This document shows positions 1 to 64,000 of a stretch of DNA of 64,000 nt, one piece after another. The number at the start of each line of letters is the position of its first letter. The stretch's first letter is position 1. Under the pieces are notes generated by a model. It did no database searches. It saw only the letters and a list, made by a program, of their open reading frames with translations, and had not been told where the DNA came from. The DNA is taken from the NCBI GenBank assembly GCA_043820105.1, contig JBDREC010000029.1:1-64000 (forward strand), given 5' to 3'. This DNA comes from Pseudomonadota bacterium. GTDB taxonomy: Bacteria > Bdellovibrionota_F > JAHFAK01 > JBDREC01. The translations under genes were made by a program, and so were the position numbers.

Positions 1-1
1 A

Positions 2-742
2 CGCTCTTATGGGCTTATGTCTATGCAAGCAGCTGATGCTGTCATGCCTTTAGAAGGTGCCTTTTTAGCTATTGACAACCCATATTTATGGCACATTTTT
101 GTTACCCATCAACTTGCAAAATTTTCTTTTTATCTCGCTGGTAGATTTTTGCCTCCACGCGGGATGCTTAGCTTTATTCCTCAAGGTTATGAGGGCGCTT
201 TTCCTGAAGAAGCGCAACTTTTTGCAGGTTTACCATTGTTTGAAATGTTTTCAACGCAAGAGAAAATAAGTGAATTTCTAGAAAGCAGTGAATATAGCAA
301 TAAGGACAAGCTTAATTTTCTTAACTATTTATTAAAGATCCATAAAAAGGATAAGGCGGTATTAGCTGAAACCCCTGAATTTGCTGATATTGTTGATTCT
401 ACGGTTGATGTATATGTTAAACATGTTAAGGATTTTTTATTGGGCAAAGAATTAGAAAAGGAAATTAGTGCCATTGAAAAAGAGTTAAGAGATCTTAGAG
501 AAGATGATGTTCGAGTTGATAGGAAAATAAGAGAAGATCAAAGCGGCCTAACAAGGAAAATAGCTTTTCAGATTGTTAAAAGAGAATTAAAATCTCAAGT
601 TTCTAATTTAAAGGCAAAGAAAACTCTTGTTTCTAAAATGCTTGAGTTATTAAAGACCATATCTACATATGATGAGAGAATAAAAGATCAAATCGATTTT
701 ACTAGCTTTTCAATGCCTGTTTTTTGTTTTAATTTGTTTTAA
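2..742 (+). CDS. Hypothetical protein, 5'-truncated by window edge; C-terminal coiled-coil-like region
   Basis: Frame is open from base 2 to the stop at 742; E/K/R-rich helical C-terminus; no family recognised. Confidence 0.6.
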   Translation, partial: RSYGLMSMQAADAVMPLEGAFLAIDNPYLWHIFVTHQLAKFSFYLAGRFLPPRGMLSFIPQGYEGAFPEEAQLFAGLPLFEMFSTQEKISEFLESSEYSNKDKLNFLNYLLKIHKKDKAVLAETPEFADIVDSTVDVYVKHVKDFLLGKELEKEISAIEKELRDLREDDVRVDRKIREDQSGLTRKIAFQIVKRELKSQVSNLKAKKTLVSKMLELLKTISTYDERIKDQIDFTSFSMPVFCFNLF

Positions 743-1995
743 AGCTTAGCTTCAAACTCTTTGAAAATATTAACAAGCTCTTTTTCTTCATCACTTGTTA
801 ATGTAAACTTCATGTCAGGTTTTTTGTAAAGAGCATCAGCAAAAAGCATTAAAATCCAGAAGAATATTCCAAAAATTACTTGAACAACATTGTAAAGAGT
901 TTGATAGCCAAAGTCAGCGACCCTTCCAAATTCCATTCTTAGTGTATCAAAAATTCCAAGATAAATTGAAGCTCTTTCTGTGACTGCACCGCGAGCTCTT
1001 ATGTGGGCTATCATTTGAACAAAGGGTCCTGAAGCTATTGAGCCAACAATAATGTTAGCAAATAATAAGAAAAGACCCCAAAGAGTGAAAACTGAAGCGG
1101 TTTGGCCAACAGCGCCAAGTGCTATTCTTGAAACGGTGGAAGCAAAGATTCCAAGAAGTGGTCCAGCAATGAGAATATCACCACGGGCTGATATGAATTT
1201 GCATACATTTAATAAAGTTTTTGTGAGTTCTTTTATAATACTAAAGCCTTTTTTAGATTCTTTTAAATCAAGATAGCCTTCAAGTTTTTTAATAAGTGGT
1301 TCAAAGAGCTCATATGTAAACTCAGACCAATAGGTCATCCAATTAAGTACGGTTTGAAAAATTAAACAAAAACCCAAAGTAATAATAATAGCAACAGCTG
1401 TGTAGGCTAAAAATCTTTCAAAGGTCACTTCATCTTGTCTTGTTAAATAAAGTACAATAATCAAAATAAGGTGCATTAAAGTTCTTGGAACAGCGGCAAT
1501 AGCTGCATCTTTAGAAACCCTGGTTGGAACTGATTTGAGTTTAATAAGATGGCGTTTTGCAAATGAATAAGCCATTAGCTCTTCTTTTTCAACATCATCA
1601 ACTAATGCGCGCTTTGATTCCATTTCTTGTTTTAGCTTTTTTTCTTTGTCTTCTGGTAAGATATAAACAATTGGATTATATCCTTTTTGGTTTGCTAGAG
1701 ATGCAATATATCGAACGTCATCAGGGCTTATGGTTTTTTTGATTTCTCTTACTATGACAACTGTATTATTTTCTTGTTCAGTTAAAGATTTTAGGTTTCG
1801 CTGAAGCTTTAAACCTATCTTATAATCACTTATTTTAAGGTTTTTAACTTCTAGCTCATTTACTAGTGATTTGCCTTCAAATTTTCCCCTAGCAACAACT
1901 GAAGTTTTCTTGACCTCTAAAAGATCATTTGTTTTAATTCTAATATGAACTTCTTTGCCTTTGAGTTTGTTAAGTAAAGTGTTTGCCATCTTCAT
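739..1995 (-). CDS. Hypothetical multi-pass membrane protein
   Basis: 418-aa ORF with a soluble N-terminal part and several hydrophobic segments in the C-terminal half. Confidence 0.7.
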   Translation of the reverse strand: MKMANTLLNKLKGKEVHIRIKTNDLLEVKKTSVVARGKFEGKSLVNELEVKNLKISDYKIGLKLQRNLKSLTEQENNTVVIVREIKKTISPDDVRYIASLANQKGYNPIVYILPEDKEKKLKQEMESKRALVDDVEKEELMAYSFAKRHLIKLKSVPTRVSKDAAIAAVPRTLMHLILIIVLYLTRQDEVTFERFLAYTAVAIIITLGFCLIFQTVLNWMTYWSEFTYELFEPLIKKLEGYLDLKESKKGFSIIKELTKTLLNVCKFISARGDILIAGPLLGIFASTVSRIALGAVGQTASVFTLWGLFLLFANIIVGSIASGPFVQMIAHIRARGAVTERASIYLGIFDTLRMEFGRVADFGYQTLYNVVQVIFGIFFWILMLFADALYKKPDMKFTLTSDEEKELVNIFKEFEAKL

Positions 1996-2151
1996 TTCCT
2001 TTATAATAATTTAAGTTAACATGATGATTTCACTAAAGCTCGGCCTAAAGACTTGAATGTACAGCATTTTTACGCATGATTTTCTTGGAGAATCAAGCTT
2101 TTTCTTGCACATTGACTTTATACCTGCTATCAAGCAAATTTATCATAAAAA

Positions 2152-4074
2152 ATGGGAATTAATTTTATGAAAAATTGGCTTAATTCATTAGTTTTTGATA
2201 CATCTAGACCCTTTATTTTAAATCCATTACCTGCAAAAAATGAAAAGATTAAAATCTGTTTTTGGGTAAATAAAGATAATCCTATTCGCGATGTTGTGTT
2301 TTCATCATCTACTGACGCTGATTTGTCAGATACTTTAATGCAAAAAGAAGAAATTAATGAATATTTAGAAAGCTATTATATTAATTATGACCCTAGGGCA
2401 AAAGATATATATTTTAATTTTGTTATCATTACAAATGATGATGAGCTTTATTTTTGGGATAAATCTGGGGTGCATGAAGAAATAACTGCTCCTAATGATC
2501 ATTTTCACATAACAACTGCTTTTGAAGTTCCTGCTTGGATTTATAATTCTGTTTTTTATCAAATATTCCCGGATAGGTTTTATTTTGAAAATAGAATTAA
2601 AGTCGAGTCATACGAAGATAATGGATACAAAAGAATTGAGCATGAAACATGGGAAGAAGATCCATTTTTGTGGGATAAGGCCAGGTGTCTTGATTTCTTT
2701 GGCGGTAATCTTGATGGTATTAGAAAGAAAATTCCTTATTTCAAAGAGCTTGGAATTAATGCCCTTTATTTAACTCCAATTTTTAAATCTCCATCAAATC
2801 ATAAATATGATACTGAAAACTATTTTACTGTTGATGAAAGTTTTGGTACAAATGATGATCTTGTTGCACTTATTAATGATTTACATGAAAATGGAATTAA
2901 GATAATCCTTGATGGTGTTTTGAATCATACTGGAGACAGGCACAGGTTTTTTAATAAACAAGAAATTTATGGTCAAGGCAAAGGCGCTTGTCATAACAAA
3001 GAATGCGAAACTTATGATTGGTATGTATATGATAAAGAAAAGGATGATTTTCATAAATGGGCTTCTGTTCCGAACTTGCCTTGCCTTAATTATAAAAATC
3101 CAAAAGTAAGAGAATTTATTTATAAGAATAAAAATTCGGTTGTAAGAAACTATTTGAATGAACCTTATAATATTGATGGCTGGAGACTTGATGTTGTTGG
3201 AGAAGTTGGAAATTGTCGTGAAAAGCAGTTGAATGAAGAAGTTTTGCAAGAACTTAGAGTTTCCATTAAAGATAATTATAAAGACAAGTTTATATTGGGA
3301 GAGATAACTCACAGAGGAAGTGACTTTTTAATGGGTGATAAGCTTGATTCAATTATGAATTATGAAGGCATGACAAGACCTATTTGGGGTTTTGTTGGTA
3401 AAAAAAGAACTTTAGTATGGAACACTAAATGGTATGATAGAAAAAAAGCAAATGAAAATAGGGCAAAAATATTTTCAAATGAATTAAATAATTTTCTTAA
3501 ATCTCTGCCAGCTGGTGTTCAGCACTTTCAATCAAATTTTATTGGAAACCATGATACACCAAGAATTAAATATATCGCAGGTGAAGACGAGCAATTATTG
3601 AAGCTTGCTTCAGTTTTTCAGTTCACTTTTTGTGGAGTTCCCTTTGTTTATTATGGTGATGAAGTGGGATTATCGGGAGAGGGCGATCCAATGAATAGAA
3701 AGACTTTTCCATGGAATAATATAGACGAGAAAATGAAGGAATTTTATAAATCTTTAATTAAGCTAAGAAGTAAACACGATCTTTTTAAATTTGGAAGCTA
3801 TAAGAGCATTTATAAAAAGGATGGATGCTTTGCCTTTGCAAGGATCTTGGATAAAGATAAAATGGCTATCGTAATTTTAAATTCAGATGAAAAAGAAAAA
3901 ACAATCAATATAGATACGAATAAAATCGGGCTTTATGTGGCAAAGCTAAAAGAGTATTTCGATGCTAGCTATGTTTCAATTAAGGATGGTAAAGGTGAGA
4001 TTGCTGTGAAGGGAAAGGGATTTAGAGTTTACTTAACAACAGCAACTGTTCCAACTTCAATTGTCATTTCTTGA
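2152..4074 (+). CDS. GH13 alpha-amylase family enzyme (maltodextrin glucosidase/neopullulanase-like)
   Basis: FYQIFPDRF, GGNLDGI, SNHKYDT, DGVLNHTG, DGWRLDV, GE, NHD and YYGDEVG motifs. Confidence 0.92.
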   Translation: MGINFMKNWLNSLVFDTSRPFILNPLPAKNEKIKICFWVNKDNPIRDVVFSSSTDADLSDTLMQKEEINEYLESYYINYDPRAKDIYFNFVIITNDDELYFWDKSGVHEEITAPNDHFHITTAFEVPAWIYNSVFYQIFPDRFYFENRIKVESYEDNGYKRIEHETWEEDPFLWDKARCLDFFGGNLDGIRKKIPYFKELGINALYLTPIFKSPSNHKYDTENYFTVDESFGTNDDLVALINDLHENGIKIILDGVLNHTGDRHRFFNKQEIYGQGKGACHNKECETYDWYVYDKEKDDFHKWASVPNLPCLNYKNPKVREFIYKNKNSVVRNYLNEPYNIDGWRLDVVGEVGNCREKQLNEEVLQELRVSIKDNYKDKFILGEITHRGSDFLMGDKLDSIMNYEGMTRPIWGFVGKKRTLVWNTKWYDRKKANENRAKIFSNELNNFLKSLPAGVQHFQSNFIGNHDTPRIKYIAGEDEQLLKLASVFQFTFCGVPFVYYGDEVGLSGEGDPMNRKTFPWNNIDEKMKEFYKSLIKLRSKHDLFKFGSYKSIYKKDGCFAFARILDKDKMAIVILNSDEKEKTINIDTNKIGLYVAKLKEYFDASYVSIKDGKGEIAVKGKGFRVYLTTATVPTSIVIS

Positions 4075-6176
4075 GGTGTTCCAGAGAATGCTTCGTCAAA
4101 AACGAGATATTCATCTGGTGTTATACCTGTTGCATCAACTGTATAAGGAAGCTCTACAACCTGATCTTTGTTTTCTGTGAAGTTAAATACATTCAACCAT
4201 AATGATCCATCTTGTGACCAAGCATAGTAGATCATATAGTTTTCAAGTCCAGCAATTTCAGTTGTATCATAGTTGCCTAAGGCAAGTTCTTTATCTGCTG
4301 CAAAATCTGCTTTATAGATATTTTCTTCAAGGTCTAAAATGCTTCTTAATAGTATTTGATTAACGCCAATTTCTTCTTCTGCATCAATGTCTATTATAAA
4401 TAAATCAGAAATATAGTTATCACCAACTTTTGCATAAGAAACTTGGAGTTCATTTTCATTGTCTGATTCATCAAATAAGGCAACAACTACAGCGCTTGTA
4501 TCTTGTTCTGTATTACCTTCATTGCACCATACTTCATCAATTTCATAAAGTTCAGCGAGATCACCTGAATAGATTGCTTCAAAAAGCTCAAGATCTGAGT
4601 TATCCCAAGAGCCATGACTATAATCATAATTCACCCATTCGGCACTTACTCCAGAACCAGAAAGGCTTTCACTTAATGCATTACATGCTTCCTCGGTACT
4701 TGCTTCCAGCACTTGCTTTAATGTTATTTCTAATTCAGCAGCAGCTTTTGTAAAGTCACCACCATTATTCCAGGTAAAGCATCCTTGTGAACCTTCCTCC
4801 TGTGGAATTATTCTGAAATTGTATTTTGGAGTTTCAGCTTGTTTGGATTCCATTTGACCCTTAATTAAAACAACACCATTTTCTAAGATCATTATCTGTC
4901 TTGCATTATTTAAAAAGGTTTTTTCTTCAGCGCAACCTGTTAAATAATCAAATTTTGAGAGACCTTCTAAATGATTATAAAATTCCCATTTGTTGGAATA
5001 ATCATTAAGGTCAATAACAGTTGATTCTCCGGCTGAAGAAGCACCAGCTATTAAGAGCTTTTGATTTTCAGAAACAGGTTGACCATGCATTAGAACAAAG
5101 TCACCATCTACAAAAGCTTCATCATCTAATAAACCAGCCAGCTCTTCTAGTAGGGGTTCATTATTTATAACCTTAATTGCATTTGGATGATTTCCATAAT
5201 AAGGTTGAAGCACTCCATAATCATCAGTTAAAACGCGGAAACCATTTGAATCCCACTCATGGTTAACTTCAAAAGTATAACCAAGAGCTCCAGAATTCAT
5301 TGTAAAGATTTCTCTGAATTCGATTTGTTCAGAAATTATTCTTTCTAAACTGTCAAGTCTATCAGCTGCGCTAGTTCCATCTGCTAAATCAATAACTGCC
5401 TGAACATACATTCTGTTATTGTCACCGCCCATGTTTCTTGGACGAGCAGGGAAATTAACCAGAAGCTGTTCATTTTCTATGTCATCTTCAATTGCAAAAA
5501 TTTCTAGAATATCAACTCCCCATCTTTCAATTTCATAGCCAGGGGCTGCGCAAAATACTTCAATTTCTTCATCATCATCTTCCCAAACTGCACCTAATAA
5601 TCCACAGGTACATGAATTATCAGCATATGTTGCAGCTATACAGTCAGCCTCATGAGAAAAAACAATTGGCCAGGTTGTGATCATAAAAAGTGCATTAAGA
5701 TTTAGGTCTTCTATTTCGTGAAAAAATACAGCATCAATTGGAATTGGAGGCCCAAAGTATCCTGATTCTCCATATGATAAAGCTGTATTTATGCTTTTAT
5801 CTTCAAAGAATGCTCTTAGGTTACTTACTTCACCTTCAGGCTCATCTTCTTCTGCATCATCTGCAAATTTAAAAAATCCCGGAAGGCCTTCTTCATCTGT
5901 TGAAGTTTCAGTTGTGTCACCTTCTATTGAATCTATATCAGATTGCCAATCTGCTTCTGATTCTGTGTTTTCAGAGGCAAGAAATGCGGTAACCCCATCT
6001 GTTTTAAGCATAACACCCATTACTGCAGGGTTTTCAGTCCAATCGCCGTCACCCCAGCTTCCTTGACCGCCATCATTATAATCGCCATTGTCATCGCCGC
6101 CTTTCATGCCTTCGCAGCCTAAAAATAAAAATGTAAGGAAAAAAATTGAGATTAAAATAATTAATGAACGTTTCAT
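4029..6176 (-). CDS. Acidic orphan lipoprotein
   Basis: Signal peptide ending FLGC lipobox, G/D-rich linker, very D/E-rich; SD GAGGGGG upstream. Confidence 0.8.
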   Translation of the reverse strand: MKRSLIILISIFFLTFLFLGCEGMKGGDDNGDYNDGGQGSWGDGDWTENPAVMGVMLKTDGVTAFLASENTESEADWQSDIDSIEGDTTETSTDEEGLPGFFKFADDAEEDEPEGEVSNLRAFFEDKSINTALSYGESGYFGPPIPIDAVFFHEIEDLNLNALFMITTWPIVFSHEADCIAATYADNSCTCGLLGAVWEDDDEEIEVFCAAPGYEIERWGVDILEIFAIEDDIENEQLLVNFPARPRNMGGDNNRMYVQAVIDLADGTSAADRLDSLERIISEQIEFREIFTMNSGALGYTFEVNHEWDSNGFRVLTDDYGVLQPYYGNHPNAIKVINNEPLLEELAGLLDDEAFVDGDFVLMHGQPVSENQKLLIAGASSAGESTVIDLNDYSNKWEFYNHLEGLSKFDYLTGCAEEKTFLNNARQIMILENGVVLIKGQMESKQAETPKYNFRIIPQEEGSQGCFTWNNGGDFTKAAAELEITLKQVLEASTEEACNALSESLSGSGVSAEWVNYDYSHGSWDNSDLELFEAIYSGDLAELYEIDEVWCNEGNTEQDTSAVVVALFDESDNENELQVSYAKVGDNYISDLFIIDIDAEEEIGVNQILLRSILDLEENIYKADFAADKELALGNYDTTEIAGLENYMIYYAWSQDGSLWLNVFNFTENKDQVVELPYTVDATGITPDEYLVFDEAFSGTPQEMTIEVGTVAVVK

Positions 6177-6407
6177 GGTATCCCCCTCGTTTAAGGTTAA
6201 TATTTGCTTTTGTTTTTATATTAACCGAAAAAAACCTCTAAGTAGCTTTATCATAGCATGCCTGTATGCAAAAAGCTGTGATATGGGTCACTTGGTATCA
6301 CTTTTTTTGCATTTTTTTTTGCTTTTTTTCAGATTTATTATTTTAACACATTATTAGAAGAAATGCAATAACTTGTTCGGATAAAAAACAGCAATAATTA
6401 CAAGCGC

Positions 6408-6674
6408 TTATTCGACATCTGTTTCTTCGTCAAGATCTATTGGGCCATATTCACTTGATATATGATTTGCAATATCTATTGAATTTTCTAGAAGTTCATC
6501 TCTAATATCTTCGTCAAATTCCTCGTTTTCGAATTTTCTGTTAATACAATCTTCAACAATATGAACTATTTCTTCTTGTTCAAAAATCAAATCTCCATTT
6601 TCAAATGCTTCAATTAATGCTTCGATTATTGAATCTTTCCAATCTTCAGAATCCAAATTCATTTTATTCTCCAT
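6408..6674 (-). CDS. Small acidic hypothetical protein
   Basis: 88-aa ORF with strongly biased D/E composition, directly downstream of the cysteine desulfurase gene. Confidence 0.6.
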   Translation of the reverse strand: MENKMNLDSEDWKDSIIEALIEAFENGDLIFEQEEIVHIVEDCINRKFENEEFDEDIRDELLENSIDIANHISSEYGPIDLDEETDVE

Positions 6675-6732
6675 TTTTGTTATTCGTTAGGAAAAAACTA
6701 ATATTTTTTTTTAATGAATTGCAACATTTTTT

Positions 6733-7893
6733 TTAACTTTTTGTAATCGGTGACATTGACCTTAAGGTTGCAACTATTTTTGGCATAACATTTAAAACAG
6801 CTTCAATTTGTGCTTCGCTTGTACTTCTGCCCAGGCTGAATCTTATTGACCCATGGGCGTCTTCATGTGATAAGCCAAGCGCTAAAAGCACATGAGAAGG
6901 ATCAAGTGAACCTGAAGAACAAGCTGAACCGGAAGACGCAGCTATGTTATGCATATCAAGGTGAAGTAATATTGCTTCTCCTTCAATATATTTAAAACTT
7001 ACATTCAATGTGTTTTGTACTCTATTTTCTTTATGGCCATTTATTAAAATGTCATCAATGGAAGCTATTAAACCATTTTCAAGCTTATCTCTTAATTTTT
7101 TTATACGTTCACTATTTTTACTTAAGTCTCTTTTGGCTATTTCACAAGCTTTACCCAAAGCAACTATTCCAGCTGTGTTTTCTGTGCCAGATCTTCTACC
7201 CATTTCCTGATGTCCACCATGGATTAATCTTTCTAATTTTATTCCCTTCCTTATATATAATGCTCCAATTCCTTTTGGGCCATAAATTTTATGACCAGAT
7301 AAGGATAGTAGATCAAGCCGTACATCTTTTACAGAAATTGGGATTTTTCCAATTGCCTGAACAGCATCAGAATGAAAAAGAATATTTTTTTCCCGAGCAA
7401 TTACCGAAATCTCTTTTAATGGATAAATTGTTCCGAGTTCATTGTTTGCGGCCATAATAGAAATTAAAATTGTTTTATCTGTTATGGCATTTTTTAGTTC
7501 CTCTAGGTTAAGCATTCCCTCGTGGTCTACTGATAAATATGTAATGTTAGCGCCATTATTTTTTTCTAAATACTGACATGTTTCAAGCACAGCCGGGTGT
7601 TCGACTTTTGTTGTTATTATATGGTTTCCCTTTGATTTCAAGTTGTAAAAAGCACCTTTAATTGCCAGGTTATCACTTTCGGAACCACCAGAGGTGAAAA
7701 ATATTTCAGAAGGAGAAGCATCAATTATATCTGCTACGCGGTAACGAGCTTCTTCAAGTTTTATTCTAACGCTTCTGCCATGTTTGTGAATGCTTGATGG
7801 ATTTCCAAACTCATTTTTCAAAAAAGGAATCATTTCTTCTAAAACTTCATTGTCTATTTGAGTTGTAGCGTTGTGATCTAGATATATATCCAT
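6733..7893 (-). CDS. iscS: Cysteine desulfurase (IscS/NifS group I)
   Basis: YLDHNATT, FTSGGSES, HSDAVQ, SGHKIYGPKG (PLP Lys), SSGSACSS (catalytic Cys). Confidence 0.95.
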   Translation of the reverse strand: MDIYLDHNATTQIDNEVLEEMIPFLKNEFGNPSSIHKHGRSVRIKLEEARYRVADIIDASPSEIFFTSGGSESDNLAIKGAFYNLKSKGNHIITTKVEHPAVLETCQYLEKNNGANITYLSVDHEGMLNLEELKNAITDKTILISIMAANNELGTIYPLKEISVIAREKNILFHSDAVQAIGKIPISVKDVRLDLLSLSGHKIYGPKGIGALYIRKGIKLERLIHGGHQEMGRRSGTENTAGIVALGKACEIAKRDLSKNSERIKKLRDKLENGLIASIDDILINGHKENRVQNTLNVSFKYIEGEAILLHLDMHNIAASSGSACSSGSLDPSHVLLALGLSHEDAHGSIRFSLGRSTSEAQIEAVLNVMPKIVATLRSMSPITKS

Positions 7894-7987
7894 TCAGTCT
7901 CCAAATTTTCCTATTCTAATTGCCTATTCAAAATATTAGCTGTCCCAAAATGTCAATAGTAATATTTTTCTAAATTTTTACTTTATT

Positions 7988-8027
7988 CTTGTTCTCTTGT
8001 TACCTTGTGCCCTTGTTCCCTTGATCT
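7988..8027. repeat. Degenerate 8-mer tandem array (CTTGTTCC-like x5)
   Basis: cttgttct cttgttac cttgtgcc cttgttcc cttgatct; reverse-complement copies near 9631 and 27314. Confidence 0.7.
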
Positions 8028-8108
8028 CTTTTAAAACTTTTTTATTGAAATTTGTTAGCAAATTCTTCTATAATGTTTATTAATAATAACTTAATTTTCT
8101 TAGTGAAT

Positions 8109-8537
8109 ATGAAAGAAGAATTAGTACAGTTTATTCGTGAGCATAAAATTATTTCAATGTTATCTGAAGACGAAGCTGAAAAGTTTGTAAACGCTTGTTC
8201 TTGTGTAAGATTCCCCCCAGATGCTTTGGTTTGTGAAGAAGACTCTGTTGCAACTCATCTGTATATTTTATATTCTGGTGAAATGGTTGTTTATACAGAA
8301 GATATGGGGGATTATATTGAATATGCTAGATTAAAAAGTGGTGATTTTATGTGTGAGATTTCTGTTATCTCAGACAAGCCAACATCTGCTAGCATTAAAT
8401 CAATAGATCAAGTTGAACTTATTGCAATTGGTAAAAAGTTTATTAAAGAACTTGTTGCCAGCAACCAAGCTTTTAATGATTTTTTAAATCGAATTTCTAT
8501 TGAGAGATTTGAAGAAAACATGGAAAAGCAGTTTTAG
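8109..8537 (+). CDS. Stand-alone cyclic-nucleotide-binding (cNMP) domain protein
   Basis: LYILYSGEM...LKSGDFMCEIS...PTSAS pattern of the CAP_ED fold; ATG 8109 preferred over TTG 8052. Confidence 0.75.
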   Translation: MKEELVQFIREHKIISMLSEDEAEKFVNACSCVRFPPDALVCEEDSVATHLYILYSGEMVVYTEDMGDYIEYARLKSGDFMCEISVISDKPTSASIKSIDQVELIAIGKKFIKELVASNQAFNDFLNRISIERFEENMEKQF

Positions 8538-9493
8538 AATTTTCCTGTCTTTAGATAATTCATTGGATCAAGATATTTACCGTCTTTTCTCAATTCAAAA
8601 TGAAGATGAGGACCTGTTGAATTTCCTGATGATCCTACAATTCCAATTGTTTGTCCTTGTTTTATTATCTCACCAGCTTTGACATTGTTTTTCGAATTAT
8701 GGCCATATAATGTTGAATAGCCCTTTTTATGTTCAACTACTATAACGTTTCCATAACCATCTTGAGAGCCAGAGAAAATAACTTTTCCTGACATTGCAGC
8801 TTTTATTTCTGAATGCATACGTCTAGGGATATCAATTCCTGTGTGCATTTTTCTTTTTCCATCAATTGGATGATTTCTCATTCCAAAGTGCGATGAAGGT
8901 TTAGCTCCCTTTAAAGGCATTTGCAGAGCTTCACCTGCTAAAACTAATTTGTTATTTTTTATAGAACTATCTTTATTTTCTAAATCAATAAAATGTTTGT
9001 TAGTAACTTTTTCATTTAATTTTAATGGTGCTAGGTTTAATTCTAAATATTCTCCCATAATAGAAAGAACATCCTGGTCATCACTTTTCTGAGATACTTT
9101 AGAGCTAACTATTGATTGATCATTGTTTGTATTGAAAAAACCAAAACTATGACTGATCATTAAAACGCCAACCAGCAATAAAATTAATCCAAAGATAGCT
9201 TGATATGAATGCATAAATTTCTTTAATTTATTCACGGCTTCTTTTTCATAGATTCCTGTTTTACTTATTTTTTCCACCAAGGAGGGTTCCAGGACACCAA
9301 TATTTGTAACCAAGGTCCCCATTGAAAAGCTAGATGTGATTTTTTCACCAATAAAATGACCTTTGAATATTGATCTTTTTAATCTTAATTTGATATTGCA
9401 ATTAGGACATTTTGAAAATTCGCTTTCATAAGCGAGGTGAATTGATTCACAGTTATTACAAAGAATTTTAATCATGGGTAATTCAAATTCCAT
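8534..9493 (-). CDS. M23 family metallopeptidase with N-terminal Zn-ribbon and one TM helix
   Basis: HTGIDI, YGH and GPHLHFE motifs; N-terminal CxxC...CxxC; hydrophobic helix around aa 99-118. Confidence 0.9.
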   Translation of the reverse strand: MEFELPMIKILCNNCESIHLAYESEFSKCPNCNIKLRLKRSIFKGHFIGEKITSSFSMGTLVTNIGVLEPSLVEKISKTGIYEKEAVNKLKKFMHSYQAIFGLILLLVGVLMISHSFGFFNTNNDQSIVSSKVSQKSDDQDVLSIMGEYLELNLAPLKLNEKVTNKHFIDLENKDSSIKNNKLVLAGEALQMPLKGAKPSSHFGMRNHPIDGKRKMHTGIDIPRRMHSEIKAAMSGKVIFSGSQDGYGNVIVVEHKKGYSTLYGHNSKNNVKAGEIIKQGQTIGIVGSSGNSTGPHLHFELRKDGKYLDPMNYLKTGKF

Positions 9494-9523
9494 ATTAGTT
9501 TTATTTTGTTAATTTATATGTTT

Positions 9524-9539
9524 TGCACAAAATATGCCA
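9524..9539 (-). promoter_or_regulatory. Sigma-54 -24/-12 promoter of the M23 gene
   Basis: TGGCATATTTTGTGCA (GG-N10-GC), 30 nt before the ATG. Confidence 0.7.
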
Positions 9540-9750
9540 AATATAAGTGTTTGTAATTATTGGGATTGGATTTGTTTAAGCTTCGGTCAAATGGTCATTA
9601 TCTAAGCATTTTTTTAAGGAAGTGCTGAAAAAGGGAACAAGGGAAAATGGGGACAATTTTATGAGAAAAATTCTTGACATTTTTGGTGATCAAAATTCAA
9701 CTAATCTAATGTGGTTTTAGGTTGTTATTGGGATTTCATTTGAGGAATAA

Positions 9751-10866
9751 ATGATTGAAAATATGCACGAAAAACATGTTGAATTTTTGAAACAACATCA
9801 TTTTAATGAAAAAGATTTTAATAATTTTGTTGAATCAATAAAAAGTGGTGAGTTTTCAAAGGCTTCTAATATAGTTAAGGGCAAGATTAGTCTTCCTGAT
9901 TTTGCTTCTTTGTTTAATTGTCAGAATGCTGACCCTGAAAAAAAAGAAAAATATTCAAAAATTGGAATAAATGCACTTATAAAAGGAGAGCTAGCTTGCG
10001 CTATCATGAATGGAGGAATGGCAACTCGTTTTGGTGGAGTAGTGAAAGGGCTTGTTCCCGTGTATGATGGACTTACATTTTTGGAAATTAAGCTTCAAAG
10101 TTTCTGCAATATTGCTAAAAAATATGAGATCAAACTTCCTGTTTATTTGATGAATAGCTTTTCCACAGACAATGACACTCTTGAATTTTTAGAAAAAAAG
10201 GGATATTTTAACAATAAATATTTAGATATTAAATGCTTTAATCAGTCAATATCATTGAGATTAAATCAAGATGGCTCTATGTTTTATGATTCTTGTTCAA
10301 ATCCGATTTTTTTTACTCCAGGCCATGGTGATTTTTCAATTATGTTTAAAAAATCTGGTATGTTTGATGATTTTTCTAAAAAAGGGTGCAAATATCTTTT
10401 TCTTTCCAATGTAGATAATCTTGTCGCCACTTTAGATCCATTGATTGTTGGGAGTCATATTAATAGTTGCAAAGCTATTACTTGTGAAAGTGTTGAAAAA
10501 CTTGAAAAGGATGCAGGGGGAGCTCCTGTTATCGTTAATGATAGGCTTCAAATATTAGAGGATTTTAGATTTCCAGAAGGCTTTGATAAGACTAAGATAC
10601 CAATATTTAATACAAATACTTTTATTTTTTCTAAAAGTGTTTTTGAAAGCAAAGTCGATCTTACTTGGTTTTATGTTGAGAAAAAGATTGATGGCAATGC
10701 ATTATTACAATGTGAAAGACTTGTAGGGGAACTTACTAGCTTTTTTGACACAAATTTTATAATAGTCCCTAGATTTGGTAAAAAATCACGCTTTTATCCA
10801 CTTAAGACACCGCAAGACCTTGAAAAATGTCGTTTAGAAATCAAAGACGCTTTACAATCGAGATAA
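9751..10866 (+). CDS. UTP--glucose-1-phosphate uridylyltransferase-like protein (UDPGP/PF01704 type)
   Basis: NGGMATRFGG..KG, LMNSF, PGHG, SNVDNL, FNTN motifs. Confidence 0.85.
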   Translation: MIENMHEKHVEFLKQHHFNEKDFNNFVESIKSGEFSKASNIVKGKISLPDFASLFNCQNADPEKKEKYSKIGINALIKGELACAIMNGGMATRFGGVVKGLVPVYDGLTFLEIKLQSFCNIAKKYEIKLPVYLMNSFSTDNDTLEFLEKKGYFNNKYLDIKCFNQSISLRLNQDGSMFYDSCSNPIFFTPGHGDFSIMFKKSGMFDDFSKKGCKYLFLSNVDNLVATLDPLIVGSHINSCKAITCESVEKLEKDAGGAPVIVNDRLQILEDFRFPEGFDKTKIPIFNTNTFIFSKSVFESKVDLTWFYVEKKIDGNALLQCERLVGELTSFFDTNFIIVPRFGKKSRFYPLKTPQDLEKCRLEIKDALQSR

Positions 10867-10936
10867 AAAAGCCTTTCAAAATGCCCTTAAATATGGTATA
10901 ATAAAAAAAACTTTGGGTAAAATTTGGGAGGCATCA

Positions 10937-11101
10937 ATGGGCTTAAGCAAAAATAACAAACCTGATAATAGTTTATTATCATTATCTATCATTATTGGAT
11001 CAATTTGCTTGCTTTTATTTGCTGTTGGTCTTGTTATATCAACTGATAGTATTGAGGACGTTCCAGTTGATTATGAAATGAGATATTTACCAAAAATGTG
11101 A
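10937..11101 (+). CDS. Small single-TM protein
   Basis: GGAGG SD before ATG 10937, extended -10 TGGTATAAT upstream, one hydrophobic helix. Confidence 0.55.
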   Translation: MGLSKNNKPDNSLLSLSIIIGSICLLLFAVGLVISTDSIEDVPVDYEMRYLPKM

Positions 11102-11106
11102 ATTGT

Positions 11107-12690
11107 TTAGAGGCTTACTTCTTTTAGAAATTGTATGTTTTTAAAATCCTTTAATTGCTTTAGTGCTTTATAATCTATTTGCGAATCTAGGCTAATTATA
11201 GCTAAGGCTAAGTCTGACTTTTGTTTTTTAGCCAGAAAATATTCTTCTATATTAACGTTACTATTACCCATGATAGTGCCTATTTTTCCGATTACACCAG
11301 GAACATCAAGATTTTTAATTACTAGCTTTTTGCCAATAGGTTTTATTTCAATGTGGTAGTCGTCAATGTTAATTATTCTTGGGTGGTCTTCACCAAAGAC
11401 AGAACCTGAGATTGTTGTTTCCCCACCTTCATAAACCAGATCAACTTTAATAAGATTTTTATAATCAGATTTTTCTGCTGATGACACGGATTTTAATTCT
11501 AAATTTCTTTCTTTTGCTATTTGATTTACATTAACATAATTTACACTATCTGACATTATTTGAGAAAAAATACCTTTTATAAAACAGGTGAGCATTATGC
11601 TTGAGTATTCTTTTATATCACCAAAAGCTGACAAGGTAACATTTAATATTGGCTTTTCAATAAATTGAACAGCGAATTTCCCCATTTTCTCTGCTAAATT
11701 CATATAGGGCAAGTATTGCTCTGATTGGGAGTCTAGGGTAAAGGGCAGGTTTACTGCGTTAACTACAGCCATCCCTTTTAAGCCATTTACAATTGAATCA
11801 ACAAGGTCTGTTGAGACTCTTTCTTGGGCTTCATGGGTGTTTGCTCCAATATGAGGAGTTAATACTACATTTTCAAATTGAAAAAGTTTATGATCACTTA
11901 TTGGCTCATTTTCGTATACATCAATGCCGGCACCTTGAATTTTGCCATTTTCAAGATTTTCAATTAGAGCATTTTCGTTTATTATTCCACCTCTTGCTGC
12001 ATTTATCACAAAAACACCAGCTTTCATTTTACTAATTTCTTTTTCAGAGATCATATTTAGTGTTTCTTTATTCAAAGGAGTATGAATGCTTATATAATCT
12101 GAATTTTCAAGTAAGCTATTAAGGTCATGCATTATTACACCTAAATCATCAGCTTTTTTCTTTGGAATATATGGATCATAGGTTATGACTTTCATTTTAA
12201 AGCTATTACAAATTGTTGCTACACGAGAACCGACACGTCCAAGCCCAATAATTCCAATTGTTTTATTAAAAAATTCATGACCAATATATTTTTCTCTTTT
12301 CCATTGGCCTTTTCTTATATCAAGGTCTGCTGACAAAATTTTCCGGCTTAGAGACAGCATTAGAGCTAAGGTAAGTTCAGCGGCTGATACTATATTTGCC
12401 TCAGGGGTGTTAACAACCATGATTCCCAGACGAGTAGCTTCATCAATATCAATATTGTCAATTCCTACGCCACCTCTGCCAATAATTTTTAAGTTGCTAG
12501 CTCTTGACAATAATTTTTTTGTAATTGCATTTTGACTTCTTGTGATAAGGGCATGATAGGGCATAATAATTTTTTCAAGTTCCGTATTATCAATTTTTTC
12601 AATTTTAGTGAGCTCAATATCTTCATGTGAATTTATTAGATCAATTCCTTTTTGATTGAACTTGTCAACAACAAGTACTTTGTATTTCAT
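11107..12690 (-). CDS. serA: D-3-phosphoglycerate dehydrogenase (with ASB and ACT domains)
   Basis: GVGIDNID, GLGRVG, NAARGG, TPHIGA and C-terminal DVPGVIG ACT motif. Confidence 0.95.
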   Translation of the reverse strand: MKYKVLVVDKFNQKGIDLINSHEDIELTKIEKIDNTELEKIIMPYHALITRSQNAITKKLLSRASNLKIIGRGGVGIDNIDIDEATRLGIMVVNTPEANIVSAAELTLALMLSLSRKILSADLDIRKGQWKREKYIGHEFFNKTIGIIGLGRVGSRVATICNSFKMKVITYDPYIPKKKADDLGVIMHDLNSLLENSDYISIHTPLNKETLNMISEKEISKMKAGVFVINAARGGIINENALIENLENGKIQGAGIDVYENEPISDHKLFQFENVVLTPHIGANTHEAQERVSTDLVDSIVNGLKGMAVVNAVNLPFTLDSQSEQYLPYMNLAEKMGKFAVQFIEKPILNVTLSAFGDIKEYSSIMLTCFIKGIFSQIMSDSVNYVNVNQIAKERNLELKSVSSAEKSDYKNLIKVDLVYEGGETTISGSVFGEDHPRIINIDDYHIEIKPIGKKLVIKNLDVPGVIGKIGTIMGNSNVNIEEYFLAKKQKSDLALAIISLDSQIDYKALKQLKDFKNIQFLKEVSL

Positions 12691-12705
12691 TGTGTTCCTT
12701 TGGTG

Positions 12706-12726
12706 GCGTACAGCGTACAGCGTGAG
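12706..12726. repeat. GCGTACA heptamer array
   Basis: gcgtaca gcgtaca gcgtgag in the short intergenic gap; same unit at 37740 and, reversed, at 60361. Confidence 0.65.
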
Positions 12727-12727
12727 T

Positions 12728-13783
12728 TTATAATAAGTTGTTAATGTTTTTTAATAAGGACTCTAGGTCACTTATTTGTATTTCTCCCATGTGGCCTATT
12801 CTAAAGGTGCTTTCTTTTAGTTTTCCATATCCTGATCCAATTGTAATATTCTTTTCTTTTAATTTATTAACTAAAGCTAAGCTGTCTTTGTATTTAATGC
12901 ATGATATTGTTGGGCTTGCGATTTCGGGGAAGTATTCAAGTTCTTTTTCCCGGGCCCAATTCTTAGTAAAAAGTAATAAGTTTTTATGACGATTCAATCT
13001 GTTTTCTATGCCTTCTTCCAGAAGAAAATTAAGTTGCTTGTAAAAAGCATAAAAATGCGGGATGGAAGGAGTGGTATTTGTATAACCGTCTTTTGCTTTT
13101 TCAAGTGCTTGCAAAATGTCAAAATAGTATGTTTTTGGATTATATTCATTTGCTTTTTTTAGAAACTTTTCTGAAACTGTACAAATAGTAATTCCAGGAG
13201 GCAATGCCAAGGCCTTTTGAACACCTGCAAAGCAAAAATCAATATCATTTAAAGGAACTTCACAACCTCCTAAAGAGCTAACAGCATCAACACAAATTAG
13301 AGCAGCTGAATTTTCATTTATTGTTTCTATCAATTCCTTTAGTGGATTAAGAGCACCAGTTGAGGTTTCACTGTGAGTTATTAAAATATGGCTATATTTT
13401 TTACTGGCGAGTTTGTGTTTTAAATCCTTAGCTTTTATTGTCTCTCCCCAGTTGTATTCAATACAATCTACATTATTTGAATAAATCTTTGAAATTTGAG
13501 CCCATCTTTCTGAAAAGGCACCATTAACAATTGCAAGCACATTTTCAGCTTTAGTGTTTAAAAAACAAACTTCCATCATACATGTTGATGATGTTGTGAA
13601 AATTAAGGCTTCATTTGTAAGCAAGAAATAGTTTTTAAGCAAAGCAAGAATTTCAAGATACATTTTTTTAAAGCCCTCAGATCTATGCCCTATTTGCCCT
13701 GTCATCATTTCTCTGAGAATTTCTTCTTTTACATAGCTCGGGCCAGGAAGAAAGAAGTTTATTTTTTCTTTATTTATATTCAT
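12728..13783 (-). CDS. Class V aminotransferase (serine-pyruvate/alanine-glyoxylate type; probable phosphoserine aminotransferase role)
   Basis: PGP, HSETSTG, DAVSS, GVQKALALPPG, FRIGHMG motifs; upstream of serA. Confidence 0.88.
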   Translation of the reverse strand: MNINKEKINFFLPGPSYVKEEILREMMTGQIGHRSEGFKKMYLEILALLKNYFLLTNEALIFTTSSTCMMEVCFLNTKAENVLAIVNGAFSERWAQISKIYSNNVDCIEYNWGETIKAKDLKHKLASKKYSHILITHSETSTGALNPLKELIETINENSAALICVDAVSSLGGCEVPLNDIDFCFAGVQKALALPPGITICTVSEKFLKKANEYNPKTYYFDILQALEKAKDGYTNTTPSIPHFYAFYKQLNFLLEEGIENRLNRHKNLLLFTKNWAREKELEYFPEIASPTISCIKYKDSLALVNKLKEKNITIGSGYGKLKESTFRIGHMGEIQISDLESLLKNINNLL

Positions 13784-13883
13784 TTGGTGTCCAAATAATT
13801 ATCCTTTTTAAGTGGTATCCACTTAACATAAACACAAAAGATGCGCAATTTCAAAATGCCAAATAACCAGAAAACAGGTTGAT

Positions 13884-14960
13884 TTATTTTTTTAATAGAA
13901 GTTTTAATCCCATGTTAATTCTTTTAAATATTAAATTAAAATAAGGCAGAACGTTTTTTATTTTTAAGCCATCTTCAATTTCATCGGCGGAGAAAAAAGC
14001 CTCCAAAATGTACATAAGGCTTGTTAACTTGTTTTTTGAGTTTAGGGCGAAAAGCAAGGAACCCGCCCCTTGAGGAAATGAATTCTCTAATAATCTACCT
14101 AAAAGAAATGTTTCAATTTTTCCGAGGGCTGCTTTATTTTCTTTTAGGACTTGTAGTGGAATTATATTCTTCGTGTTTGTTGAGATCCACGCAATAGCGA
14201 AATAAAGTGGTTTTTCTAGTCCTAGTGTTTTTGATGCAATAAGCGTTTTTTGCCAGTTAATTTTATTATTTTTAATTAGGAAAATGATATCAAAGAACCA
14301 GGATAGTTTTTCATAGGAGTGCTTTTGAGCATGCCATGCTGAAATGACAATTTGCAGCTCATTTGTATAGCGTGTATATTTATTATCAAGAAGAGTTTTT
14401 TCTTCCTTTTCTTTTTCAATAAAACCAACATTTTTAATTGTTGTTTTTCTGAATTTTAATCTATCAAGATTAAAACAAGACCTGTGGATATCAATCATTA
14501 TTTCATCTTTTATGAAGACAGTACTTTTTTCGCTGAACTCATTAAATCCCAGATCCTGTAATATCTTTTTAGTATTTGTATAATCATTTTCCTTAATTAT
14601 TAAATCAATATCTCCAATTTCTCTTAACCCTGGATCTTCATAGGCTTGGTTGATTAAATCAAGCCCTCTAATCAAGGTTACTTCAATTTTTTCGCGATTA
14701 AATACTGATAGTATTATGTCTAACTTTTGGCTTAATTGCCAAAAAATCCTTTGGTTGTAACGATAGCTTTCCTTGCAATTTTCTATTATCACTTTTGGTA
14801 GATTCTCTGAAATAGTAGTTTTTGATATGTTTTTATAGATTAATCCAGCAAGCTTATTTTTATTTATTAGCTCAAGAAGTTTAATTTCTTCCTTTAAAGA
14901 AATGTTTTTATTTAAATTTAATTCTGCCTTTAAAGCTAGATTAATGGCCAGGGTTTTCAT
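13884..14960 (-). CDS. Nucleotidyltransferase family protein (NTP_transf_5-like)
   Basis: LIRG...Y..PGLREIGDIDLII...IDIH...WFFDI pattern. Confidence 0.8.
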   Translation of the reverse strand: MKTLAINLALKAELNLNKNISLKEEIKLLELINKNKLAGLIYKNISKTTISENLPKVIIENCKESYRYNQRIFWQLSQKLDIILSVFNREKIEVTLIRGLDLINQAYEDPGLREIGDIDLIIKENDYTNTKKILQDLGFNEFSEKSTVFIKDEIMIDIHRSCFNLDRLKFRKTTIKNVGFIEKEKEEKTLLDNKYTRYTNELQIVISAWHAQKHSYEKLSWFFDIIFLIKNNKINWQKTLIASKTLGLEKPLYFAIAWISTNTKNIIPLQVLKENKAALGKIETFLLGRLLENSFPQGAGSLLFALNSKNKLTSLMYILEAFFSADEIEDGLKIKNVLPYFNLIFKRINMGLKLLLKK

Positions 14961-14972
14961 AAAAAGTTGCTT

Positions 14973-16220
14973 TTATTTATTTTCAGTTTGAGTTTCATTT
15001 TCTTTTGTAAAAATATCTTCTTCGTAAATTGAGTTAACAATAAAAAGTAAAGAATTATCAGCAAGATTTACAAATCTATCAATTTTTACTTCATTTCCAT
15101 TTGAATCAAAAAGAATTTGAAGTCTTGGTCTTAGTGGTTTTGTCTCATCAGTAGCTATTACTCTGCCTATCTCCTTAGTGTTGAGTTCTACAAGGCTATT
15201 CAATGGAAAGACCGAGATTTTTTTCAATAATATTTTAAGAAGATCTTTATCAAAATAGCCTTTCTTTTGTTCAATTATAATTTTAATTGCATCATATGGA
15301 AGAAATCTTCTTCTGTGAGGTCGGTCATGTGTAAGTGCTTCATAGTCATCAACCAGTCCAATGATTCTTGCAAAATCATGAATGCTTTCTTTTTTTAGTT
15401 GCTTTGGATATCCTTTGCCATTGATACGTTCATGTTCTTGCAAAATAATTTCAGCCATCCACTTAACTTCTTTGTTTTTAATATCCTTAAAAAGGTTATA
15501 TCCTTTTTCTGGGTGAGTTTTAACCAGATCCATTTCTTTTTCAGTTAAGGTGGATTTTGAATGTATTATATTTGCTTCTAGCAATAACATCCCAATATCA
15601 TGTAAGGCCGCGGCAGTAAATAAACTGATGAGCTTTTGTTTTGAATAATTCAGGCCGATTCCAATTTTTAAAGAAAAAATTCCAACATTAATTCCATGAG
15701 AAATGAAATCATCGATTGTGTGTCTATTGTAAACTGCTTTAATATATAATAAGTCATGGTCTGTATCATGAAGCATACAATCAACAACTTTTTCTGCGTT
15801 TTTTATCAAGGCTAGAATAGTGCTTTCATCGACTCTTGAGTTAGCCTTAACAATGTCCATTACATCCATTATTGCAAACTTACCTTGTTTGAAAAGGCGA
15901 TCTACATCTCTCTTTGCTTTTGTCTTTTCAACAACTTTTGATTCTAAGTCATATTTTATTCCATTTGAACTGAAAATAGTTTTTGATTCTTTTTCCTTTT
16001 CAAATTGCGGAGGAAGCTTTCGCGTATCCTTTAAAAAATCTTGAGTTGCAATGACATCTGAAAACTTAAAATTGTCTATGGCTTCACTTTCGTTTTCTTC
16101 TCTTTTATCTTCAACCTTTTTATTGGGAGCTGCTTTTTTCTCTATAGATTTAGATTTTGCTTCTTCATCTTTATTTTGCTTTTCACCTTCAGGTTGTAGT
16201 ATTTCATTTAATCGAACCAA
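14973..16220 (-). CDS. HD-GYP domain phosphodiesterase (c-di-GMP)
   Basis: SHGINV, LHDIG, HPEKG, HERINGKGYP, DDYEAL..DRPHR motifs. Confidence 0.9.
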   Translation of the reverse strand: MVRLNEILQPEGEKQNKDEEAKSKSIEKKAAPNKKVEDKREENESEAIDNFKFSDVIATQDFLKDTRKLPPQFEKEKESKTIFSSNGIKYDLESKVVEKTKAKRDVDRLFKQGKFAIMDVMDIVKANSRVDESTILALIKNAEKVVDCMLHDTDHDLLYIKAVYNRHTIDDFISHGINVGIFSLKIGIGLNYSKQKLISLFTAAALHDIGMLLLEANIIHSKSTLTEKEMDLVKTHPEKGYNLFKDIKNKEVKWMAEIILQEHERINGKGYPKQLKKESIHDFARIIGLVDDYEALTHDRPHRRRFLPYDAIKIIIEQKKGYFDKDLLKILLKKISVFPLNSLVELNTKEIGRVIATDETKPLRPRLQILFDSNGNEVKIDRFVNLADNSLLFIVNSIYEEDIFTKENETQTENK

Positions 16221-16397
16221 TTTTTAACCTAAACTTATTTTTACAACAAAAATGATAGTCAAAAAAATCATTAAAATCAATCATTAATAACAATTCTTAT
16301 AATACCCATGATTTTTCTTGACATGGGGCGGACCAAGTAATATCTTCCTTGAGTTTTCTAGGTTTAATCACTTTTTAATTTTAATAAGGAGGGTCAC

Positions 16398-16676
16398 ATG
16401 ACCAAAGCAGAATTAGTTGATAACATTTGTAAAGCTAACAAACACAGAGAATTAAGCAAAACTTTAGTTAATGAAGTTTGCGACACACTTTTTTATGAAC
16501 TCTCAAGAGGAATTAAGAAAGACAAAAGATTTACTTATCCTGGATTTGGAACCTGGACACTAAAAAACAGAAAAGCTAGAACAGGCAGAAATCCTCAAAC
16601 TGGCGAAGAAATCAAAATCAAAGCTTCAAAAACAGTTACATTTAAACCAGCTCCAAGATTAAAAGACTATATTTAA
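16398..16676 (+). CDS. hup: DNA-binding protein HU
   Basis: MTKAELV...GFGTW...ARTGRNPQTGEEIKI...FKPA; SD AGGAGG. Confidence 0.95.
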   Translation: MTKAELVDNICKANKHRELSKTLVNEVCDTLFYELSRGIKKDKRFTYPGFGTWTLKNRKARTGRNPQTGEEIKIKASKTVTFKPAPRLKDYI

Positions 16677-16895
16677 TCGGTATTAAAATCTAAGCTACTA
16701 ATCCACAAATTTTTCAATTTTAATTTTCTTTTATTAGAACTATAAAATAAATTTATCATTATTTCAGTATGTTAAACTTTTAACCTTGACGTGGTTTGAA
16801 ATAATTTCTAAAAATATAATAACATCCCGGTAAAAAAGTGAGTTTCTCTTTTGAGTTAATACGTAAGACCTGCAACTTTTTTTATAGGAGGGGGA

Positions 16896-17366
16896 ATGTT
16901 AGGTTATAACAGACCAAGACTTGGGCAAATTTTGCTTGAGCAAGGCAAACTCAACAATTCCAATTTAGAGCTAGCTCTTAAGTGTCAAGTTGACGAAAGA
17001 GCTAAATCAAATGAACTTTTCCTTGGCGAAATCTTAGTTAAAAAATCCATTATTACAGCTGATGATCTTAGCATGGCCCTGGAGTTTCAATGTGAAATGA
17101 CAGAGGACTATGAAATTATCGGAATTAAGGACAAGAAGCTCTTTGATGTTATTGATAGGGAAGATGCTTTAGAGCACACCATTTTCCCTATTTTGCTAAA
17201 ACAAGGTTCTTGGGGTTCAACACTTTATTTGGCGATAGTGGATAAGGCAGATATTCGAACCATAGAAAAGATAAAGGCAAAGACAAATTGTTTTATTAGA
17301 CCTGTTGAAGTTGAAAGAAAGACAATTAATAACGCCATTAATAAGTACTACGAAAATACTAAATAG
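16896..17366 (+). CDS. Stand-alone MshEN/GspE N-terminal domain protein (candidate c-di-GMP receptor)
   Basis: RLGQILLEQGKLNNSNLELALKCQ plus a second FLGEILV...ALEFQ repeat; no ATPase domain. Confidence 0.85.
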   Translation: MLGYNRPRLGQILLEQGKLNNSNLELALKCQVDERAKSNELFLGEILVKKSIITADDLSMALEFQCEMTEDYEIIGIKDKKLFDVIDREDALEHTIFPILLKQGSWGSTLYLAIVDKADIRTIEKIKAKTNCFIRPVEVERKTINNAINKYYENTK

Positions 17367-17409
17367 CAGCAAGCTATTTGGTCACGCCAGCTTTTTCTGA
17401 TTTTTTTAA

Positions 17410-17439
17410 TTGACAAGATAGGTCTCAAACATTTATAAA
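17410..17439 (+). promoter_or_regulatory. Possible sigma-70 promoter of metK
   Basis: TTGACA-N18-TATAAA. Confidence 0.5.
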
Positions 17440-17452
17440 GCGACTGAAATCA

Positions 17453-17592
17453 GTGGTAAGTGGTAAGTGGTAAGTGGTAAGTGGTAAGTGGTAAGTAACT
17501 TTTAAAGCAATGTTTTTTTAAGGTACTTATTTAATACCACTGCCAAGGTTTATTTTTAATTACTTACAGCTTATCACTTAACACTTACCACT
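17453..17592. repeat. Heptamer inverted-repeat element: (GTGGTAA)6, spacer, degenerate (TTACCAC)n
   Basis: Six exact GTGGTAA units at 17453-17494; complementary arm at 17560-17592. Confidence 0.9.
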
Positions 17593-17611
17593 AAATAAAA
17601 GGAGATACAAA

Positions 17612-18778
17612 ATGAGTAAATATATGACTTTTACATCTGAATCAGTTACTGAAGGACATCCTGATAAAGTGGCAGATCAAATTTCAGATGCAATTTTAGA
17701 TGATATTATGGTTAAAGATTCCAAGGGTCGAGTAGCTTGCGAAACTTTAGTGACAACTGGAATGGCAGTAGTAGCTGGTGAAATTACTACAGACTGCTAC
17801 GTTGATATTCCTGAAGTTGTTAGACAAACCATTAAAGAAATAGGTTATAATAATAGCTCTATGGGTTTTGATTGGGAAACTTGCGCAGTAATCGCGTCAA
17901 TTGATAAACAATCACCTGATATTTCTCAAGGTGTTACTGATGGTGAAGGTTTGTTTAAAGAACAGGGAGCTGGTGACCAGGGGATGATGTTTGGTTTTGC
18001 TTGCAATGAAACATCCGTTTTAATGCCATCACCAATTTATTATGCACATAAGCTGACCAAGAAATTAGCTCAAGTTAGAAAAGAAGGAATAATTGATTAT
18101 TTAAGACCTGATGGAAAGTCACAAGTTTCTATTAGATATGAAGGACATACTCCTAAATTTGTTGAAACAGTTGTTATATCAGCACAACATAATCCAGAAG
18201 CTAGTTATGAACAAATAAAAGAAGATATTAAAAAATACGTAATCAATGAAATTATTCCAAGTGATCTATTTACTGATAACACAAAAATTTATGTAAATCC
18301 TACTGGAAGATTTGTTCATGGTGGTCCAGTCGCTGATTGTGGTTTAACGGGAAGAAAAATTATTGTTGATACTTATGGTGGAATGGGAAGCCATGGCGGC
18401 GGATGTTTTTCAGGAAAAGATCCTTCAAAGGTTGATAGATCTGCTTCTTACATGGCAAGGTATGTTGCTAAAAATATTGTAGCCTCTGGTATTTGTGATA
18501 GATGCGAAATTCAACTTGCTTATGCAATTGGTGTAGCAGATCCTGTTTCTATTTTTATTGATACCTTTTCCACCTGCAAAATTGATGAAGAAAAAATTAT
18601 TCCAATGGTTAGGGAACTTTTTAATTTAAAACCAGCAGGAATTATTGAAACCCTTGATCTTTTAAAACCAAGATACAGAAAAACAGCTGCATATGGTCAT
18701 TTCGGAAGAGAAGATGAGAATTTTACATGGGAAAAAACAGATAAAGCCTCTGAAATTAAAGGCTTCCTTAATTTCTAA
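17612..18778 (+). CDS. metK: S-adenosylmethionine synthetase
   Basis: [40 protein letters not shown] motifs. Confidence 0.98.
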
Positions 18779-18867
18779 AATCGGGTGTTTTGCTTTGCCT
18801 TTGACTTTTATTTTTAACATTATATAATCGCTATTCTTTTTACATTGTCTTTATAGGAGATATCTTA

Positions 18868-19224
18868 ATGGGAAAAGAAGACCAAACCGAAATACTTTCA
18901 AAAGATCATGTTAGTGGAATGAAGTTGAATTTGCCAGACGCACGTCTAGTTGTTTTAACAGGGGCATTGTCTGGTCATGAATACATGCTGAGAAAAGAAA
19001 AGATAATTATCGGTAGATCTGATGAAGCCAATATCACAATTGATTATCCTGGAGTTTCCAGGCTCCATGCTGAGATTTTTTTTAAAGAAGGCTCTTTTCA
19101 TGTAAAGGATTTAGCTAGCACAAATGGAATTTACGTAAATGGAACAAAAACAGAAGAGGCAAAACTTGGTCACAATGATCAGCTAAAAATTGGTGAAATC
19201 GCTTTTCAATATATTATTCTATAA
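18868..19224 (+). CDS. FHA domain protein
   Basis: IGR...VSRLHA...DLASTNG motif. Confidence 0.92.
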   Translation: MGKEDQTEILSKDHVSGMKLNLPDARLVVLTGALSGHEYMLRKEKIIIGRSDEANITIDYPGVSRLHAEIFFKEGSFHVKDLASTNGIYVNGTKTEEAKLGHNDQLKIGEIAFQYIIL

Positions 19225-19245
19225 ACACCATACTGTGTCAATGCC

Positions 19246-20277
19246 CTAAACCTTATCATACCCTCCCTTAATCAAAACATCCAAATAGTCTATTAACCCA
19301 GGACAAGGGTCCGCAAATTTTTGTGTATTTTTACTATCAAAAAAAGCATTATGATTAATATAAATTAAAGATTCTTTTGGAATGCCAAAATATTTTTCTA
19401 TAAAGGGTATTTTGAGAATAAAGTAAAACAATGAAGGAGGTATGGTAATTCCCAATTTAGGATAATTTAACTTTTTACATATAAGGTTGATTAAATCTCT
19501 TGATTTAATGGGCCTGGGGTCAGCCAGAGCGAAGGTAAGTCCTGTTGTTTCAGATGAGTTTTGGATTTTAATAATCGAATCAACTACCCAATCAACCGGG
19601 ACCAGGTTAAAGTAAGCTTTACCTTTGCCAAAATCGACCATTGGTAAACCATGCAGCTTTTTTAAAAGACGTATTATAAAATATATGCCATCCACTTTTT
19701 CGATTTTTCCCTCTTTTGTATCTCCTGTTACAATTGATGGGCGATAAATTGTTGTGGGTATATTTTTCATTTCTTTGCTTACTAAAATTTCAGCTTCATA
19801 CTTTGTACTTTCATAAAAATTTTTAAATCCCTCGTTGTGTTCAAGATCTTCTTCTTTAATTATACCTATTTTATTCCCGGCTACGTAACAGGTGCTTATA
19901 TAATTAAATCTTTTAAAATCTTTGCAGTCTTTTATAAAGTTGATAATGTTTTTGGTGCCAAGCACATTTATTTTTTTGGCGAATTCTTTTTTTACTTTTA
20001 AATCATAGATGGCTGCCAGGTGAAAACAATATTGGCTATGATCTGTGAGTTTTTCATAATCTTCAGGGCACAGGTCAAGGTTGGGTTTAGTAATATCACC
20101 TTTATAAATTTTTACATTTTTATAGCCATTAGAGTTAATTATATCTTTTGCTTTTTGTATAAAAGCATCCTGTACTAAGCAAAAATATTCATCAAAGGAG
20201 TTCTGTTTTTGCATCTTTTCAAGTAAAAAACGTGCCAAAAACCCTGGAAAACCTGTTATGAACGCTATTTTATTCAT
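19246..20277 (-). CDS. Extended SDR / NAD_binding_4 (male-sterility-like) oxidoreductase
   Basis: TGFPGFLA, HLAA, IST, YESTK, RPSIV motifs. Confidence 0.88.
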   Translation of the reverse strand: MNKIAFITGFPGFLARFLLEKMQKQNSFDEYFCLVQDAFIQKAKDIINSNGYKNVKIYKGDITKPNLDLCPEDYEKLTDHSQYCFHLAAIYDLKVKKEFAKKINVLGTKNIINFIKDCKDFKRFNYISTCYVAGNKIGIIKEEDLEHNEGFKNFYESTKYEAEILVSKEMKNIPTTIYRPSIVTGDTKEGKIEKVDGIYFIIRLLKKLHGLPMVDFGKGKAYFNLVPVDWVVDSIIKIQNSSETTGLTFALADPRPIKSRDLINLICKKLNYPKLGITIPPSLFYFILKIPFIEKYFGIPKESLIYINHNAFFDSKNTQKFADPCPGLIDYLDVLIKGGYDKV

Positions 20278-20420
20278 GTTTAACTCCTATCCTTTTTGAG
20301 GGAGATTTGAAAAATCAAAACAAATTTAAATTAATATGTATTTATACCAAAATAGGCTTGAAAAACAAGTTTTGAATACTTATAGATATGTTTATATAAA
20401 AACTTCTTAGGAGACAATAT

Positions 20421-20819
20421 ATGAAAATCAATTCTCATAATATGGGCTTTGGTTATATTCTTTGGATTTTTGGTTTTACTGGAGCTCATAGATTTTATTT
20501 TGGAAAACCAGTTTCAGGAACAATTTGGTTTTTTACCTTTGGTTTACTGGGAATTGGATGGCTCATTGACCTTATCTTAATTCCAGGAATGGATGCAGAA
20601 GCAGATATGAGGTTTAAAGAGGGGTATATAAGCTATACAGTTTCATGGGTCTTGCTTACATTTTTAGGATATCTTGGGATACATAGAATGTATATGGGAA
20701 AATGGATTACAGGGATAATTTATTTTTTTACAGGTGGCTTGTTTTTGATTGGTTATGTTTATGATTATTGGACCTTGAATGAACAGATTGCTATTGAGAA
20801 CAGTCGTGGATCTGGATAA
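20421..20819 (+). CDS. TM2-domain membrane protein
   Basis: Two G.HRFY/G.HRMY-GK...TG/FG repeats. Confidence 0.9.
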   Translation: MKINSHNMGFGYILWIFGFTGAHRFYFGKPVSGTIWFFTFGLLGIGWLIDLILIPGMDAEADMRFKEGYISYTVSWVLLTFLGYLGIHRMYMGKWITGIIYFFTGGLFLIGYVYDYWTLNEQIAIENSRGSG

Positions 20820-20837
20820 TTTAATAATTATTTCTAT

Positions 20838-23800
20838 CTAATAAAAATTTTTATAATATCCAAAAAAACAGTCAATCACTGAACTGTTTTGCAAAAGTCT
20901 ATAGTCGTAATCCAATAATTCAATATACATTGAAGCTGCATTTATTTTTTTTCTATCCCTGGCAGGAGGATTTGCATAAAAATCTTTTAGTTTTTCCATT
21001 CCCCAGCTCTTCATTTCTTCAAGTTGCTTGAACTGAATCCATCTTTGTCCTGATTGTAACAGCATTGTTAGGGGATCTCGAATTATATATTCTTCAGAGC
21101 TTAGTGCTGATAATAAAAGGTCAAGGTAACTCGCCATTAACAATTCAGATTTTTCAATATACTGGAAGTTCGATGTATAAAATGCCTGAATATCATGAAG
21201 TTCAGATAAATCAGCAGCATTATCTGTAAATAATTTCCAACCATAGCCAACTAAAATCAACTCTTTTATACTTCTTGGTCCTAAGAATCTGGGATTAACG
21301 GCTCCAAGCATTATACTTTGTTCCAGATCCTTTAATGCATAGAAAAATTCAGGATGTTCTTTTTCAAACGCTTCTTTATTGGGAAGTTTCATGTTTTGTT
21401 GTATTGTATTGCTAATAATAATTACATCAGAAAAAGTATTAATCGAATCTAGTTTGGATCTTAAGTATTTCCACAAAGTTTGTTCTCTTTCAAAATTAAC
21501 AACAGAAGGATCTATTGGGGCATTTTCATCAAAATAAATAGCAAGTGGAGAATCAGGATCAACATGGGTTCTTGTTGGATCATATCTGTTTTCTTCTATT
21601 TGTACTTCATCATCATAATCTTCAAATCTTTGCTGGCTTTCAGTACCGCTATTAAAATCTTCATATATGGCTTCCTCTGTTACTTCCTCATCATCAAGAT
21701 CAATTGGATTAGGTTCCTTTCCCCTCGAAATATCATTTAAATAAATTTCTACCAAATCTTCATTTGCTAAATCAAAAATATCTTCATTCCAACCTAAGAG
21801 GTTTAGTTTTGCTCTTGCAAACAAAATCTGAGAAAATAAATCTTGTGCTTCTTTTGTATGCATGCATATTTTGTCAGCATGGTTTATTGCTTCAATTGCC
21901 ATTTCACTTTCAGTAATTTTTCTTTTTTCTTCATCTGCATCCTGATATTCTCTGGCTTTTTCCGTTTCAGACATATTATTAAAAATATATTCATTTTTCT
22001 GCTTTGTTATACAGTCCTCAGTCAAAATTCTTTCATAATTTAATTCTGTGAAATCATGAGTGTATTGTTTTAGTCTTCTTACTTTTTTTATTTCCTGTAA
22101 TACTCTTGGTCTGTAAGATTCACTATGAATATCTTTTTTCATTATATCTTTAAAGCTAGCCCCGTCTCTTATGGCTTGTTGTATTTCAGGACTTCTTTTT
22201 ATTTTGTTATGAGCATCTTCAAGATAATCTCTGAATATATTTAACTTTAAAACGCGGGTATCAAAAAGCATTAGGTCTTCAGGTGTTCTTATTTTGCCGC
22301 CTTGCAGGCTTTTAAAGAGCCAGTTTAAGCATTTGTTTTTTTCTGTATATGGAAATGTAATTCTTACTGGAGGCAGATAGTCAGAGATTCTTGTGTTTTC
22401 ATTGCACTGATCCTCGGTAAAAATATCATCAACGTATTGTCCTATTATTCTGTTATCTTCTGCTATAAAGGTTCTTTCATACATGGCATCTTTTACTTCC
22501 TGTAGTTTCAAGCTGCATGAAGAGTATTCATTGAAATAGACACTTGCCTGAGCACGAAATTTATCTGCTACTTCCTCCGGATTGTTTCTATACTGATTAA
22601 TGATTTCATTTGGATCAAAGTTATCGGGGTAATGGTCAAAGGTTTCACCTATTGTATCCATTAAAAATAATTCTTCACCAATATAGGCTTTTCTTAAGTT
22701 ATGATTAACCTTATATCTTTTTTTAATATAAGCTCTTGTTTCTAATATTAAGCTTGAAATTTCTTTTTTATCTATCAATTCAGCAATGGCTTTGTTGGCA
22801 CTGGGTGGCCATAGTAATTCCACCAAATTGGCATTGCTAAAGGGAATTGAAGCTTGTCTGAAAATCCAGTCTGAATAGGAAAACCAGGTGCTCAACCTTT
22901 TTGCTCCAGTTACACTATCTGGGTTTTTGCAAAATTTTTCTCTTAGTTTTAAACGCTGATTAATATCTTCTTTGTTTTTATTAATTTGAATGCTCAGTTT
23001 ATCATACCATTCAAAAAGTGGGGTAAATGCTAGTTTGCGCAAATCCTTTCTTGTGCTAAGTTTACCTTCTAAGCTTGCTTCCTTGTATCTATATGTCTGA
23101 GCTCCATTTCCTTCTAGCCAGCGATCAGCCGTATCTTCAGGTGGAGGTCCGTGGTCAATTAAAGCTTTTAAAGAGCTTGAATTAGCCAAAACATTAAACT
23201 CATTGTTATAGAATCTGAAAGATTTGAAGGTGCCATCTATACCCAGCTTTACTTTCTCAGGAATCAATTCATGGATTACAAATCCAATTATTCCGGATAA
23301 GGCACCAATTACCGCGCCAACAAATAAACCTTCAATGCTTGTCAGAGGAGCTGCTGGTCCTCCGGCAACACCACCTAAAACAGCCCCTACTAATTCACCG
23401 GCCAGGGTCATACTGCCTACCAGGGTAACAAAATCTCCGGATAAAAGTTGTTTCCTGAAAATATTCCAAAACAAAAGATTTACGTATTCCTGATTTTTTA
23501 ATATTTGGCCGAGGTTGTTTAAAAAAGTATTTCTAAGCCTTTCAGGCATTGAAAATAATTTTTTTAAGTCTGTTATATAAGGCATATGTTCTTCATAAAG
23601 CGCTATAAAGCCTTCAGGTTGTTCATAAACCCACATTTCTGTTAGTTCTTTGGCCATGTCAATCCAACCTTTGAAAAATTCCCAAAATCCGAAAGCATAA
23701 GCGGTTTTTAAAAAGGAATGAATAAAAATACCCATTGCTGTTTTGCCGGCCACTCCAGTCATGAGGCCTTCAAGGCCTTGAAAAACTTTTTCGCTTCCGC

Positions 23801-24305
23801 CTATTCTAAGCATGCCCTCAAGCACTGCAGAACCTTGCCACATCATAAGAAACTCACCATCTGTAAATAAGTCATATAAGGACTCTCCAATAAAACTTAT
23901 TCTGTCTTTTAGACTTGGTGGGTTTTGGATGTATAATAAGTGGCTTTTGGTATATTCATCAAATCCTGTTGAGGCATGCATTGCTGCCATCATCATTACC
24001 ATGGATAAGACATGATTTGTGTGGCTAATGGTTCCTCTTGCAAATCTATTAGCGTATTTGGCATTCGCCATTTTTTTCGTCTTTAGAAAATCCTTTTTTA
24101 AGAATTCTCTTAGCTGTGAAAATTTTTGCTTGCTTCCTGACTCTTCAAAAGGATTTTCCTGAAACCAGTTCGCTAAAACAGGATCTGAGTAATCAAAGGA
24201 ATTATTGGAATTTTCCTGTGCATAAATAACGTTTAGCTGAGAGGATAAAAGTATTGTAATAATACTAATTAAAGCATATTTTTTAATAATGCTCAAAGTT
24301 TTCAT
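20838..24305 (-). CDS. Large orphan secreted/membrane protein with glycine-zipper hydrophobic hairpin
   Basis: 1155 aa; signal peptide; GELVGAVLGGVAGG...GLFVGAVIGALSGIIG segment. Confidence 0.8.
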   Translation of the reverse strand: MKTLSIIKKYALISIITILLSSQLNVIYAQENSNNSFDYSDPVLANWFQENPFEESGSKQKFSQLREFLKKDFLKTKKMANAKYANRFARGTISHTNHVLSMVMMMAAMHASTGFDEYTKSHLLYIQNPPSLKDRISFIGESLYDLFTDGEFLMMWQGSAVLEGMLRIGGSEKVFQGLEGLMTGVAGKTAMGIFIHSFLKTAYAFGFWEFFKGWIDMAKELTEMWVYEQPEGFIALYEEHMPYITDLKKLFSMPERLRNTFLNNLGQILKNQEYVNLLFWNIFRKQLLSGDFVTLVGSMTLAGELVGAVLGGVAGGPAAPLTSIEGLFVGAVIGALSGIIGFVIHELIPEKVKLGIDGTFKSFRFYNNEFNVLANSSSLKALIDHGPPPEDTADRWLEGNGAQTYRYKEASLEGKLSTRKDLRKLAFTPLFEWYDKLSIQINKNKEDINQRLKLREKFCKNPDSVTGAKRLSTWFSYSDWIFRQASIPFSNANLVELLWPPSANKAIAELIDKKEISSLILETRAYIKKRYKVNHNLRKAYIGEELFLMDTIGETFDHYPDNFDPNEIINQYRNNPEEVADKFRAQASVYFNEYSSCSLKLQEVKDAMYERTFIAEDNRIIGQYVDDIFTEDQCNENTRISDYLPPVRITFPYTEKNKCLNWLFKSLQGGKIRTPEDLMLFDTRVLKLNIFRDYLEDAHNKIKRSPEIQQAIRDGASFKDIMKKDIHSESYRPRVLQEIKKVRRLKQYTHDFTELNYERILTEDCITKQKNEYIFNNMSETEKAREYQDADEEKRKITESEMAIEAINHADKICMHTKEAQDLFSQILFARAKLNLLGWNEDIFDLANEDLVEIYLNDISRGKEPNPIDLDDEEVTEEAIYEDFNSGTESQQRFEDYDDEVQIEENRYDPTRTHVDPDSPLAIYFDENAPIDPSVVNFEREQTLWKYLRSKLDSINTFSDVIIISNTIQQNMKLPNKEAFEKEHPEFFYALKDLEQSIMLGAVNPRFLGPRSIKELILVGYGWKLFTDNAADLSELHDIQAFYTSNFQYIEKSELLMASYLDLLLSALSSEEYIIRDPLTMLLQSGQRWIQFKQLEEMKSWGMEKLKDFYANPPARDRKKINAASMYIELLDYDYRLLQNSSVIDCFFGYYKNFY

Positions 24306-24347
24306 ATACCCTCTCTTTATTAATTTTTATACAAACCCGTTTTTTTC

Positions 24348-25979
24348 TTATCTTCTAAGCCTTCTGGCTATGCTTTCTCTTGCTTCTGCTTGTGCGCGTT
24401 TACCCAGAAGTCTTTGAACTTCTTGGTTATATTCAAAGTCTGTTACTTGTCTGGCTCGTTTTCTTCTGCCTAGTTCTTCTAATTCTCTTTCAACATCCAA
24501 TGAAGATATACCTTGTCTTTGACCCGACCTTTGGCCATATTCTCTTCCTCTTGCTTCCCTCACTGCTCCGTTCATTGTACCTGATCCAAAGCCCCCTCTT
24601 GAACCTTTCTTGCTTTCGCGAGAATCTTCTCTTAATTCAGCTCCTGCTATTTCGAGTCTTCCTTTGTTTTCTGCAGAAGCTTCAGAGCTTCTTTCCAGAA
24701 ATTCCAAACCTTCAGCAATGTAGTCTCTCAATCCTGTGTTATGTTCTCCGATTGCTTCGTTTACGTAAATTCCTTCAATAACTTTTTGGGCTAATTCTTT
24801 TGGAATATCATCTGCTAAACAGGCTTCAATTAAGGTTATTTTTAACTCAATGCCGTTTTTTCTGCCAACATACTTGATCAGCCTTTCAGCTACCTCGGCG
24901 TCAATATGATCACCCGTTACAACGGTTAATACAGCTTCAGTTTGTACGCTTATTTTGGAATCCGCAATTCCAATGCCATCTGTTAATGCCAACGCTTGCT
25001 TAATTCCACTTACATGACTTGTTCCTTCCTGTCTAAGGGCTATCATTGATGCCTTTCTGGTTGCATCTCTTTCTGGACCCTGTGCAGCAATCCCTGTTTC
25101 AAGCAAAGCCTTTCCTACTAATTCTCCCGGGTTAGTTATTGCCGCTTTAGCGGCATAGTATACCATAAATGGATTTTCACTTCTTAAACCATCTATAACT
25201 ACTGCCCTTGATCCAGCGACACGAGCATTGCCCTCTATTGACAGACCAAAAAGCGCTTTGGTTTTTAAACTTGCTTCACTTGTGCTATTGTATAGGGTTA
25301 CAAAAGCTTCACCGACCTTTTCACCTGTAATCTTGTTTTCATTAATTGTTGTCCATGCGTGCATCCTGATATCAACATCTGAATGTCCCAATCCTTTTTC
25401 AATTAATACATCACGAATTTCAGGATCATTGTATTTGAAATTTTTAATTGTGTTAATAAGTGCATCAATTACTGCTTTTTCAGTTTCAATGTTCATGGCT
25501 TCTATGATTTGTCCACGTACTTGTTGTCTCAGCCTTACTTGTTCACTCTGCCGACCTGAAGATAATAAGTCAGCAGCATCAGCTCTTACTTCAGCACTTG
25601 AATCATTAAGCATAATATGAGCAAGCAGCTCCATTGCAAGTTCCGAGTAATTAAAGTCAGCTCTTCCTCTTAAAAGAAGCAAAAATTTGAATTTTAAGCG
25701 TTTATGCTTATCCATATTTTCTTTTCCTTCATCTGCATATTCAAAGTGTTCTTTAAAATATTCAACATCATTTTCTAAAGTGCTGGTTCTATTAGCAGCC
25801 CACATTTTGTCATAAGCTTCTTGTGTGATATCACCGCGCAAATCATTCCATTTGTCATATAATAATTCTAGTTGAGCCTGGATTTCGACCAGTTCACCTT
25901 CTGCAAAATGTGTTTGGGAAAATAGGCTTGATGTGAAAATAAAAACGAATAGAAATAATAATATGGCTTTTTGTTTCAT
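24348..25979 (-). CDS. Orphan secreted HEAT-repeat-like protein with basic C-terminal tail
   Basis: Signal peptide; repeats such as DSSAEVRADAA, SDVDIRMHAW, SENPFMVYYAA; R-rich C-terminus. Confidence 0.8.
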   Translation of the reverse strand: MKQKAILLFLFVFIFTSSLFSQTHFAEGELVEIQAQLELLYDKWNDLRGDITQEAYDKMWAANRTSTLENDVEYFKEHFEYADEGKENMDKHKRLKFKFLLLLRGRADFNYSELAMELLAHIMLNDSSAEVRADAADLLSSGRQSEQVRLRQQVRGQIIEAMNIETEKAVIDALINTIKNFKYNDPEIRDVLIEKGLGHSDVDIRMHAWTTINENKITGEKVGEAFVTLYNSTSEASLKTKALFGLSIEGNARVAGSRAVVIDGLRSENPFMVYYAAKAAITNPGELVGKALLETGIAAQGPERDATRKASMIALRQEGTSHVSGIKQALALTDGIGIADSKISVQTEAVLTVVTGDHIDAEVAERLIKYVGRKNGIELKITLIEACLADDIPKELAQKVIEGIYVNEAIGEHNTGLRDYIAEGLEFLERSSEASAENKGRLEIAGAELREDSRESKKGSRGGFGSGTMNGAVREARGREYGQRSGQRQGISSLDVERELEELGRRKRARQVTDFEYNQEVQRLLGKRAQAEARESIARRLRR

Positions 25980-26042
25980 GTTAGTCCCCTTAAATTTTTG
26001 TTTTGCAAGATATTATAATATCTGTACCACGCAGATTATTAG

Positions 26043-26058
26043 TGCAAACACTGTGCCA
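26043..26058 (-). promoter_or_regulatory. Sigma-54 promoter of the 25979/24305 gene pair
   Basis: TGGCACAGTGTTTGCA, consensus match. Confidence 0.85.
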
Positions 26059-26147
26059 CTATGCTTGAGTTAAAAGCTGAGTTAATTCAGCACTTTGCGC
26101 TGGGTGATAATTTAAGGTTTTTTGTCAGTGCCTGAAAACAGCACATA

Positions 26148-27059
26148 TTATAAACTGATATTGGTATCAATTTCTTTTAACAGCAAAGAGACTTCTTCTA
26201 AAACTTCCATTTTCCATTTTAAGGTAAAGCTATCACCATTTTGATTTGTATTTTGAGATATGTGCCTTGATGCTTCATCTGCTGATGCAGGGTTATCTTC
26301 ATTTTTAAAAGCAAGCTCATCCATGCACTCAACTAATTGATCCCATTGTTGTTGACCATGTCTCATTGACCAGTAAACAAAGTCATCCAAAAAGGCATAT
26401 ATGTTTCCTGACCAGATGAAGCTCTGAATTGTTAAGGCATTATTAATGGGAGTAAATAGAATTGTGTTTTCATCAGATCTGAAAATAATATCAGTATTTG
26501 CTAAAGATGATCTAAACCTTGGTTCATTGTGGAAATAGCTTAAAAGCCCCTTTGCAAGGTCTTTATCACTTTTTGATAAACAGTATCCTTTATAACATTG
26601 TTTGCCAGGATAAAAAGATTCATACTTCTGGTTATCAATAACTTTCCACACTTGTTCTTCGTGGATATCTGATGTTGTATTTATAACAAGTTTATCAAAA
26701 GTAAATCGATCTGCATATATGAATTTAACTAAGGCCTCATGGGAGAAGTTTAAGCTTTTATTTCTTGTATCAAAAACCAGATTCAAATAGTAGTTTACTA
26801 AATTTTCATTGTATGACGTGTTTAAGGTGCCATATTTATTTTGCGTGTCTGGTCTAAAATATCTTTCTTGTGACCAGTAGCGTTTTTTCGTTTGTCTTGC
26901 CTCTATTTCTGCAAAACCAAGATAATGATTAACACATAATCCTGTTTGATTTGGGTTTAAATTTAAGGCTTCTTCATATGATGAAGCTAGCTCTTTCAAC
27001 AAACCTTCCACCAAAGCTGCCTGTGTAAAGAGTAATTTTATTAGAATCAAATTGATCAA
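26148..27059 (-). CDS. Hypothetical protein; 5' end uncertain or disrupted
   Basis: 303-aa ORF with TTG start and an overlapping out-of-frame 82-aa ORF upstream. Confidence 0.6.
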   Translation of the reverse strand: MINLILIKLLFTQAALVEGLLKELASSYEEALNLNPNQTGLCVNHYLGFAEIEARQTKKRYWSQERYFRPDTQNKYGTLNTSYNENLVNYYLNLVFDTRNKSLNFSHEALVKFIYADRFTFDKLVINTTSDIHEEQVWKVIDNQKYESFYPGKQCYKGYCLSKSDKDLAKGLLSYFHNEPRFRSSLANTDIIFRSDENTILFTPINNALTIQSFIWSGNIYAFLDDFVYWSMRHGQQQWDQLVECMDELAFKNEDNPASADEASRHISQNTNQNGDSFTLKWKMEVLEEVSLLLKEIDTNISL

Positions 27060-27298
27060 AAATAGCTATAAGTTCATTTTCTTTATATTTTAATGCTTTT
27101 AAATTTTGATTAGAATTCATTAAAAGACTTTTTATTTTTGTTTCCTTGAGTTTTCCTGAATTATCCAGTTCTGGTATAAAAAAATGTAAAAAATTTTTTG
27201 TTGTGTCATCAGTTTTTGGCAATGTTTTATCATAATATTTTCTACCCCTTAATAAATGCTTAGTTTAAGCACAAAAATTATATGTTTAGAAAATTATA

Positions 27299-27314
27299 TG
27301 CAAAATTGGGGCCA
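27299..27314 (-). promoter_or_regulatory. Sigma-54 promoter
   Basis: TGGCCCCAATTTTGCA (GG-N10-GC). Confidence 0.7.
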
Positions 27315-27434
27315 AGCAAGGGAACAAGGAAACAGTGGATTAAGTGGATCAGTCCCAAACATCCAGCATCGAGCACCCCCTCCCTAGCAACAAGAATTGA
27401 CAATTTCAAAGTGAAATCTTATATCAAAGGCATA

Positions 27435-29600
27435 ATGGAAAAAGAAGAAACCCTGCAGGGGCAAATTGAAAACATCATTTTTTATTCTGAAGAATCAAAT
27501 TATATAGTTGCACATTTTTATGATGAGCTATCTGCAAAAAATACTACTATTGTTGGGACCATGTTTGAGACCAAACCAGGAGAGGCTTTTCGCTTAAGTG
27601 GCAAATGGGTAAACAATAAAAAATTTGGTAAGCAGTTTAGCTTTGATTCGTATATTTCAATTACTCCCAGCACAAAGGAAGGAATTGAAAAATATCTGGG
27701 CTCAGGTTTGATTAAGGGTATTGGGCCAACCATGGCAAAGAGGCTTGTTGAATATTTTGCTGAAAAGACGCTTGATGTTATTGAAAACAGACCAGGTCAA
27801 TTAACTTTGATTAAAGGAATCGGTAAAAGCAGAGTTGAAATGATTATAGGTGCATGGGAGAAACATGCACAAATAAAATCCTTAATGATATTTTGCCATG
27901 AGCATGGAGTTAGTACTAATATAGCTCTTAAGGTTTTTAAAAAATATAAAAATAGATCTATTGCAATTATTCAACAAAATCCTTTTCGCCTGGCTTCAGA
28001 AATCTGGGGGGTTGGTTTTAAAAAGGCTGACCAAATAGCATTATCAATTGGTTTTGATGAAGAATCGCCTCTTAGAATTGCTTCAGCAATTGAGTTTATT
28101 TTAGAACAAATTTCTCATGAAGGACATCTTCATATGCAAAAACATGATTTATGCATGGCTGCTGAAGAACTTTTAAATGTTTCTTTGGATAAGATTAATG
28201 AAGCAATGGAGGCCTTGTGTTTTAATGATAGAATTCGCTATGATTCAGATGACCAGGACAATGAAGTAGTTTATTTAAAAGCATTCCATGATGCTGAAAT
28301 TGGAATCGCTGAAAATATTACAAGGCTTTTATCAGATGTTTCAGATATTTCCATTAATATAGAAAAAGCACTTCTGTGGGTAGAAGACTTAAGTAAGTTC
28401 TCTTTTTCACAAAGCCAGAAAGATGCAATTGAAATGGCTATTAAGCATAAAGTTTCAATTATTACCGGTGGTCCAGGAACAGGAAAAACCACAATCATTA
28501 ATGAAATAAATAAAATATTTCAGGCTAAAGGCGCTGTTGTTTATTTATCAACCCCTACTGGCAGGGCTTCAAAACGACTCTCTGAGGCTACAGGTCATGA
28601 GGCTAAGACAATTCACAGAATGCTTGAATACAGTCCCAAAGAACGAAGGTTTATTAAGGACTCAGAAAACCAGTTAGCCTGTGATGTTTTAATCTTAGAT
28701 GAAGCCTCAATGATTGATACACCTTTATTTTATTATTTAATTAGAGCAATCCCTGATACTTCTCGTTTGATTATTGTTGGTGATGTTGATCAGCTGCCTC
28801 CTGTTGGTCCTGGAAATACGCTGTTTGAGCTAATAACTTCCAAGCTTGTTCCTGTAACTTTTTTAAAATATATCTTTAGACAAGCACAAGGATCAAGCAT
28901 TATTGAGGCGGCTCATCAAATAAATAGTGGTAACTATCCTGAATTTTCAGAAAATGATAGAGCTTGTGTTTTTGTTAAAAAGGAAACAAGCGACGAAATT
29001 ATTAAATCAATTAGTGATTTTATAAGTCGAATTCGTTCAGGGGAAGTTAAGGATTTTGATCTAGAAAGTACTCAAATATTGGTTCCAATGAACAAGGGTG
29101 ATATTGGCACTATTGCAATGAATCAGTTATTACAAAACATAATAAATCCACCTTCAGAAAATAAACAGAGTATTAAAAGAATAAAATACACCTTTAGAGA
29201 AGCTGATAGGATAATGCAGATTGTAAATAACTATGATAAAGAAGTTTTTAATGGCGACATTGGGTGTATTGAACACATAAACAAAGATGCTGAGATTGTA
29301 ATGTGTAATTTTGATGGGCGCCTGCTTGAATATGAATTCGCTGAACTTGATGAAATTGCACTGGCCTACGCGATAACTATTCATAAATCCCAAGGCAGTG
29401 AATATAAAAATATCTTGATTTTACTTTCAACTCAGCATTTTATAATGCTTCAAAGAAATTTGATTTATACAGCAATCACCAGGGGAAAAGAAAAAGTATT
29501 GTTTATTGGAAACCCCAAAGCCTTAAAGATGGCTGTGCAGAGAAATTTTTCAAAAAAGAGAAATACTTTGCTTGGGCAAAGGCTGAGGAAGAAGTGGTAA
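27435..29600 (+). CDS. recD2: RecD2-like SF1 helicase
   Basis: HhH motifs KGIGP/KGIGK, Walker A GGPGTGKT, DEASM, GDVDQL, AYAITIHKSQG, YTAITR; ATG 27435 preferred, with TTGACA upstream. Confidence 0.95.
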   Translation: MEKEETLQGQIENIIFYSEESNYIVAHFYDELSAKNTTIVGTMFETKPGEAFRLSGKWVNNKKFGKQFSFDSYISITPSTKEGIEKYLGSGLIKGIGPTMAKRLVEYFAEKTLDVIENRPGQLTLIKGIGKSRVEMIIGAWEKHAQIKSLMIFCHEHGVSTNIALKVFKKYKNRSIAIIQQNPFRLASEIWGVGFKKADQIALSIGFDEESPLRIASAIEFILEQISHEGHLHMQKHDLCMAAEELLNVSLDKINEAMEALCFNDRIRYDSDDQDNEVVYLKAFHDAEIGIAENITRLLSDVSDISINIEKALLWVEDLSKFSFSQSQKDAIEMAIKHKVSIITGGPGTGKTTIINEINKIFQAKGAVVYLSTPTGRASKRLSEATGHEAKTIHRMLEYSPKERRFIKDSENQLACDVLILDEASMIDTPLFYYLIRAIPDTSRLIIVGDVDQLPPVGPGNTLFELITSKLVPVTFLKYIFRQAQGSSIIEAAHQINSGNYPEFSENDRACVFVKKETSDEIIKSISDFISRIRSGEVKDFDLESTQILVPMNKGDIGTIAMNQLLQNIINPPSENKQSIKRIKYTFREADRIMQIVNNYDKEVFNGDIGCIEHINKDAEIVMCNFDGRLLEYEFAELDEIALAYAITIHKSQGSEYKNILILLSTQHFIMLQRNLIYTAITRGKEKVLFIGNPKALKMAVQRNFSKKRNTLLGQRLRKKW

Positions 29601-29662
29601 GCGGTAAGTGGTAAGTGGTAAGTTAAAATAAACTTACAGTTTACCACTTAACACTTACCACT
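29594..29662. repeat. Heptamer hairpin element: (GTGGTAA)4, loop, (TTACCAC)4
   Basis: Arms at 29594-29624 and 29631-29662; the first unit contains the recD2 stop codon. Confidence 0.9.
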
Positions 29663-29679
29663 GAAAAAGAGGAGAATAG

Positions 29680-30873
29680 ATGAAATTAAGTAATAATATT
29701 TCGAAAATTAATCCATCAGTTACCTTAGAAGTGACGTCAAAGGCACAAACCATGATTAAAGCTGGGATTGATGTTATTTCTTTTGGGGCAGGAGAACCTG
29801 ATTTTGATACTCCAGATTATATTAAGTCTGCTGCTATTGAAGCAATTAACAATGGTTGTACAAAATATACAGCTGCTGATGGTATTGTTGAATTAAAAGA
29901 TGCAATAATAAATAGATATAAAAACAAGTATAATATCGACTATACAAGAGACGAAGTAGTTGTTAGTTGTGGGGGGAAGCATGCAATCTATAATATTCTT
30001 TATTGCATGTTAAATCCTGGTGATGAAGTTATTATTCCAGCACCGTATTGGGTTTCATATCCTGAACAAGTGACCTTAGCTTTTGGAAAGTCGGTGCTTG
30101 TAGATACTTTAGAAGAAGATAATTATAAATTAAATCCGAAAAAACTAGCAAATGCAATAACAGATAAAACAAAAGTTCTAATTTTAAATTCGCCTTCAAA
30201 CCCTACAGGTCAAGTCTATAGCATCCAAGAATTAAATGCTCTGCTTGATGTAATTAAAGATAAAGATATCTTAGTAATTAGCGATGATATTTATGATGAC
30301 TTGTTATATGACAATGAAAAATTTTCAAATATCCTTAATTGTGATTTGGCAAATAGAAGCAAAATAGCCATTGTAAATGGTGTTTCTAAGACATATTCTA
30401 TGACTGGTTGGAGAATTGGCTATTCATTAACTTCCACCAGTTTAGCTAAAGCCATAAAAAAAGTTCAAGGTCACATGACGTCAAATCCTTCTACTCCAGC
30501 TCAATGGGCTTCGGTTAAAGCCTTAAATGAAAATAATTGTGCCATTACAGAAATGTTAATTGAATTTGAGAAAAGAAGAAATAGAATATTTGAACTTATT
30601 ACAAAGATTGACGGACTTGTTTGTATAAAACCAATTGGCGCTTTTTATGTTTTCCCCAATATTTCCTCTTATTTTAATAAATCTTATAATGGATTGCAGA
30701 TAAAATCATCACTTGATTTAAGTAAGTATTTGCTAGAGGAAGCTAATGTAGCTGTTGTGCCGGGTGAGGCTTTTGGTAGCTGTGATAATATTAGAATGTC
30801 ATTTGCTACTTCTATTGAACTAATTGAAAAGGGTGTTGAAAGGATAGCTTTGGCTTTAAGCAAGTTGGTTTGA
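29680..30873 (+). CDS. aspC: Aspartate aminotransferase (class I/II PLP enzyme)
   Basis: GEPDF, NSPSNPTG, SDDIY, SKTYSMTGWRIG motifs. Confidence 0.9.
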   Translation: MKLSNNISKINPSVTLEVTSKAQTMIKAGIDVISFGAGEPDFDTPDYIKSAAIEAINNGCTKYTAADGIVELKDAIINRYKNKYNIDYTRDEVVVSCGGKHAIYNILYCMLNPGDEVIIPAPYWVSYPEQVTLAFGKSVLVDTLEEDNYKLNPKKLANAITDKTKVLILNSPSNPTGQVYSIQELNALLDVIKDKDILVISDDIYDDLLYDNEKFSNILNCDLANRSKIAIVNGVSKTYSMTGWRIGYSLTSTSLAKAIKKVQGHMTSNPSTPAQWASVKALNENNCAITEMLIEFEKRRNRIFELITKIDGLVCIKPIGAFYVFPNISSYFNKSYNGLQIKSSLDLSKYLLEEANVAVVPGEAFGSCDNIRMSFATSIELIEKGVERIALALSKLV

Positions 30874-31053
30874 AAAATTAAAATCAGCGCAAAGCTATGA
30901 ATTTTAATATTTTCTTATTCAGAATTTTCACAATCTACATCCAAAAATGAAGATAGACTTATTATCCTCAATAAAAAATCCTGAATTTATTGCAATTTTC
31001 TTTTAATTAAGTAAAATTATAAAGGTTTTTTTATCAATAAGAGTGGAAATTAA

Positions 31054-32958
31054 ATGAAAATTACATGTAAAAATTGTTTTGCTACTTATAACCTTGATGA
31101 AACAAAGATCAAGACAGATGAAATTAAAGTTAGATGTTCTAAATGCAACTATTCCTTCACTGTTAGTCCAAATGCTAAGCCTGAAACAAAGCCTCCAACA
31201 GTAGCTAAACCTAAAATCAAATCTGAGTTGAAAGAAGATATTCCGCAAAATACAGAAGAGGATGATGACAATAAACAGCTGCTGGTTCGCCTGGCTAGTG
31301 GTCAGACTTATGAAGTTGACGATCATGATACTTTGAAAAATTGGATTAAGGAAAATAGACTTACTCCTGATGATGAATTAAGTATAACAGGTGGCAGATT
31401 TTTAAGGATTGGTGATTTATCAGAGTTTCAAGAGCTTTTTGGGGTTGATTCAGGACCCGAGACTACAGATAGATATGAAAAGCCACCTAAGCTAGAGGAT
31501 GATGATTTCTCTCCCACCCAAACAGAAGATTCACCGAGTGTTCGTGATGATTTTCCTTCTATGCCTCACATTCCCGGTGCTTTTGATACAAATCAACCAA
31601 CCTTTAAAGGAGAACTGAAATTTGATTCTCCCCAATCCCCCTCTCAAGTAGTTAGGACAGAAGCTGGGAGAGAAGATACTTATGTGAAGGCTAAATCAGA
31701 AACCAAGAAAAAATCAAAATCACGATTAAAAATAACAATTCCTATTATATTAATTTTAATAATAGCCGCTGTCTTAGCCAAGAATCCACATTACCTTGAA
31801 CAAGCTTCAAAAATTATTAAGCGTTATGTGTCTGGTGATAAGTATGAGCTTGATAAAGCCAAGCTTGCTCAAGAAGAACTAGCAAAAGAGGCAATAGAAG
31901 CAGCTCAGCCCCCTAAGCCTGAATACCTTGATAATCCTAATTATGTAAAAGCTATCAGACTATTTAAGTATGATCTAACTGAGGGTTATGAGCTTGCCAA
32001 AAAAGAGATTGAAAATTTACTATACAGCTTTAATGAGCCAGAATTATATGGTGCCATGGCCTTGAATTTAGCTCTTTATGGTTATAGGCAAAAGGATGAA
32101 AAACTTTTAGTTTCTGCTATGGAGTACGCCAATTCTAATTTAGCAGTTGAGGGGTCAACAAAAGCTGATGCCTATAAAGCTCTCGCAGTTTATTATTTAG
32201 CAAAAGGCAATCTTCCCCTTTATTCAAAAAGAACAGAAGAATACTTAAATAATATCCCTGCTAATGTTGAATCTGATCATTTATGGGGACTTTATTATAA
32301 GAAAAAGAACATATTGAAAGAAGCGGAAGTCCGCTTTGTGCAGGCATCTCAAAAAGACGCTGAACTAATGCTACCAAGGAGAGAGTTGCTTGAAATAGCA
32401 CAGCTTCGAAAAGAAGAAAATATGGCCAACCTTTATACACAAGAAATAGAAAAGAATAAAACTCTTTTAATTATGGATTATCCAGATCTTGGTACAGCCT
32501 TGAATAAAAAAGAAGAGCCAAAGCCTGTAGTAAAAGAAGAAAAAATAGTGAAAAAAATAATACCCAAACCAAAACCCAAGCCAATACCAAAACCAAAGCC
32601 TTTAACTGCCCAAGATCATTTTAACACAGGGAGAGATTTTTATAAAAAGGGAGAGTTCCAAAAGGCTTTTGATTCATTTTCTCAAGCTATTAAAATTGGA
32701 GCGAATAATCCTATATATCATTATTACACAGGCATTACGTATCAGGAGCTTTACCAAACGGAAAAAGCTGTTGAAGAATATAAAAAAGCTATTTCTCTTA
32801 ATCCTAATTATGCTCCGCCTTATAAGAGCCTAGGTATTATGTATGCTCAGTTTGGTGAAAACTTAAAAGCAAAAATTGCACTAAAAAAATATTTAACATT
32901 GAATCCAAACGCGGGTGATAAAGCTGAAATTAATACTATGCTTTCTGAGTTGCAATAA
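31054..32958 (+). CDS. Zn-ribbon (MJ0042-type) + GYF_2-like + TM + periplasmic TPR protein
   Basis: CKNC...CSKC; LKNWIKENRLTPDDELS; TM helix; PKP linker; C-terminal TPRs. Confidence 0.85.
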   Translation: MKITCKNCFATYNLDETKIKTDEIKVRCSKCNYSFTVSPNAKPETKPPTVAKPKIKSELKEDIPQNTEEDDDNKQLLVRLASGQTYEVDDHDTLKNWIKENRLTPDDELSITGGRFLRIGDLSEFQELFGVDSGPETTDRYEKPPKLEDDDFSPTQTEDSPSVRDDFPSMPHIPGAFDTNQPTFKGELKFDSPQSPSQVVRTEAGREDTYVKAKSETKKKSKSRLKITIPIILILIIAAVLAKNPHYLEQASKIIKRYVSGDKYELDKAKLAQEELAKEAIEAAQPPKPEYLDNPNYVKAIRLFKYDLTEGYELAKKEIENLLYSFNEPELYGAMALNLALYGYRQKDEKLLVSAMEYANSNLAVEGSTKADAYKALAVYYLAKGNLPLYSKRTEEYLNNIPANVESDHLWGLYYKKKNILKEAEVRFVQASQKDAELMLPRRELLEIAQLRKEENMANLYTQEIEKNKTLLIMDYPDLGTALNKKEEPKPVVKEEKIVKKIIPKPKPKPIPKPKPLTAQDHFNTGRDFYKKGEFQKAFDSFSQAIKIGANNPIYHYYTGITYQELYQTEKAVEEYKKAISLNPNYAPPYKSLGIMYAQFGENLKAKIALKKYLTLNPNAGDKAEINTMLSELQ

Positions 32959-32987
32959 TATTGAAGGAAAAAGGTTTATAAAATCAA

Positions 32988-34169
32988 ATGGACAAAGTCT
33001 ATCCTAAAAAAGTGCTTCATGTTCACACTCTGCCTGTTATTAGTGGATCCGGAATTAATACTTTTTTAACAATGAAAGGCACAAGAGATTATGGCTATGA
33101 AAGTGATTTAGCTTGTGCTCCTACTCAAAATGAATTTGAAAAGTTAGAAGAATTTGTTAAAAACCACGATTTCAATTTTATTCCTATTCAGCATTTTAAA
33201 CAACCTATTTCACCAATAAATGACATTCTTGCTTTAATAGAGCTTTATATTTTAATGAAAAAAGAAAAGTATGATGTTGTTCATACCCATAACTCTAAGG
33301 CTGGATTCATTGGTCGACTCGCAGCTTTTTTGGCTAGGGTTCCTGCTATTATCCACACTGTTCATGGTTTCGCCTTTCATCCAGCGGAAAAAAAAGTATT
33401 AAGATATATTTTTATTATTTTAGAACGACTTGTAGCTTTGATAACAGACAAAATGATTTTTATTTCAGAGCCAATGATAGTATGGGCTGAAAAATATAAA
33501 ATAGCTAAGAAATCTGAAGCCGAAAAAATATACAGCTGCATTGACTTAAATGAATTTTCATATGAAAAAGCCAATGGTAAAAGCATTAGGGAAAAATATA
33601 ACATTCCCCTAGACGCGTCCGTTATTGGCTGCGTTTCTAAGTTATGGGATGGAAAAGGCCATTCATATCTTATTGAGGCTTTTGAAAATGTTTTTAATAA
33701 AGCCCCCAATTCTTACTTGATGATTGTTGGTGAGGGTTATTTAGAAGAAGCGCTTAGGAAGCAGGTTTCTTCTTTGGCTTGTAGGGGAAATGTTGTTTTT
33801 ACAGGCTTTCATTCTGATATGGCAGATGTTACGAAATCCTTTAACATAAGCGCTTTAGCCTCAGATTATGAGGGTATGAGTAGAATTTTGTTAGAAGGAA
33901 TGGCTATGAAGAAACCTTTAGTAGCTACTGCAGTGGGTGGGATGGTTGACTTAGTTGATGACAATAAAAATGGCTTTCTTGTAGAGCCTGGAAATGCGGA
34001 AGAAATCGCAAGCGCCTTGTTGAAGCTTGTTGAGAATAAAGAACTTGCACAAGAGTTTGGTGAAAACGGCTACAAAAAGGTTACATCTGGGGAATATAGT
34101 ATTGAAACAATGGTTAGAAAAATTGCAGATGTATATGAGCAGGTTTTAAAAACGAAGGGGTTATTATAA
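32988..34169 (+). CDS. GT4 family glycosyltransferase
   Basis: HTHNSKAG, HTVHG, KGH, EGMSRILLEGMA (ExxxxxxxE) motifs. Confidence 0.92.
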   Translation: MDKVYPKKVLHVHTLPVISGSGINTFLTMKGTRDYGYESDLACAPTQNEFEKLEEFVKNHDFNFIPIQHFKQPISPINDILALIELYILMKKEKYDVVHTHNSKAGFIGRLAAFLARVPAIIHTVHGFAFHPAEKKVLRYIFIILERLVALITDKMIFISEPMIVWAEKYKIAKKSEAEKIYSCIDLNEFSYEKANGKSIREKYNIPLDASVIGCVSKLWDGKGHSYLIEAFENVFNKAPNSYLMIVGEGYLEEALRKQVSSLACRGNVVFTGFHSDMADVTKSFNISALASDYEGMSRILLEGMAMKKPLVATAVGGMVDLVDDNKNGFLVEPGNAEEIASALLKLVENKELAQEFGENGYKKVTSGEYSIETMVRKIADVYEQVLKTKGLL

Positions 34170-35674
34170 TGCAGATTTATTTTCTTCCATATATATTTAT
34201 TTTTTTTATTGCATTGTTTTTTAGTATAGCTACAAATTTTATTTTTTTAAAAACAGCTCCAATAATAAAACTTCTTGATAAACCGTCCAAAAGAAAATTT
34301 CAAACAAAGCCAATGCCCTTAACAGGTGGACCAGCAATATATTTATCATTTTTTGCATCTTTATTTATTGCGAAAATAATTTGGGGTCAGCCAATTATTA
34401 ATTTTGGAGATCGTTTTTATGGTCTTTTTTTAGCCAGCACAGTTCTTATTATTATAGGAATTTTCGATGATTACTATAATCTTAATGCCTATGTTAAATT
34501 GTTTTTCCAGATTACAGCGGCTATAATATTAATATTTTTTGGTTATAATGTTGAGGTAATGACTACGCCCTTTTTTGAAATGGAGTTTCAGTTAAATATT
34601 GTTCTTTCATATATCATGGGGATCGCCTGGATTTTAATTGTAATGAATTCTATTAATTTAATTGATGGAGTTGATGGTCTCGCTGGAGGAGTTATTTTTA
34701 TAGCAAGCGCTACTTTGTTTGTTTTGTTTTCTATAAGGCACGACTTCTTTGCTCCAATTATGATGCTGGTTTTAGCGTCTACTGTCTTGGGTTTCTTGTT
34801 TTTTAATTTGCCTCCTGCCAGGGTTTATCTTTCTAATTCAGGGTCATTGTTTACTGGGTTTTTGCTTGCTTCTATTTCTTTGTATGGTTTTCAGAAGGCC
34901 TCAACAATGATTGCTCTTACTATACCTCTTTCTATTTTAGCGATACCCCTTTTTGATACATTTAGTGCTATCATTCGTCGTGGCAGAGTTAATCTTTTTA
35001 AAATATTCAAAGCTGATCGTTTTCATCTTCATCACAGGCTAATAGCAATTGGGATTAGCCCAAGAAAACTGATAACAGTTATTTATTTTTGTTCAATACT
35101 GTTAGGGCTTTCAGCCATTCTACTTGATTCTATTCCACATCAATATGTTATAGTTTTTATTGTTATTTTTATAATGTTTGTTATTTTATTTACAAAGGTT
35201 TTATTATTTGTTGAGAGATTTTTAACATTAAAGATTCTTGATTTTAAAAGAGTTTCAATAAGAGAGATTGGTCAAGGCTTAACCCCATATGGCCAATTAT
35301 GCGAAATAATGACAAGGCTACTAGACGAAGAAGAAAATGTTAGAAAAGATTTTAAAGTGGTTTTATTTTCTATTGATGGCATGAGGCGTGATGGTGTTAG
35401 TAATGAGGATATTAGGTTAGAAATGTTAAAAATAGCAAATGTCGTTGGGAAAGCTATTAGAGGTGGAGACCTGGTTACATATTTAGGCGCAGAACGCTTT
35501 GTCCTCGTTTTATATAACATCTCTGAGAATATTAATATTGCTACATCAAGGTTATCGGCTCTATTTCCCATTCACCTTGAAAAGCAGAAAAAACCTTTGA
35601 AAATAAATATTATTGATATCATTGATGCAAGTGACTCTCAGAAAATTAAATTAATTCTTGGAATTTTAGAATAG
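34169..35674 (+). CDS. WecA/TagO (MraY-like) polyprenyl-phosphate HexNAc-1-P transferase with C-terminal degenerate GGDEF-like domain
   Basis: DKPSKRK..P..GG, GIFDD, NSINLIDGVDGLA, FFNLPPA, DT..IIRR, DRFHLHHRL; C-terminal RGGDLVTYLGAERF. Confidence 0.88.
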   Translation: MQIYFLPYIFIFFIALFFSIATNFIFLKTAPIIKLLDKPSKRKFQTKPMPLTGGPAIYLSFFASLFIAKIIWGQPIINFGDRFYGLFLASTVLIIIGIFDDYYNLNAYVKLFFQITAAIILIFFGYNVEVMTTPFFEMEFQLNIVLSYIMGIAWILIVMNSINLIDGVDGLAGGVIFIASATLFVLFSIRHDFFAPIMMLVLASTVLGFLFFNLPPARVYLSNSGSLFTGFLLASISLYGFQKASTMIALTIPLSILAIPLFDTFSAIIRRGRVNLFKIFKADRFHLHHRLIAIGISPRKLITVIYFCSILLGLSAILLDSIPHQYVIVFIVIFIMFVILFTKVLLFVERFLTLKILDFKRVSIREIGQGLTPYGQLCEIMTRLLDEEENVRKDFKVVLFSIDGMRRDGVSNEDIRLEMLKIANVVGKAIRGGDLVTYLGAERFVLVLYNISENINIATSRLSALFPIHLEKQKKPLKINIIDIIDASDSQKIKLILGILE

Positions 35675-35688
35675 TATATTAGGAGAAT

Positions 35689-37248
35689 ATGTTGAAAAAG
35701 ATAATTATTCTTATTTGTTTTTTCTTTTTATTTCTTTTTATTTTTTCTTTTGCTCAAAATAATCAAGTGGGAGAAGTGGGAAATGAAAAGATTGATCCAA
35801 AAATAAATATTTCTGATTTTGAAGGTTATAAACAATATATTTCAGCCATACATGTTCAATCAAGTTATTCATCAGGGGAAGATTCTATTCCAACCATAGC
35901 AAAGAGAGCTTATGACAAAGGTATATCAATAGTTATGATGACTGACACTCTTATTAAAGAGGTGTTTTATGGTTTTCCTCCTTTTAGGAATGTTTTGGGA
36001 GTTTCAGTCTCAGAGAGTTCTATTTTAAAAAATGGTCCAGCGGAATATCTGAAAATTATAGAAAAAGTAAATGATGATTACTATGATAAGGGTTTAATAA
36101 TGATACCGGGGTGTGAGGCTTCTCCTTTTCATTATTGGGAAGGCTCTGTTTTTAAAGGAGATCTAACAATTAAAGATTGGCGCAGGCATCTTCATGTTGT
36201 TGGTCTTTATAAGCCCTGGCAATACAAACAACTTCCTGTTGTGCATGGTGGCTGGACCAAGAGAAATATTAGAAAGTATATGTTTGTTTTTTTAATGTTT
36301 TCTCTGGCAATAATATTGGGAATAGTTTTAATCATGAAAAAGGGATATATTAGATATATTGGAATCATTATTGCTATTTTTGGATTAATGGGAACAATTA
36401 ATAATTTTCCTCTGCGTAGCTCCAAATACAATCCATACTATGGCAGCTATCAGCATTCCCCCTATCAACACTTCATTAATAAAGCGAATACCTTTGGAGG
36501 GATGGTTTTTTATGCTCATCCAGAATCAAATAAGGAGGAAGAAGAAATTTCAGGCAGAGGGTTTCTTTCTTTTTTAAAACTTAAAATGAAAACAGCTAAA
36601 TACCCTAATCTGCTTGTTAAAACTAGAGATTATGCAGGGTTTGAGGGTGCATACTCACGTTCAGCTAAAGCAATTTATGCTGGAAATCAATGGGATAAGG
36701 TTCTTGGCGAATATTTAAACAGGGTACGTGATTTGGCTCCATGGACGATTTCAGGAGGTGATTATCATGGTCTTAAACCTGAAGGAGGCTGGGGTAATAT
36801 TGAATCTGGGCAAACAATCTTATTATTAAAGAACTTTGAGCTTACTGAAATCTTTGCTGCTATGTGGGAAGGGCGAATGTATAGTGTCAGAAATGGCAAA
36901 CAGGCTTCAGAAAATGGATATTTGATTATGCCCAAATTTTACCTTGAAAATTCAGAAGAAACACAAAAAGCAATAAGTGGACAGGAGCTTGTTACAAGTA
37001 AATTAGTAAATTTAAATATTAACTTAAAAACAACCTTAGATAAAGCAGTTGAACTAAAATTAATGATAATAAAAAATGGCGAGCTAATTAAGGAAGAAAA
37101 AATTAAAACACCTTATGAGCTCGTAATTACTGATGATGTTTCAGCTGAATTTAAAGGATATTATAGGATAATCGCAGAGGGTTCAAGTTATCAACTTGTT
37201 TCAAATCCTATATTTTATAGAGTTAATAAAGAAAGTAAAAGGTATTAA
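35689..37248 (+). CDS. Membrane-anchored PHP-like metal-dependent hydrolase
   Basis: HVQSSYSSG, TD, GCE, H, AHP and GGDYHG PHP-type motifs; signal peptide and internal TM pair. Confidence 0.65.
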   Translation: MLKKIIILICFFFLFLFIFSFAQNNQVGEVGNEKIDPKINISDFEGYKQYISAIHVQSSYSSGEDSIPTIAKRAYDKGISIVMMTDTLIKEVFYGFPPFRNVLGVSVSESSILKNGPAEYLKIIEKVNDDYYDKGLIMIPGCEASPFHYWEGSVFKGDLTIKDWRRHLHVVGLYKPWQYKQLPVVHGGWTKRNIRKYMFVFLMFSLAIILGIVLIMKKGYIRYIGIIIAIFGLMGTINNFPLRSSKYNPYYGSYQHSPYQHFINKANTFGGMVFYAHPESNKEEEEISGRGFLSFLKLKMKTAKYPNLLVKTRDYAGFEGAYSRSAKAIYAGNQWDKVLGEYLNRVRDLAPWTISGGDYHGLKPEGGWGNIESGQTILLLKNFELTEIFAAMWEGRMYSVRNGKQASENGYLIMPKFYLENSEETQKAISGQELVTSKLVNLNINLKTTLDKAVELKLMIIKNGELIKEEKIKTPYELVITDDVSAEFKGYYRIIAEGSSYQLVSNPIFYRVNKESKRY

Positions 37249-37661
37249 GGGGTTGTAATGCTCATGTTGACTTCTGTTATTATTCCATCTTCAATAGATA
37301 TAGCACTTGAGTTTGTAGCTCCTGGATTATCAGTATATGATAAAGAACCTGTTAAGATTAGTGTTCCACTAGCATCATAAACCTCAATTTTTGGTAATAA
37401 ATCTGTGCCAATTGGCAAGTCGTCTGTTCTAAAAGAATCATTGTTTCGGCCACTATACTCAACCAAAAAAAGTTGAGCTCCACTGGTAGTTTCTATTGAG
37501 AACCAATAAATATTTCCATCTTGGTAATAAAGATCATAAATTGAATCTTCAGGATCATCTATAAAAACATCAAGAGAGTAAGATGGGGCACATGAATTTA
37601 AAGAAAAATAAGCAAATAATGCTATTATAATTAAAACTGTTTTAATAATAAAATGTTTCAT
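37245..37661 (-). CDS. Small lipoprotein
   Basis: Signal peptide ending LNSC. Confidence 0.7.
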   Translation of the reverse strand: MKHFIIKTVLIIIALFAYFSLNSCAPSYSLDVFIDDPEDSIYDLYYQDGNIYWFSIETTSGAQLFLVEYSGRNNDSFRTDDLPIGTDLLPKIEVYDASGTLILTGSLSYTDNPGATNSSAISIEDGIITEVNMSITTP

Positions 37662-37739
37662 CTGTTATTGTCTGTATTAATTAATAATGAAAAAGCTTAG
37701 CATAATTGATGATTTATGGTCAAGGGGGAAATGTGTGTT

Positions 37740-37767
37740 GCGTACAGCGTACAGCGTACGGCGTAAA
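37740..37767. repeat. GCGTACA heptamer array x4
   Basis: gcgtaca gcgtaca gcgtacg gcgtaaa directly after the stop of the minus-strand lyase gene. Confidence 0.75.
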
Positions 37768-37771
37768 AGGA

Positions 37772-39046
37772 TTAAACTTTTTCCAGGGCTTCGTCCATAG
37801 CCTTGATTAGGTCTTCAATGTCTTCGATTCCTACTGAAACTCTTACTAGGCCGTCTGTTATTCCGCCTTTTTCTCGTTTTTCTTTTGGAACACAGGCATG
37901 GGTCATTGAAGCAGGGTGTTGAATAAGTGAATCAACGCAGCCAAGGGAAACTGCTAGTGTAAAGATTCTAATATTATCCATAAGTTTTTTGCCAGCTGTA
38001 AGGCCACCTTTGATGTCAAAAGAAACCATGGCACCAAAGTCCTTCATTTGCTCTCTTGCTAAATTATAATAGGGAGAAGTTTCAAGGCCTGGATAATAGA
38101 CTTTTTCAACCTTTGGGTGCTTATATAAATATTTAGCTATTTCCATTGCATTTTTACATTGCTTGTCCATTCTTATTGAAAGGGTTTTTAGACCTAGGTT
38201 TACAAGCCATGAATCAAAAGGGCTTGGGCTTCCACCAACATCTTTGATTACAGTGTAAACAGCATTTTTCACTTCATCACAAATTGTTGTCATGAGTCCG
38301 CCAACTACAGTTCCATGTCCACAAATATATTTTGTAGTTGAATGAATTACAGTATCAGCTCCAAGTTCCAGAGGTCTTTGCAAATATGGAGAGGCAAAAG
38401 TATTATCTACAATTACTTTCATGTCAGGATTTATTGTTTTAACAATTTCACAGATTTTTTTAATGTCTGAAACAACTAGCATGGGATTTGTGGGGGTTTC
38501 AAACAAAAGGCACTTTGCCTTTGGATTGCTTTTTATAGTTTCTTCAACTGCCTCAAGGTCAGCTGTATTTACTTCAACAGTATTTATTCCATAGCGATTT
38601 AATACATTAAAGGCCAGGTGTTGAGTAGCTCCATACATTACATCACCCAAGATAACAGTATCTCCATGGCTTGCGAGAGCTAATAAGGTTGAAGCTACAG
38701 CACTCATTCCAGATGAAAACGCAATAGTTGAAACTCTTAAGTCTGGGTTTTGTTTTTTTACTTCAGCTCCCTCCAGGGCATTTATTTTTGCTTCTAAAAG
38801 CAGAACAGTAGGATTTCCAAGTCTAGTGTACATATATCCAGGTTTTTGCCCTGAAAAGATATCAGCTCCTTCTTCAACATCTTTAAATACAAAAGTTGAA
38901 GTTTGATAGATTGCTCCAGTGTGAGATGTCTGTTGTGGTTGCCCAACATGCTCACCTGCGTGAACTGTTCTTGTAGTAAATCCACAATCCAAATAATATT
39001 TTTCTAGTAGTTCCAGGCTTTTGCTATCTTCCATTTTTTTCTCCAT
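37772..39046 (-). CDS. megL: Methionine gamma-lyase / Cys-Met metabolism PLP enzyme
   Basis: YTRLGNPT, SSGMSA, ETPTNP, DNTF, HSTTKYICGHG, AVSLG..SLIQHPASMTH motifs. Confidence 0.85.
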   Translation of the reverse strand: MEKKMEDSKSLELLEKYYLDCGFTTRTVHAGEHVGQPQQTSHTGAIYQTSTFVFKDVEEGADIFSGQKPGYMYTRLGNPTVLLLEAKINALEGAEVKKQNPDLRVSTIAFSSGMSAVASTLLALASHGDTVILGDVMYGATQHLAFNVLNRYGINTVEVNTADLEAVEETIKSNPKAKCLLFETPTNPMLVVSDIKKICEIVKTINPDMKVIVDNTFASPYLQRPLELGADTVIHSTTKYICGHGTVVGGLMTTICDEVKNAVYTVIKDVGGSPSPFDSWLVNLGLKTLSIRMDKQCKNAMEIAKYLYKHPKVEKVYYPGLETSPYYNLAREQMKDFGAMVSFDIKGGLTAGKKLMDNIRIFTLAVSLGCVDSLIQHPASMTHACVPKEKREKGGITDGLVRVSVGIEDIEDLIKAMDEALEKV

Positions 39047-39118
39047 CTAGTGAATGTCATGAAAGTCTTTTAGCATAAAACCAACTAAACACAACAGAAA
39101 AACATACTGAATTAAAAT

Positions 39119-39153
39119 TAATTATTAATTGTTAATTATTGATTATTAATTAT
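39119..39153. repeat. TAATTAT heptamer array x5
   Basis: taattat taattgt taattat tgattat taattat. Confidence 0.5.
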
Positions 39154-39205
39154 TTTAAAAAAAAGATTTAATAATTTCAGAGATAGACCGGCCAGACATT
39201 CTTCA

Positions 39206-40267
39206 CTAAAAATCTGCGACTGCTTGATATTGAAGCATGCTTTCTTCGCTTACGCCATCTGAAGACTCAGAGGATGTTTGCGAGCTTGCTATTGGGGCGT
39301 TTTTATCAAACGTTGTTGGTTTTGTGTCTTTAGCAACTTCTCTTTTTGCTACTCTGCGTGACATCAGGTCAATTCTTTCTACTTCTCTTTCTGTAAAGAA
39401 ATTATTGAGATCTGGGATCTGGCTTGTTAGTTGATCTCGCTCTATCATTTCACCTCTTGTTAAAACAAATCCTGCTTGTTCTCTGTATTGAATTTCATAG
39501 TATCTTTGAGTTTTTCTTCTAAGATTTTTTGCTTCTTTGGTTTGAAATCTGTAAATATCGCATCCTTCAGATCCATTATAATCTCCACCAATATAACATG
39601 CATCATCAATGTCTTGACAAGCAAAAATTGTTTCACCACCTGCACATGAGCTTAACACTCTGTCGCAAAATGATTTTTGTGAGTTGCCAAGAGAGTTGAA
39701 ACTAGCTGCGCAGGCTTCTGCTGTTGGAGTTTTCTTTGATTTTGCTTCTTTTGCTATTGCTAGAAGTTCAATGTGTGTATCTGATAATGTTCCACTTACA
39801 CAAGCAAGACGCTTGTCTATTTTTCGTTTAGCTTCTTCCATTTCTGCTTCTGTTATGGCATCATCTCGTCTAATTGGTTTTGTTTCATATGTTCCAGCTA
39901 ACACCGCATCAACTGATTCTGTCATTTCTTCCTGGGCTTTTCTTTCTTCAAGCATTGCCCTGTGTCTTGCCAAAAAATCTGATGATACAGCAGGTTTCGG
40001 ATCGTTTCTTTTTAGTGCTTCAAGTTCAGCTGCTGTAATAGCTGCTGGCTTGTCAGAGCGTTTTGGGTTTTCTAAATCTGTACGCATTCTTTCTGCTTGC
40101 CTGGTTCTGTAAGCAGCTGTATCTTCTTCAATTATTCTTCTTGAACCTTCTTCAATCATAGCTTCATAGTCTTCACTAATTGCTATTTGTGATAATGAAG
40201 GAAGAATAAATAAAGAAATAATAAGAATTTGTAAGCAGATTTTAGATCTTTTAAGTAACTTTTCCAT
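39206..40267 (-). CDS. Orphan secreted protein with a Cys-rich central module
   Basis: Signal peptide, SD AGGAG, charged helical N-terminus, cluster of cysteines. Confidence 0.75.
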   Translation of the reverse strand: MEKLLKRSKICLQILIISLFILPSLSQIAISEDYEAMIEEGSRRIIEEDTAAYRTRQAERMRTDLENPKRSDKPAAITAAELEALKRNDPKPAVSSDFLARHRAMLEERKAQEEMTESVDAVLAGTYETKPIRRDDAITEAEMEEAKRKIDKRLACVSGTLSDTHIELLAIAKEAKSKKTPTAEACAASFNSLGNSQKSFCDRVLSSCAGGETIFACQDIDDACYIGGDYNGSEGCDIYRFQTKEAKNLRRKTQRYYEIQYREQAGFVLTRGEMIERDQLTSQIPDLNNFFTEREVERIDLMSRRVAKREVAKDTKPTTFDKNAPIASSQTSSESSDGVSEESMLQYQAVADF

Positions 40268-40325
40268 AATTCTCTCCTTTAAAATACATAATGTTTTACA
40301 CTTTTTTTTATTGTTAGATTAAAAA

Positions 40326-40341
40326 TTCAAGTTCTGTGCCA
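40326..40341 (-). promoter_or_regulatory. Sigma-54-like promoter with -12 variant TTGAA
   Basis: TGGCACAGAACTTGAA. Confidence 0.6.
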
Positions 40342-40481
40342 AAACAGGCAGAATGAAAAAACATAAATAAAACAATTTGTTGCTGTGCAAGAGCGACGAA
40401 TCTTTTTTTCAAAAACAGGAGATTAAAGTGGGTGGCATTTTTTTAATCAAACGTTGGACGCCAGCTTTTACGAATTACGAG

Positions 40482-40538
40482 TTGACTTTTTTAATAAAAT
40501 TTATTAGAATGATGTGAAATAGTCGGTAAAATTCACAT
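40482..40538 (+). promoter_or_regulatory. Sigma-70 promoter followed by an inverted repeat (possible operator)
   Basis: TTGACT-N17-TAGAAT, then ATGTGAA-N13-TTCACAT. Confidence 0.55.
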
Positions 40539-40552
40539 TGATTTGGTGGAAA

Positions 40553-41701
40553 ATGAAAAGATTTTTAGATTTATCAAAATTGCTTTCTGAAAAATCCCAT
40601 TTCTTATTTGGACCCAGGGCTTCAGGAAAGAGTTTTTTGATAGATTTGCAATTAAAAAATGCCTGTCAAATTGTTAGTTTGCTTGATACTGATGTCTATT
40701 TGAAATTGTTAGAGCGGCCTTCATTGATTCGAGAAATGATAGCAGCTTCTGGCAAATCTAATATAGTAATAGATGAAATTCAAAGAATTCCTGAATTATT
40801 AAATGAAGTTCATTTGCTGACAGAAAAACAGGACTATCGTTTCTTGTTAACTGGATCCAGCGCCAGAAAACTTAAAAGAAGTAATGCAAACATGCTGGCT
40901 GGCCGTGCCAGAAAAGCTGAGCTTTTTCCATTTTCTATACAGGAATTAAAAGCCGAAGCTAAGTTTGATTTAAATAAATTGCTTTGTTTTGGCGGCCTGC
41001 CTCTTGTTTATCTTTCAAAGGACCCTTATCATGAATTGCGTGATTATATTGATACATATTTACAAGAAGAAATCAGAGTTGAAGCAGGTGTAAGGAACCT
41101 TGCAAACTTTTCGAGATTTTTAAAAGTTGCTGCTTTATCAAATGCTGAAATAATTAATTATTCTAAAATGGGTAATGATGCTCAGGTTCATGGAAATACT
41201 ATTAGGGAATATTTTCAGATTTTGCAGGATACACTCTTGGCTTTTATTGTAGAGCCATGGCAAATGTCAAAAAAGCGTAAAGCGGTTCAAACGGCCAAAT
41301 TTTATTTTTTTGATACTGGAATAGCTAATGCACTTATTAATTTAAATCAACTTACTCCAGGGACTTCAGTTTATGGAAAAGCGTTTGAGCAACTAATAGC
41401 CCTTGAGCTAAGGGCTTATAAAAGTTACTTGCGACTGGATGATGAAATCTGTTTTTGGCGGACCAAAAATCAACATGAAGTAGATTTTATAATAGGTGAT
41501 CATACTGCCATTGAAGTAAAGGCAAGCTCAATTGTTAGTCCAAGGGACCAAAAAAGTCTTTTAAAGTTAAAAGAAGAAGGAATCATTAAAAATTATTTTA
41601 TTGTAAGCAATGATCCTGTTTCAATGAAATTTGATTCCGGAATCCAGCATCTGCCTTTAAATGAATTTGTAAATCATCTTTGGGGAGGTCAAATATTTTA
41701 A
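40553..41701 (+). CDS. AAA_14 + DUF4143 ATPase (C-terminal PD-(D/E)xK-like domain)
   Basis: GPRASGKS, IDEIQ, TGSSAR, LAGR, GGLP, KFYFFDTG, EVDF, IEVK motifs. Confidence 0.92.
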   Translation: MKRFLDLSKLLSEKSHFLFGPRASGKSFLIDLQLKNACQIVSLLDTDVYLKLLERPSLIREMIAASGKSNIVIDEIQRIPELLNEVHLLTEKQDYRFLLTGSSARKLKRSNANMLAGRARKAELFPFSIQELKAEAKFDLNKLLCFGGLPLVYLSKDPYHELRDYIDTYLQEEIRVEAGVRNLANFSRFLKVAALSNAEIINYSKMGNDAQVHGNTIREYFQILQDTLLAFIVEPWQMSKKRKAVQTAKFYFFDTGIANALINLNQLTPGTSVYGKAFEQLIALELRAYKSYLRLDDEICFWRTKNQHEVDFIIGDHTAIEVKASSIVSPRDQKSLLKLKEEGIIKNYFIVSNDPVSMKFDSGIQHLPLNEFVNHLWGGQIF

Positions 41702-41707
41702 TTTTTA

Positions 41708-44700
41708 TTATTTTACAAATGTAACCGCAATATTAAGATTATCACCATGGCCTTCTGCATCCATTCTTCTTAAGGCTTCATCTCTTAGTAAATTAGTGGC
41801 TTCTTCTGCTGTTTTGGCTGGTTTTATTATTTGGGCGACTTCTTTTGGTTTTACAAAATCCCATAAACCGTCGGAGGCTTGCACAAGCACAGCACCTTGA
41901 AGCATATTTATCTCGTGGAAACCATAAGCACCTGGATCAGCCTTTGGTTTTAAGGCGCGAGTAACTACATGACCCCATAATCGTTCAATTTCAGGAGTTA
42001 TTTCTTCACCTCTTTCTTCAAAGCCAGTAAGCAAAGAATGATCCTTAGTTGCATATACAACTTTTGCATCATGAATAAGGACAGCCTTAGAATCTCCAAA
42101 CCAAAACAATTCAGCTACTAATTGTCCGGGATTTCTTTCATAAATTCTTGCAAGGGAGAGGCATACTCCAGAACTTGCACCTATTTCCCCTTGATTTAAT
42201 AAGGTGTTATATTCTCCGATAACAGAGTCAAATATTCTTGTAACTGATGCTTCAGTAATGCCTTCTACTTTTTTGAGTTCTTCCATAATTCTTTTTGGAA
42301 TCAAATCAATTGCAATTTTCATGGCTCTGTCACCACTTCCTCCGCCTCCCATTCCATCAACTGAAAGAACATAATATTCACTGGTAGTCGCTGCTTTCCT
42401 TCTTAATTTAAAAATAGCGACTCCATCTTCATTTGGCCCCAATTTTTTAGGTCTTGCTATATCAGATAAGGCATAGCTTTCGAGCTTACCGTTTGAGGTT
42501 CCAGCGCTAAATTCGCCAAAGGCTCCAGTTACCTTTACGCCAAAAGAACCCTTTGTATTACGAATATTTTCAGCTGCGTTTCCGGTCGGTTTTGGATGTG
42601 TTAAGGGTGGAGCAATAATTTTAATGCTTCTTTCAGTTATTAAAGGGTCTATTTTCCTGTCGTAAAGACCGATAATATCACCATCGTTCAAATGAAAAAC
42701 CAAACTATTTCTATCTACTGTTCTTAGGTTCTGTCCGGCTGTTAAAATAGCGATAGGAAATTTTGATTGATGAAACTCAACAAATAATTCGCCGGAAGCA
42801 TTTTTAAAAACCCGAATGCTTGCTGTAGCATCAAGAGTCGTATCCGTTCTTATGGCGATTGGAATAAGATTGAGCTGTGAATCATGTGTGAAATATAAAC
42901 TTTCTCCAGGGTTTAAATTTCTTATTAATTCAGAAGGATTTATCGCTCCTTCAAAGCTGCTTTTATAAAAAGAGATTTCTAAAAAGTTTTCTCGTTCTGT
43001 TTCTCTGTCTGATTTATAGACCCTGTCTCCCTGTGCAAGAGCTTTTTCACTTCCAGAAACTAAAATGAATTTTTTTCCAGTAGCATCAACTAACACAGCT
43101 GGTTTATTCAAGCATCTTAGCGTTAATCCAGTTTCAGATCTGTAAAGAATATAGCTTGGATCACCGCTGGTTAATTTGAAATTTTCATCTAGGCGATATG
43201 TAAGTCCAACATCTAATTCCATTATATTTTCAGGTGTTATTCTTCTGAATCTTGGAGCGATACGATCAAGTAAATTTTCAAACACCTTACTTCCATATAA
43301 TCTATCAGGTCTGGTTACCTGGCTTTTATCTTTTACAAAAACATGCTTGTTCCAAAAGAGGACTTCAGGAGAATCCGCTTTTACAGTATCAACTCCATAT
43401 TTTCCAATAATAGCTGGGAAAGCAGGGGCATTATCACCAGGAAAGATGGTTTTAACTTCCGGTTTTACTGTAGCAGTGTTTTTTTCAATTATTACTGTTA
43501 GCTTGTTTGTTGCAGAGGCTTTGGCAAAGGCCTGAGCATCTACATATGCAATGCTTGCATCTGGTTCGAATTTGAATTCCGGGTTTGTGGCGATTCCATC
43601 TTCACCTTTAATTACTTCAAATTTACCAGTTTCCTTATTAAAAGACATTTCAGGATACCATGTTCCCTGAACGCCGTCAGCTTCTCCACGCTTACCGCCC
43701 TCTATTCTTGCTTCTGTCAAAATAATAGTGTCAGGAAAATTTGCTTTAATTGCTTCAAGCGAGGCCACTTGTGAATGTCCAAGGACAATTCCGTGTGGCA
43801 TTTTCACTACTATTGTAAATTCAGCTCGTCCATGCTGGTCGTATTTTATTGTTTCTGGAAGATGGGAAATGGCAAAATCAACAACAGCTTGTGCATCAGC
43901 AAAAAGATCACGATTGAATTGAGACCCTGCTGTTTGGCCATCCATATGTCTTGCCAGATGCTCTTTAACAGAAGAAGTTTCAATTTCTGAACTTTTAAAG
44001 CTTGCTGCTTGTAGTTCAATTCTTCCATCTCCACGAGTACTGCTTCTGACTGGCTCTATTAGTATTGTTTCACTTCTTAAGCGTGCTTTGTCAGATTTTT
44101 TAGAAGGATTTTCTGGTCGCGATTCTTCCTGATATTCATGGTTACCATCAAGCCATGCAATAATTCTGTCACTAGTTAAAATATCTGTAGTCATTCTTAA
44201 TAATGCACTTTCACTGTTTTTCAAAATATTGTAATTACTTTGTCTGGTGAGCAGTTCCTCATGTATGGCCAGGGCTTCACTTAATATGCTTAATTCATCA
44301 GCTCTGTGAATTTCTGGTTTCATTTGTAATACTATTTCTACAATTTTTTCCCAGTTTCCAGATTCTTTGAAAATCCTTAATAATGTCTTCTGCCTTGATA
44401 AAGGAAGGGACTCAAAAAAAGCATGCTTTTGTTCATGTTTAAACAGTTCAAGTTTTTCCTGGTCTGAAAGTTTTTTAAATTCTTCTGTAAAATAAATTTT
44501 TCGCAAACTTCTGTCATAATAAGCTTTAGCATCAAAAGAGTAATCTTCATGCTGTCTGTCAAGCCTTTGATCCTTGCTTTCTAAATACATTGCACTTTCT
44601 GCTAAAGGGGGTTCCATAAACTTTCCAATAGTAGCTGTGGCCATATGAAGTGCATAAAAGTTTATAAAGTTCATTAAAACGTCATTCCAAAAGCCTTTAA

Positions 44701-46819
44701 AGCTTGTATCTCCATGAAAAAGACCTTCTTTTAGTTCATCATATAATGTAAAGCCAACAGCTTGTGAACCTATTTCCATATTCGTTTTAAGAAATTTTGA
44801 AATTCTTGTTAGTTCATTTACTACTCTTTGCTGTATTACCCACTTGCCAGAGTTTTTTGCTACAAACTCTCTTAATACTAGTTTTGATCCATCCGTAAAA
44901 AAGGATGAGTGATGCATCATTTTTCCAATTGTATTATTGAACCCAAAACCAATAGCTCCTGCTATCATAAACATTTCAAAATATTTATAATATTCTGAGG
45001 GCAGTGAAGAAAGCATCTGTAAAAAAGATTTTCCCTGAATCATGCCATCAACAGGTGCTTTAAAGGCTGTGAAAAAAGCTGTGAAAACAAGTGTTTTACT
45101 TAAACCCTGCAGGGCTGTCGTTCTTAGCAATGATTGTCTAACAACCGTGGTTCCAAGCTGGGCTGCTCTGGCTGCTTTATAAGTTTTAAAAACAAGGCTT
45201 ACTCCTGTTTTTGCAATTACGCCACCGCAATAAAAAAGAGCTGCTTCTATGATTATAGATTTTGAAAACTCAGCGACAGTTTGAAAAGTTTTTAAGTCCT
45301 TGGCAACTGAAGCCAGTGAAATGAATTTTTGCATGTTTTGCTTGGTCATTAGAGTTGAGTCTTTAAAAGATTCTGGGACACTTAGTTCTTTTGCAATAAT
45401 TGAGAAAATCTTATTTGAATATATATCTTCAGCTAGCGCATCAACATGGGCATCAAATTCTTCAGCACTTGGAAAAAAAGCTTTTTGTTTTAATAAAGTT
45501 TTTTTCGCCTTAGAAAAAGCGTCACTTAAGAGTTCTTCTCTTTTTGCTAATTCGATTTTTTCTTCATAAATGCTTATTACTGGATTAATTATTTCTTTTA
45601 ATACAGTTAAACCACCCTGTAATGCTCCAACTGAAAATCTTTGAGCAAATTCATCAAGTTTATTCCAGGTGCTATCAGTATCTTTTATTCTTCCAAATCT
45701 GTATTCTATTGCCTTGATAATTGCTTCAGCTGCCACTCCCTTCAGGGCTTTAACAGAGCCCCAGGCAATTTTTTCAAGATCTATATTAGCGTGATTTTTA
45801 TCAAAGTAGGTCATAAGGGCAAGATGCGCATCTTCATAGTATTTTGAAAAATCAATTGCATGTTTTACTCTTTTAACTGCAATGGGTTCAGTGTCTTCTG
45901 AGGTTTTTCCATATAGATTTGTCACTTCGGATCTGTCTGAATTAAGGTCATAGGCAATTTCATTTAGTGCCATTATTCTACTATTTGCAGCATGTTCATA
46001 TCCATTTGAAGCGTGCTTTGCTTCAATATAATCCATTTTTATCAGGCTTGCTAAAACAAGATTAACAGATTCTCTGGTTTTTTCTAAAAAATATGTTTCA
46101 AGGTTAGCTATCTGTTCATCAAGAAAGGCTCCGAACTCTGCTTCTTCACCATCTTTTAAAATACCCTTTGTCTGTTTCAGTCCTTTATATGAAGCATAAA
46201 AATCGCCATTTAAATAATCTGTGACAGCTTGATAATAGGTGGCGAACAATACTCTGCCTTCTTGCCTGTGTTTTTCTTTTTTTTGTTTGGCCTTCTCAAG
46301 GTTCTTTTGTTTTGCTATCTCAATAGCGGAAATTGCTTCTTCTTTGGCTTTTTGTGTTTCTTCATATTTATCAATAAGCTCATCTGCGTTGGAAGCAAGA
46401 ATCCAGGATGGAGAAAGTTCTTCCAAAATACTTGTAAAACCCATGAACCAGGATTGAGCTGTATTAATTTTATTTGCAAAAGTTCCCTTATCTGAACTAT
46501 CTATTTCCATGATGATTTTTGACAGCATATCTTTATTACTGGCTCTGTGGATTGAGAAATAAGCCTTTTTTGTGAATTCCCATTTGTTTGTTTTTTCTAA
46601 ACGATTTTTAAGCGTTTCATATCTTTTTTCATAATATCTTATTAATTCAATATCTCTTGATATTGCAGATTCTTCAATGCCAAGTGTTTGTGCTTTTAAT
46701 GACAGCTCATCACTTATAGCTGAAAAACTTTTTGAATATAGAATTTTGCATGGGATTAGAATGTAAATGAATGCAGCAAGTAATGTTAGTATATGGCAAT
46801 TAAATTTTTTCATAAACAT
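41708..46819 (-). CDS. Giant modular secreted protein ending in a PP2C-type phosphatase
   Basis: Signal peptide, helical region, hydrophobic segments, HEQKH, and C-terminal NED/DGMGG/GDS/DHS/SDGLWD/DN motifs. Confidence 0.85.
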   Translation of the reverse strand: MFMKKFNCHILTLLAAFIYILIPCKILYSKSFSAISDELSLKAQTLGIEESAISRDIELIRYYEKRYETLKNRLEKTNKWEFTKKAYFSIHRASNKDMLSKIIMEIDSSDKGTFANKINTAQSWFMGFTSILEELSPSWILASNADELIDKYEETQKAKEEAISAIEIAKQKNLEKAKQKKEKHRQEGRVLFATYYQAVTDYLNGDFYASYKGLKQTKGILKDGEEAEFGAFLDEQIANLETYFLEKTRESVNLVLASLIKMDYIEAKHASNGYEHAANSRIMALNEIAYDLNSDRSEVTNLYGKTSEDTEPIAVKRVKHAIDFSKYYEDAHLALMTYFDKNHANIDLEKIAWGSVKALKGVAAEAIIKAIEYRFGRIKDTDSTWNKLDEFAQRFSVGALQGGLTVLKEIINPVISIYEEKIELAKREELLSDAFSKAKKTLLKQKAFFPSAEEFDAHVDALAEDIYSNKIFSIIAKELSVPESFKDSTLMTKQNMQKFISLASVAKDLKTFQTVAEFSKSIIIEAALFYCGGVIAKTGVSLVFKTYKAARAAQLGTTVVRQSLLRTTALQGLSKTLVFTAFFTAFKAPVDGMIQGKSFLQMLSSLPSEYYKYFEMFMIAGAIGFGFNNTIGKMMHHSSFFTDGSKLVLREFVAKNSGKWVIQQRVVNELTRISKFLKTNMEIGSQAVGFTLYDELKEGLFHGDTSFKGFWNDVLMNFINFYALHMATATIGKFMEPPLAESAMYLESKDQRLDRQHEDYSFDAKAYYDRSLRKIYFTEEFKKLSDQEKLELFKHEQKHAFFESLPLSRQKTLLRIFKESGNWEKIVEIVLQMKPEIHRADELSILSEALAIHEELLTRQSNYNILKNSESALLRMTTDILTSDRIIAWLDGNHEYQEESRPENPSKKSDKARLRSETILIEPVRSSTRGDGRIELQAASFKSSEIETSSVKEHLARHMDGQTAGSQFNRDLFADAQAVVDFAISHLPETIKYDQHGRAEFTIVVKMPHGIVLGHSQVASLEAIKANFPDTIILTEARIEGGKRGEADGVQGTWYPEMSFNKETGKFEVIKGEDGIATNPEFKFEPDASIAYVDAQAFAKASATNKLTVIIEKNTATVKPEVKTIFPGDNAPAFPAIIGKYGVDTVKADSPEVLFWNKHVFVKDKSQVTRPDRLYGSKVFENLLDRIAPRFRRITPENIMELDVGLTYRLDENFKLTSGDPSYILYRSETGLTLRCLNKPAVLVDATGKKFILVSGSEKALAQGDRVYKSDRETERENFLEISFYKSSFEGAINPSELIRNLNPGESLYFTHDSQLNLIPIAIRTDTTLDATASIRVFKNASGELFVEFHQSKFPIAILTAGQNLRTVDRNSLVFHLNDGDIIGLYDRKIDPLITERSIKIIAPPLTHPKPTGNAAENIRNTKGSFGVKVTGAFGEFSAGTSNGKLESYALSDIARPKKLGPNEDGVAIFKLRRKAATTSEYYVLSVDGMGGGGSGDRAMKIAIDLIPKRIMEELKKVEGITEASVTRIFDSVIGEYNTLLNQGEIGASSGVCLSLARIYERNPGQLVAELFWFGDSKAVLIHDAKVVYATKDHSLLTGFEERGEEITPEIERLWGHVVTRALKPKADPGAYGFHEINMLQGAVLVQASDGLWDFVKPKEVAQIIKPAKTAEEATNLLRDEALRRMDAEGHGDNLNIAVTFVK

Positions 46820-46864
46820 AATCTCCTAAACATGAAAATATTTGTTTTAATTCCAAAAAATAGA

Positions 46865-46880
46865 TTCAATTTTCATGCCA
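46865..46880 (-). promoter_or_regulatory. Sigma-54-like promoter with -12 variant TTGAA
   Basis: TGGCATGAAAATTGAA. Confidence 0.6.
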
Positions 46881-47174
46881 AAAACGAAGAATTGATAATT
46901 GTCTTATAAATCATGTGGATATGATGCCTGTGAAGGCTGTCTTTTTTTCAAAAAGGGGAGGTTTTAATGAGAAGCTTTTTTGCTTTGGCAGGAAGGAAAT
47001 TTATTGTCAATAATTGAAAATTGATTGTTGAATCTTGCCTTTTTGTTGTGGAATATTGCTGTTTTTTTATTTGACGTTTTGCGGCAATTGTTTTATGAGA
47101 CTATTAATTATTTTCTAGCAATTAATGAAACTTTATATTATCAGATAGTTTAATTTTAAATTAAAGGGGGAAAA

Positions 47175-49565
47175 GTGCTTTTTAAAAAAACATTAATCGT
47201 ACTATATCTAATACTAATTTCATTGGCTTTATTTTCTTGCGGCATTACTGATTGGTTTTCAGGAGCTTCATTAGAAGACAGTGAAAATACCTCTGCTCTA
47301 TATAATCCAGATGAACTAACCTTTATGGAAATAGCTGGAGCAAGCCTTGGTATTCCTGCATCTACAATGTCTAATGAAATTGATGTAACAATGAGAGTGC
47401 ACAATGAAAACAATATTGATGTAAGTGTTGATGGAGCTGGCATTAAAGTTGAATATGATGAAGATGACGCTGAATTTGCAAAAGGGGTTGAAGTTCAATT
47501 CGGGGACGAGGAAGATGATTCTGAAGTTTCTGTTGAAGGAAGTATGTTTCTTTCCTTGGCGATTCCTGGCATGGGTCTTGATGGCTATGAAGATTCAGCT
47601 ATTCCAGGTGCTATACCTGGGGCAATACCAGGGGCTATTCCAGGAGCAATCCCTGGCGCAATTCCAGGAGCTATACCGGGTGCGATTCCTGGAGCTATCC
47701 CAGGAGCCATCCCAGCTTTTTATAAATTTACAACTGATGCTAGCTTTACAATGATGGCTTTTATTGTTTTAGTTGATGCCCAAGGTAACCTTATCTCAGG
47801 GCCATTTGACCTGGCCATGTACCTAACAGAAGATGAAGGATACATTGTTTTTATTATAACACCTGAATTGTTTGGAACAAGCATCTCAACAGGATCAAGG
47901 ATTTTCATATCATTATATGCAGTAGATGATACTGGAAACGGTATAACTTTAATAATTGAAACAGAAGAAGGTGAGGAAGAAGTGCTTTTGGGTTCTGGAG
48001 TTCTTGATGCTATTGAAGGTCAAGAAGTTCTAGAAACGGAAGCAGGAGATGGAGATGGCGACGGTGACGGAGAAGGTGATGGCGACGGTGATGGGGATGG
48101 AGATGGTGATGGTGATGGTGATGGAGATTTTGATCCGGATCCAGAGCCTACATTTCCTACATATTCCTGGAGCCAAGCTACTGGAGGTTCAGGCAACAAT
48201 GATGGAGCAATGGGCGTAACAGTTGATGCTTCTGGAAATTTAATTGTTGTCGGCTTTTTCGAAGGTTCCGCAGTTGACCTAGACCCAACAGATGGGACAG
48301 ATAATCACAACTCAAATGGAGGAAAAGATTTTTTTATAACAAAAATAAATTCTAATGGAACATATGCCTGGTCAAAATCTATTGGTGGTTATTATGATGA
48401 TATTGCCTATGATGTAGTTACAGATACTTCAGAAAACATTTATGTAACTGGAAATTTTTCCTCGTTTGATGGAGCTATAGATTTTAATCCAGATGGTGAG
48501 GCAGATTATAAATGGGCCATGGGAGACTCTGATGTATTTGTCACAAAAAGAAGTTCTGATGGATCCTATATCGATACTTATACTTATAATTATGATGCTT
48601 ACTCCTATTCATTAGGACTTGATATTGAGATAACATCTAGTGGTCAATTAATCATTTTAAGTGATCACAGCTCTGAAGGTTCACTGGTTGATCTTATAAG
48701 ACTTAATTCTTCTCTTGAATCGTTGTGTGAAAGCTCATATGCTTATTGGGGAGGTTTTAATTGGTGGTCAGGTCTAAATGAAAATCCAAATATCGCAATA
48801 ACTCTAGATTCTAGCGACAATCTGTATTTCACTGGATCTTTTTCATACTCCCAAGAATTTGACCCAATCAATGAAGGTTCATTTCTTACATCAAATGGCG
48901 GTGAGGATATCTTTATATCAAAACTTGAGATAGATGATATCAATTGTTTTAATGAACTTTGGACAGAGCAAATAGGTGGAACAGATGATGATTCCGCATC
49001 TGCTATAAAAGTTGATCCAAGTGGAAATGTTTATGTTGCAGGTCAATTTGCTTCAACTGATGTTAACTTTGACTTATATGGTGGCTCAGATCCTCACTCA
49101 TCTCTTGGCGGATCTTATTTTTCAGTTGATGCTTATTTGACAAGCTTTAACCCTGAAACTTCCACACATAACTGGACCAGGACTTGGGGTTCTGCTGAGG
49201 GTGATGAATATGTTGGAGGCATTTTTTATAATTCAAGTGGCCATATTTATACCACTGGTAATTTCGATGCTGATGCTGATTTTGATCCTGGTGCGCAGAT
49301 AGACCCTCATTTAACAAATGGTTCAAATGATATCTTCTTTAATAAAATAGGTGTTGATGGAAGCTATTATTGGACCTATACCTTTGGCGGTTTAGAATGT
49401 GATTACTCTTATGATATTACAATGTCTGGCGACACTTTGTATCATGGTGGAGAATATTATTCACCTTCAGTTGATTTTGATTTTACAGATGGTAATGATC
49501 CCATTACAAATGGAGATTTGGGATCTTATACTAACTTATGGTATCAGAAAACTGTGTTGGAGTAG
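47175..49565 (+). CDS. Acidic surface lipoprotein with AIPG and GD repeats and SBBP-like beta-propeller repeats
   Basis: LFSC lipobox; repeats such as VDASGNLIVVG, TDTSENIYVTG, VDPSGNVYVAG, DIFISK. Confidence 0.85.
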   Translation: MLFKKTLIVLYLILISLALFSCGITDWFSGASLEDSENTSALYNPDELTFMEIAGASLGIPASTMSNEIDVTMRVHNENNIDVSVDGAGIKVEYDEDDAEFAKGVEVQFGDEEDDSEVSVEGSMFLSLAIPGMGLDGYEDSAIPGAIPGAIPGAIPGAIPGAIPGAIPGAIPGAIPGAIPAFYKFTTDASFTMMAFIVLVDAQGNLISGPFDLAMYLTEDEGYIVFIITPELFGTSISTGSRIFISLYAVDDTGNGITLIIETEEGEEEVLLGSGVLDAIEGQEVLETEAGDGDGDGDGEGDGDGDGDGDGDGDGDGDFDPDPEPTFPTYSWSQATGGSGNNDGAMGVTVDASGNLIVVGFFEGSAVDLDPTDGTDNHNSNGGKDFFITKINSNGTYAWSKSIGGYYDDIAYDVVTDTSENIYVTGNFSSFDGAIDFNPDGEADYKWAMGDSDVFVTKRSSDGSYIDTYTYNYDAYSYSLGLDIEITSSGQLIILSDHSSEGSLVDLIRLNSSLESLCESSYAYWGGFNWWSGLNENPNIAITLDSSDNLYFTGSFSYSQEFDPINEGSFLTSNGGEDIFISKLEIDDINCFNELWTEQIGGTDDDSASAIKVDPSGNVYVAGQFASTDVNFDLYGGSDPHSSLGGSYFSVDAYLTSFNPETSTHNWTRTWGSAEGDEYVGGIFYNSSGHIYTTGNFDADADFDPGAQIDPHLTNGSNDIFFNKIGVDGSYYWTYTFGGLECDYSYDITMSGDTLYHGGEYYSPSVDFDFTDGNDPITNGDLGSYTNLWYQKTVLE
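47598..47717 (+). repeat. Intragenic (AIPG)9-AIPA repeat
   Basis: Ten 12-bp units, each with a different DNA sequence. Confidence 0.95.
48045..48128 (+). repeat. Intragenic Gly-Asp dipeptide repeat linker
   Basis: GDGDGDGDGEGDGD... in the translation. Confidence 0.9.
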
Positions 49566-49573
49566 AGTGTAAG

Positions 49574-49628
49574 TGCTGGTTGCTAGATACTCGATGCTAG
49601 ATGCTTGATGCTTGATGCTCGATGCTGG
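49574..49628. repeat. GATGCT(A/C/T) heptamer array
   Basis: gatactc gatgcta gatgctt gatgctt gatgctc gatgctg; reverse copy near 27360-27377. Confidence 0.8.
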
Positions 49629-49815
49629 TGAATTTTAGTTTTCCTTTTTAATCCCTATTTTCCATAAAAGCTCAAAAGCTCTTTTAAAAGTACCACGTCA
49701 CTTTTAAATTCTTAACTCTTTCAAAAAAATAGATTTTTTTCTTTTTTTTGGAATTTGGAAAAATAAAGCCTTCAAACATCCAGATAAGCTACTGAAATTA
49801 TAGAAGACGCATTTC

Positions 49816-49831
49816 TGGCATTTGTTTTGCA
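49816..49831 (+). promoter_or_regulatory. Sigma-54 promoter of the RAYT-like gene
   Basis: TGGCATTTGTTTTGCA, 16 nt before the ATG. Confidence 0.75.
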
Positions 49832-49847
49832 TTAGCTAGCTTTTATT

Positions 49848-50480
49848 ATGGCTAGAAGAAAAACCCCAAAATCATTACAAACAGTACACATTACGAAAAG
49901 GTGTATTAATCGCCAATATTTATTGAATCCAAAAGAAAATTGGAATGAGATTGTATCTTGGCTCAACTGCCTTCATCTTTTTTTTAATATCTTACTTCAT
50001 CATGTCCTTGTGCTTGGAAATCACCTTCATATTATTTGCACACCTATGGAAGATAATATTGGAAATGCTATGGGTTACACTTTTAGTAATTTAGCAAGAT
50101 ACTTAAATTATAAAAATAATAGAATAAACCAAATATTTGGAACTAGATATTTCCCTACAGTAATAAAAGATGATGAGCATTTGATAACTACGATTAGATA
50201 TCTTTATCAAAATCCCCTTAGAGCTGGCATAATTAATAATCCTTTTTCTTATAAATACTCAAGTTTAGGTTTCTATTTTGGCTGTAATAGTGATGGATTA
50301 ATAGTCACTCCAGATAATGTAACAAATTCCTTAATTAGAAAAGATCAATATGGCTTTGATACCTTTGAAAAATTGATCCAAGATCAGCTATTAGAAGAAA
50401 ATCTATCAAAAATAAGAAAGGCTCTTAGAAAATCTGAATTTAAGTTTAATCAAGATTATTATGAAAATTCAAAAAAGTGA
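49848..50480 (+). CDS. REP-associated tyrosine transposase-like protein (Y1 HUH)
   Basis: HITKRCINR, GNHLH (HUH), RYLYQNPLRAG (catalytic Tyr), YKYSS. Confidence 0.88.
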   Translation: MARRKTPKSLQTVHITKRCINRQYLLNPKENWNEIVSWLNCLHLFFNILLHHVLVLGNHLHIICTPMEDNIGNAMGYTFSNLARYLNYKNNRINQIFGTRYFPTVIKDDEHLITTIRYLYQNPLRAGIINNPFSYKYSSLGFYFGCNSDGLIVTPDNVTNSLIRKDQYGFDTFEKLIQDQLLEENLSKIRKALRKSEFKFNQDYYENSKK

Positions 50481-50514
50481 CGTGGTACTTTTACTTGAGG
50501 AGAAAATAACCATC

Positions 50515-50925
50515 ATGCAAGAAGAAGTTGGGGAAAAGACAAATGAAATTCCAGTGCTGCAAAAGGCAATAAAAACAATGGATCTTAAAGGTAAAATAGT
50601 AACAGCCGATGCTTTACATACATAAGCAGAAACAGCGAGAGTCATAGTTAAGGAAAAAAAAGGAGATTATGTTTTTACAGTCAAAGAGAATCAAGAAACT
50701 TTATATAATAAATTAAAAGGGATCAGATTTCGATTCTTTTCCCCCCAGAGGATAGTTATAGATCGATCCAGGATACGAACAGGATCAGGCCCAAGAGTGA
50801 TGGCTACATTAAGAAATTTAATCATAGGATTATTGCGCATAGCTGGATTAAAAAACATTGCAAGTAGTTTAAGATATTTTGCGTGGTCAGGTTCCGAAGA
50901 AGTGTTAAAATTTCTTCAATTGTAA
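50515..50925 (+). pseudogene. ISAs1-family transposase remnant
   Basis: EKTNEIP...GKIVTADALHT*AETA...[11 protein letters not shown] joined in frame to [23 protein letters not shown] at 50623-50625; 5' part and an internal segment missing. Confidence 0.85.
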
Positions 50926-51215
50926 ATTAAGTATATCAATAGCTGCTTTCAGCAATATCTAGTCGAAAATCACACTATATCTATGTCTAATATGAGCTTA
51001 ACATCTATTAAATGCTTGTATTTTCTGGTTTCTAGAACATTATTGCCTTGTTTGTTTCGAAAATATGCCAATTTTATAGATGCATCAAGTTATTCTTGGC
51101 GAAAACCGTCGTGACTTTGACTGAATCGTGTTAAGGTTATTAAAAGCATTTAAATTGCTTGACGTAATACTAATATTATTACTAGATTTTTGCCTTTATA
51201 GAATTTAAAGAAAAA

Positions 51216-51494
51216 ATGGAAAAGTTAATGGATCTAATTGAAAAATTGGTTGAAGGCTTATTTTGGCTTTTAATAGCTGCATCTCCTGCTTTAATAGGCG
51301 CAATCATTGGAGGAATTTTTTACATTAAATTTAATGGAAATCTTACCTCAATAATCCTCTTTACTATGTTTGTAATAATGGGTGCTATAGTAGGTGGTTT
51401 TTGGGCAGAAAAAGTTAGAAAAAAACATGGAACATCTAAATTTTATTCAAAAGTAATAGCAACTCCTGAACTTGATAAAGAAGAGAATAACTAA
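51216..51494 (+). CDS. Small two-TM membrane protein
   Basis: 92 aa with two Gly-rich hydrophobic helices. Confidence 0.75.
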   Translation: MEKLMDLIEKLVEGLFWLLIAASPALIGAIIGGIFYIKFNGNLTSIILFTMFVIMGAIVGGFWAEKVRKKHGTSKFYSKVIATPELDKEENN

Positions 51495-51610
51495 AGAGTA
51501 TTCATTATCTTATAAATTTTTGCTAGTTTTACTGCTATATTAAACATAAAAACCAAAACCCAAGCAAGCTAACCGTTTGCAATTACTAACACTTTCAAAC
51601 TCTAACAATA

Positions 51611-51626
51611 TGGCACAAGTTTTGCT
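51611..51626 (+). promoter_or_regulatory. Sigma-54 promoter of the 1812-aa gene
   Basis: TGGCACAAGTTTTGCT, consensus match. Confidence 0.85.
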
Positions 51627-51638
51627 CATACATTAAGC

Positions 51639-54600
51639 ATGGCAAAAAAACGCAGGATACAGAAACTATTTTTATCTTATCTTTTAAAATTACTTCTAGT
51701 CTTTTGCCTTTTCCATGCTTCATTTATTAGCTCTTTTGAAAATCAAGAGAATCTCAGGGAAAAAATCATTGAAAAATATAGATCGAACAAAAGCCAAACT
51801 TGTACTGAATTTGTAGATTTAGCAAGAGAAAATCCTAAAAAGGCTGCATATCTTTTGAATCTTTTACTTAAAAATCGAGAAAGTTATGTGATTGCAGGAC
51901 ATTTATCTCAGCATTTAAATGATAACAATCAAGAAATCTTTATAACCCTCATTTCTGCAAATGAACAAAATGGTCAAAAAGCTGAACTAGCACTTGCCCA
52001 ATCTATGCAAATCTATACAAAAAGGAAAGATGCAAGTGGCGGCTTATTACTTTTAGAAACACAAGAACAGTACAAAAGAAATGACTTTAAAAAAATCGCT
52101 GAAAATCATGACAGTAAAGAAGCACTTTCAAGCCAAGATTTAATCGAATATATTGAAGGCATTTCATTAACAAAAGATAGAGAAGAAAAAATAGCTTTAG
52201 CTGCTCAAGTTATAACAGAGGAATTAAAAAGATGCAGTTTTGCCAGGAACACAAATAAAAATGAGCTTGGCCTATTTACTAAGCAACTTTATCGAGCAAC
52301 CCTCCTATTAGATGATTTCTCAAACACACTAAACTATGATTCAGCAAACTTGCTTTACAAAATATTAAACTTAGATAAGTCATTAGGTCTTCAAATAATA
52401 AAACAATTACCAGATTTTTCAATTTCTCAAAATAAAACCCGTGAAATGATTTCCAACTTAAGAAATATTTTAGGTGCTGATAGCTATTTTAGAAATGTTT
52501 ATGACGAGCTTTCCTCAGATGTTCAAAACTTTATTGAAGATGAATCGCAACAATTCGTTAGTTCAGGTATATCAAAAGTAGAAATATCTAAAATAAGATC
52601 AAAACTTGATTCATTTTTTGGATCAATCCCAGCATTAAACAAAAGCAAGTATTCTCATATTAGTTTAAGACTTGAACAGATTTTAAACAAACTAGAATTT
52701 GAAAACCTAGATAAAGGTTCAGTCAAAGACTTACTGGCTGAAGCTTCAAAATGGATTCTGGGACTGGAAATTGCCTCTTTAGCAAATCAAAGACAATACA
52801 ACTCTAGCTATTTTAATTCTCTAAGCGAATCAAGAGAGTTTACAGCTGAAACAGAAGAAGCCCTAGGTTATTTAAAAGAACGAATGTCTGGCTGCTTTAA
52901 TATTTTGGATAAAGCAGAAGCCTTATTCTTTGATGATGAAATAGAAATGGCAACAGCGATTTTTCAATTTGGTGTATCAGCACTTTCACTTGTTCAGCAA
53001 AGCATTGAAATAGAAGAATTGCTAGATAGAGCCAGAAAACATAAAAACAAAACCCCTAACACAAGCCAGACCTTTGAGAGGCTTACAAAAGCAAGAGATA
53101 GTATTCAAGAAGCTTTTTTCTCATTAATTTTAGCAAATGAAGATTCTGAAATAGCTAAGGCAGAAGCCTTATTGAAAAAAGCTGAGGGATTATATGAATC
53201 TTCTGTTGAAAAAATACACTCAACAATAGCCGGAACAATTCAAGATGTTGGCTGGCGTGAAATCGAAATCTATGAAAGTCTCAAACAAGGCACATATGAA
53301 ACAGCAAAATTCGTTGTCACCACAGGAATGATGGTTGCTTTATTTTCTGTTGCTGGAACAATTGGTTCAATAGCTGGAACTGTTGCTGCATCAGCCATAA
53401 TACCAATTTCCACAACAGCTGCTGGCATTACAAATATAATAGTTGCTTTAGGCGTTGAATCCCTAATTTTCTTGATCGGTCACAAGAGTATTGAAGCCCT
53501 GACAATTTTCACAGAAGATCTTTTGGCAGGAAGAGGACTTGCTCATTCGCCACTAGAAGTAATTCCTCAAAGCACTGAAGCCTTTGCCTGGGAATATGCT
53601 TCAACTGTAGTTAGTTTAGGCGTTTTAAAAGCATTTAATCATGCTGGTCGCCTTGCAATGCAAAAGGGTTTACTAACAAACAATGCCATAGGCCATGGAG
53701 CTACTATCCTTTTTGAAATGTCTGGAATGGGCATGGGGGGCGTAGCTGTTCAAACAATGATGTTTGCTATAGGTGATGAACCGGTAGTATTAATGAGAAA
53801 CGGAAAACCCATTCAAGCCATGGCTTTATCTGACATTTTATCTACAGATAACATATATTCTTCAATAAAAGGTTCTTTTGGAACTGTAATAAGCTTTAGA
53901 ATTGGAAGCTTTTTGGCAAGGCCCTTAATTCAAAGGATAACCTTGCCATTTCATTTGGCCATGGCTCATGAAAGACTTAGAAACTTAGATGCTCAGATGG
54001 ACAGGCAGAGAAAAAAACTAGAAAAAATCACAGATACAAGAGAAAGACTAGCTCTTGAGGCCATAATAAATGCAAATGAAAAAGTAACTTTAGAAAACAT
54101 TATCCTTGAATTAATAAAGGGCGGAGAAGCAAACAATGAAGCTCTAAAAATTGCAAGAGAAGCATACGCAAGATGTGTTGCCTTTGAGATGCTGATTACC
54201 AAAGGAAATCTGGCCACAGAACCCGTAAGATTAAGTATTTCTGAAGCCGGAGAAGTGTTTTTAAAATTAGGCAATTTCAAGTTTAAAATAAATGCTGCAG
54301 TAAACGGTGAATATTACGTTCTTGATCATTTGGTTCCTCCTGTTGCAATTCATAAAGATGCACTCGTTGAAATGGCGAACATTTCAAAAGAAGGTATTAT
54401 TAAGGAAAGTGAAATTCCTTATTTGCAGCTTGGAAGGATGGTTGATGGAAATTTAATTATAGATCAAACCATAAAACCTGATACTGCTTCTGGAAAAGTA
54501 ATATCAGTTGGTGATGGTACAAAAACAAATCTATTATATGATGCAATTAGCGCTTATCAGCAGAATTCTGCTTTAAGAAATGATGCTGTTTTGATGATCA

Positions 54601-57077
54601 GAGAATATTTTGGTGAAGGCACTGATACTAACCTTATATTGGAAGCTGAAGCCTTAAGTGGCCCTGATTCAGCTTATATTTTGCCAAGATTTCATGACAG
54701 AGCTAATATCAAAAAAGCAGAAGGGCAAATTATAATTGAAGGTCATAATCACAGAGTAACAGACGCTAAACCTAGCCCAGCTGATTTTAAGGCCCGTGGA
54801 CTTGGTGAAACAGCAATAGTTTCTTTGTGGAACTTTTCAGTTGGGACCTTATCTTTTAAACCTTTTGGGGGTTTGGCTACAGAACCATCGGGCGCGTATC
54901 GAGGCGGCGTCAGTATTGAAGCCAGAGACCAATTCATTAAAGATTCCCTTGTAAATTTAAACTCAGGGAGAAGCATTCAAATTGTGGGAGATGGCCCGCA
55001 AGAAAGAGTTGCCCAAATAAAAAAATTATCAAGAGGAATCTATGCACTAGTTCCTTGCCAGGCGGAAGTGAATATTTACAGTTCATCCGGCAAGCATCAT
55101 TTTATTATTAAAAATGGAAAGGTTGAAACATACGATAAGAGTGGAAAATTGCTTTATGTCCAGATTAGTGGCAGTTTTATTCTTGAAACCGGATATAAAA
55201 TCCAAATGCCGGATGGAAGCTTTGTGACTTTCAGTAGACCGGAATTAGCGATTGATGATGTCGTTACAATTAAGGGATCTTCTGAAAAACATGTTATAGT
55301 TGAAGTACAGGAAACAAGGCAGAAAGCAATTGTAAGACCCGATGTTCCAGGTTTTGACCCAACAAGTCATGAGGCAGTTTATAGACATGTGCCTCTTGCT
55401 GAAATAAAAAGAACATATCCTTATATTGAAATTGAAGGAGCAAAAAGGGATTCCTTATGGATAGGAAGAAACACGGTAATTGGTGGGATTGATTTCAGAC
55501 ACAACTATATAAGTGTCAATCATGCCAGAATATTTTTTTATGAAGGACAATATTCTATTTATGACCAGGGATCCACCAATGGAACTTTTATTCGCAGCCA
55601 CGGGGAATATGACTTCCGAGAAGTCCCCAGACACCCCCCAACAGTACTCAAACCAGGAGATCAGTTAAAATTATCAAGGTTTGGGGAGATTTTTGAAGTA
55701 CCTCCTGATATTTACAGGGGAGAAACCAATTGGGAAAGATCAGATAGTGTCCAAAAACAACCAGTTGTTCCTAAACGTCAGGAGGACAATGGATTTCTAA
55801 GTATTGGGGAACTTCAAGGGCAAGCGGATGCATTCTGGGAGGGGTATAGGTCTAGCAAGACTGTAGTGCACCAGATAGGGATTGACGCCCAATTGGTTAT
55901 GCAGACAGAACTTAATACCTTCGAAGGAATTAGTTTAGGTGATATTGTTTATGTGCAAAGGCCAACTGGAGGAGTAGTGGAGTCTGGCTGGGAAGTAATA
56001 TTTATCTCAAGTACCGGAAAAATGACAGTTAGAAAGCTGGTTGCTTTTAATCGCAATGGTAATGTTGTTTTTAGAAGAGCCAAGAAAGGGGAAAGAGTTG
56101 AAGAAATTTCAAATTTATCTGTTAATCAAAACCTTTGGATTTCAGATGTTATAGAAGGAGCAGCGGGTGACGGACGCACTCAATTATTGGCTATACATCC
56201 TGCAGCGGCTCATGCCAGAAGAAGATATAAAATTGAAAGTGATCAAGCAGGAGATGTGCAAATTCCTATTGCCAGAGCCAGGGAATTGTTTCTGGTAGCT
56301 CCAACACAAGCAAGAGTTGGCAACTGCTATCTGATAGCAGCCTTTAACGCAATGATGGCTGATCCAAACTTTTTGTCAACAATCGCCTTTTCAATTAAAG
56401 AACTTCCCAATGGTGATTTTATTGTCAAAATTCCTCTTGGTTCATCATCCGGACACGCTGTTTATGTAAGCAGACGCGATATTCAGAGTCAGTGGAACAG
56501 TAATTATTTAGGCCCTAAAAGGGGTCATGAATTTAGAAGAGACTTGAGAGAAGCTCTTGATCCGCCAAGTGGAAGCACAGGTTGGAAGGTGCTTGAAGCT
56601 GCATATATGAAGGAATTAATTGGAGAAGTTGATAGAGCCAGAATTGAAGGTGGCTATGGGCACAGGGCATTAGAATTATTTTTTGGAAATAATTTTGTAA
56701 ATAAAATTTATATTGGTTCCTCAAGACAGGCTCTGGCAGAATCCGGATATACAAGAGATGATACTCTACGGTTTTTAAATAACTTTAACAACTCAAGAAC
56801 CATTGCAACTGTTAATACTAGATCAGCTCCTTCTGGCAAGCGAAACCATCAGGGTGATCAAGAAGATGACAGTTCAATATATTTTGAGGTTGGGGGACAT
56901 GAACTTGTTTATAGACATGCCTATGCTATTAAAAAGGTCGACAGACATAGTCAAAGAGTTATTGTTATTAACCCTCACAGACCAGAAGTTGAGATGGAAA
57001 TGAGCTTTACGGATTTCATGCTTGCTTTTTCTGACATTTCAGCAGGTGAAATAAAATTTGAAAATCTCCTAAGATAA
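51639..57077 (+). CDS. Giant modular secreted protein: JAMM/MPN + FHA + calpain-like (C2) cysteine protease
   Basis: Signal peptide; hydrophobic helices; HNHRVTDAKPSPAD; IGR..ISVNHA..DQGSTNGT; QARVGNCYLIAA...HAY...INP. Confidence 0.85.
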   Translation: MAKKRRIQKLFLSYLLKLLLVFCLFHASFISSFENQENLREKIIEKYRSNKSQTCTEFVDLARENPKKAAYLLNLLLKNRESYVIAGHLSQHLNDNNQEIFITLISANEQNGQKAELALAQSMQIYTKRKDASGGLLLLETQEQYKRNDFKKIAENHDSKEALSSQDLIEYIEGISLTKDREEKIALAAQVITEELKRCSFARNTNKNELGLFTKQLYRATLLLDDFSNTLNYDSANLLYKILNLDKSLGLQIIKQLPDFSISQNKTREMISNLRNILGADSYFRNVYDELSSDVQNFIEDESQQFVSSGISKVEISKIRSKLDSFFGSIPALNKSKYSHISLRLEQILNKLEFENLDKGSVKDLLAEASKWILGLEIASLANQRQYNSSYFNSLSESREFTAETEEALGYLKERMSGCFNILDKAEALFFDDEIEMATAIFQFGVSALSLVQQSIEIEELLDRARKHKNKTPNTSQTFERLTKARDSIQEAFFSLILANEDSEIAKAEALLKKAEGLYESSVEKIHSTIAGTIQDVGWREIEIYESLKQGTYETAKFVVTTGMMVALFSVAGTIGSIAGTVAASAIIPISTTAAGITNIIVALGVESLIFLIGHKSIEALTIFTEDLLAGRGLAHSPLEVIPQSTEAFAWEYASTVVSLGVLKAFNHAGRLAMQKGLLTNNAIGHGATILFEMSGMGMGGVAVQTMMFAIGDEPVVLMRNGKPIQAMALSDILSTDNIYSSIKGSFGTVISFRIGSFLARPLIQRITLPFHLAMAHERLRNLDAQMDRQRKKLEKITDTRERLALEAIINANEKVTLENIILELIKGGEANNEALKIAREAYARCVAFEMLITKGNLATEPVRLSISEAGEVFLKLGNFKFKINAAVNGEYYVLDHLVPPVAIHKDALVEMANISKEGIIKESEIPYLQLGRMVDGNLIIDQTIKPDTASGKVISVGDGTKTNLLYDAISAYQQNSALRNDAVLMIREYFGEGTDTNLILEAEALSGPDSAYILPRFHDRANIKKAEGQIIIEGHNHRVTDAKPSPADFKARGLGETAIVSLWNFSVGTLSFKPFGGLATEPSGAYRGGVSIEARDQFIKDSLVNLNSGRSIQIVGDGPQERVAQIKKLSRGIYALVPCQAEVNIYSSSGKHHFIIKNGKVETYDKSGKLLYVQISGSFILETGYKIQMPDGSFVTFSRPELAIDDVVTIKGSSEKHVIVEVQETRQKAIVRPDVPGFDPTSHEAVYRHVPLAEIKRTYPYIEIEGAKRDSLWIGRNTVIGGIDFRHNYISVNHARIFFYEGQYSIYDQGSTNGTFIRSHGEYDFREVPRHPPTVLKPGDQLKLSRFGEIFEVPPDIYRGETNWERSDSVQKQPVVPKRQEDNGFLSIGELQGQADAFWEGYRSSKTVVHQIGIDAQLVMQTELNTFEGISLGDIVYVQRPTGGVVESGWEVIFISSTGKMTVRKLVAFNRNGNVVFRRAKKGERVEEISNLSVNQNLWISDVIEGAAGDGRTQLLAIHPAAAHARRRYKIESDQAGDVQIPIARARELFLVAPTQARVGNCYLIAAFNAMMADPNFLSTIAFSIKELPNGDFIVKIPLGSSSGHAVYVSRRDIQSQWNSNYLGPKRGHEFRRDLREALDPPSGSTGWKVLEAAYMKELIGEVDRARIEGGYGHRALELFFGNNFVNKIYIGSSRQALAESGYTRDDTLRFLNNFNNSRTIATVNTRSAPSGKRNHQGDQEDDSSIYFEVGGHELVYRHAYAIKKVDRHSQRVIVINPHRPEVEMEMSFTDFMLAFSDISAGEIKFENLLR

Positions 57078-57172
57078 ATAATTAGACAATAATTTTAAAA
57101 TTCATAATTTCAACTTGATTTGTATTTTTAAAAACAATATTTTTTTTCATGTTTGAAAAGAGAAATAAATTT

Positions 57173-57274
57173 TCAAAAAAATATCATCGTACTTATAAAT
57201 ATTAGAATCAAAGTAATGGGAGTTAAAATCGCACATAAAATAAAAAGCTCTTTTTTAGACATGCTCTTCTTCAT
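57173..57274 (-). CDS. Unannotated 33-aa single-TM microprotein (MKKSMSKKELFILCAILTPITLILIFISTMIFF)
   Basis: AGGAGG SD 5 nt before the ATG, basic N-terminus plus hydrophobic helix, sigma-54 site upstream. Confidence 0.65.
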   Translation of the reverse strand: MKKSMSKKELFILCAILTPITLILIFISTMIFF

Positions 57275-57336
57275 AAAATCCTCCTAACGGACCATTGATT
57301 GACATTTTAATCATATTTTACTCATTTAAATTAAAA

Positions 57337-57352
57337 TGCAATAAAAGTGCCA
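57337..57352 (-). promoter_or_regulatory. Sigma-54 promoter of the microprotein gene
   Basis: TGGCACTTTTATTGCA, consensus match. Confidence 0.8.
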
Positions 57353-57529
57353 TAAAGATAAAATAAGAAATAAAAATAATATAATTTAAGGTAATCTTGA
57401 AAGAAACATTTCTGCGCTTAAAATGCAGCATATATATAGATAGGAACATAAAAGAGCTTTTTCCAGGCTTTTAGGCAACAAAAAGAGCAAAATTTAAGCC
57501 ATATTACCCCCCAAAAAGTAACTAGCAGT

Positions 57530-57586
57530 AACTTACCACTTACCACTTACGACTTACGTCTTACAACTTACAACTTACCCTTACCA
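57530..57586. repeat. Degenerate ACTTAC(C/G/A) heptamer array (GTGGTAA family, reverse orientation)
   Basis: acttacc acttacc acttacg acttacg tcttaca acttaca acttacc, abutting the DUF1761 stop. Confidence 0.85.
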
Positions 57587-57997
57587 TCCACCTAATAAAG
57601 CACCAGCGATCAAGAGATAAAGCATTCTATAGCCTGCTGTAATTGCCCAAAATTTCATGCTCTTTTGTTCATAAAGTACTTCTGATAGTTTAACCAAAGC
57701 AACTATTAGGCCGATAACAAAGGCAAAATGAATACCCAGAAATAAACCAGAAATTTTAGCCCAAACCATTAAACCGCCTAATAATGATATTTCAAGGAAA
57801 GTAGTAATAGATGTAACAAACATGGCTTTCATTGCTTTTTTGGTATCCATATTTTCTAGTTTTAGCTTTAGGTCTTTTGCCCAACAATTTCCAAAAATTT
57901 GGGGTGAATACCATAAGAAGCCTATAATCATAGCTATGGCTGTTGCAATTAAGACCCCAATGTAATTCACTTGTGATAAAATGCAGTAACAATTCAT
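57581..57997 (-). CDS. DUF1761 family membrane protein
   Basis: VNYIGVLIA...GFLWYSP.IFG..W pattern; GGAGG SD before ATG 57997. Confidence 0.85.
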   Translation of the reverse strand: MNCYCILSQVNYIGVLIATAIAMIIGFLWYSPQIFGNCWAKDLKLKLENMDTKKAMKAMFVTSITTFLEISLLGGLMVWAKISGLFLGIHFAFVIGLIVALVKLSEVLYEQKSMKFWAITAGYRMLYLLIAGALLGGW

Positions 57998-58198
57998 ATT
58001 AACCTCCAATTTACGCTTGTTTAAAGTTATGAGGAATATACTTTTAAGAAAAACTATTGCAATCTTTTTATTTATAACATACTGTCCAAGTCGCACAATC
58101 AAAAGACTTGCGTTAAAAAAAACATGCGTTAAACATATAATTTCCAAAGCATATTCTTGAACAGATTGATTTTATTTATAATATTACGTTTTCAAGAT

Positions 58199-58241
58199 TG
58201 GCACATGATTTGCAATTGATGCACCGGGCAATAATTTTGCA
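58199..58241 (+). promoter_or_regulatory. Tandem sigma-54 sites
   Basis: TGGCACATGATTTGCA (58199-58214) and GGGCAATAATTTTGCA (58226-58241). Confidence 0.75.
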
Positions 58242-58387
58242 GGCGTTTACAATGTTAAAGTTTAATAAAGTTTCGCAAAGAAAGATTCAATTACTTGCAT
58301 TTGTTGCAATAAAACAAATCATAAGTTGTAAGTCGTAAGTGCTGTAACATTGAAAGGTGTTTTCTTATTTACAGGGAAAGTGAAGAT

Positions 58388-60316
58388 ATGAAGTTTCTAA
58401 AAATACTACTGCTAATATCGATTATATTTTCTTTTAAACTAGCAGCTATTTCTGAAGCTGATAAAATGTTTTATATTGAAAGTCTTTCTGACCCAACGAG
58501 TGATATAAGGGAAATTCAAATTGCAATTCAAGAATTATTGAATCCTGAAGCTTATGATGAAAGAGCAGTTATGGCAGTATCTAATTATCTGGAAATCATG
58601 GAAGTTTCTTCAAAAGAAGAACTAGCTTTATTTAAAGAATCTGTCAGAAGACTTTGCATCTTAGGTGATGAAACCTTTTTAGATCATGCTTTGGAAAATA
58701 TAGCATCCACTGAAAACCAAAAAAAAATTGACCATGCCCTGGATATAATAAATAAACACAATCGCTTACCTGTTTTTGTTAAGCTTATGACCTTATTTAT
58801 TCTAACAGATCCTGCTTATAAAAAAAGCAAACTATTACAAATTGTGAATGAATTTTGTGCCAAAACAGGCATTAATTTTGAAAAATTAAGTCAAGCCCAA
58901 AGAAATGGAGTCCTTCAGCTTGCAAGACAAACATACACAGTGTCAGAACTTTTAGCAATAGCCCGTTTATCAAACCCTGCATATTTTGACTCAAGGGTTG
59001 AGGCTTATTTAATAGAAGTTTTAGTAGATGCAGAAAAACTTCCTCAGGCTCGCCTGAGCGCTGCACACGCTTTAATTCGAAATGCTTCTTCATTATCAAA
59101 TATCGGTGTTAGGGCCGTTATTTTAAGCATAACTAGTGAAGATCTTGGAAAATTTACTTTTCAAAATTCATTGACAGCAGACGCTCTGGGAGAAAAACTA
59201 ACAACTGCATTAATCAATGAAATTTTAACTTCTAGATCAAAGCAAATAAGAATCAGAGCTTTGATTGCTTTAACCATTGGAAACATTGAAGTTAATAAAC
59301 GAACAATAAATAAATCAATTGAAGCTCTGTGTACTATGGCTAATTTTGATCATAGTATTTTTCATTTATTTGCAGAACATGTTGCCACACGAATAATTTC
59401 TAATTCACCTGAGCTTGCAAATACTATTATAGATGAGGTTCTCGCAACAAAAAGACCCGAAATTCGCGATCGTATTGAAAGACAACTTAATGCTTATGAA
59501 TCAAAAGAACAGAGATTTTCCCTTCAACAAGAGAATATAGGGCTGAATATTCCTTTGGCTGAAGTTTTAAGATTTGAAGCTGGAGCATCGAATAATGATG
59601 CAATGATGCAGCTTTTAAATTTTGTCAAAGACCTCAACGATGATATAGATTTGATAATTACTAAGGTTAAAGATGGTGAAAATCCTAAAACAATGGATTT
59701 CCTATTTTTCAAAGAAATTCGTATGGCCTTATTGGATGTTTCCGGAAGAACACACAACCTTCATATTTTGCTTGATTTATCTTCAAGGCTAATCGTTGAA
59801 ATGTTAGAAAACAACTGGGAAGATATGTGCTCTCGGCAAAGTTCATTACTTGAATTAACAGAAATTCTAATGGCTCTTTCAAGTGATGCTCCTCCAAATA
59901 TTAAAACAATAATATTTTTAAGCCACTATAAAACAGTGGCAAAATTAACCTCCTTTCCTCCTGTCAGCGCTAGTTCAGGATTTAGACTGGCATACATGGT
60001 TTGGCTAAACTCATTTACAAGACATCCGGAACCTGAAATTGCAAAAGCAGCACGGGAAATGAGCGCAAGAGTTTTAAACTGGCAGCATCCAATAAGTCAA
60101 AGCCAGGCACCTCGATACTTTGAATCACTATCTCTTGAAACTTTGACAGCACAAGAAGCAAGTGATGTAGACCTTAGTCCCGCACTAAAAGCCGCCAGAA
60201 GAATCGATGTAACTCAAGAAAATGAAACCTCTGGTCGGGTTATCAGAATAGATCCCGCCAGGGAAAAGGCAGAAGCTCGAACAAGAGAAACCATAATTAA
60301 AGGGGAAAAAAAGTAA
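58388..60316 (+). CDS. Orphan secreted alpha-solenoid/HEAT-like protein
   Basis: Signal peptide; LPQARLSAAHAL, SKQIRIRALIAL, PEPEIAKAA repeats. Confidence 0.8.
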   Translation: MKFLKILLLISIIFSFKLAAISEADKMFYIESLSDPTSDIREIQIAIQELLNPEAYDERAVMAVSNYLEIMEVSSKEELALFKESVRRLCILGDETFLDHALENIASTENQKKIDHALDIINKHNRLPVFVKLMTLFILTDPAYKKSKLLQIVNEFCAKTGINFEKLSQAQRNGVLQLARQTYTVSELLAIARLSNPAYFDSRVEAYLIEVLVDAEKLPQARLSAAHALIRNASSLSNIGVRAVILSITSEDLGKFTFQNSLTADALGEKLTTALINEILTSRSKQIRIRALIALTIGNIEVNKRTINKSIEALCTMANFDHSIFHLFAEHVATRIISNSPELANTIIDEVLATKRPEIRDRIERQLNAYESKEQRFSLQQENIGLNIPLAEVLRFEAGASNNDAMMQLLNFVKDLNDDIDLIITKVKDGENPKTMDFLFFKEIRMALLDVSGRTHNLHILLDLSSRLIVEMLENNWEDMCSRQSSLLELTEILMALSSDAPPNIKTIIFLSHYKTVAKLTSFPPVSASSGFRLAYMVWLNSFTRHPEPEIAKAAREMSARVLNWQHPISQSQAPRYFESLSLETLTAQEASDVDLSPALKAARRIDVTQENETSGRVIRIDPAREKAEARTRETIIKGEKK

Positions 60317-60377
60317 AAAAAATAGTTTTAAAGGAAAACAAAAGCCATGTAACCTCTGAAGCTGTACGCTGTACACC

Positions 60378-61595
60378 CTATCTTTCGTTTTTCACAAACT
60401 CTTCCACCATCTTATCATTAAATACATTTTTAAGCCAAAAGGAAACACTCACCAAATTTAATCCTTCATAACAGATAAAGCCTTTTTGCATGTCTATTTG
60501 AGACTCATAGTATTTAATAAAAGAGTAGTTATTAGGTGCATTGTTAATTACAATATAAAATATATCAAAACAACTTTCATTTTCGCAATCAGTGCTCAAG
60601 TCCTCAGAGTGCCTATCAAAAACGATTAAATCTTTTTTCTCTATTAAAACTTGTTGAGCATTACAAACTTTAAACTGACTTACATTAGGCAAAATGTAAT
60701 CTCTCTTGTTTGGAATTTCATTAGCTTTTGCTAACTCTTCAAATGTTGGAGCAAGACACTCATCAAATAGATTTAAAAAATATTCAACATATCCAGCATC
60801 ACCCAAGACTCCTGACCTATATGTTAAATAATGAGGAGCATAAACCCTGTATTCAGGATTTTCCTTTGTACCCAAATTATGGCATTTTGGAGGATTTTCA
60901 AAAGTTGGGCAATTAGGGCATGGATTCTCCCAGTCGTAGTTAAATTGCTCTGGTCTATTTTCATAATAAAGGGATATCTCTGAAATTGAAAATTTAACTG
61001 CTGACTCTGCTTTAAACTTTCTTATCGCTTCCATAATTAATTTAATTGGCAAGGATTTTGATTTCTTATAAGTCTTTCTTTCTATTTCTCTATCATCGAA
61101 AGTTTTAACAACTGTAAACTCAACAGGCAATTTTACTGAATATCCTGCATGTTCAAGGTATCTTATATTCGAAATATAAGCTCTTCCTTCCATTTCATCA
61201 ATTGACATCATTGGTTCAGGAATAGGATAAAAGTCATTGTCTTCTAAAAAAGGTGGTTCATAATAAATTACTGGTGGTTCATTTGAAGATATCATGTCAG
61301 ATTCATTGTGATAAACAAAATCACTATTATTGGCAACGGAATCTTCTAGATAAGAAGGATCAACACTTCCATAATAAATTTTCTCTTGGCCTGGTGTTAT
61401 AGGAATTTTATCAACAGACGGATAATTTATATCAGAGATCTCATCTTTTTGCATTTTATCAATTCTAATATTTGAAAAGTTTTTTTTTGGAATATTTTCA
61501 AAAAACTCTTCATCCTCTTCTGCGATCACTGAAAAAGAAACTAATAAATTAAAGATAAAAAAGATTATTAAAATTGTTCTTATTTTCATTTTCAC
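60378..61595 (-). CDS. Orphan secreted protein
   Basis: Signal peptide ending VIA/EE, acidic Pro-rich N-terminal region, several Cys. Confidence 0.75.
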   Translation of the reverse strand: MKMKIRTILIIFFIFNLLVSFSVIAEEDEEFFENIPKKNFSNIRIDKMQKDEISDINYPSVDKIPITPGQEKIYYGSVDPSYLEDSVANNSDFVYHNESDMISSNEPPVIYYEPPFLEDNDFYPIPEPMMSIDEMEGRAYISNIRYLEHAGYSVKLPVEFTVVKTFDDREIERKTYKKSKSLPIKLIMEAIRKFKAESAVKFSISEISLYYENRPEQFNYDWENPCPNCPTFENPPKCHNLGTKENPEYRVYAPHYLTYRSGVLGDAGYVEYFLNLFDECLAPTFEELAKANEIPNKRDYILPNVSQFKVCNAQQVLIEKKDLIVFDRHSEDLSTDCENESCFDIFYIVINNAPNNYSFIKYYESQIDMQKGFICYEGLNLVSVSFWLKNVFNDKMVEEFVKNER

Positions 61596-61639
61596 CCCAA
61601 CTGTCTAAAATTATTATAAACAAGTTCATCAACATATAA

Positions 61640-61655
61640 TGCAAAGCTCATACCA
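61640..61655 (-). promoter_or_regulatory. Sigma-54 promoter
   Basis: TGGTATGAGCTTTGCA (GG-N10-GC). Confidence 0.7.
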
Positions 61656-61772
61656 AAACTACAAACATTATTTAACAAATAATTACAACCGCTTACAAAA
61701 ATCCATTTCGTTTTTTATGTTAAGTTCGTTCAAATAACTGCTTACATTTACAAATTTAAGTATTGGGGAATT

Positions 61773-63449
61773 TTAATTAAATTGCATAAGCTTTCTAGCT
61801 CCAACAAAATCATAATGAATATCAACTGGAATTTCCTTTAATGAGTCCAGGGCATTTTTCATATCAGCATCCATTACTGCATATTTATCAACAAAAGCCT
61901 TGGCTTTATCATAATCTAAAGAGGCCTGAACTTTAATTAGGTTTTCTAAAAGATCTAAATTTGCCTGATTGGCCAAACGTGAATCAACTGCATATTTTTT
62001 TGTTTCCATGTTATAGCTAAGAGCACTATGCTTTTTAAGAAAATTATATTTTATTAAACTTGCCTTAGCATAGGGATCGTTTATTCCCCATCTGACAGAT
62101 CTGAAAAATCCCGCTAAGGCTGTTGGCCATAGACTGGCAATTAAGGATTCATCAAGAATACCCAGCTTTGTTAGATATTCAATAATATAGTATCCTATTA
62201 CATCTGCTTTGCATTCTTCAAGATTATTATTCATATCCTTTAAAGCTTTTCCGATATCCTGTTCTGTCCCATCTTCCTTTACAATAACACCAGGCCCCAT
62301 GGTATGCCCAACTTCATGAAACAGATTGAAATAGAAAAAAACATCATCTGAAACGTTCACTGCTTGCTCCTTATCAAGAACATTTTTAGCGATTGGTATT
62401 AAAATAGAATCTGCCTTTGCCTGAATAACGTTTCTTATCATTGTTTTTTTTGCACCATATTTTGTACGAACAAGTTCATTGTTGGGAAGAACAAAGGCCA
62501 TCATTTTAGCTCCAATGCTTGCATCTGCCGTTGAATAGAAAAGGTTCACAACAATAATCGGGGCATCTTGTTTTCTCTTCAAATATTTAATCTTCTTAGA
62601 GATGGGAAGGCTTTCTTCTATTGCAACAAAATGTGTGTTTAAAAAATCCAGTTTTTGAGACGCTTCTGTGTCTTTTATGGCAAGGAAGGTCATGAAAGAG
62701 GCTTTATATTCGAGCAGCCGATCTGAATAAGGCTCATATGGTCCAAAAGTTACTTCAACTTTATTGTTTTTCAAATTCAGCCAGGAAACATCGCTGTCAA
62801 AATAGTCATTATCCAGAAAATCAATAGCCCTGGCTTTAAGATAGGTTTTTAAGGTTTCATCTTGGGTAAGCCCTGCTGCTTCATTAAACAAGACAGCGAT
62901 TCTTTCAAGATCTTCTTTATATTCAATGCTGTATGGAACAGCAATAAGTTTATCTGTTTGCCTTCTGATAACCGTAAAATCTGATTCAAAGGCCTTTTTA
63001 TCCTCAGGGTGCTCGCTTATCCATTTTTCGAATTCTTCTTTAGTAAATCCTTTGGGGTAAAAATTTCCTCCCAAATCATTATCAGGAATTCCTGGAATAA
63101 AGGACTTAAAATCATTTAAATAATCAAACGGTGATTGATTTATTAAAAAATACTCCAGCATCTTTTTATTACCAAGTGTTCCTGCTTCAAGTTTGTTTAA
63201 CCATTCTTCATTATCAGCGTGTATCTGCCTCAGATAAATTAAATTAGCTATATCAGCAGCTTCAATCAGTTTTTTTAAAACAAGTTTGTCTGATTTACTA
63301 AGCAAAGAAATATCAGGATCAATATCGACTATCTTATATTGAGCAAGCAACTTATCCATCTTTGTATCATCTGAAGTTTTAAAATGTTTGATAGAACAGG
63401 AAATAAAAAGTAATAAAACAAATAAAACTGACAGGATTTTGATTTTCAT
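61773..63449 (-). CDS. Peptidase M49 (dipeptidyl peptidase III-like) lipoprotein
   Basis: FISC lipobox; NFYP, GPYEPY.D.L, AFVLPN, HEVGH, EECKAD, FRSVRWG motifs. Confidence 0.88.
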   Translation of the reverse strand: MKIKILSVLFVLLLFISCSIKHFKTSDDTKMDKLLAQYKIVDIDPDISLLSKSDKLVLKKLIEAADIANLIYLRQIHADNEEWLNKLEAGTLGNKKMLEYFLINQSPFDYLNDFKSFIPGIPDNDLGGNFYPKGFTKEEFEKWISEHPEDKKAFESDFTVIRRQTDKLIAVPYSIEYKEDLERIAVLFNEAAGLTQDETLKTYLKARAIDFLDNDYFDSDVSWLNLKNNKVEVTFGPYEPYSDRLLEYKASFMTFLAIKDTEASQKLDFLNTHFVAIEESLPISKKIKYLKRKQDAPIIVVNLFYSTADASIGAKMMAFVLPNNELVRTKYGAKKTMIRNVIQAKADSILIPIAKNVLDKEQAVNVSDDVFFYFNLFHEVGHTMGPGVIVKEDGTEQDIGKALKDMNNNLEECKADVIGYYIIEYLTKLGILDESLIASLWPTALAGFFRSVRWGINDPYAKASLIKYNFLKKHSALSYNMETKKYAVDSRLANQANLDLLENLIKVQASLDYDKAKAFVDKYAVMDADMKNALDSLKEIPVDIHYDFVGARKLMQFN

Positions 63450-63557
63450 TATTTCTCCAAATTTACTAAATTATAAGATTTGTATAAAATAAATTATTAA
63501 AGAAATAATGATATTGCAATGATGAAAATATTTATAGAAAATAGGCAGCGATTTTAT

Positions 63558-64000
63558 TTAAAAAATACCCATAACAGCGGTGTCCTGTATTTCATCTTCA
63601 ATTGGTTCAACATATTTTATTATTCTGCACTCTGTATTTACAAAATAATCAGGATTTTCTGTTTTTGGATCTGTATCAAATGGAAAAATAATTTCTTCTG
63701 CAAGTCTACTCTCAACAACTACTGGGCCGGACAACGTTTTTCCAGATAAGGATATTATGATTGCTTCATCAGAAAAATACTCAAGCTCAAGATTATAAAT
63801 TAAAGGAAATAAATTTAAAAGGTTCCCAGGATTTTCCAAATCTTCATTATGTGGCAATATTATTTCTGCCTCAGTTGTCCCAAGCAAACCTTCTTCAAAA
63901 TCATTAGGAATTATAAAAAGTCTATAAGATTGACTATATAAAACAGCTGTGTTTACAAAAATAAATTCACAAAATAACACATTTTTTTCTGCCTCAGATA
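63558..64000 (-). CDS. Hypothetical protein, 5' end beyond the window
   Basis: Frame stays open to the window edge; acidic C-terminal fragment. Confidence 0.55.
   Translation of the reverse strand, partial: SEAEKNVLFCEFIFVNTAVLYSQSYRLFIIPNDFEEGLLGTTEAEIILPHNEDLENPGNLLNLFPLIYNLELEYFSDEAIIISLSGKTLSGPVVVESRLAEEIIFPFDTDPKTENPDYFVNTECRIIKYVEPIEDEIQDTAVMGIF

Follow-up and report, generated by a model that had tools for sequence, protein, structure and literature searches.

The window analyzed here, the whole stretch of 64,000 nucleotides, comes from an uncultured and seldom sampled bacterium and encodes two giant proteins that join an export-type N-terminus to enzyme and signaling domains, and the locus raises the question of the side of which membrane these domains act on. 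A first-pass annotation, which regarded such domains as normally cytoplasmic, had described the two proteins as one chassis with different enzyme strings, delivering MARTX-like cargo to a prey or host cell. According to our analysis, they belong to two separate families with swapped C-terminal modules and a common promoter type. The reading that we prefer, tentatively, is that they may be membrane-anchored phospho-signaling enzymes working in the cytoplasm of the producing cell.

The Two Giant Genes and Their Neighborhoods

Both giant open reading frames proposed earlier were recovered in full (A1, 1703 aa; B1, 1812 aa), at the following positions together with the genes next to A1:

41708-46819, minus strand: gene A1, 1703 aa, family A
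51639-57077, plus strand: gene B1, 1812 aa, family B
40538-41701, plus strand: gene for an AAA_14/DUF4143 ATPase, running toward A1 and stopping 6 nt short of it
39206-40414, minus strand: gene for a 353-aa exported Cys-containing protein, with its own composite promoter
40401-40414 and 40326-40341, minus strand: upstream element and sigma-54-like site of the promoter of the 353-aa protein gene

The absence of an immunity gene after A1 had been noted correctly, the next gene being the convergent ATPase gene. More generally, no same-strand immunity gene lies directly downstream of A1, B1 or the two paralogues of B1: behind B1 lies a DUF1761 gene in convergent orientation, behind B2 a new promoter and then an ABC-transporter operon, and behind B3 the gene for a 474-aa exported helical protein, which is untypical of immunity proteins. 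A conserved partner gene behind the B genes was considered and rejected, the 642-aa and 474-aa neighbors being unrelated to each other. No secretion-system genes were seen adjoining A1, B1 or B2, and no chaperone or processing-protease gene beside any copy examined. A paralogue of the 353-aa protein gene adjoins A2 on contig C63, and upstream of the A3 locus, at a distance of ~1.5 kb, lies a giant kinase gene. The interval 56900-58400 was searched for an intrinsic terminator and yielded none.

Two Families of the Same Design

The proposal that the two giants share a chassis was not borne out. Neither BLASTP of A1 against B1 (best E 0.16) nor profile-profile comparison by hhalign (probability 0.8% for the chassis alignments and 0.3% for the blocks alone) found anything, and, as far as sequence comparison reaches, the likeness of A and B is one of design, with no common descent found. 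At least two further unrelated giant families in the genome, namely family C and a fourth giant (C106) that carries two FHA copies, repeat this design, and local hhalign probabilities among the four chassis were 7.1% or less. The other part of the proposal, a conserved N-terminus with exchanged C-terminal modules, holds inside family A and inside family B separately.

Family A has three copies in the genome, A1, A2 (contig C63) and A3 (C10), which have residues 1-740 in common at 64% and 35% identity. The shortest copy lacks ~600 residues of the middle cargo and retains the PP2C domain alone. The parts of A1 are:

46730-46819, minus strand: residues 1-30, signal-peptide or signal-anchor-like N-terminus (hydropathy and sequence reading)
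45266-46729, minus strand: residues 31-518, charged N-domain poor in Pro and Gly, conserved in both paralogues, without a Pfam family
44615-45265, minus strand: residues 519-735, five moderately hydrophobic helices forming a conserved block
42443-44614, minus strand: residues 736-1459, cargo without a recognized fold, common to A2 and mostly missing in A3
41711-42442, minus strand: residues 1460-1703, PP2C phosphatase domain

Family B likewise has three copies, B1, B2 (contig C1) and B3 (C88), and only two relatives outside the genome, P0010 and P0011/P0012, among 1.84 billion representative proteins. The tails of these five members differ, while the chassis is common: JAB, FHA and calpain-like modules in B1; two FHA domains and the calpain-like module in B2; JAB and a region without identification, with a weak EndoU match, in B3; and, in the two metagenome relatives, pentapeptide repeats and a 1200-residue region without family match. 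The paralogous chassis have themselves diverged (30-35% identity), and a recent exchange of cassettes is therefore not supported. The parts of B1 are:

51639-51728, plus strand: residues 1-30, signal-peptide or signal-anchor-like N-terminus, n-region with six K/R
51729-53306, plus strand: residues 31-556, all-helical N-domain (AlphaFold2 model)
53307-53924, plus strand: residues 557-762, best conserved across the family, a hairpin and further Gly-rich helices
53925-54218, plus strand: residues 763-860, long helices forming a coiled-coil-like linker behind the block (model)
54456-54938, plus strand: residues 940-1100, RadC-like JAB/JAMM domain, common to B3 (motif and weak profile match)
55461-55673, plus strand: residues 1275-1345, FHA domain (GR 1276, SVNH 1292, NGT 1314)
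56256-57074, plus strand: residues 1540-1812, candidate calpain-like (papain-fold) cysteine peptidase, common to B2

The ~500 residues of charged helices that had been ascribed to both proteins find structural support in B1, where residues 1-555 were modeled as all-helical (AlphaFold2, pLDDT 70-90 over about 130-530), whereas in A1 they are indicated by composition only (D/E/K/R 30%, Pro 1%, Gly 3.5%). The B1 block opens with a helical hairpin of 58 residues (558-615) that is charge-free apart from the conserved E607, and has conserved charged residues (E607, K664, E693, R754) within its hydrophobic helices. The model of B1 1-860 is at pLDDT 29-50 over the hairpin; with it, Foldseek returned no hit reaching E 0.001 (TM at most 0.14), and the best VIA-align hits (Z 10) were designed or generic helical bundles, under the noise level for helical models; these nulls do not amount to a demonstration of a new fold.

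The chassis of A and B are new protein families without a Pfam model or recognizable fold. Six blocks compared with Pfam gave nothing below E 0.1, and PDB profile searches with both blocks returned nothing. Whole A1 and B1, used as queries in a word-based search of 5.8 billion proteins, retrieved only themselves and A2, which is weak evidence because the search also missed the genome's own 30-35% identical paralogues; run with the A block at 'longer' lengths, it found only the genome's own three copies. When 185,579 species genomes were scanned by pattern, 455 matches came up, none of them a relative of family A, and the B chassis was found in none of 40 other genomes, of which only three share the order or class. 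A language-model atlas, in which chance matches become uncommon from 0.9, offered leads below that value only (a PT-TG cluster at 0.83 and an RHS-associated cluster at 0.86).

Cargo Domains

Of the domain set proposed earlier, PP2C and FHA were confirmed; the JAMM domain appears to be a RadC-like JAB domain, recognized by its motif and a weak profile match, and the calpain assignment comes down to a sub-threshold Pfam match and a Cys/His/Asn motif.

The PP2C domain is present in all three A copies. In A1 it scores 25.5 bits in Pfam (cut-off 20.3, E 1.2e-05) and matches the NCBIfam Stp1-type model over 1463-1697 with an E of 5e-17, under the cut-off of that equivalog; phmmer against the PDB gave an E of 8e-06. 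The AlphaFold2 model of A1 900-1703 (mean pLDDT 46.6) reaches pLDDT 70-90 in the PP2C part only and is usable for that part only; there Foldseek retrieved tPphA (E 2.5e-11, TM 0.70-0.74 on target) and also PstP. The motifs NEDG (1463), DGMG (1488), SDGLWD (1649) and GDN (1692), whose aspartates are retained in A2 and A3, are those that we assign to the PP2C metal site. Two further candidates in the A1 cargo were rejected: FHA-like domains at 1180-1400, with an hhalign probability of 2-5% against 98% for the control, and a nuclease-like module common to A1 ~930-1170 and the B3 C-terminus (both with KTIFP), for which BLASTP gave an E of 0.71.

The FHA domain of B1 is equally clear (Pfam 40.3 bits, cut-off 20.7, E 4.3e-10); it matches the genome's own FHA set with an hhalign probability of 98.2% and, weakly, the FhaB/FipA model. 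The RadC-like JAB domain carries the metal-binding motif HxHx7Sx2D after a strand (HNHRVTDAKPSPAD at 1036-1049), with the same pattern in B3. The best PDB match of a B1 and B3 profile, aligned across the motif, is the RadC homologue 2qlc, a weak one (E 0.0021, 21 bits), and Pfam and NCBIfam give no JAB match. The candidate peptidase scores 18.0 bits with Pfam Peptidase_C2 (cut-off 23.8, E 0.0017) over just 31 residues around the Cys, and a PDB profile search of the region gave no matches at E up to 10. By resemblance, we take its Cys, His and Asn (GNC 1561, RHAY 1759, INPH 1777, conserved in B2) to be a catalytic triad in papain-fold order. The B3 C-terminus matches EndoU_bacteria at an E of 0.006, below the curated cut-off, with nothing relevant in the PDB, and the pentapeptide repeats of P0012 also match the PipB/PipB2 effector models. 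The catalytic motifs of the PP2C, JAB and cysteine peptidase modules are kept across paralogues of 30-42% identity, which argues that these modules are probably active.

A Composite Sigma-54 Promoter

The promoter elements of the two giant genes are:

51611-51626, plus strand: sigma-54 site of B1, TGGCAC-N5-TTGCT, exact consensus, ending 13 nt before the start codon
46865-46880, minus strand: sigma-54-like -24/-12 site of A1, TGGCAT-N5-TTGAA, two consensus mismatches
46940-46953, minus strand: upstream element of the A1 composite promoter, TTTTGAAAAAAAGA, 59 nt before the sigma-54-like site

The sigma-54-type site that had been claimed for both genes is thus exact at B1; that of A1 has two mismatches, yet it stands within a conserved composite promoter, and A2 is preceded by the same form. 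This rigid composite promoter occurs 22 times in the genome, mostly ahead of genes for exported proteins; every A copy and one of the B copies lie behind it. The first open reading frames behind it have signal-, lipoprotein- or prepilin-like N-termini in 18 of the 22 cases, as judged by eye, and it also serves genes for FG-GAP-repeat proteins, MopE-motif proteins, lipoproteins and a pilin-like protein. Whichever reading of topology holds, it defines a regulon that is open to direct testing.

Membrane Segments and Charge

Both giants begin, as had been proposed, with a signal-peptide-like sequence (a basic n-region and a hydrophobic segment of 15-20 residues), and all six genome copies have signal-like N-termini. 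The Gly/Ala-rich hydrophobic block that had been claimed for both is clear in B1 (G+A 25.8% against 15.2% for the whole protein) but weak in A1 (17.1% against 14.9%). Kyte-Doolittle 19-mer means of 2.0 or above occur only in the N-terminal segments of A1 and B1 and in the B1 block, and no 19-mer of the A1 block reaches 1.6. On a free-energy scale, the internal B segments are marginal (+1.0 to +2.8 kcal/mol), and no internal segment of family A lies at or below 3 kcal/mol, save one of 2.5 in A2.

By the positive-inside rule, basic loops stay on the cytoplasmic side. The loops of the A1 block at 545-572 and 633-680 are strongly basic; in all three A copies 5-7 K/R but no D/E occur in the loop behind the first hydrophobic helix, and loop 633-680 has 8-9 K/R, which under this rule would put what follows helix 1 on the cytoplasmic side. 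The family B loops run in the order uncharged, acidic, slightly basic, acidic, basic, an alternation that would fit a multi-pass domain ending inside. The proposed fifth pass in B (744-762), however, carries 1-4 K/R, and the sole charge-free part of the block is the two-helix hairpin, with an acidic stretch behind it. P0010, which is clearly related to family B (its block scores 279 bits), has no N-terminal hydrophobic segment, and a stop 13 codons ahead of its ATG closes the frame. An odd number of passes would therefore leave P0010 inverted relative to B1-B3, whereas a hairpin, keeping N-domain and cargo on the same side, is the sole arrangement that would fit both. Hydropathy and charge counts, which constitute the evidence on topology, conflict between the models. 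On charge distribution and domain types, enzymes in the producer's cytoplasm attached to inner-membrane proteins, the scenario that the first-pass annotation had named as its own refutation, appear at least as likely as delivery.

Where the Enzymes May Act

We infer as follows how A1 and B1 lie in the membrane, what part they play in sensing and what they target. The two unrelated, lineage-restricted families would be giant envelope proteins under sigma-54 control, each with an N-terminal Sec-type signal or anchor and a ~500-residue helical domain outside the cytoplasmic membrane that senses or binds something. The conserved hydrophobic block would span the membrane an odd number of times and lead through a helical linker to interchangeable C-terminal modules working inside the producer's own cytoplasm. 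FHA modules would dock on threonine-phosphorylated proteins made by the many Ser/Thr kinases of the genome, and the attached PP2C phosphatase, cysteine peptidase or JAB hydrolase would act on the docked targets.

The recurring cargo is PP2C and FHA, the former in all three A copies and the latter in B1, B2 (two domains) and the C106 giant (two). Phospho-threonine partners are available within the producer, whose genome has 15 above-cut-off Pkinase matches and 19 matches to FHA. The long helices behind the block, which resemble receptor linkers, were also counted in favor of signaling, as were the neighborhoods of A1, B1 and B2, free of immunity-like and secretion-system genes, and no T6SS sheath gene was found in this 93%-complete genome. 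Against the membrane-anchored signaling reading stand P0010, which odd passes would invert; the marginal internal segments and a charge-free part in B that is only a two-helix hairpin; the conserved N-terminus with variable C-terminus, a toxin pattern unlike that of sensors; the RadC-like JAB domain, the weak EndoU match and the pentapeptide repeats, all of which recur in toxins or effectors; and the composite promoter, which otherwise precedes genes for exported proteins.

The strongest rival, somewhat less likely, is that A1 and B1 are exported carriers. The signal peptide would take the whole protein across the inner membrane, and the marginally hydrophobic hairpin, as in CNF/PMT-like toxins, would stay folded away until a target membrane is met and then insert, so that the C-terminal enzymes (PP2C, FHA-peptidase, JAB and perhaps EndoU) reach prey or host. 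The signal-like N-termini of all six copies and of 18 of the 22 products behind the composite promoter would suit such export. The 58-residue B hairpin, a helix-loop-helix followed by an acidic stretch, fits B1-B3 and P0010 alike, and the chassis is kept while cargo is swapped across the five family B members. Four secretin genes are present in the genome, as found by a genome-wide secretion search that covered the T6SS sheath and secretin families. Among the modules, the EndoU match and the PipB/PipB2-matching pentapeptides point the same way, and RadC-like JAB toxin domains are described in the available part of PMC3482391. Export is opposed by neighborhoods in which no immunity, secretion, chaperone or processing-protease gene was seen beside the copies examined, by the basic loops of family A, which fit a cytoplasmic location, and by the lack of a fold match to any toxin translocation domain. 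The EndoU and calpain matches lie below curated cut-offs. FHA and PP2C are not known to have a role outside a cytoplasm, and in the available part of PMC3482391 FHA appears only as an intracellular signaling domain. Extending export to at least four unrelated carrier chassis (A, B, C and the C106 giant), each with a Sec signal, a helical domain and a marginal block for insertion into a foreign membrane, and each delivering enzyme strings to prey or host under a common sigma-54 promoter type, is in our judgment slightly less likely still; if true, single-chain proteins that deliver several cargoes would form a class of their own, and a new one.

Surface or periplasmic structural or scaffold proteins of a sigma-54 program (adhesion, development or a predation apparatus), with modules serving mainly for binding, would agree with the promoter in common with FG-GAP-repeat, MopE-motif, lipoprotein and pilin-like genes, with the long helical domains and with restriction to one lineage. 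Catalytic motifs of PP2C, JAB and cysteine peptidase kept across 30-42% identical paralogues make this very improbable.

Classical polymorphic or MARTX-type multi-effector toxins, contact-dependent or secreted and with immunity proteins, would account for variable C-termini on conserved N-termini, for a RadC-like JAB domain of the kind listed among toxin domains in the available part of PMC3482391 and for the weak PT-TG and RHS-associated leads (0.83 and 0.86, both below 0.9), but are very improbable given that no co-directional small gene follows A1, B1 or B2 and that B3 is followed by the 474-aa exported helical protein, that paralogous chassis of 30-35% identity show no near-identical N-termini with a sharp switch point, and that no T6SS sheath gene was found. 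Pfam gave no RHS, RTX, filamentous-hemagglutinin, PAAR, VgrG, LXG or Peptidase_C80 match on whole proteins (E up to 0.1) or segments, and no match to RTX-type repeats or an autoprocessing cysteine protease on whole proteins at E up to 0.1 or on segments up to 10. The MARTX-like delivery that had been suggested earlier is not supported, neither RTX repeats nor an autoprocessing protease, an immunity gene or neighboring secretion genes having been seen.

Comparison with Known Systems

Membrane-anchored PP2C and FHA signaling proteins include mycobacterial PstP, FhaB/FipA, plant KAPP and SpoIIE. A1 and B1 resemble them in a PP2C or FHA domain that would be tethered to a membrane and partnered with Ser/Thr kinases, and the A1 PP2C model matches structures of PstP and tPphA (Foldseek E about 1e-10, TM about 0.7 on target). 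They differ in being 4-7 times larger and in having a putatively outer helical domain of 500 residues, a conserved multi-helix block outside known families and extra JAB or calpain-like modules. MARTX toxins are likewise very large proteins with several enzyme modules in series, but their enzymes sit between repeat regions, whereas in A1 and B1 the enzymes are C-terminal, behind the hydrophobic block, and Pfam finds no RTX-type repeats or autoprocessing protease.

CNF1, CNF2, CNFy, PMT and DNT are the nearest toxins in layout, each a single polypeptide with an N-terminal region of ~500 residues for binding and translocation, a hydrophobic helix pair and C-terminal catalytic cargo; in the available part of PMC3717775, the helices of CNF/PMT-type toxins are flanked by acidic residues, and cargo differs among members with a common N-terminus. 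No sequence or fold match links them to A1 or B1, which have Sec-type signals, a longer block, helical linkers, several modules including FHA and PP2C, and no known host. With polymorphic toxins the giants have in common an export signal, a conserved middle and variable enzymatic C-termini, and a RadC-like JAB is listed among toxin domains in the available part of PMC3482391; unlike these toxins, they have no adjacent immunity gene, pre-toxin or repeat domain, or sharp recombination point. In the same part of that survey, FHA and PP2C are not toxin modules, and 'pp2c' and 'calpain' do not occur in its 300,000 characters. Type III and IV effectors and translocators offer one or two moderately hydrophobic helices under the threshold for targeting, the transmembrane segments of injected effectors sitting just under inner-membrane-targeting hydrophobicity according to the available part of PMC6110835. 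Such effectors, however, have no Sec signals and need dedicated machines and chaperones, and no genes for these were seen beside A1 or B1.

If the enzymes face the producer's cytoplasm, A1 and B1 would represent an unusually large and modular class of transmembrane phospho-signaling proteins, in which FHA docking is coupled to phosphatase, peptidase or JAB outputs. If they are exported, they would represent a new way to carry several enzymes over a foreign membrane, and might also hint that an unknown group of phylum rank lives as a predator or in association with hosts. The collection searched holds four species genomes of this lineage only, and its nearest RpoB relatives, at 59-66% identity, are labeled as Myxococcales, Geobacter, Binatia and Bdellovibrio-type lineages.

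Two unrelated families of one design

The two giant genes lie on contig C29 of an assembly of 3.81 Mb (113 contigs, ~33% G+C, completeness 92.9%).

41708–46819, minus strand: ORF of A1, 1703 aa
51639–57077, plus strand: ORF of B1, 1812 aa

Both proteins start with a basic stretch and a hydrophobic segment of 15–20 residues, in agreement with the signal peptides proposed in the first-pass annotation. The N-domain of A1 is 30% charged, with 1% Pro and 3.5% Gly, and residues 1–555 of B1 are all-helical in an AlphaFold2 model (mean pLDDT 67.8; 70–90 over ~130–530). The hydrophobic block that had been described for both giants is clear in B1, where residues 558–615 are charge-free apart from the conserved E607 and the block has 25.8% Gly plus Ala vs 15.2% for the whole protein; the block of A1 (519–735) is only moderately hydrophobic, and none of its 19-mers reaches 1.6 on the Kyte-Doolittle scale.

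The earlier observation was largely real; its idea of a common chassis (signal, N-domain and block) was not borne out. BLASTP revealed no similarity between A1 and B1 (best E 0.16), and profile–profile comparison of the families gave a probability of 0.8% for the chassis and 0.3% for the blocks alone. What A1 and B1 have in common is a design, realized in unrelated families, and not a chassis. Both chassis families are new, and each has two further members in this genome. A2 (contig C63) and A1 share 62% identity over the full length, and A3 (C10, 1261 aa; 35% identity over the chassis) has kept PP2C as its sole cargo. B2 (C1, 1536 aa; ~34% over the chassis) carries two FHA domains and a calpain-like end without JAB, and B3 (C88, 1657 aa; ~31% identity) has the JAB region followed by another tail, with an EndoU_bacteria match below threshold (E 0.006). 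The hydrophobic block is the best-conserved part in both families. The cassette swapping expected at first reading was thus found within each family, the chassis being kept while the C-terminal modules differ.

C-terminal modules

A1 1460–1703, gene on the minus strand: PP2C domain
B1 1275–1345: FHA domain
B1 1036–1049: HxHx7Sx2D motif

The PP2C and FHA domains named at first reading are solid. For PP2C, the Pfam score above cut-off, the NCBIfam Stp1-type match (E 5e-17), PDB relatives (E 8e-06), Foldseek matches to tPphA and PstP (E about 1e-10 to 1e-11, TM ~0.7 on target) and the aspartate motifs agree; for FHA, the profile match and motifs do so. The putative JAMM domain of B1 has a real HxHx7Sx2D motif, which is kept in B3, and the best solved relative of a two-sequence profile of the region is a RadC homologue (E 0.0021, alignment spanning the motif); its identity as a RadC-like JAB domain is supported, not proven. 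In the putative calpain-type end, the candidate Cys, His and Asn are kept in B2; the Peptidase_C2 match around the Cys (18.0 bits) stays below the 23.8-bit threshold, and the PDB search returned no match. This module recurs on a 706-aa exported protein without hydrophobic block (C10 46618–48738, plus strand; 20% identity, E 1.5e-04), and part of it in a 232-aa ORF (C102 21814–22512, minus strand).

The ~700 residues of A1 at 736–1459 received no domain assignment (mean pLDDT of the model 46.6). FHA-like domains in this region were rejected, with profile probabilities of 2–5% vs 98% for the control.

Distribution of the chassis

The host lineage is sparsely sampled. Its RpoB is 59–66% identical to records labeled Myxococcales, Geobacter, Binatia, Bdellovibrio-type and similar. 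The B chassis was absent from the 40 other genomes compared, two of the same order and one of the same class among them. An exhaustive HMMER search with the B block among 1.84 billion representatives, a library without B2, revealed four proteins: B1, B3 and the metagenome relatives P0010 (2219 aa) and P0011 (1626 aa). Scanning metagenome contigs by pattern led to the loci L008, which encodes P0010, and L009, which encodes P0012, a cluster-mate of P0011; with ~46–47% G+C, both therefore come from an organism other than the host. P0010 and P0012 match the chassis over approximately B1 140–800 and diverge beyond. The tail of P0012 has a JAB-like H-T-H stretch, seen by eye and out of register with the B1 motif, then long pentapeptide repeats (NCBIfam E 2e-38); the 1200-residue tail of P0010 matched no family. 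P0010 has a non-hydrophobic N-terminus, and a stop lying 13 codons before the ATG closes its frame; the N-terminus of P0012 is hydrophobic only if an upstream TTG is the start. Word- and pattern-based searches for family A revealed no relatives outside this genome.

Topology and possible functions

Topology is the crux for choosing between the possible functions. Because its evidence points both ways, we hold only tentatively, at somewhat less than an even chance, that the giants are signalling proteins with their cargo in the producer’s cytoplasm. Helix 1 of family A is followed by a loop with 5–7 K/R and no D/E, and the loop at 633–680 has 8–9 K/R; the family B loops are, in order, uncharged, acidic, basic, acidic and basic, and long helices follow the block. 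The recurring modules, PP2C and FHA, belong to phospho-signalling; kinases give 15 matches in this genome and FHA 19. Neither immunity nor secretion genes were found adjoining the giant genes. PstP- and KAPP-like proteins are tethered PP2C/FHA proteins; the giants, if anchored, would be similar, but much larger and more modular.

The same loops and neighborhoods speak against export of the cargo out of the producer, which we consider possible yet less probable. In its favor, the B block is charge-free nowhere but in a two-helix hairpin, 1–4 K/R fall within the would-be fifth pass, and by free energy the internal segments come out as marginal. The signal-less P0010 fits only if N-domain and cargo share one membrane side, and the conserved-N/variable-C pattern and some kinds of cargo are reminiscent of toxins. 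If exported, the giants would most closely resemble in their working the CNF/PMT-type single-chain toxins, whose N-terminal region of ~500 residues, marked by twin hydrophobic helices, delivers C-terminal catalytic cargo of unrelated kinds (PMC3717775). Their marginal hydrophobicity would then parallel that reported for injected membrane effectors (PMC6110835). The giants are members of neither group, and delivery into other cells is a possibility, not a finding.

A structural role is improbable, and membership of the classical polymorphic or MARTX toxins slightly more so. Searches of the giants and their neighborhoods for hallmarks of such toxins revealed no immunity gene, no processing protease, no RTX repeats and no known trafficking or repeat domain.

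Sigma-54 promoters

Both sigma-54-type sites noticed earlier were recovered. B1 has an exact consensus, one of 69 in the genome, whose -12 element ends 13 nt before the ATG (51611–51641); the mRNA would therefore have little or no leader and too little space for a ribosome-binding site. The -24/-12 element of A1 is part of a composite promoter, TTTTGAAAAAAAGA followed by a 57–60 nt spacer (59 in 14 cases) and the -24/-12 element, with TTGC (13) or TTGA (9) as its -12 part.

46940–46953/46865–46880, minus strand: upstream element/-24/-12 site, window
40401–40414/40326–40341, minus strand: upstream element/-24/-12 site, window
C1, C10, C12, C63 and C90: 20 further sites from the genome scan

Ten other spacer bins gave 0–1 each and five shuffled genomes none, compared with these 22 occurrences, which are clustered (seven within ~24 kb of C1, four on C63). 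Signal-, lipoprotein- or prepilin-like starts were recognized by eye in 18 of the first ORFs 3' of the 22 promoters; the other four ORFs are doubtful (47–56 aa). Among ten products scanned with Pfam, three had matches above cut-off (FG-GAP repeats, MopE-type motif, TrAA12-like parts), three below it only and four none. The promoter precedes A1, A2, A3 and B2, and since it stands mostly before exported products, family A and B2, at least, are part of a single envelope-protein regulon. The upstream element, absent from the sigma-54 sites of B1 and B3, is probably the binding site of one enhancer-binding protein.

Another exact consensus (57337–57352, minus strand) is directed into the 260 nt of intergenic sequence that follow the B1 stop, where no ORF of at least 80 aa and no terminator-like site was found; its transcript could be a small RNA or antisense. 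A further one (58199–58214, plus strand) lies 5' of the gene at 58388 for a 642-aa exported protein.

Other giants and neighboring genes

The design recurs in other giants of this genome, whose chassis hhalign did not detectably relate to A or B.

C106 584–3904, plus strand: 1106-aa giant
Window 20838–24305, minus strand: 1155-aa exported protein
L004 1280–4981, minus strand: 1233-aa exported protein, two genes downstream of B3

The first combines a signal and a helical domain with about five hydrophobic helices; it also carries two FHA domains and, at the C-terminus, a cysteine-peptidase-like module. The other two (24–30% mutual identity) pair a signal with a hydrophobic, Gly-rich hairpin at about residue 300 and match no Pfam family.

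An AAA_14/DUF4143 ATPase gene (40538–41701, plus strand) directly adjoins A1, another (C106, about 5224–5718) lies ~1 kb after the C106 giant, and an ORF similar by eye (L008 16287–17495, minus strand) lies ~0.9 kb after P0010. With 23 DUF4143 matches in the genome, chance is possible, but this adjacency seems commoner than expected.

Seven paralogues of 1950–1990 aa with similar N-termini have a Ser/Thr kinase domain near 250–500; one is ~1.5 kb from the A3 locus, on its upstream side.

C10 95034–100931
C27 6575–12445
C64 45370–51255
C88 7397–13243
C90 52148–58075
C90 167680–173559
C49 19581–25541

Divergent from A1, a 796-aa exported protein (47175–49565, plus strand) has ten GAIP repeats in a run, a long Gly-Asp run and SBBP beta-propeller repeats. 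An operon located downstream of B2 (L003 676–5739, minus strand) has its own composite promoter and encodes, by eye, an outer-membrane-like protein, an ABC ATPase, two FtsX-type permeases and a LolA-like protein.

Follow-up and report, generated by a model that had tools for sequence, protein, structure and literature searches.

JAMM deubiquitinases of eukaryotes such as AMSH, Rpn11, CSN5 and BRCC36 carry the catalytic signature E...HxHx7SxxD, which is also present in the module described here, and prokaryotic Prok-JAB domains (PF14464) trim or remove ubiquitin-like tails. The RadC clade (PF04002) is described in passages of PMC3482391 and PMC5512222 as being without a groove for the ubiquitin tail, as are the JAB domains of toxins, and a passage of PMC3482391 argues that toxin and RadC-type JAB domains are possible nucleases. 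According to the same source, a processing peptidase occupies the N-terminus or precedes the C-terminal toxin domain, and the toxin versions are found at the C-terminus; the releasing peptidases named in its abstract do not include JAB.

The window analysed is a stretch of 64,000 nucleotides, and the protein of interest, P0002, is encoded on its forward strand and has paralogs on contigs C88 and C1 of the same genome (BLASTP). The features of P0002 are as follows.

51639..57077, + strand: 1812-aa open reading frame P0002, carrier of the JAB-like module and one of three giant paralogs in the genome (open reading frame list and translation)
51672..51728, + strand: N-terminal hydrophobic segment, residues 12-30, after MAKKRR (Kyte-Doolittle peak 2.0; equivalent in both paralogs)
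51729..54188, + strand: N-terminal module, residues ~31-850, common to the three paralogs (BLASTP, 31-33 % identity to the C88 and C1 paralogs)
53310..53492, + strand: bilobed hydrophobic hairpin, residues 558-618 (Kyte-Doolittle peaks 1.79 and 2.07; kept in both paralogs)
54321..54878, + strand: JAB/MPN+-like module, residues ~895-1080 (controlled hhalign comparisons with RadC and Prok-JAB profiles; a cassette in the C88 paralog, absent from the C1 paralog)
54405..54413, + strand: candidate catalytic Glu, E923 or E925, in KESEIP (both kept in the paralog, GEMELP, by alignment)
54516..54656, + strand: helical insertion, residues ~960-1006 (~47 residues), between the Glu hairpin and the His strand (helices in low-confidence AF2 secondary structure)
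54744..54785, + strand: JAMM zinc motif H1036-N-H1038-x7-S1046-x2-D1049, HNHRVTDAKPSPAD, residues 1036-1049 (translation)
55461..55673, + strand: FHA domain (phosphothreonine reader), residues 1275-1345 (Pfam PF00498, E 4.3e-10, 40.3 bits against a cut-off of 20.7)
56100..57074, + strand: C-terminal calpain-like cysteine protease core, residues 1488-1812 (profile and Foldseek matches, motifs)

The original prediction had placed an intact JAMM/MPN+ motif inside the 1812-aa protein, together with a candidate Glu upstream of it, and both were recovered. The frame 1 translation of 54330-54870 contains IIIEGHNHRVTDAKPSPADFKA, translation and scripted placement put the motif at 54744-54785, and the candidate-Glu stretch KESEIPYLQLGR corresponds to residues 922-933 at 54402-54437. 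Within this stretch E923 pairs with the consensus Glu of Prok-JAB in hhalign, and the spacing of 7 from E925 to G932 is the same as the E-to-G spacing of the template. The JAB/MPN+ signature E-x(n)-H-x-H-x7-S-x2-D is complete in P0002 (E923 or E925, H1036, H1038, S1046 and D1049), with an unusually long distance of about 111-113 residues from the Glu to HxH. The pattern H.H.{7}S..D has a single match in the six-frame translation of the window and four in the stop-to-stop open reading frames of at least 60 aa of the genome (10,797 frames, 1.75 M residues), all four matches falling in the 2,764 frames of at least 150 aa. The bare motif alone is not significant, because 100 shuffles of these longer frames averaged 1.34 matches and gave as many as 5; the motif in P0002 exceeds chance because it is conserved in homologues and because the similarity to JAB profiles goes beyond that of shuffles in which only the motif is kept.

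The module family is nearly orphan. An exhaustive phmmer search with residues 870-1250 against 1.84 billion representatives gave four matches, namely the query, the paralog P0003, the fragment P0005 and P0004, the last of which was dropped as a spurious, low-complexity sequence, leaving three real members. The residues H, H, S and D are invariant in all three at 29-40 % identity, with a motif spacer of 6 instead of 7 in one of them; the motif is unchanged in the 38 %-identical paralog and in one metagenomic fragment, and the Glu is kept in both members that cover that region (n = 2). Word-indexed searches with the module region and with P0005 returned the query alone, and pattern scans of genome and metagenome contigs, using the three-sequence family alignment (A2), confirmed no relatives among 55 and 298 pattern matches. 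In HMM and protein searches of 61 relatives and four genomes of the phylum, matches were confined to the genome of origin, bar one in the genome G010, which had an E value of 0.003 and lay outside the module. Prok-JAB, DUF4329 and Toxin-JAB1 clusters were among the nearest to the module in a language-model look-up, at low scores of 0.77-0.78 that serve as a lead only.

P0002 had no JAB match in Pfam or NCBIfam at E values up to 1-10, whether the full-length protein or the module alone was scanned, scans of P0002 for PF04002, PF15659 and PF14220 gave no match, and PDB sequence searches with the protein and with the family profile returned no JAMM chain. The motif of the paralog scored below the cut-off with Pfam Prok-JAB (E 0.027-0.028, 16 bits against 25) and with Pfam RadC (E 0.46, 12 bits against 22.1). 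When the family HMM was run by hmmsearch over all open reading frames of the genome and 28 Prok-JAB sequences, only the two paralogs were significant; three Prok-JAB sequences, aligned on the motif, were among the approximately 60 weak matches listed and were too weak to use. AlphaFold2 modelling of the module from three sequences reached a pLDDT of 39, its agreement with a JAB core being limited to the predicted order of helices and strands, and the chains that Foldseek listed for this model were all Cas9, with E values no better than 0.02, and are regarded as noise. An MPN fold and a zinc site are putative assignments for the module.

The assignment to the JAB/MPN+ superfamily is carried by profile-profile comparison, in which the family alignment was compared by hhalign with self-built alignments of RadC and Prok-JAB domains; placement in a clade refers to these two profiles only. 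Against 30 RadC domains the probability was 76.7 % (P 2.1e-5, 45 columns), with 'yiLPRf' of the family paired with 'v.PRe' of RadC, and against 28 Prok-JAB domains P was 3.3e-4. Six three-sequence subsamples of true Prok-JAB domains, compared with RadC in the same way, gave P values from 3.9e-6 to 0.062, five of the six being weaker than the family alignment. The N-terminal half of the module (two sequences) aligned with the beta1-alpha1-Glu region of Prok-JAB at P 0.035 and in the register expected. When the insertion columns were taken out, a step that followed the forming of the hypothesis, the two full-length members aligned colinearly with Prok-JAB over about 100 columns (P 8e-6, and 3.4e-6 to 4.2e-5 for four boundary choices) and with RadC at P 3.3e-7 to 1.1e-6, and the Glu, H, H, S and D paired with conserved columns of the template.

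None of 60 full column shuffles scored above 17.1, against 37.2 observed. Where the four motif columns were kept and the remainder shuffled, none of 45 reached the observed score: with RadC the best shuffle scored 28.9 (observed 37.2) and with Prok-JAB 26.0 (observed 29.9), and for the version with the insertion removed none of 50 did so (22.1 against 43.8, and 23.2 against 35.7). Masking of the four motif columns abolished the hhalign signal (P 0.5), a test that decides nothing either way because subsamples of true Prok-JAB domains likewise lose their signal under the same masking. Profile similarity to the JAB families extends beyond the motif, and residues ~895-1080 most likely form a real, highly divergent JAB/MPN+ superfamily module with all five catalytic and zinc positions present. 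On conservation and on colinear, controlled alignment to Prok-JAB and RadC, the predicted membership is supported, and the 'deubiquitinase-like' part of the original prediction is not: the nearest profile is that of the RadC clade, described as lacking the groove for the ubiquitin tail (PMC3482391 and PMC5512222, in the passages concerned), Pfam scans of the neighbours found no Ubl, E1 or E2 genes beside P0002 or either paralog, and nothing ties the module to ubiquitin.

The three giant paralogs share the N-terminal signal or anchor, a helical region of ~530 aa and the hydrophobic hairpin, and differ in their C-terminal enzyme cassettes, which are JAB-like, FHA and calpain-like in P0002, JAB-like followed by an EndoU-like end in the C88 paralog, and FHA, FHA and calpain-like in the C1 paralog. 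The C88 paralog shares residues 9-1083 of P0002, and its last 260 aa match EndoU_bacteria weakly (E 0.0025, below the cut-off); the C1 paralog shares residues 133-849 and 1177-1811 and is without the JAB-like module, an observation that speaks against a processing function of the module. P0002 and the C88 paralog both have the module inside the chain, preceding the C-terminal cassettes, and it may be read as a movable cassette of three lineage-restricted giant proteins. The N-terminal module consists of a mostly helical region and the hydrophobic block, had no Pfam matches and no known family, and in a second language-model look-up lay near a PT-TG cluster (0.84) and unnamed clusters (up to 0.90), which are leads only. 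Residues 12-30 would be a Sec signal peptide or signal anchor and residues 558-618 two predicted membrane helices.

The FHA assignment, predicted by PF00498 above its cut-off, is solid. For the calpain-like domain, Pfam Peptidase_C2 (PF00648) scored 17.8 bits (E 0.0019), below its cut-off of 23.8, calpains made up six of the seven matches in a PDB profile search (top match calpain-5, E 5e-4), and Foldseek on an AF2 model with a pLDDT of 54 listed calpain chains throughout to rank 28 (best E 1.9e-4, TM about 0.35). The proposed triad, C1563 (GNCY), H1760 (RHAY) and N1778 (INPH), lies in conserved motifs, and P0002 shares the QxxVGNC, HAY and NP[HW] motifs of the calpain core in calpain order, differing in its score below the Pfam cut-off and in the low confidence of its model; triad and modelled core fold together would place the domain in calpain family C2. 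No paper on a protein combining JAB, FHA and calpain domains was found among the open-access papers searched.

No neighbour is common to all three paralog loci, an AAA_14/DUF4143-type ATPase open reading frame being shared by the P0002 and C1 loci only. The three loci are also without a conserved downstream immunity-like gene, which is a further observation against a processing function.

The tentatively preferred reading, which falls just short of being called probable, is that the module is an active zinc hydrolase, likeliest a processing peptidase located inside a modular protein that resembles a toxin. H1036, H1038 and D1049 would hold a zinc ion, a water molecule would be activated by E923 or E925, S1046 would stabilise the intermediate, and the helical insertion of ~47 residues would interrupt the core after the Glu hairpin and before the His strand. 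By cutting its own protein or a sister protein the module would free the C-terminal payload, the 'releasing peptidase' role in modular toxins, and this role is proposed because in both of its carriers the module stands inside the chain and before the C-terminal cassettes, a position with which autoprocessing is a plausible fit. As parts of this reading we infer that the module binds zinc and acts as a peptidase and not as a nuclease, and that P0002 undergoes self-cleavage and is exported. That the module acts instead on proteins or nucleic acids of a target cell is unlikely, although JAB domains are described as polymorphic-toxin modules and possible nucleases in a passage of PMC3482391, a nucleic-acid role is proposed for the RadC clade, the best profile match, in a passage of PMC5512222, presence and absence of cassettes among the paralogs resembles payload shuffling, and the look-up listed Toxin-JAB1 and DUF4329 clusters at low scores; the internal position in both carriers, the lack of a Pfam PF15659 or PF14220 match and the lack of a conserved immunity-like neighbour count against it. 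The FHA domain may point to cytoplasmic signalling rather than export, because the genome has 15 Ser/Thr kinase (Pkinase) matches, seven of them in open reading frames of 1949-1993 aa. P0002 would then be a membrane-anchored signalling or cell-fate device with a cytoplasmic C-terminal half, in which the FHA domain reads phosphothreonine made by the cell's own kinases and controls the JAB-like and calpain-like proteases. The solid FHA match, a 1703-aa protein with a PP2C end 5 kb upstream and the absence of immunity-like genes beside the paralogs fit such a device, which is nevertheless judged distinctly unlikely: only the N-terminal segment and the two-helix hairpin exceed a hydropathy of 1.5, so that the N- and C-terminal parts would lie on the same side of the membrane, and the EndoU-like end of the paralog looks toxin-like.

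Less likely again is that the motif belongs to a fold other than JAB or to a dead relic, its JAB likeness arising from a short conserved motif in a fortuitous context. In its favour, the bare pattern would turn up 1.3 times per genome by chance, no curated model reaches its threshold, the pLDDT of 39 and the Foldseek noise lend no structural support and the signal vanishes when four columns are masked, but the motif-only shuffles (0/45 and 0/50) stay below the observed scores, about 100 colinear columns are aligned with the Glu region included, and the five catalytic positions are all unchanged among members of 29-40 % identity. It is very improbable that the module is a JAMM-type deubiquitinase or Ubl isopeptidase directed against the ubiquitin conjugates of a eukaryotic target cell. 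Its full E...HxHx7Sx2D signature is intact, its insertion is placed at the site of the Ins-1 segment of eukaryotic JAMM deubiquitinases, and P0002 looks exported and effector-like; its nearest profiles are those of RadC and Prok-JAB, however, of which the RadC type, like toxin JABs, is described without the ubiquitin-tail groove (passages of PMC3482391 and PMC5512222), signs of a host-associated lifestyle in the genome are limited to three ankyrin matches, and no VipB/TssC match was found in the 93 %-complete genome. Most remote of all is the specific form of this idea in which the module would be a zinc isopeptidase that strips ubiquitin or Ubl from target-cell proteins of a eukaryote, delivered with a calpain-like protease and a phosphothreonine reader on one polypeptide.

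If the preferred reading as a processing peptidase is true, P0002 contains a JAB-superfamily enzyme divergent enough for curated models to miss, with a large helical insertion and in a new architecture of membrane hairpin, JAB, FHA and calpain-like protease, in a phylum represented by only four species genomes, and a zinc JAB would join the few proteases that form part of giant modular proteins and process or arm them. The three family members give little comparative leverage, and with nothing linking the module to ubiquitin its significance is below what had been hoped for at the outset. The three paralogs would be a tractable natural experiment, because cassettes are present or absent in different copies.

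Among described systems, the eukaryotic JAMM deubiquitinases are likened to the module by their signature only, and its nearest profiles are prokaryotic. The RadC clade is the closest profile match and shares three features with the module: H-N-H, a Pro-Ser that precedes xxD, and a 'PR' helix motif located before the His strand. It differs in having 'HNHPSG' in 26 of 30 sampled domains, where the module has RVT in place of 'PSG', in being without the ~47-residue helical insertion, and in its format of ~230 aa, against a module embedded in a giant membrane protein; by sequence the module carries neither the complete HNHPSG...PSxxD signature of the clade nor a PF04002 match. With Prok-JAB the module is colinear over ~100 columns that span beta1-alpha1, the Glu, HxH and SxxD, and differs in having HNH where Prok-JAB has HSH, in a Glu-to-His distance of ~111-113 residues against 61 template columns, in a gene without Ubl, E1 or E2 neighbours, and in a Pfam score that is below the cut-off and obtained for the paralog only. 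A Pro follows HxH in RadC and in most of the Prok-JAB sequences listed, and is missing from the module.

Tox-JAB-1 and Tox-JAB-2/DUF4329, as treated in part of PMC3482391, share with P0002 a JAB-fold module in very large, cassette-shuffled proteins. They are C-terminal and accompanied by immunity genes in that account, whereas the module here is internal, has no conserved neighbour and matches neither PF15659 nor PF14220, and so departs from the polymorphic-toxin JABs in position, in neighbouring gene and in Pfam family; DUF4329 sequences gathered for a Tox-JAB-2 profile amounted to one weak match in 301 genomes. The autoprocessing domains of MARTX and clostridial toxins (caspase-like CPD; passages of PMC3482391) are cysteine proteases of a fold unrelated to the zinc JAB, and self-cleavage of P0002 would be an analogous process; in both cases an internal protease stands ahead of or between payload cassettes, and the logic of those toxins is the same as that proposed here.

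The 1812-aa open reading frame P0002 carries the JAMM motif within a region of about residues 895-1080, here called the module. Translation and residue placement reproduced exactly the motif, the upstream Glu segment and the coordinates of the original prediction.

Features of P0002
51639..57077, + strand: host ORF, 1812 aa (ORF list, translation)
residues 12-30, + strand: N-terminal hydrophobic segment, after KKRR (hydropathy)
residues 558-618, + strand: two-lobed hydrophobic hairpin (hydropathy)
54402-54437, residues 922-933, + strand: KESEIPYLQLGR, candidate Glu region (translation, scripted placement)
54744-54785, residues 1036-1049, + strand: HNHRVTDAKPSPAD, JAMM motif (translation, scripted placement)
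residues 1275-1345, + strand: FHA domain, firm match (Pfam)
56100-57074, last 325 residues, + strand: calpain-like cysteine protease core with a putative C1563-H1760-N1778 triad (motifs, PDB search, Foldseek)

No other segment of P0002 scored >1.5 in hydropathy. The pattern H.H.{7}S..D, which is weak evidence by itself, had one match across all six frames of the window and four in the genome's ORFs (1.34 expected; 100 shuffles, maximum 5), namely P0002, its paralog, a JAB-like protein on contig C46 and one chance-looking match.

A word-indexed search with the module region returned the query alone, and an exhaustive phmmer search with residues 870-1250 against 1.84 billion representatives returned four proteins, query included: P0003, a paralog of 1648 aa encoded in the query's own genome (38 % identity, E 8.5e-28), P0005, a 452-aa metagenomic fragment (30 % identity, E 1.3e-4), and a low-complexity sequence that was discarded. 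The clusters of the query, P0003 and P0005 are singletons (3/3). Pattern scans of species-genome and metagenome collections confirmed no relatives, sixty other genomes gave no match for the module, and among the phylum's four species genomes the module was found in its own alone. This genome is 3.8 Mb with 32 % G+C, and its metK is 61-72 % identical to those of Desulfobacterota-type and related metagenome-assembled genomes, a broad placement only. H1036, H1038, S1046 and D1049 are invariant in the three-member alignment, the motif reading HNHVNNGTEPSALD in P0003 and HTHLGTTEASSRD, with a spacer of 6, in P0005. The paralog's GEMELP pairs with KESEIP of the query, so both candidate Glu residues are retained there; P0005 is truncated short of this region, and Glu conservation is that of query and paralog.

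Because the JAB models of Pfam and NCBIfam gave P0002 no match, comparison profiles were built from other genomes' domains (28 Prok-JAB, 30 RadC); P0003 matched Pfam Prok-JAB at E 0.027-0.028 (16 bits, cut-off 25) and Pfam RadC at E 0.46. In a clade comparison covering RadC and Prok-JAB profiles only, the family alignment matched Prok-JAB over 40 columns (hhalign, P 3.3e-4) and RadC over 45 columns (P 2.1e-5, probability 76.7 %), the RadC alignment spanning HNH...PS..D and the helix ahead of the His strand ('yiLPRf' vs 'v.PRe'). For scale, bona fide Prok-JAB matched RadC at P 3.7e-7, and six random three-sequence Prok-JAB subsamples did so at P 3.9e-6 to 0.062; the family thus behaves like a genuine clan member at equal depth. 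The N-terminal half of the module alone aligned with the Prok-JAB beta1-alpha1-Glu-hairpin in the expected register (P 0.035), with an E925-to-G932 spacing of 7, the same as E-to-G in the template. The two halves are parted by ~47 residues, which form three helices in a low-confidence AlphaFold2 run. Deletion of these columns from the two full-length members, chosen post hoc with the hypothesis already formed, left a core that aligned colinearly over its whole length, some 100 columns, with Prok-JAB (P 3.4e-6 to 4.2e-5, four boundary choices) and with RadC (P 3.3e-7 to 1.1e-6), and Glu, H, H, S and D coincided with conserved template columns.

None of 60 full column shuffles scored above 17.1, against 37.2 observed. 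Shuffles that kept only the four motif columns reached the observed scores in 0 of 45 cases (maxima 28.9 vs 37.2 for RadC, 26.0 vs 29.9 for Prok-JAB), and in 0 of 50 after removal of the insertion (22.1 vs 43.8 and 23.2 vs 35.7, respectively), so sequence context contributes beyond the motif. Masking the four motif columns abolished the signal (P 0.5) and is non-discriminating, since true JAB-to-JAB matches were likewise destroyed. AlphaFold2 of the module, from three sequences only, gave pLDDT 39, and Foldseek on this model returned only noise. The JAMM/MPN+ assignment of the original prediction is probably right given the motif, homologue conservation and controlled hhalign comparisons, against which stands the missing curated match, and the module is likely a true JAB-superfamily member.

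Two further loci in the genome are JAB-like candidates.

Other candidate JAB-like loci
G000:C46:66684-70349 (L161:2682-6329), - strand: giant orphan protein, 1215 aa, extreme C-terminal JAB motif FHSHPDGYGGPSQPD (motif)
G000:C100:3488-4093 and G000:C100:5667-5960, - strand: ThiF/E1-like ORF (459 aa, E 7.6e-34) adjoining a sub-threshold Prok-JAB ORF (421 aa, E 0.00135), on a 6.8-kb contig

The C46 protein had no match in a Pfam scan and matched Prok-JAB at P 3.7e-5 (hhalign); its motif is canonical-looking and its C-terminal placement as expected for a toxin-type JAB. The C100 ORFs may be an E1-JAB pair, with no relation to the module.

Searching the genome's complete ORF set by BLASTP turned up two paralogs of P0002.

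Paralogs
G000:C88:27580-32553 (L004:3578-8551), - strand: P0003, 1648-1658 aa by start choice (BLASTP)
G000:C1:16708-21381 (L005:3706-8379), - strand: C1 paralog, 1557 aa (BLASTP)

P0003 has P0002 residues 9-1083 in common, comprising the N-terminal and JAB-like modules, and its last 260 aa give a weak EndoU_bacteria match (E 0.0025, under the cut-off) in place of FHA and calpain. The C1 paralog has residues 133-849 and 1177-1811 in common, with two FHA stretches and a calpain-like end and without the JAB-like module. The N-terminal hydrophobic segment and hairpin are both kept in the paralogs by hydropathy. By this comparison the JAB-like module is a cassette, preceded by an N-terminal membrane module that stays constant and followed by enzyme ends that vary, and the C1 composition is a case of cassette shuffling inside the family.

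In the calpain-like domain the motifs QARVGNCYLIAA, RHAYAI and VINPH are kept in relatives. Pfam Peptidase_C2 matched at E 0.0019, under the cut-off; a PDB sequence search gave calpain-5 as best match (E 5e-4), with calpains making up 6 of the 7 matches, and Foldseek with the AlphaFold2 model (pLDDT 54) returned calpain at every listed chain down to rank 28. A 720-aa protein (L159:2577-4736, + strand; G000:C10:46576-48735) can be aligned with this domain over its C-terminal ~240 residues (23 % identity), with GDCY, NHS and NPH motifs, and P0006, a 224-aa metagenomic protein, is 35 % identical to the P0002 domain.

Neighbouring genes
40538-41701, + strand: AAA_14/DUF4143 ATPase gene, 40 % identical to the C1-locus copy
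G000:C1:26810-27964, - strand: AAA_14/DUF4143 ATPase gene, 40 % identical to the window copy
41708-46819, - strand: 1703-aa ORF, C-terminal PP2C piece (E 1.2e-5) its sole family match, 5 kb upstream of P0002
47175-49565, + strand: SBBP beta-propeller repeat protein of 796 aa, on the giant gene's strand and upstream of it
49848-50480 and 51216-51494: two small unannotated ORFs between the SBBP protein and the giant gene

No neighbour gene is common to all three loci, and one ATPase ORF is common to two, lying within about 5-10 kb of the paralogs there; it is probably a multi-copy gene.

In the preferred reading, held tentatively, the module would be an active zinc JAB peptidase that releases the C-terminal cassettes, and the giant protein would be toxin-like and probably exported. 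That the module is instead itself a payload enzyme is unlikely. It is quite unlikely to be part of a cytoplasmic protease device under phosphothreonine control, for which speak the PP2C-ending protein and the genome's 15 Ser/Thr protein kinase matches. Seven of these matches lie in ORFs 1949-1993 aa long, which makes the giant kinase proteins a large family for 3.8 Mb. That the module is no functional JAB at all is improbable. A true deubiquitinase would be new and is highly improbable; nothing in the data points to ubiquitin, and the deubiquitinase-like option of the original prediction is unsupported, with no Ubl, E1 or E2 genes near the P0002, C88 and C1 loci. The autoprocessing option of that prediction is the better of the two, by position alone.

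By its sequence the module is an orphan JAB-like cassette that bears an insertion, and the architecture around it is new. In Zhang et al. 2012 (PMC3482391), processing peptidases of large modular toxins lie N-terminally or directly ahead of the C-terminal toxin domain and toxin-version peptidases lie C-terminally; on that scheme the module's position would place it in the processing class, and that of the calpain-like and EndoU-like ends in the payload class. The same source argues that Tox-JAB-1/2 toxin domains, like RadC, are possible nucleases without a ubiquitin-tail groove, and Iyer et al. 2017 (PMC5512222) describe RadC likewise.
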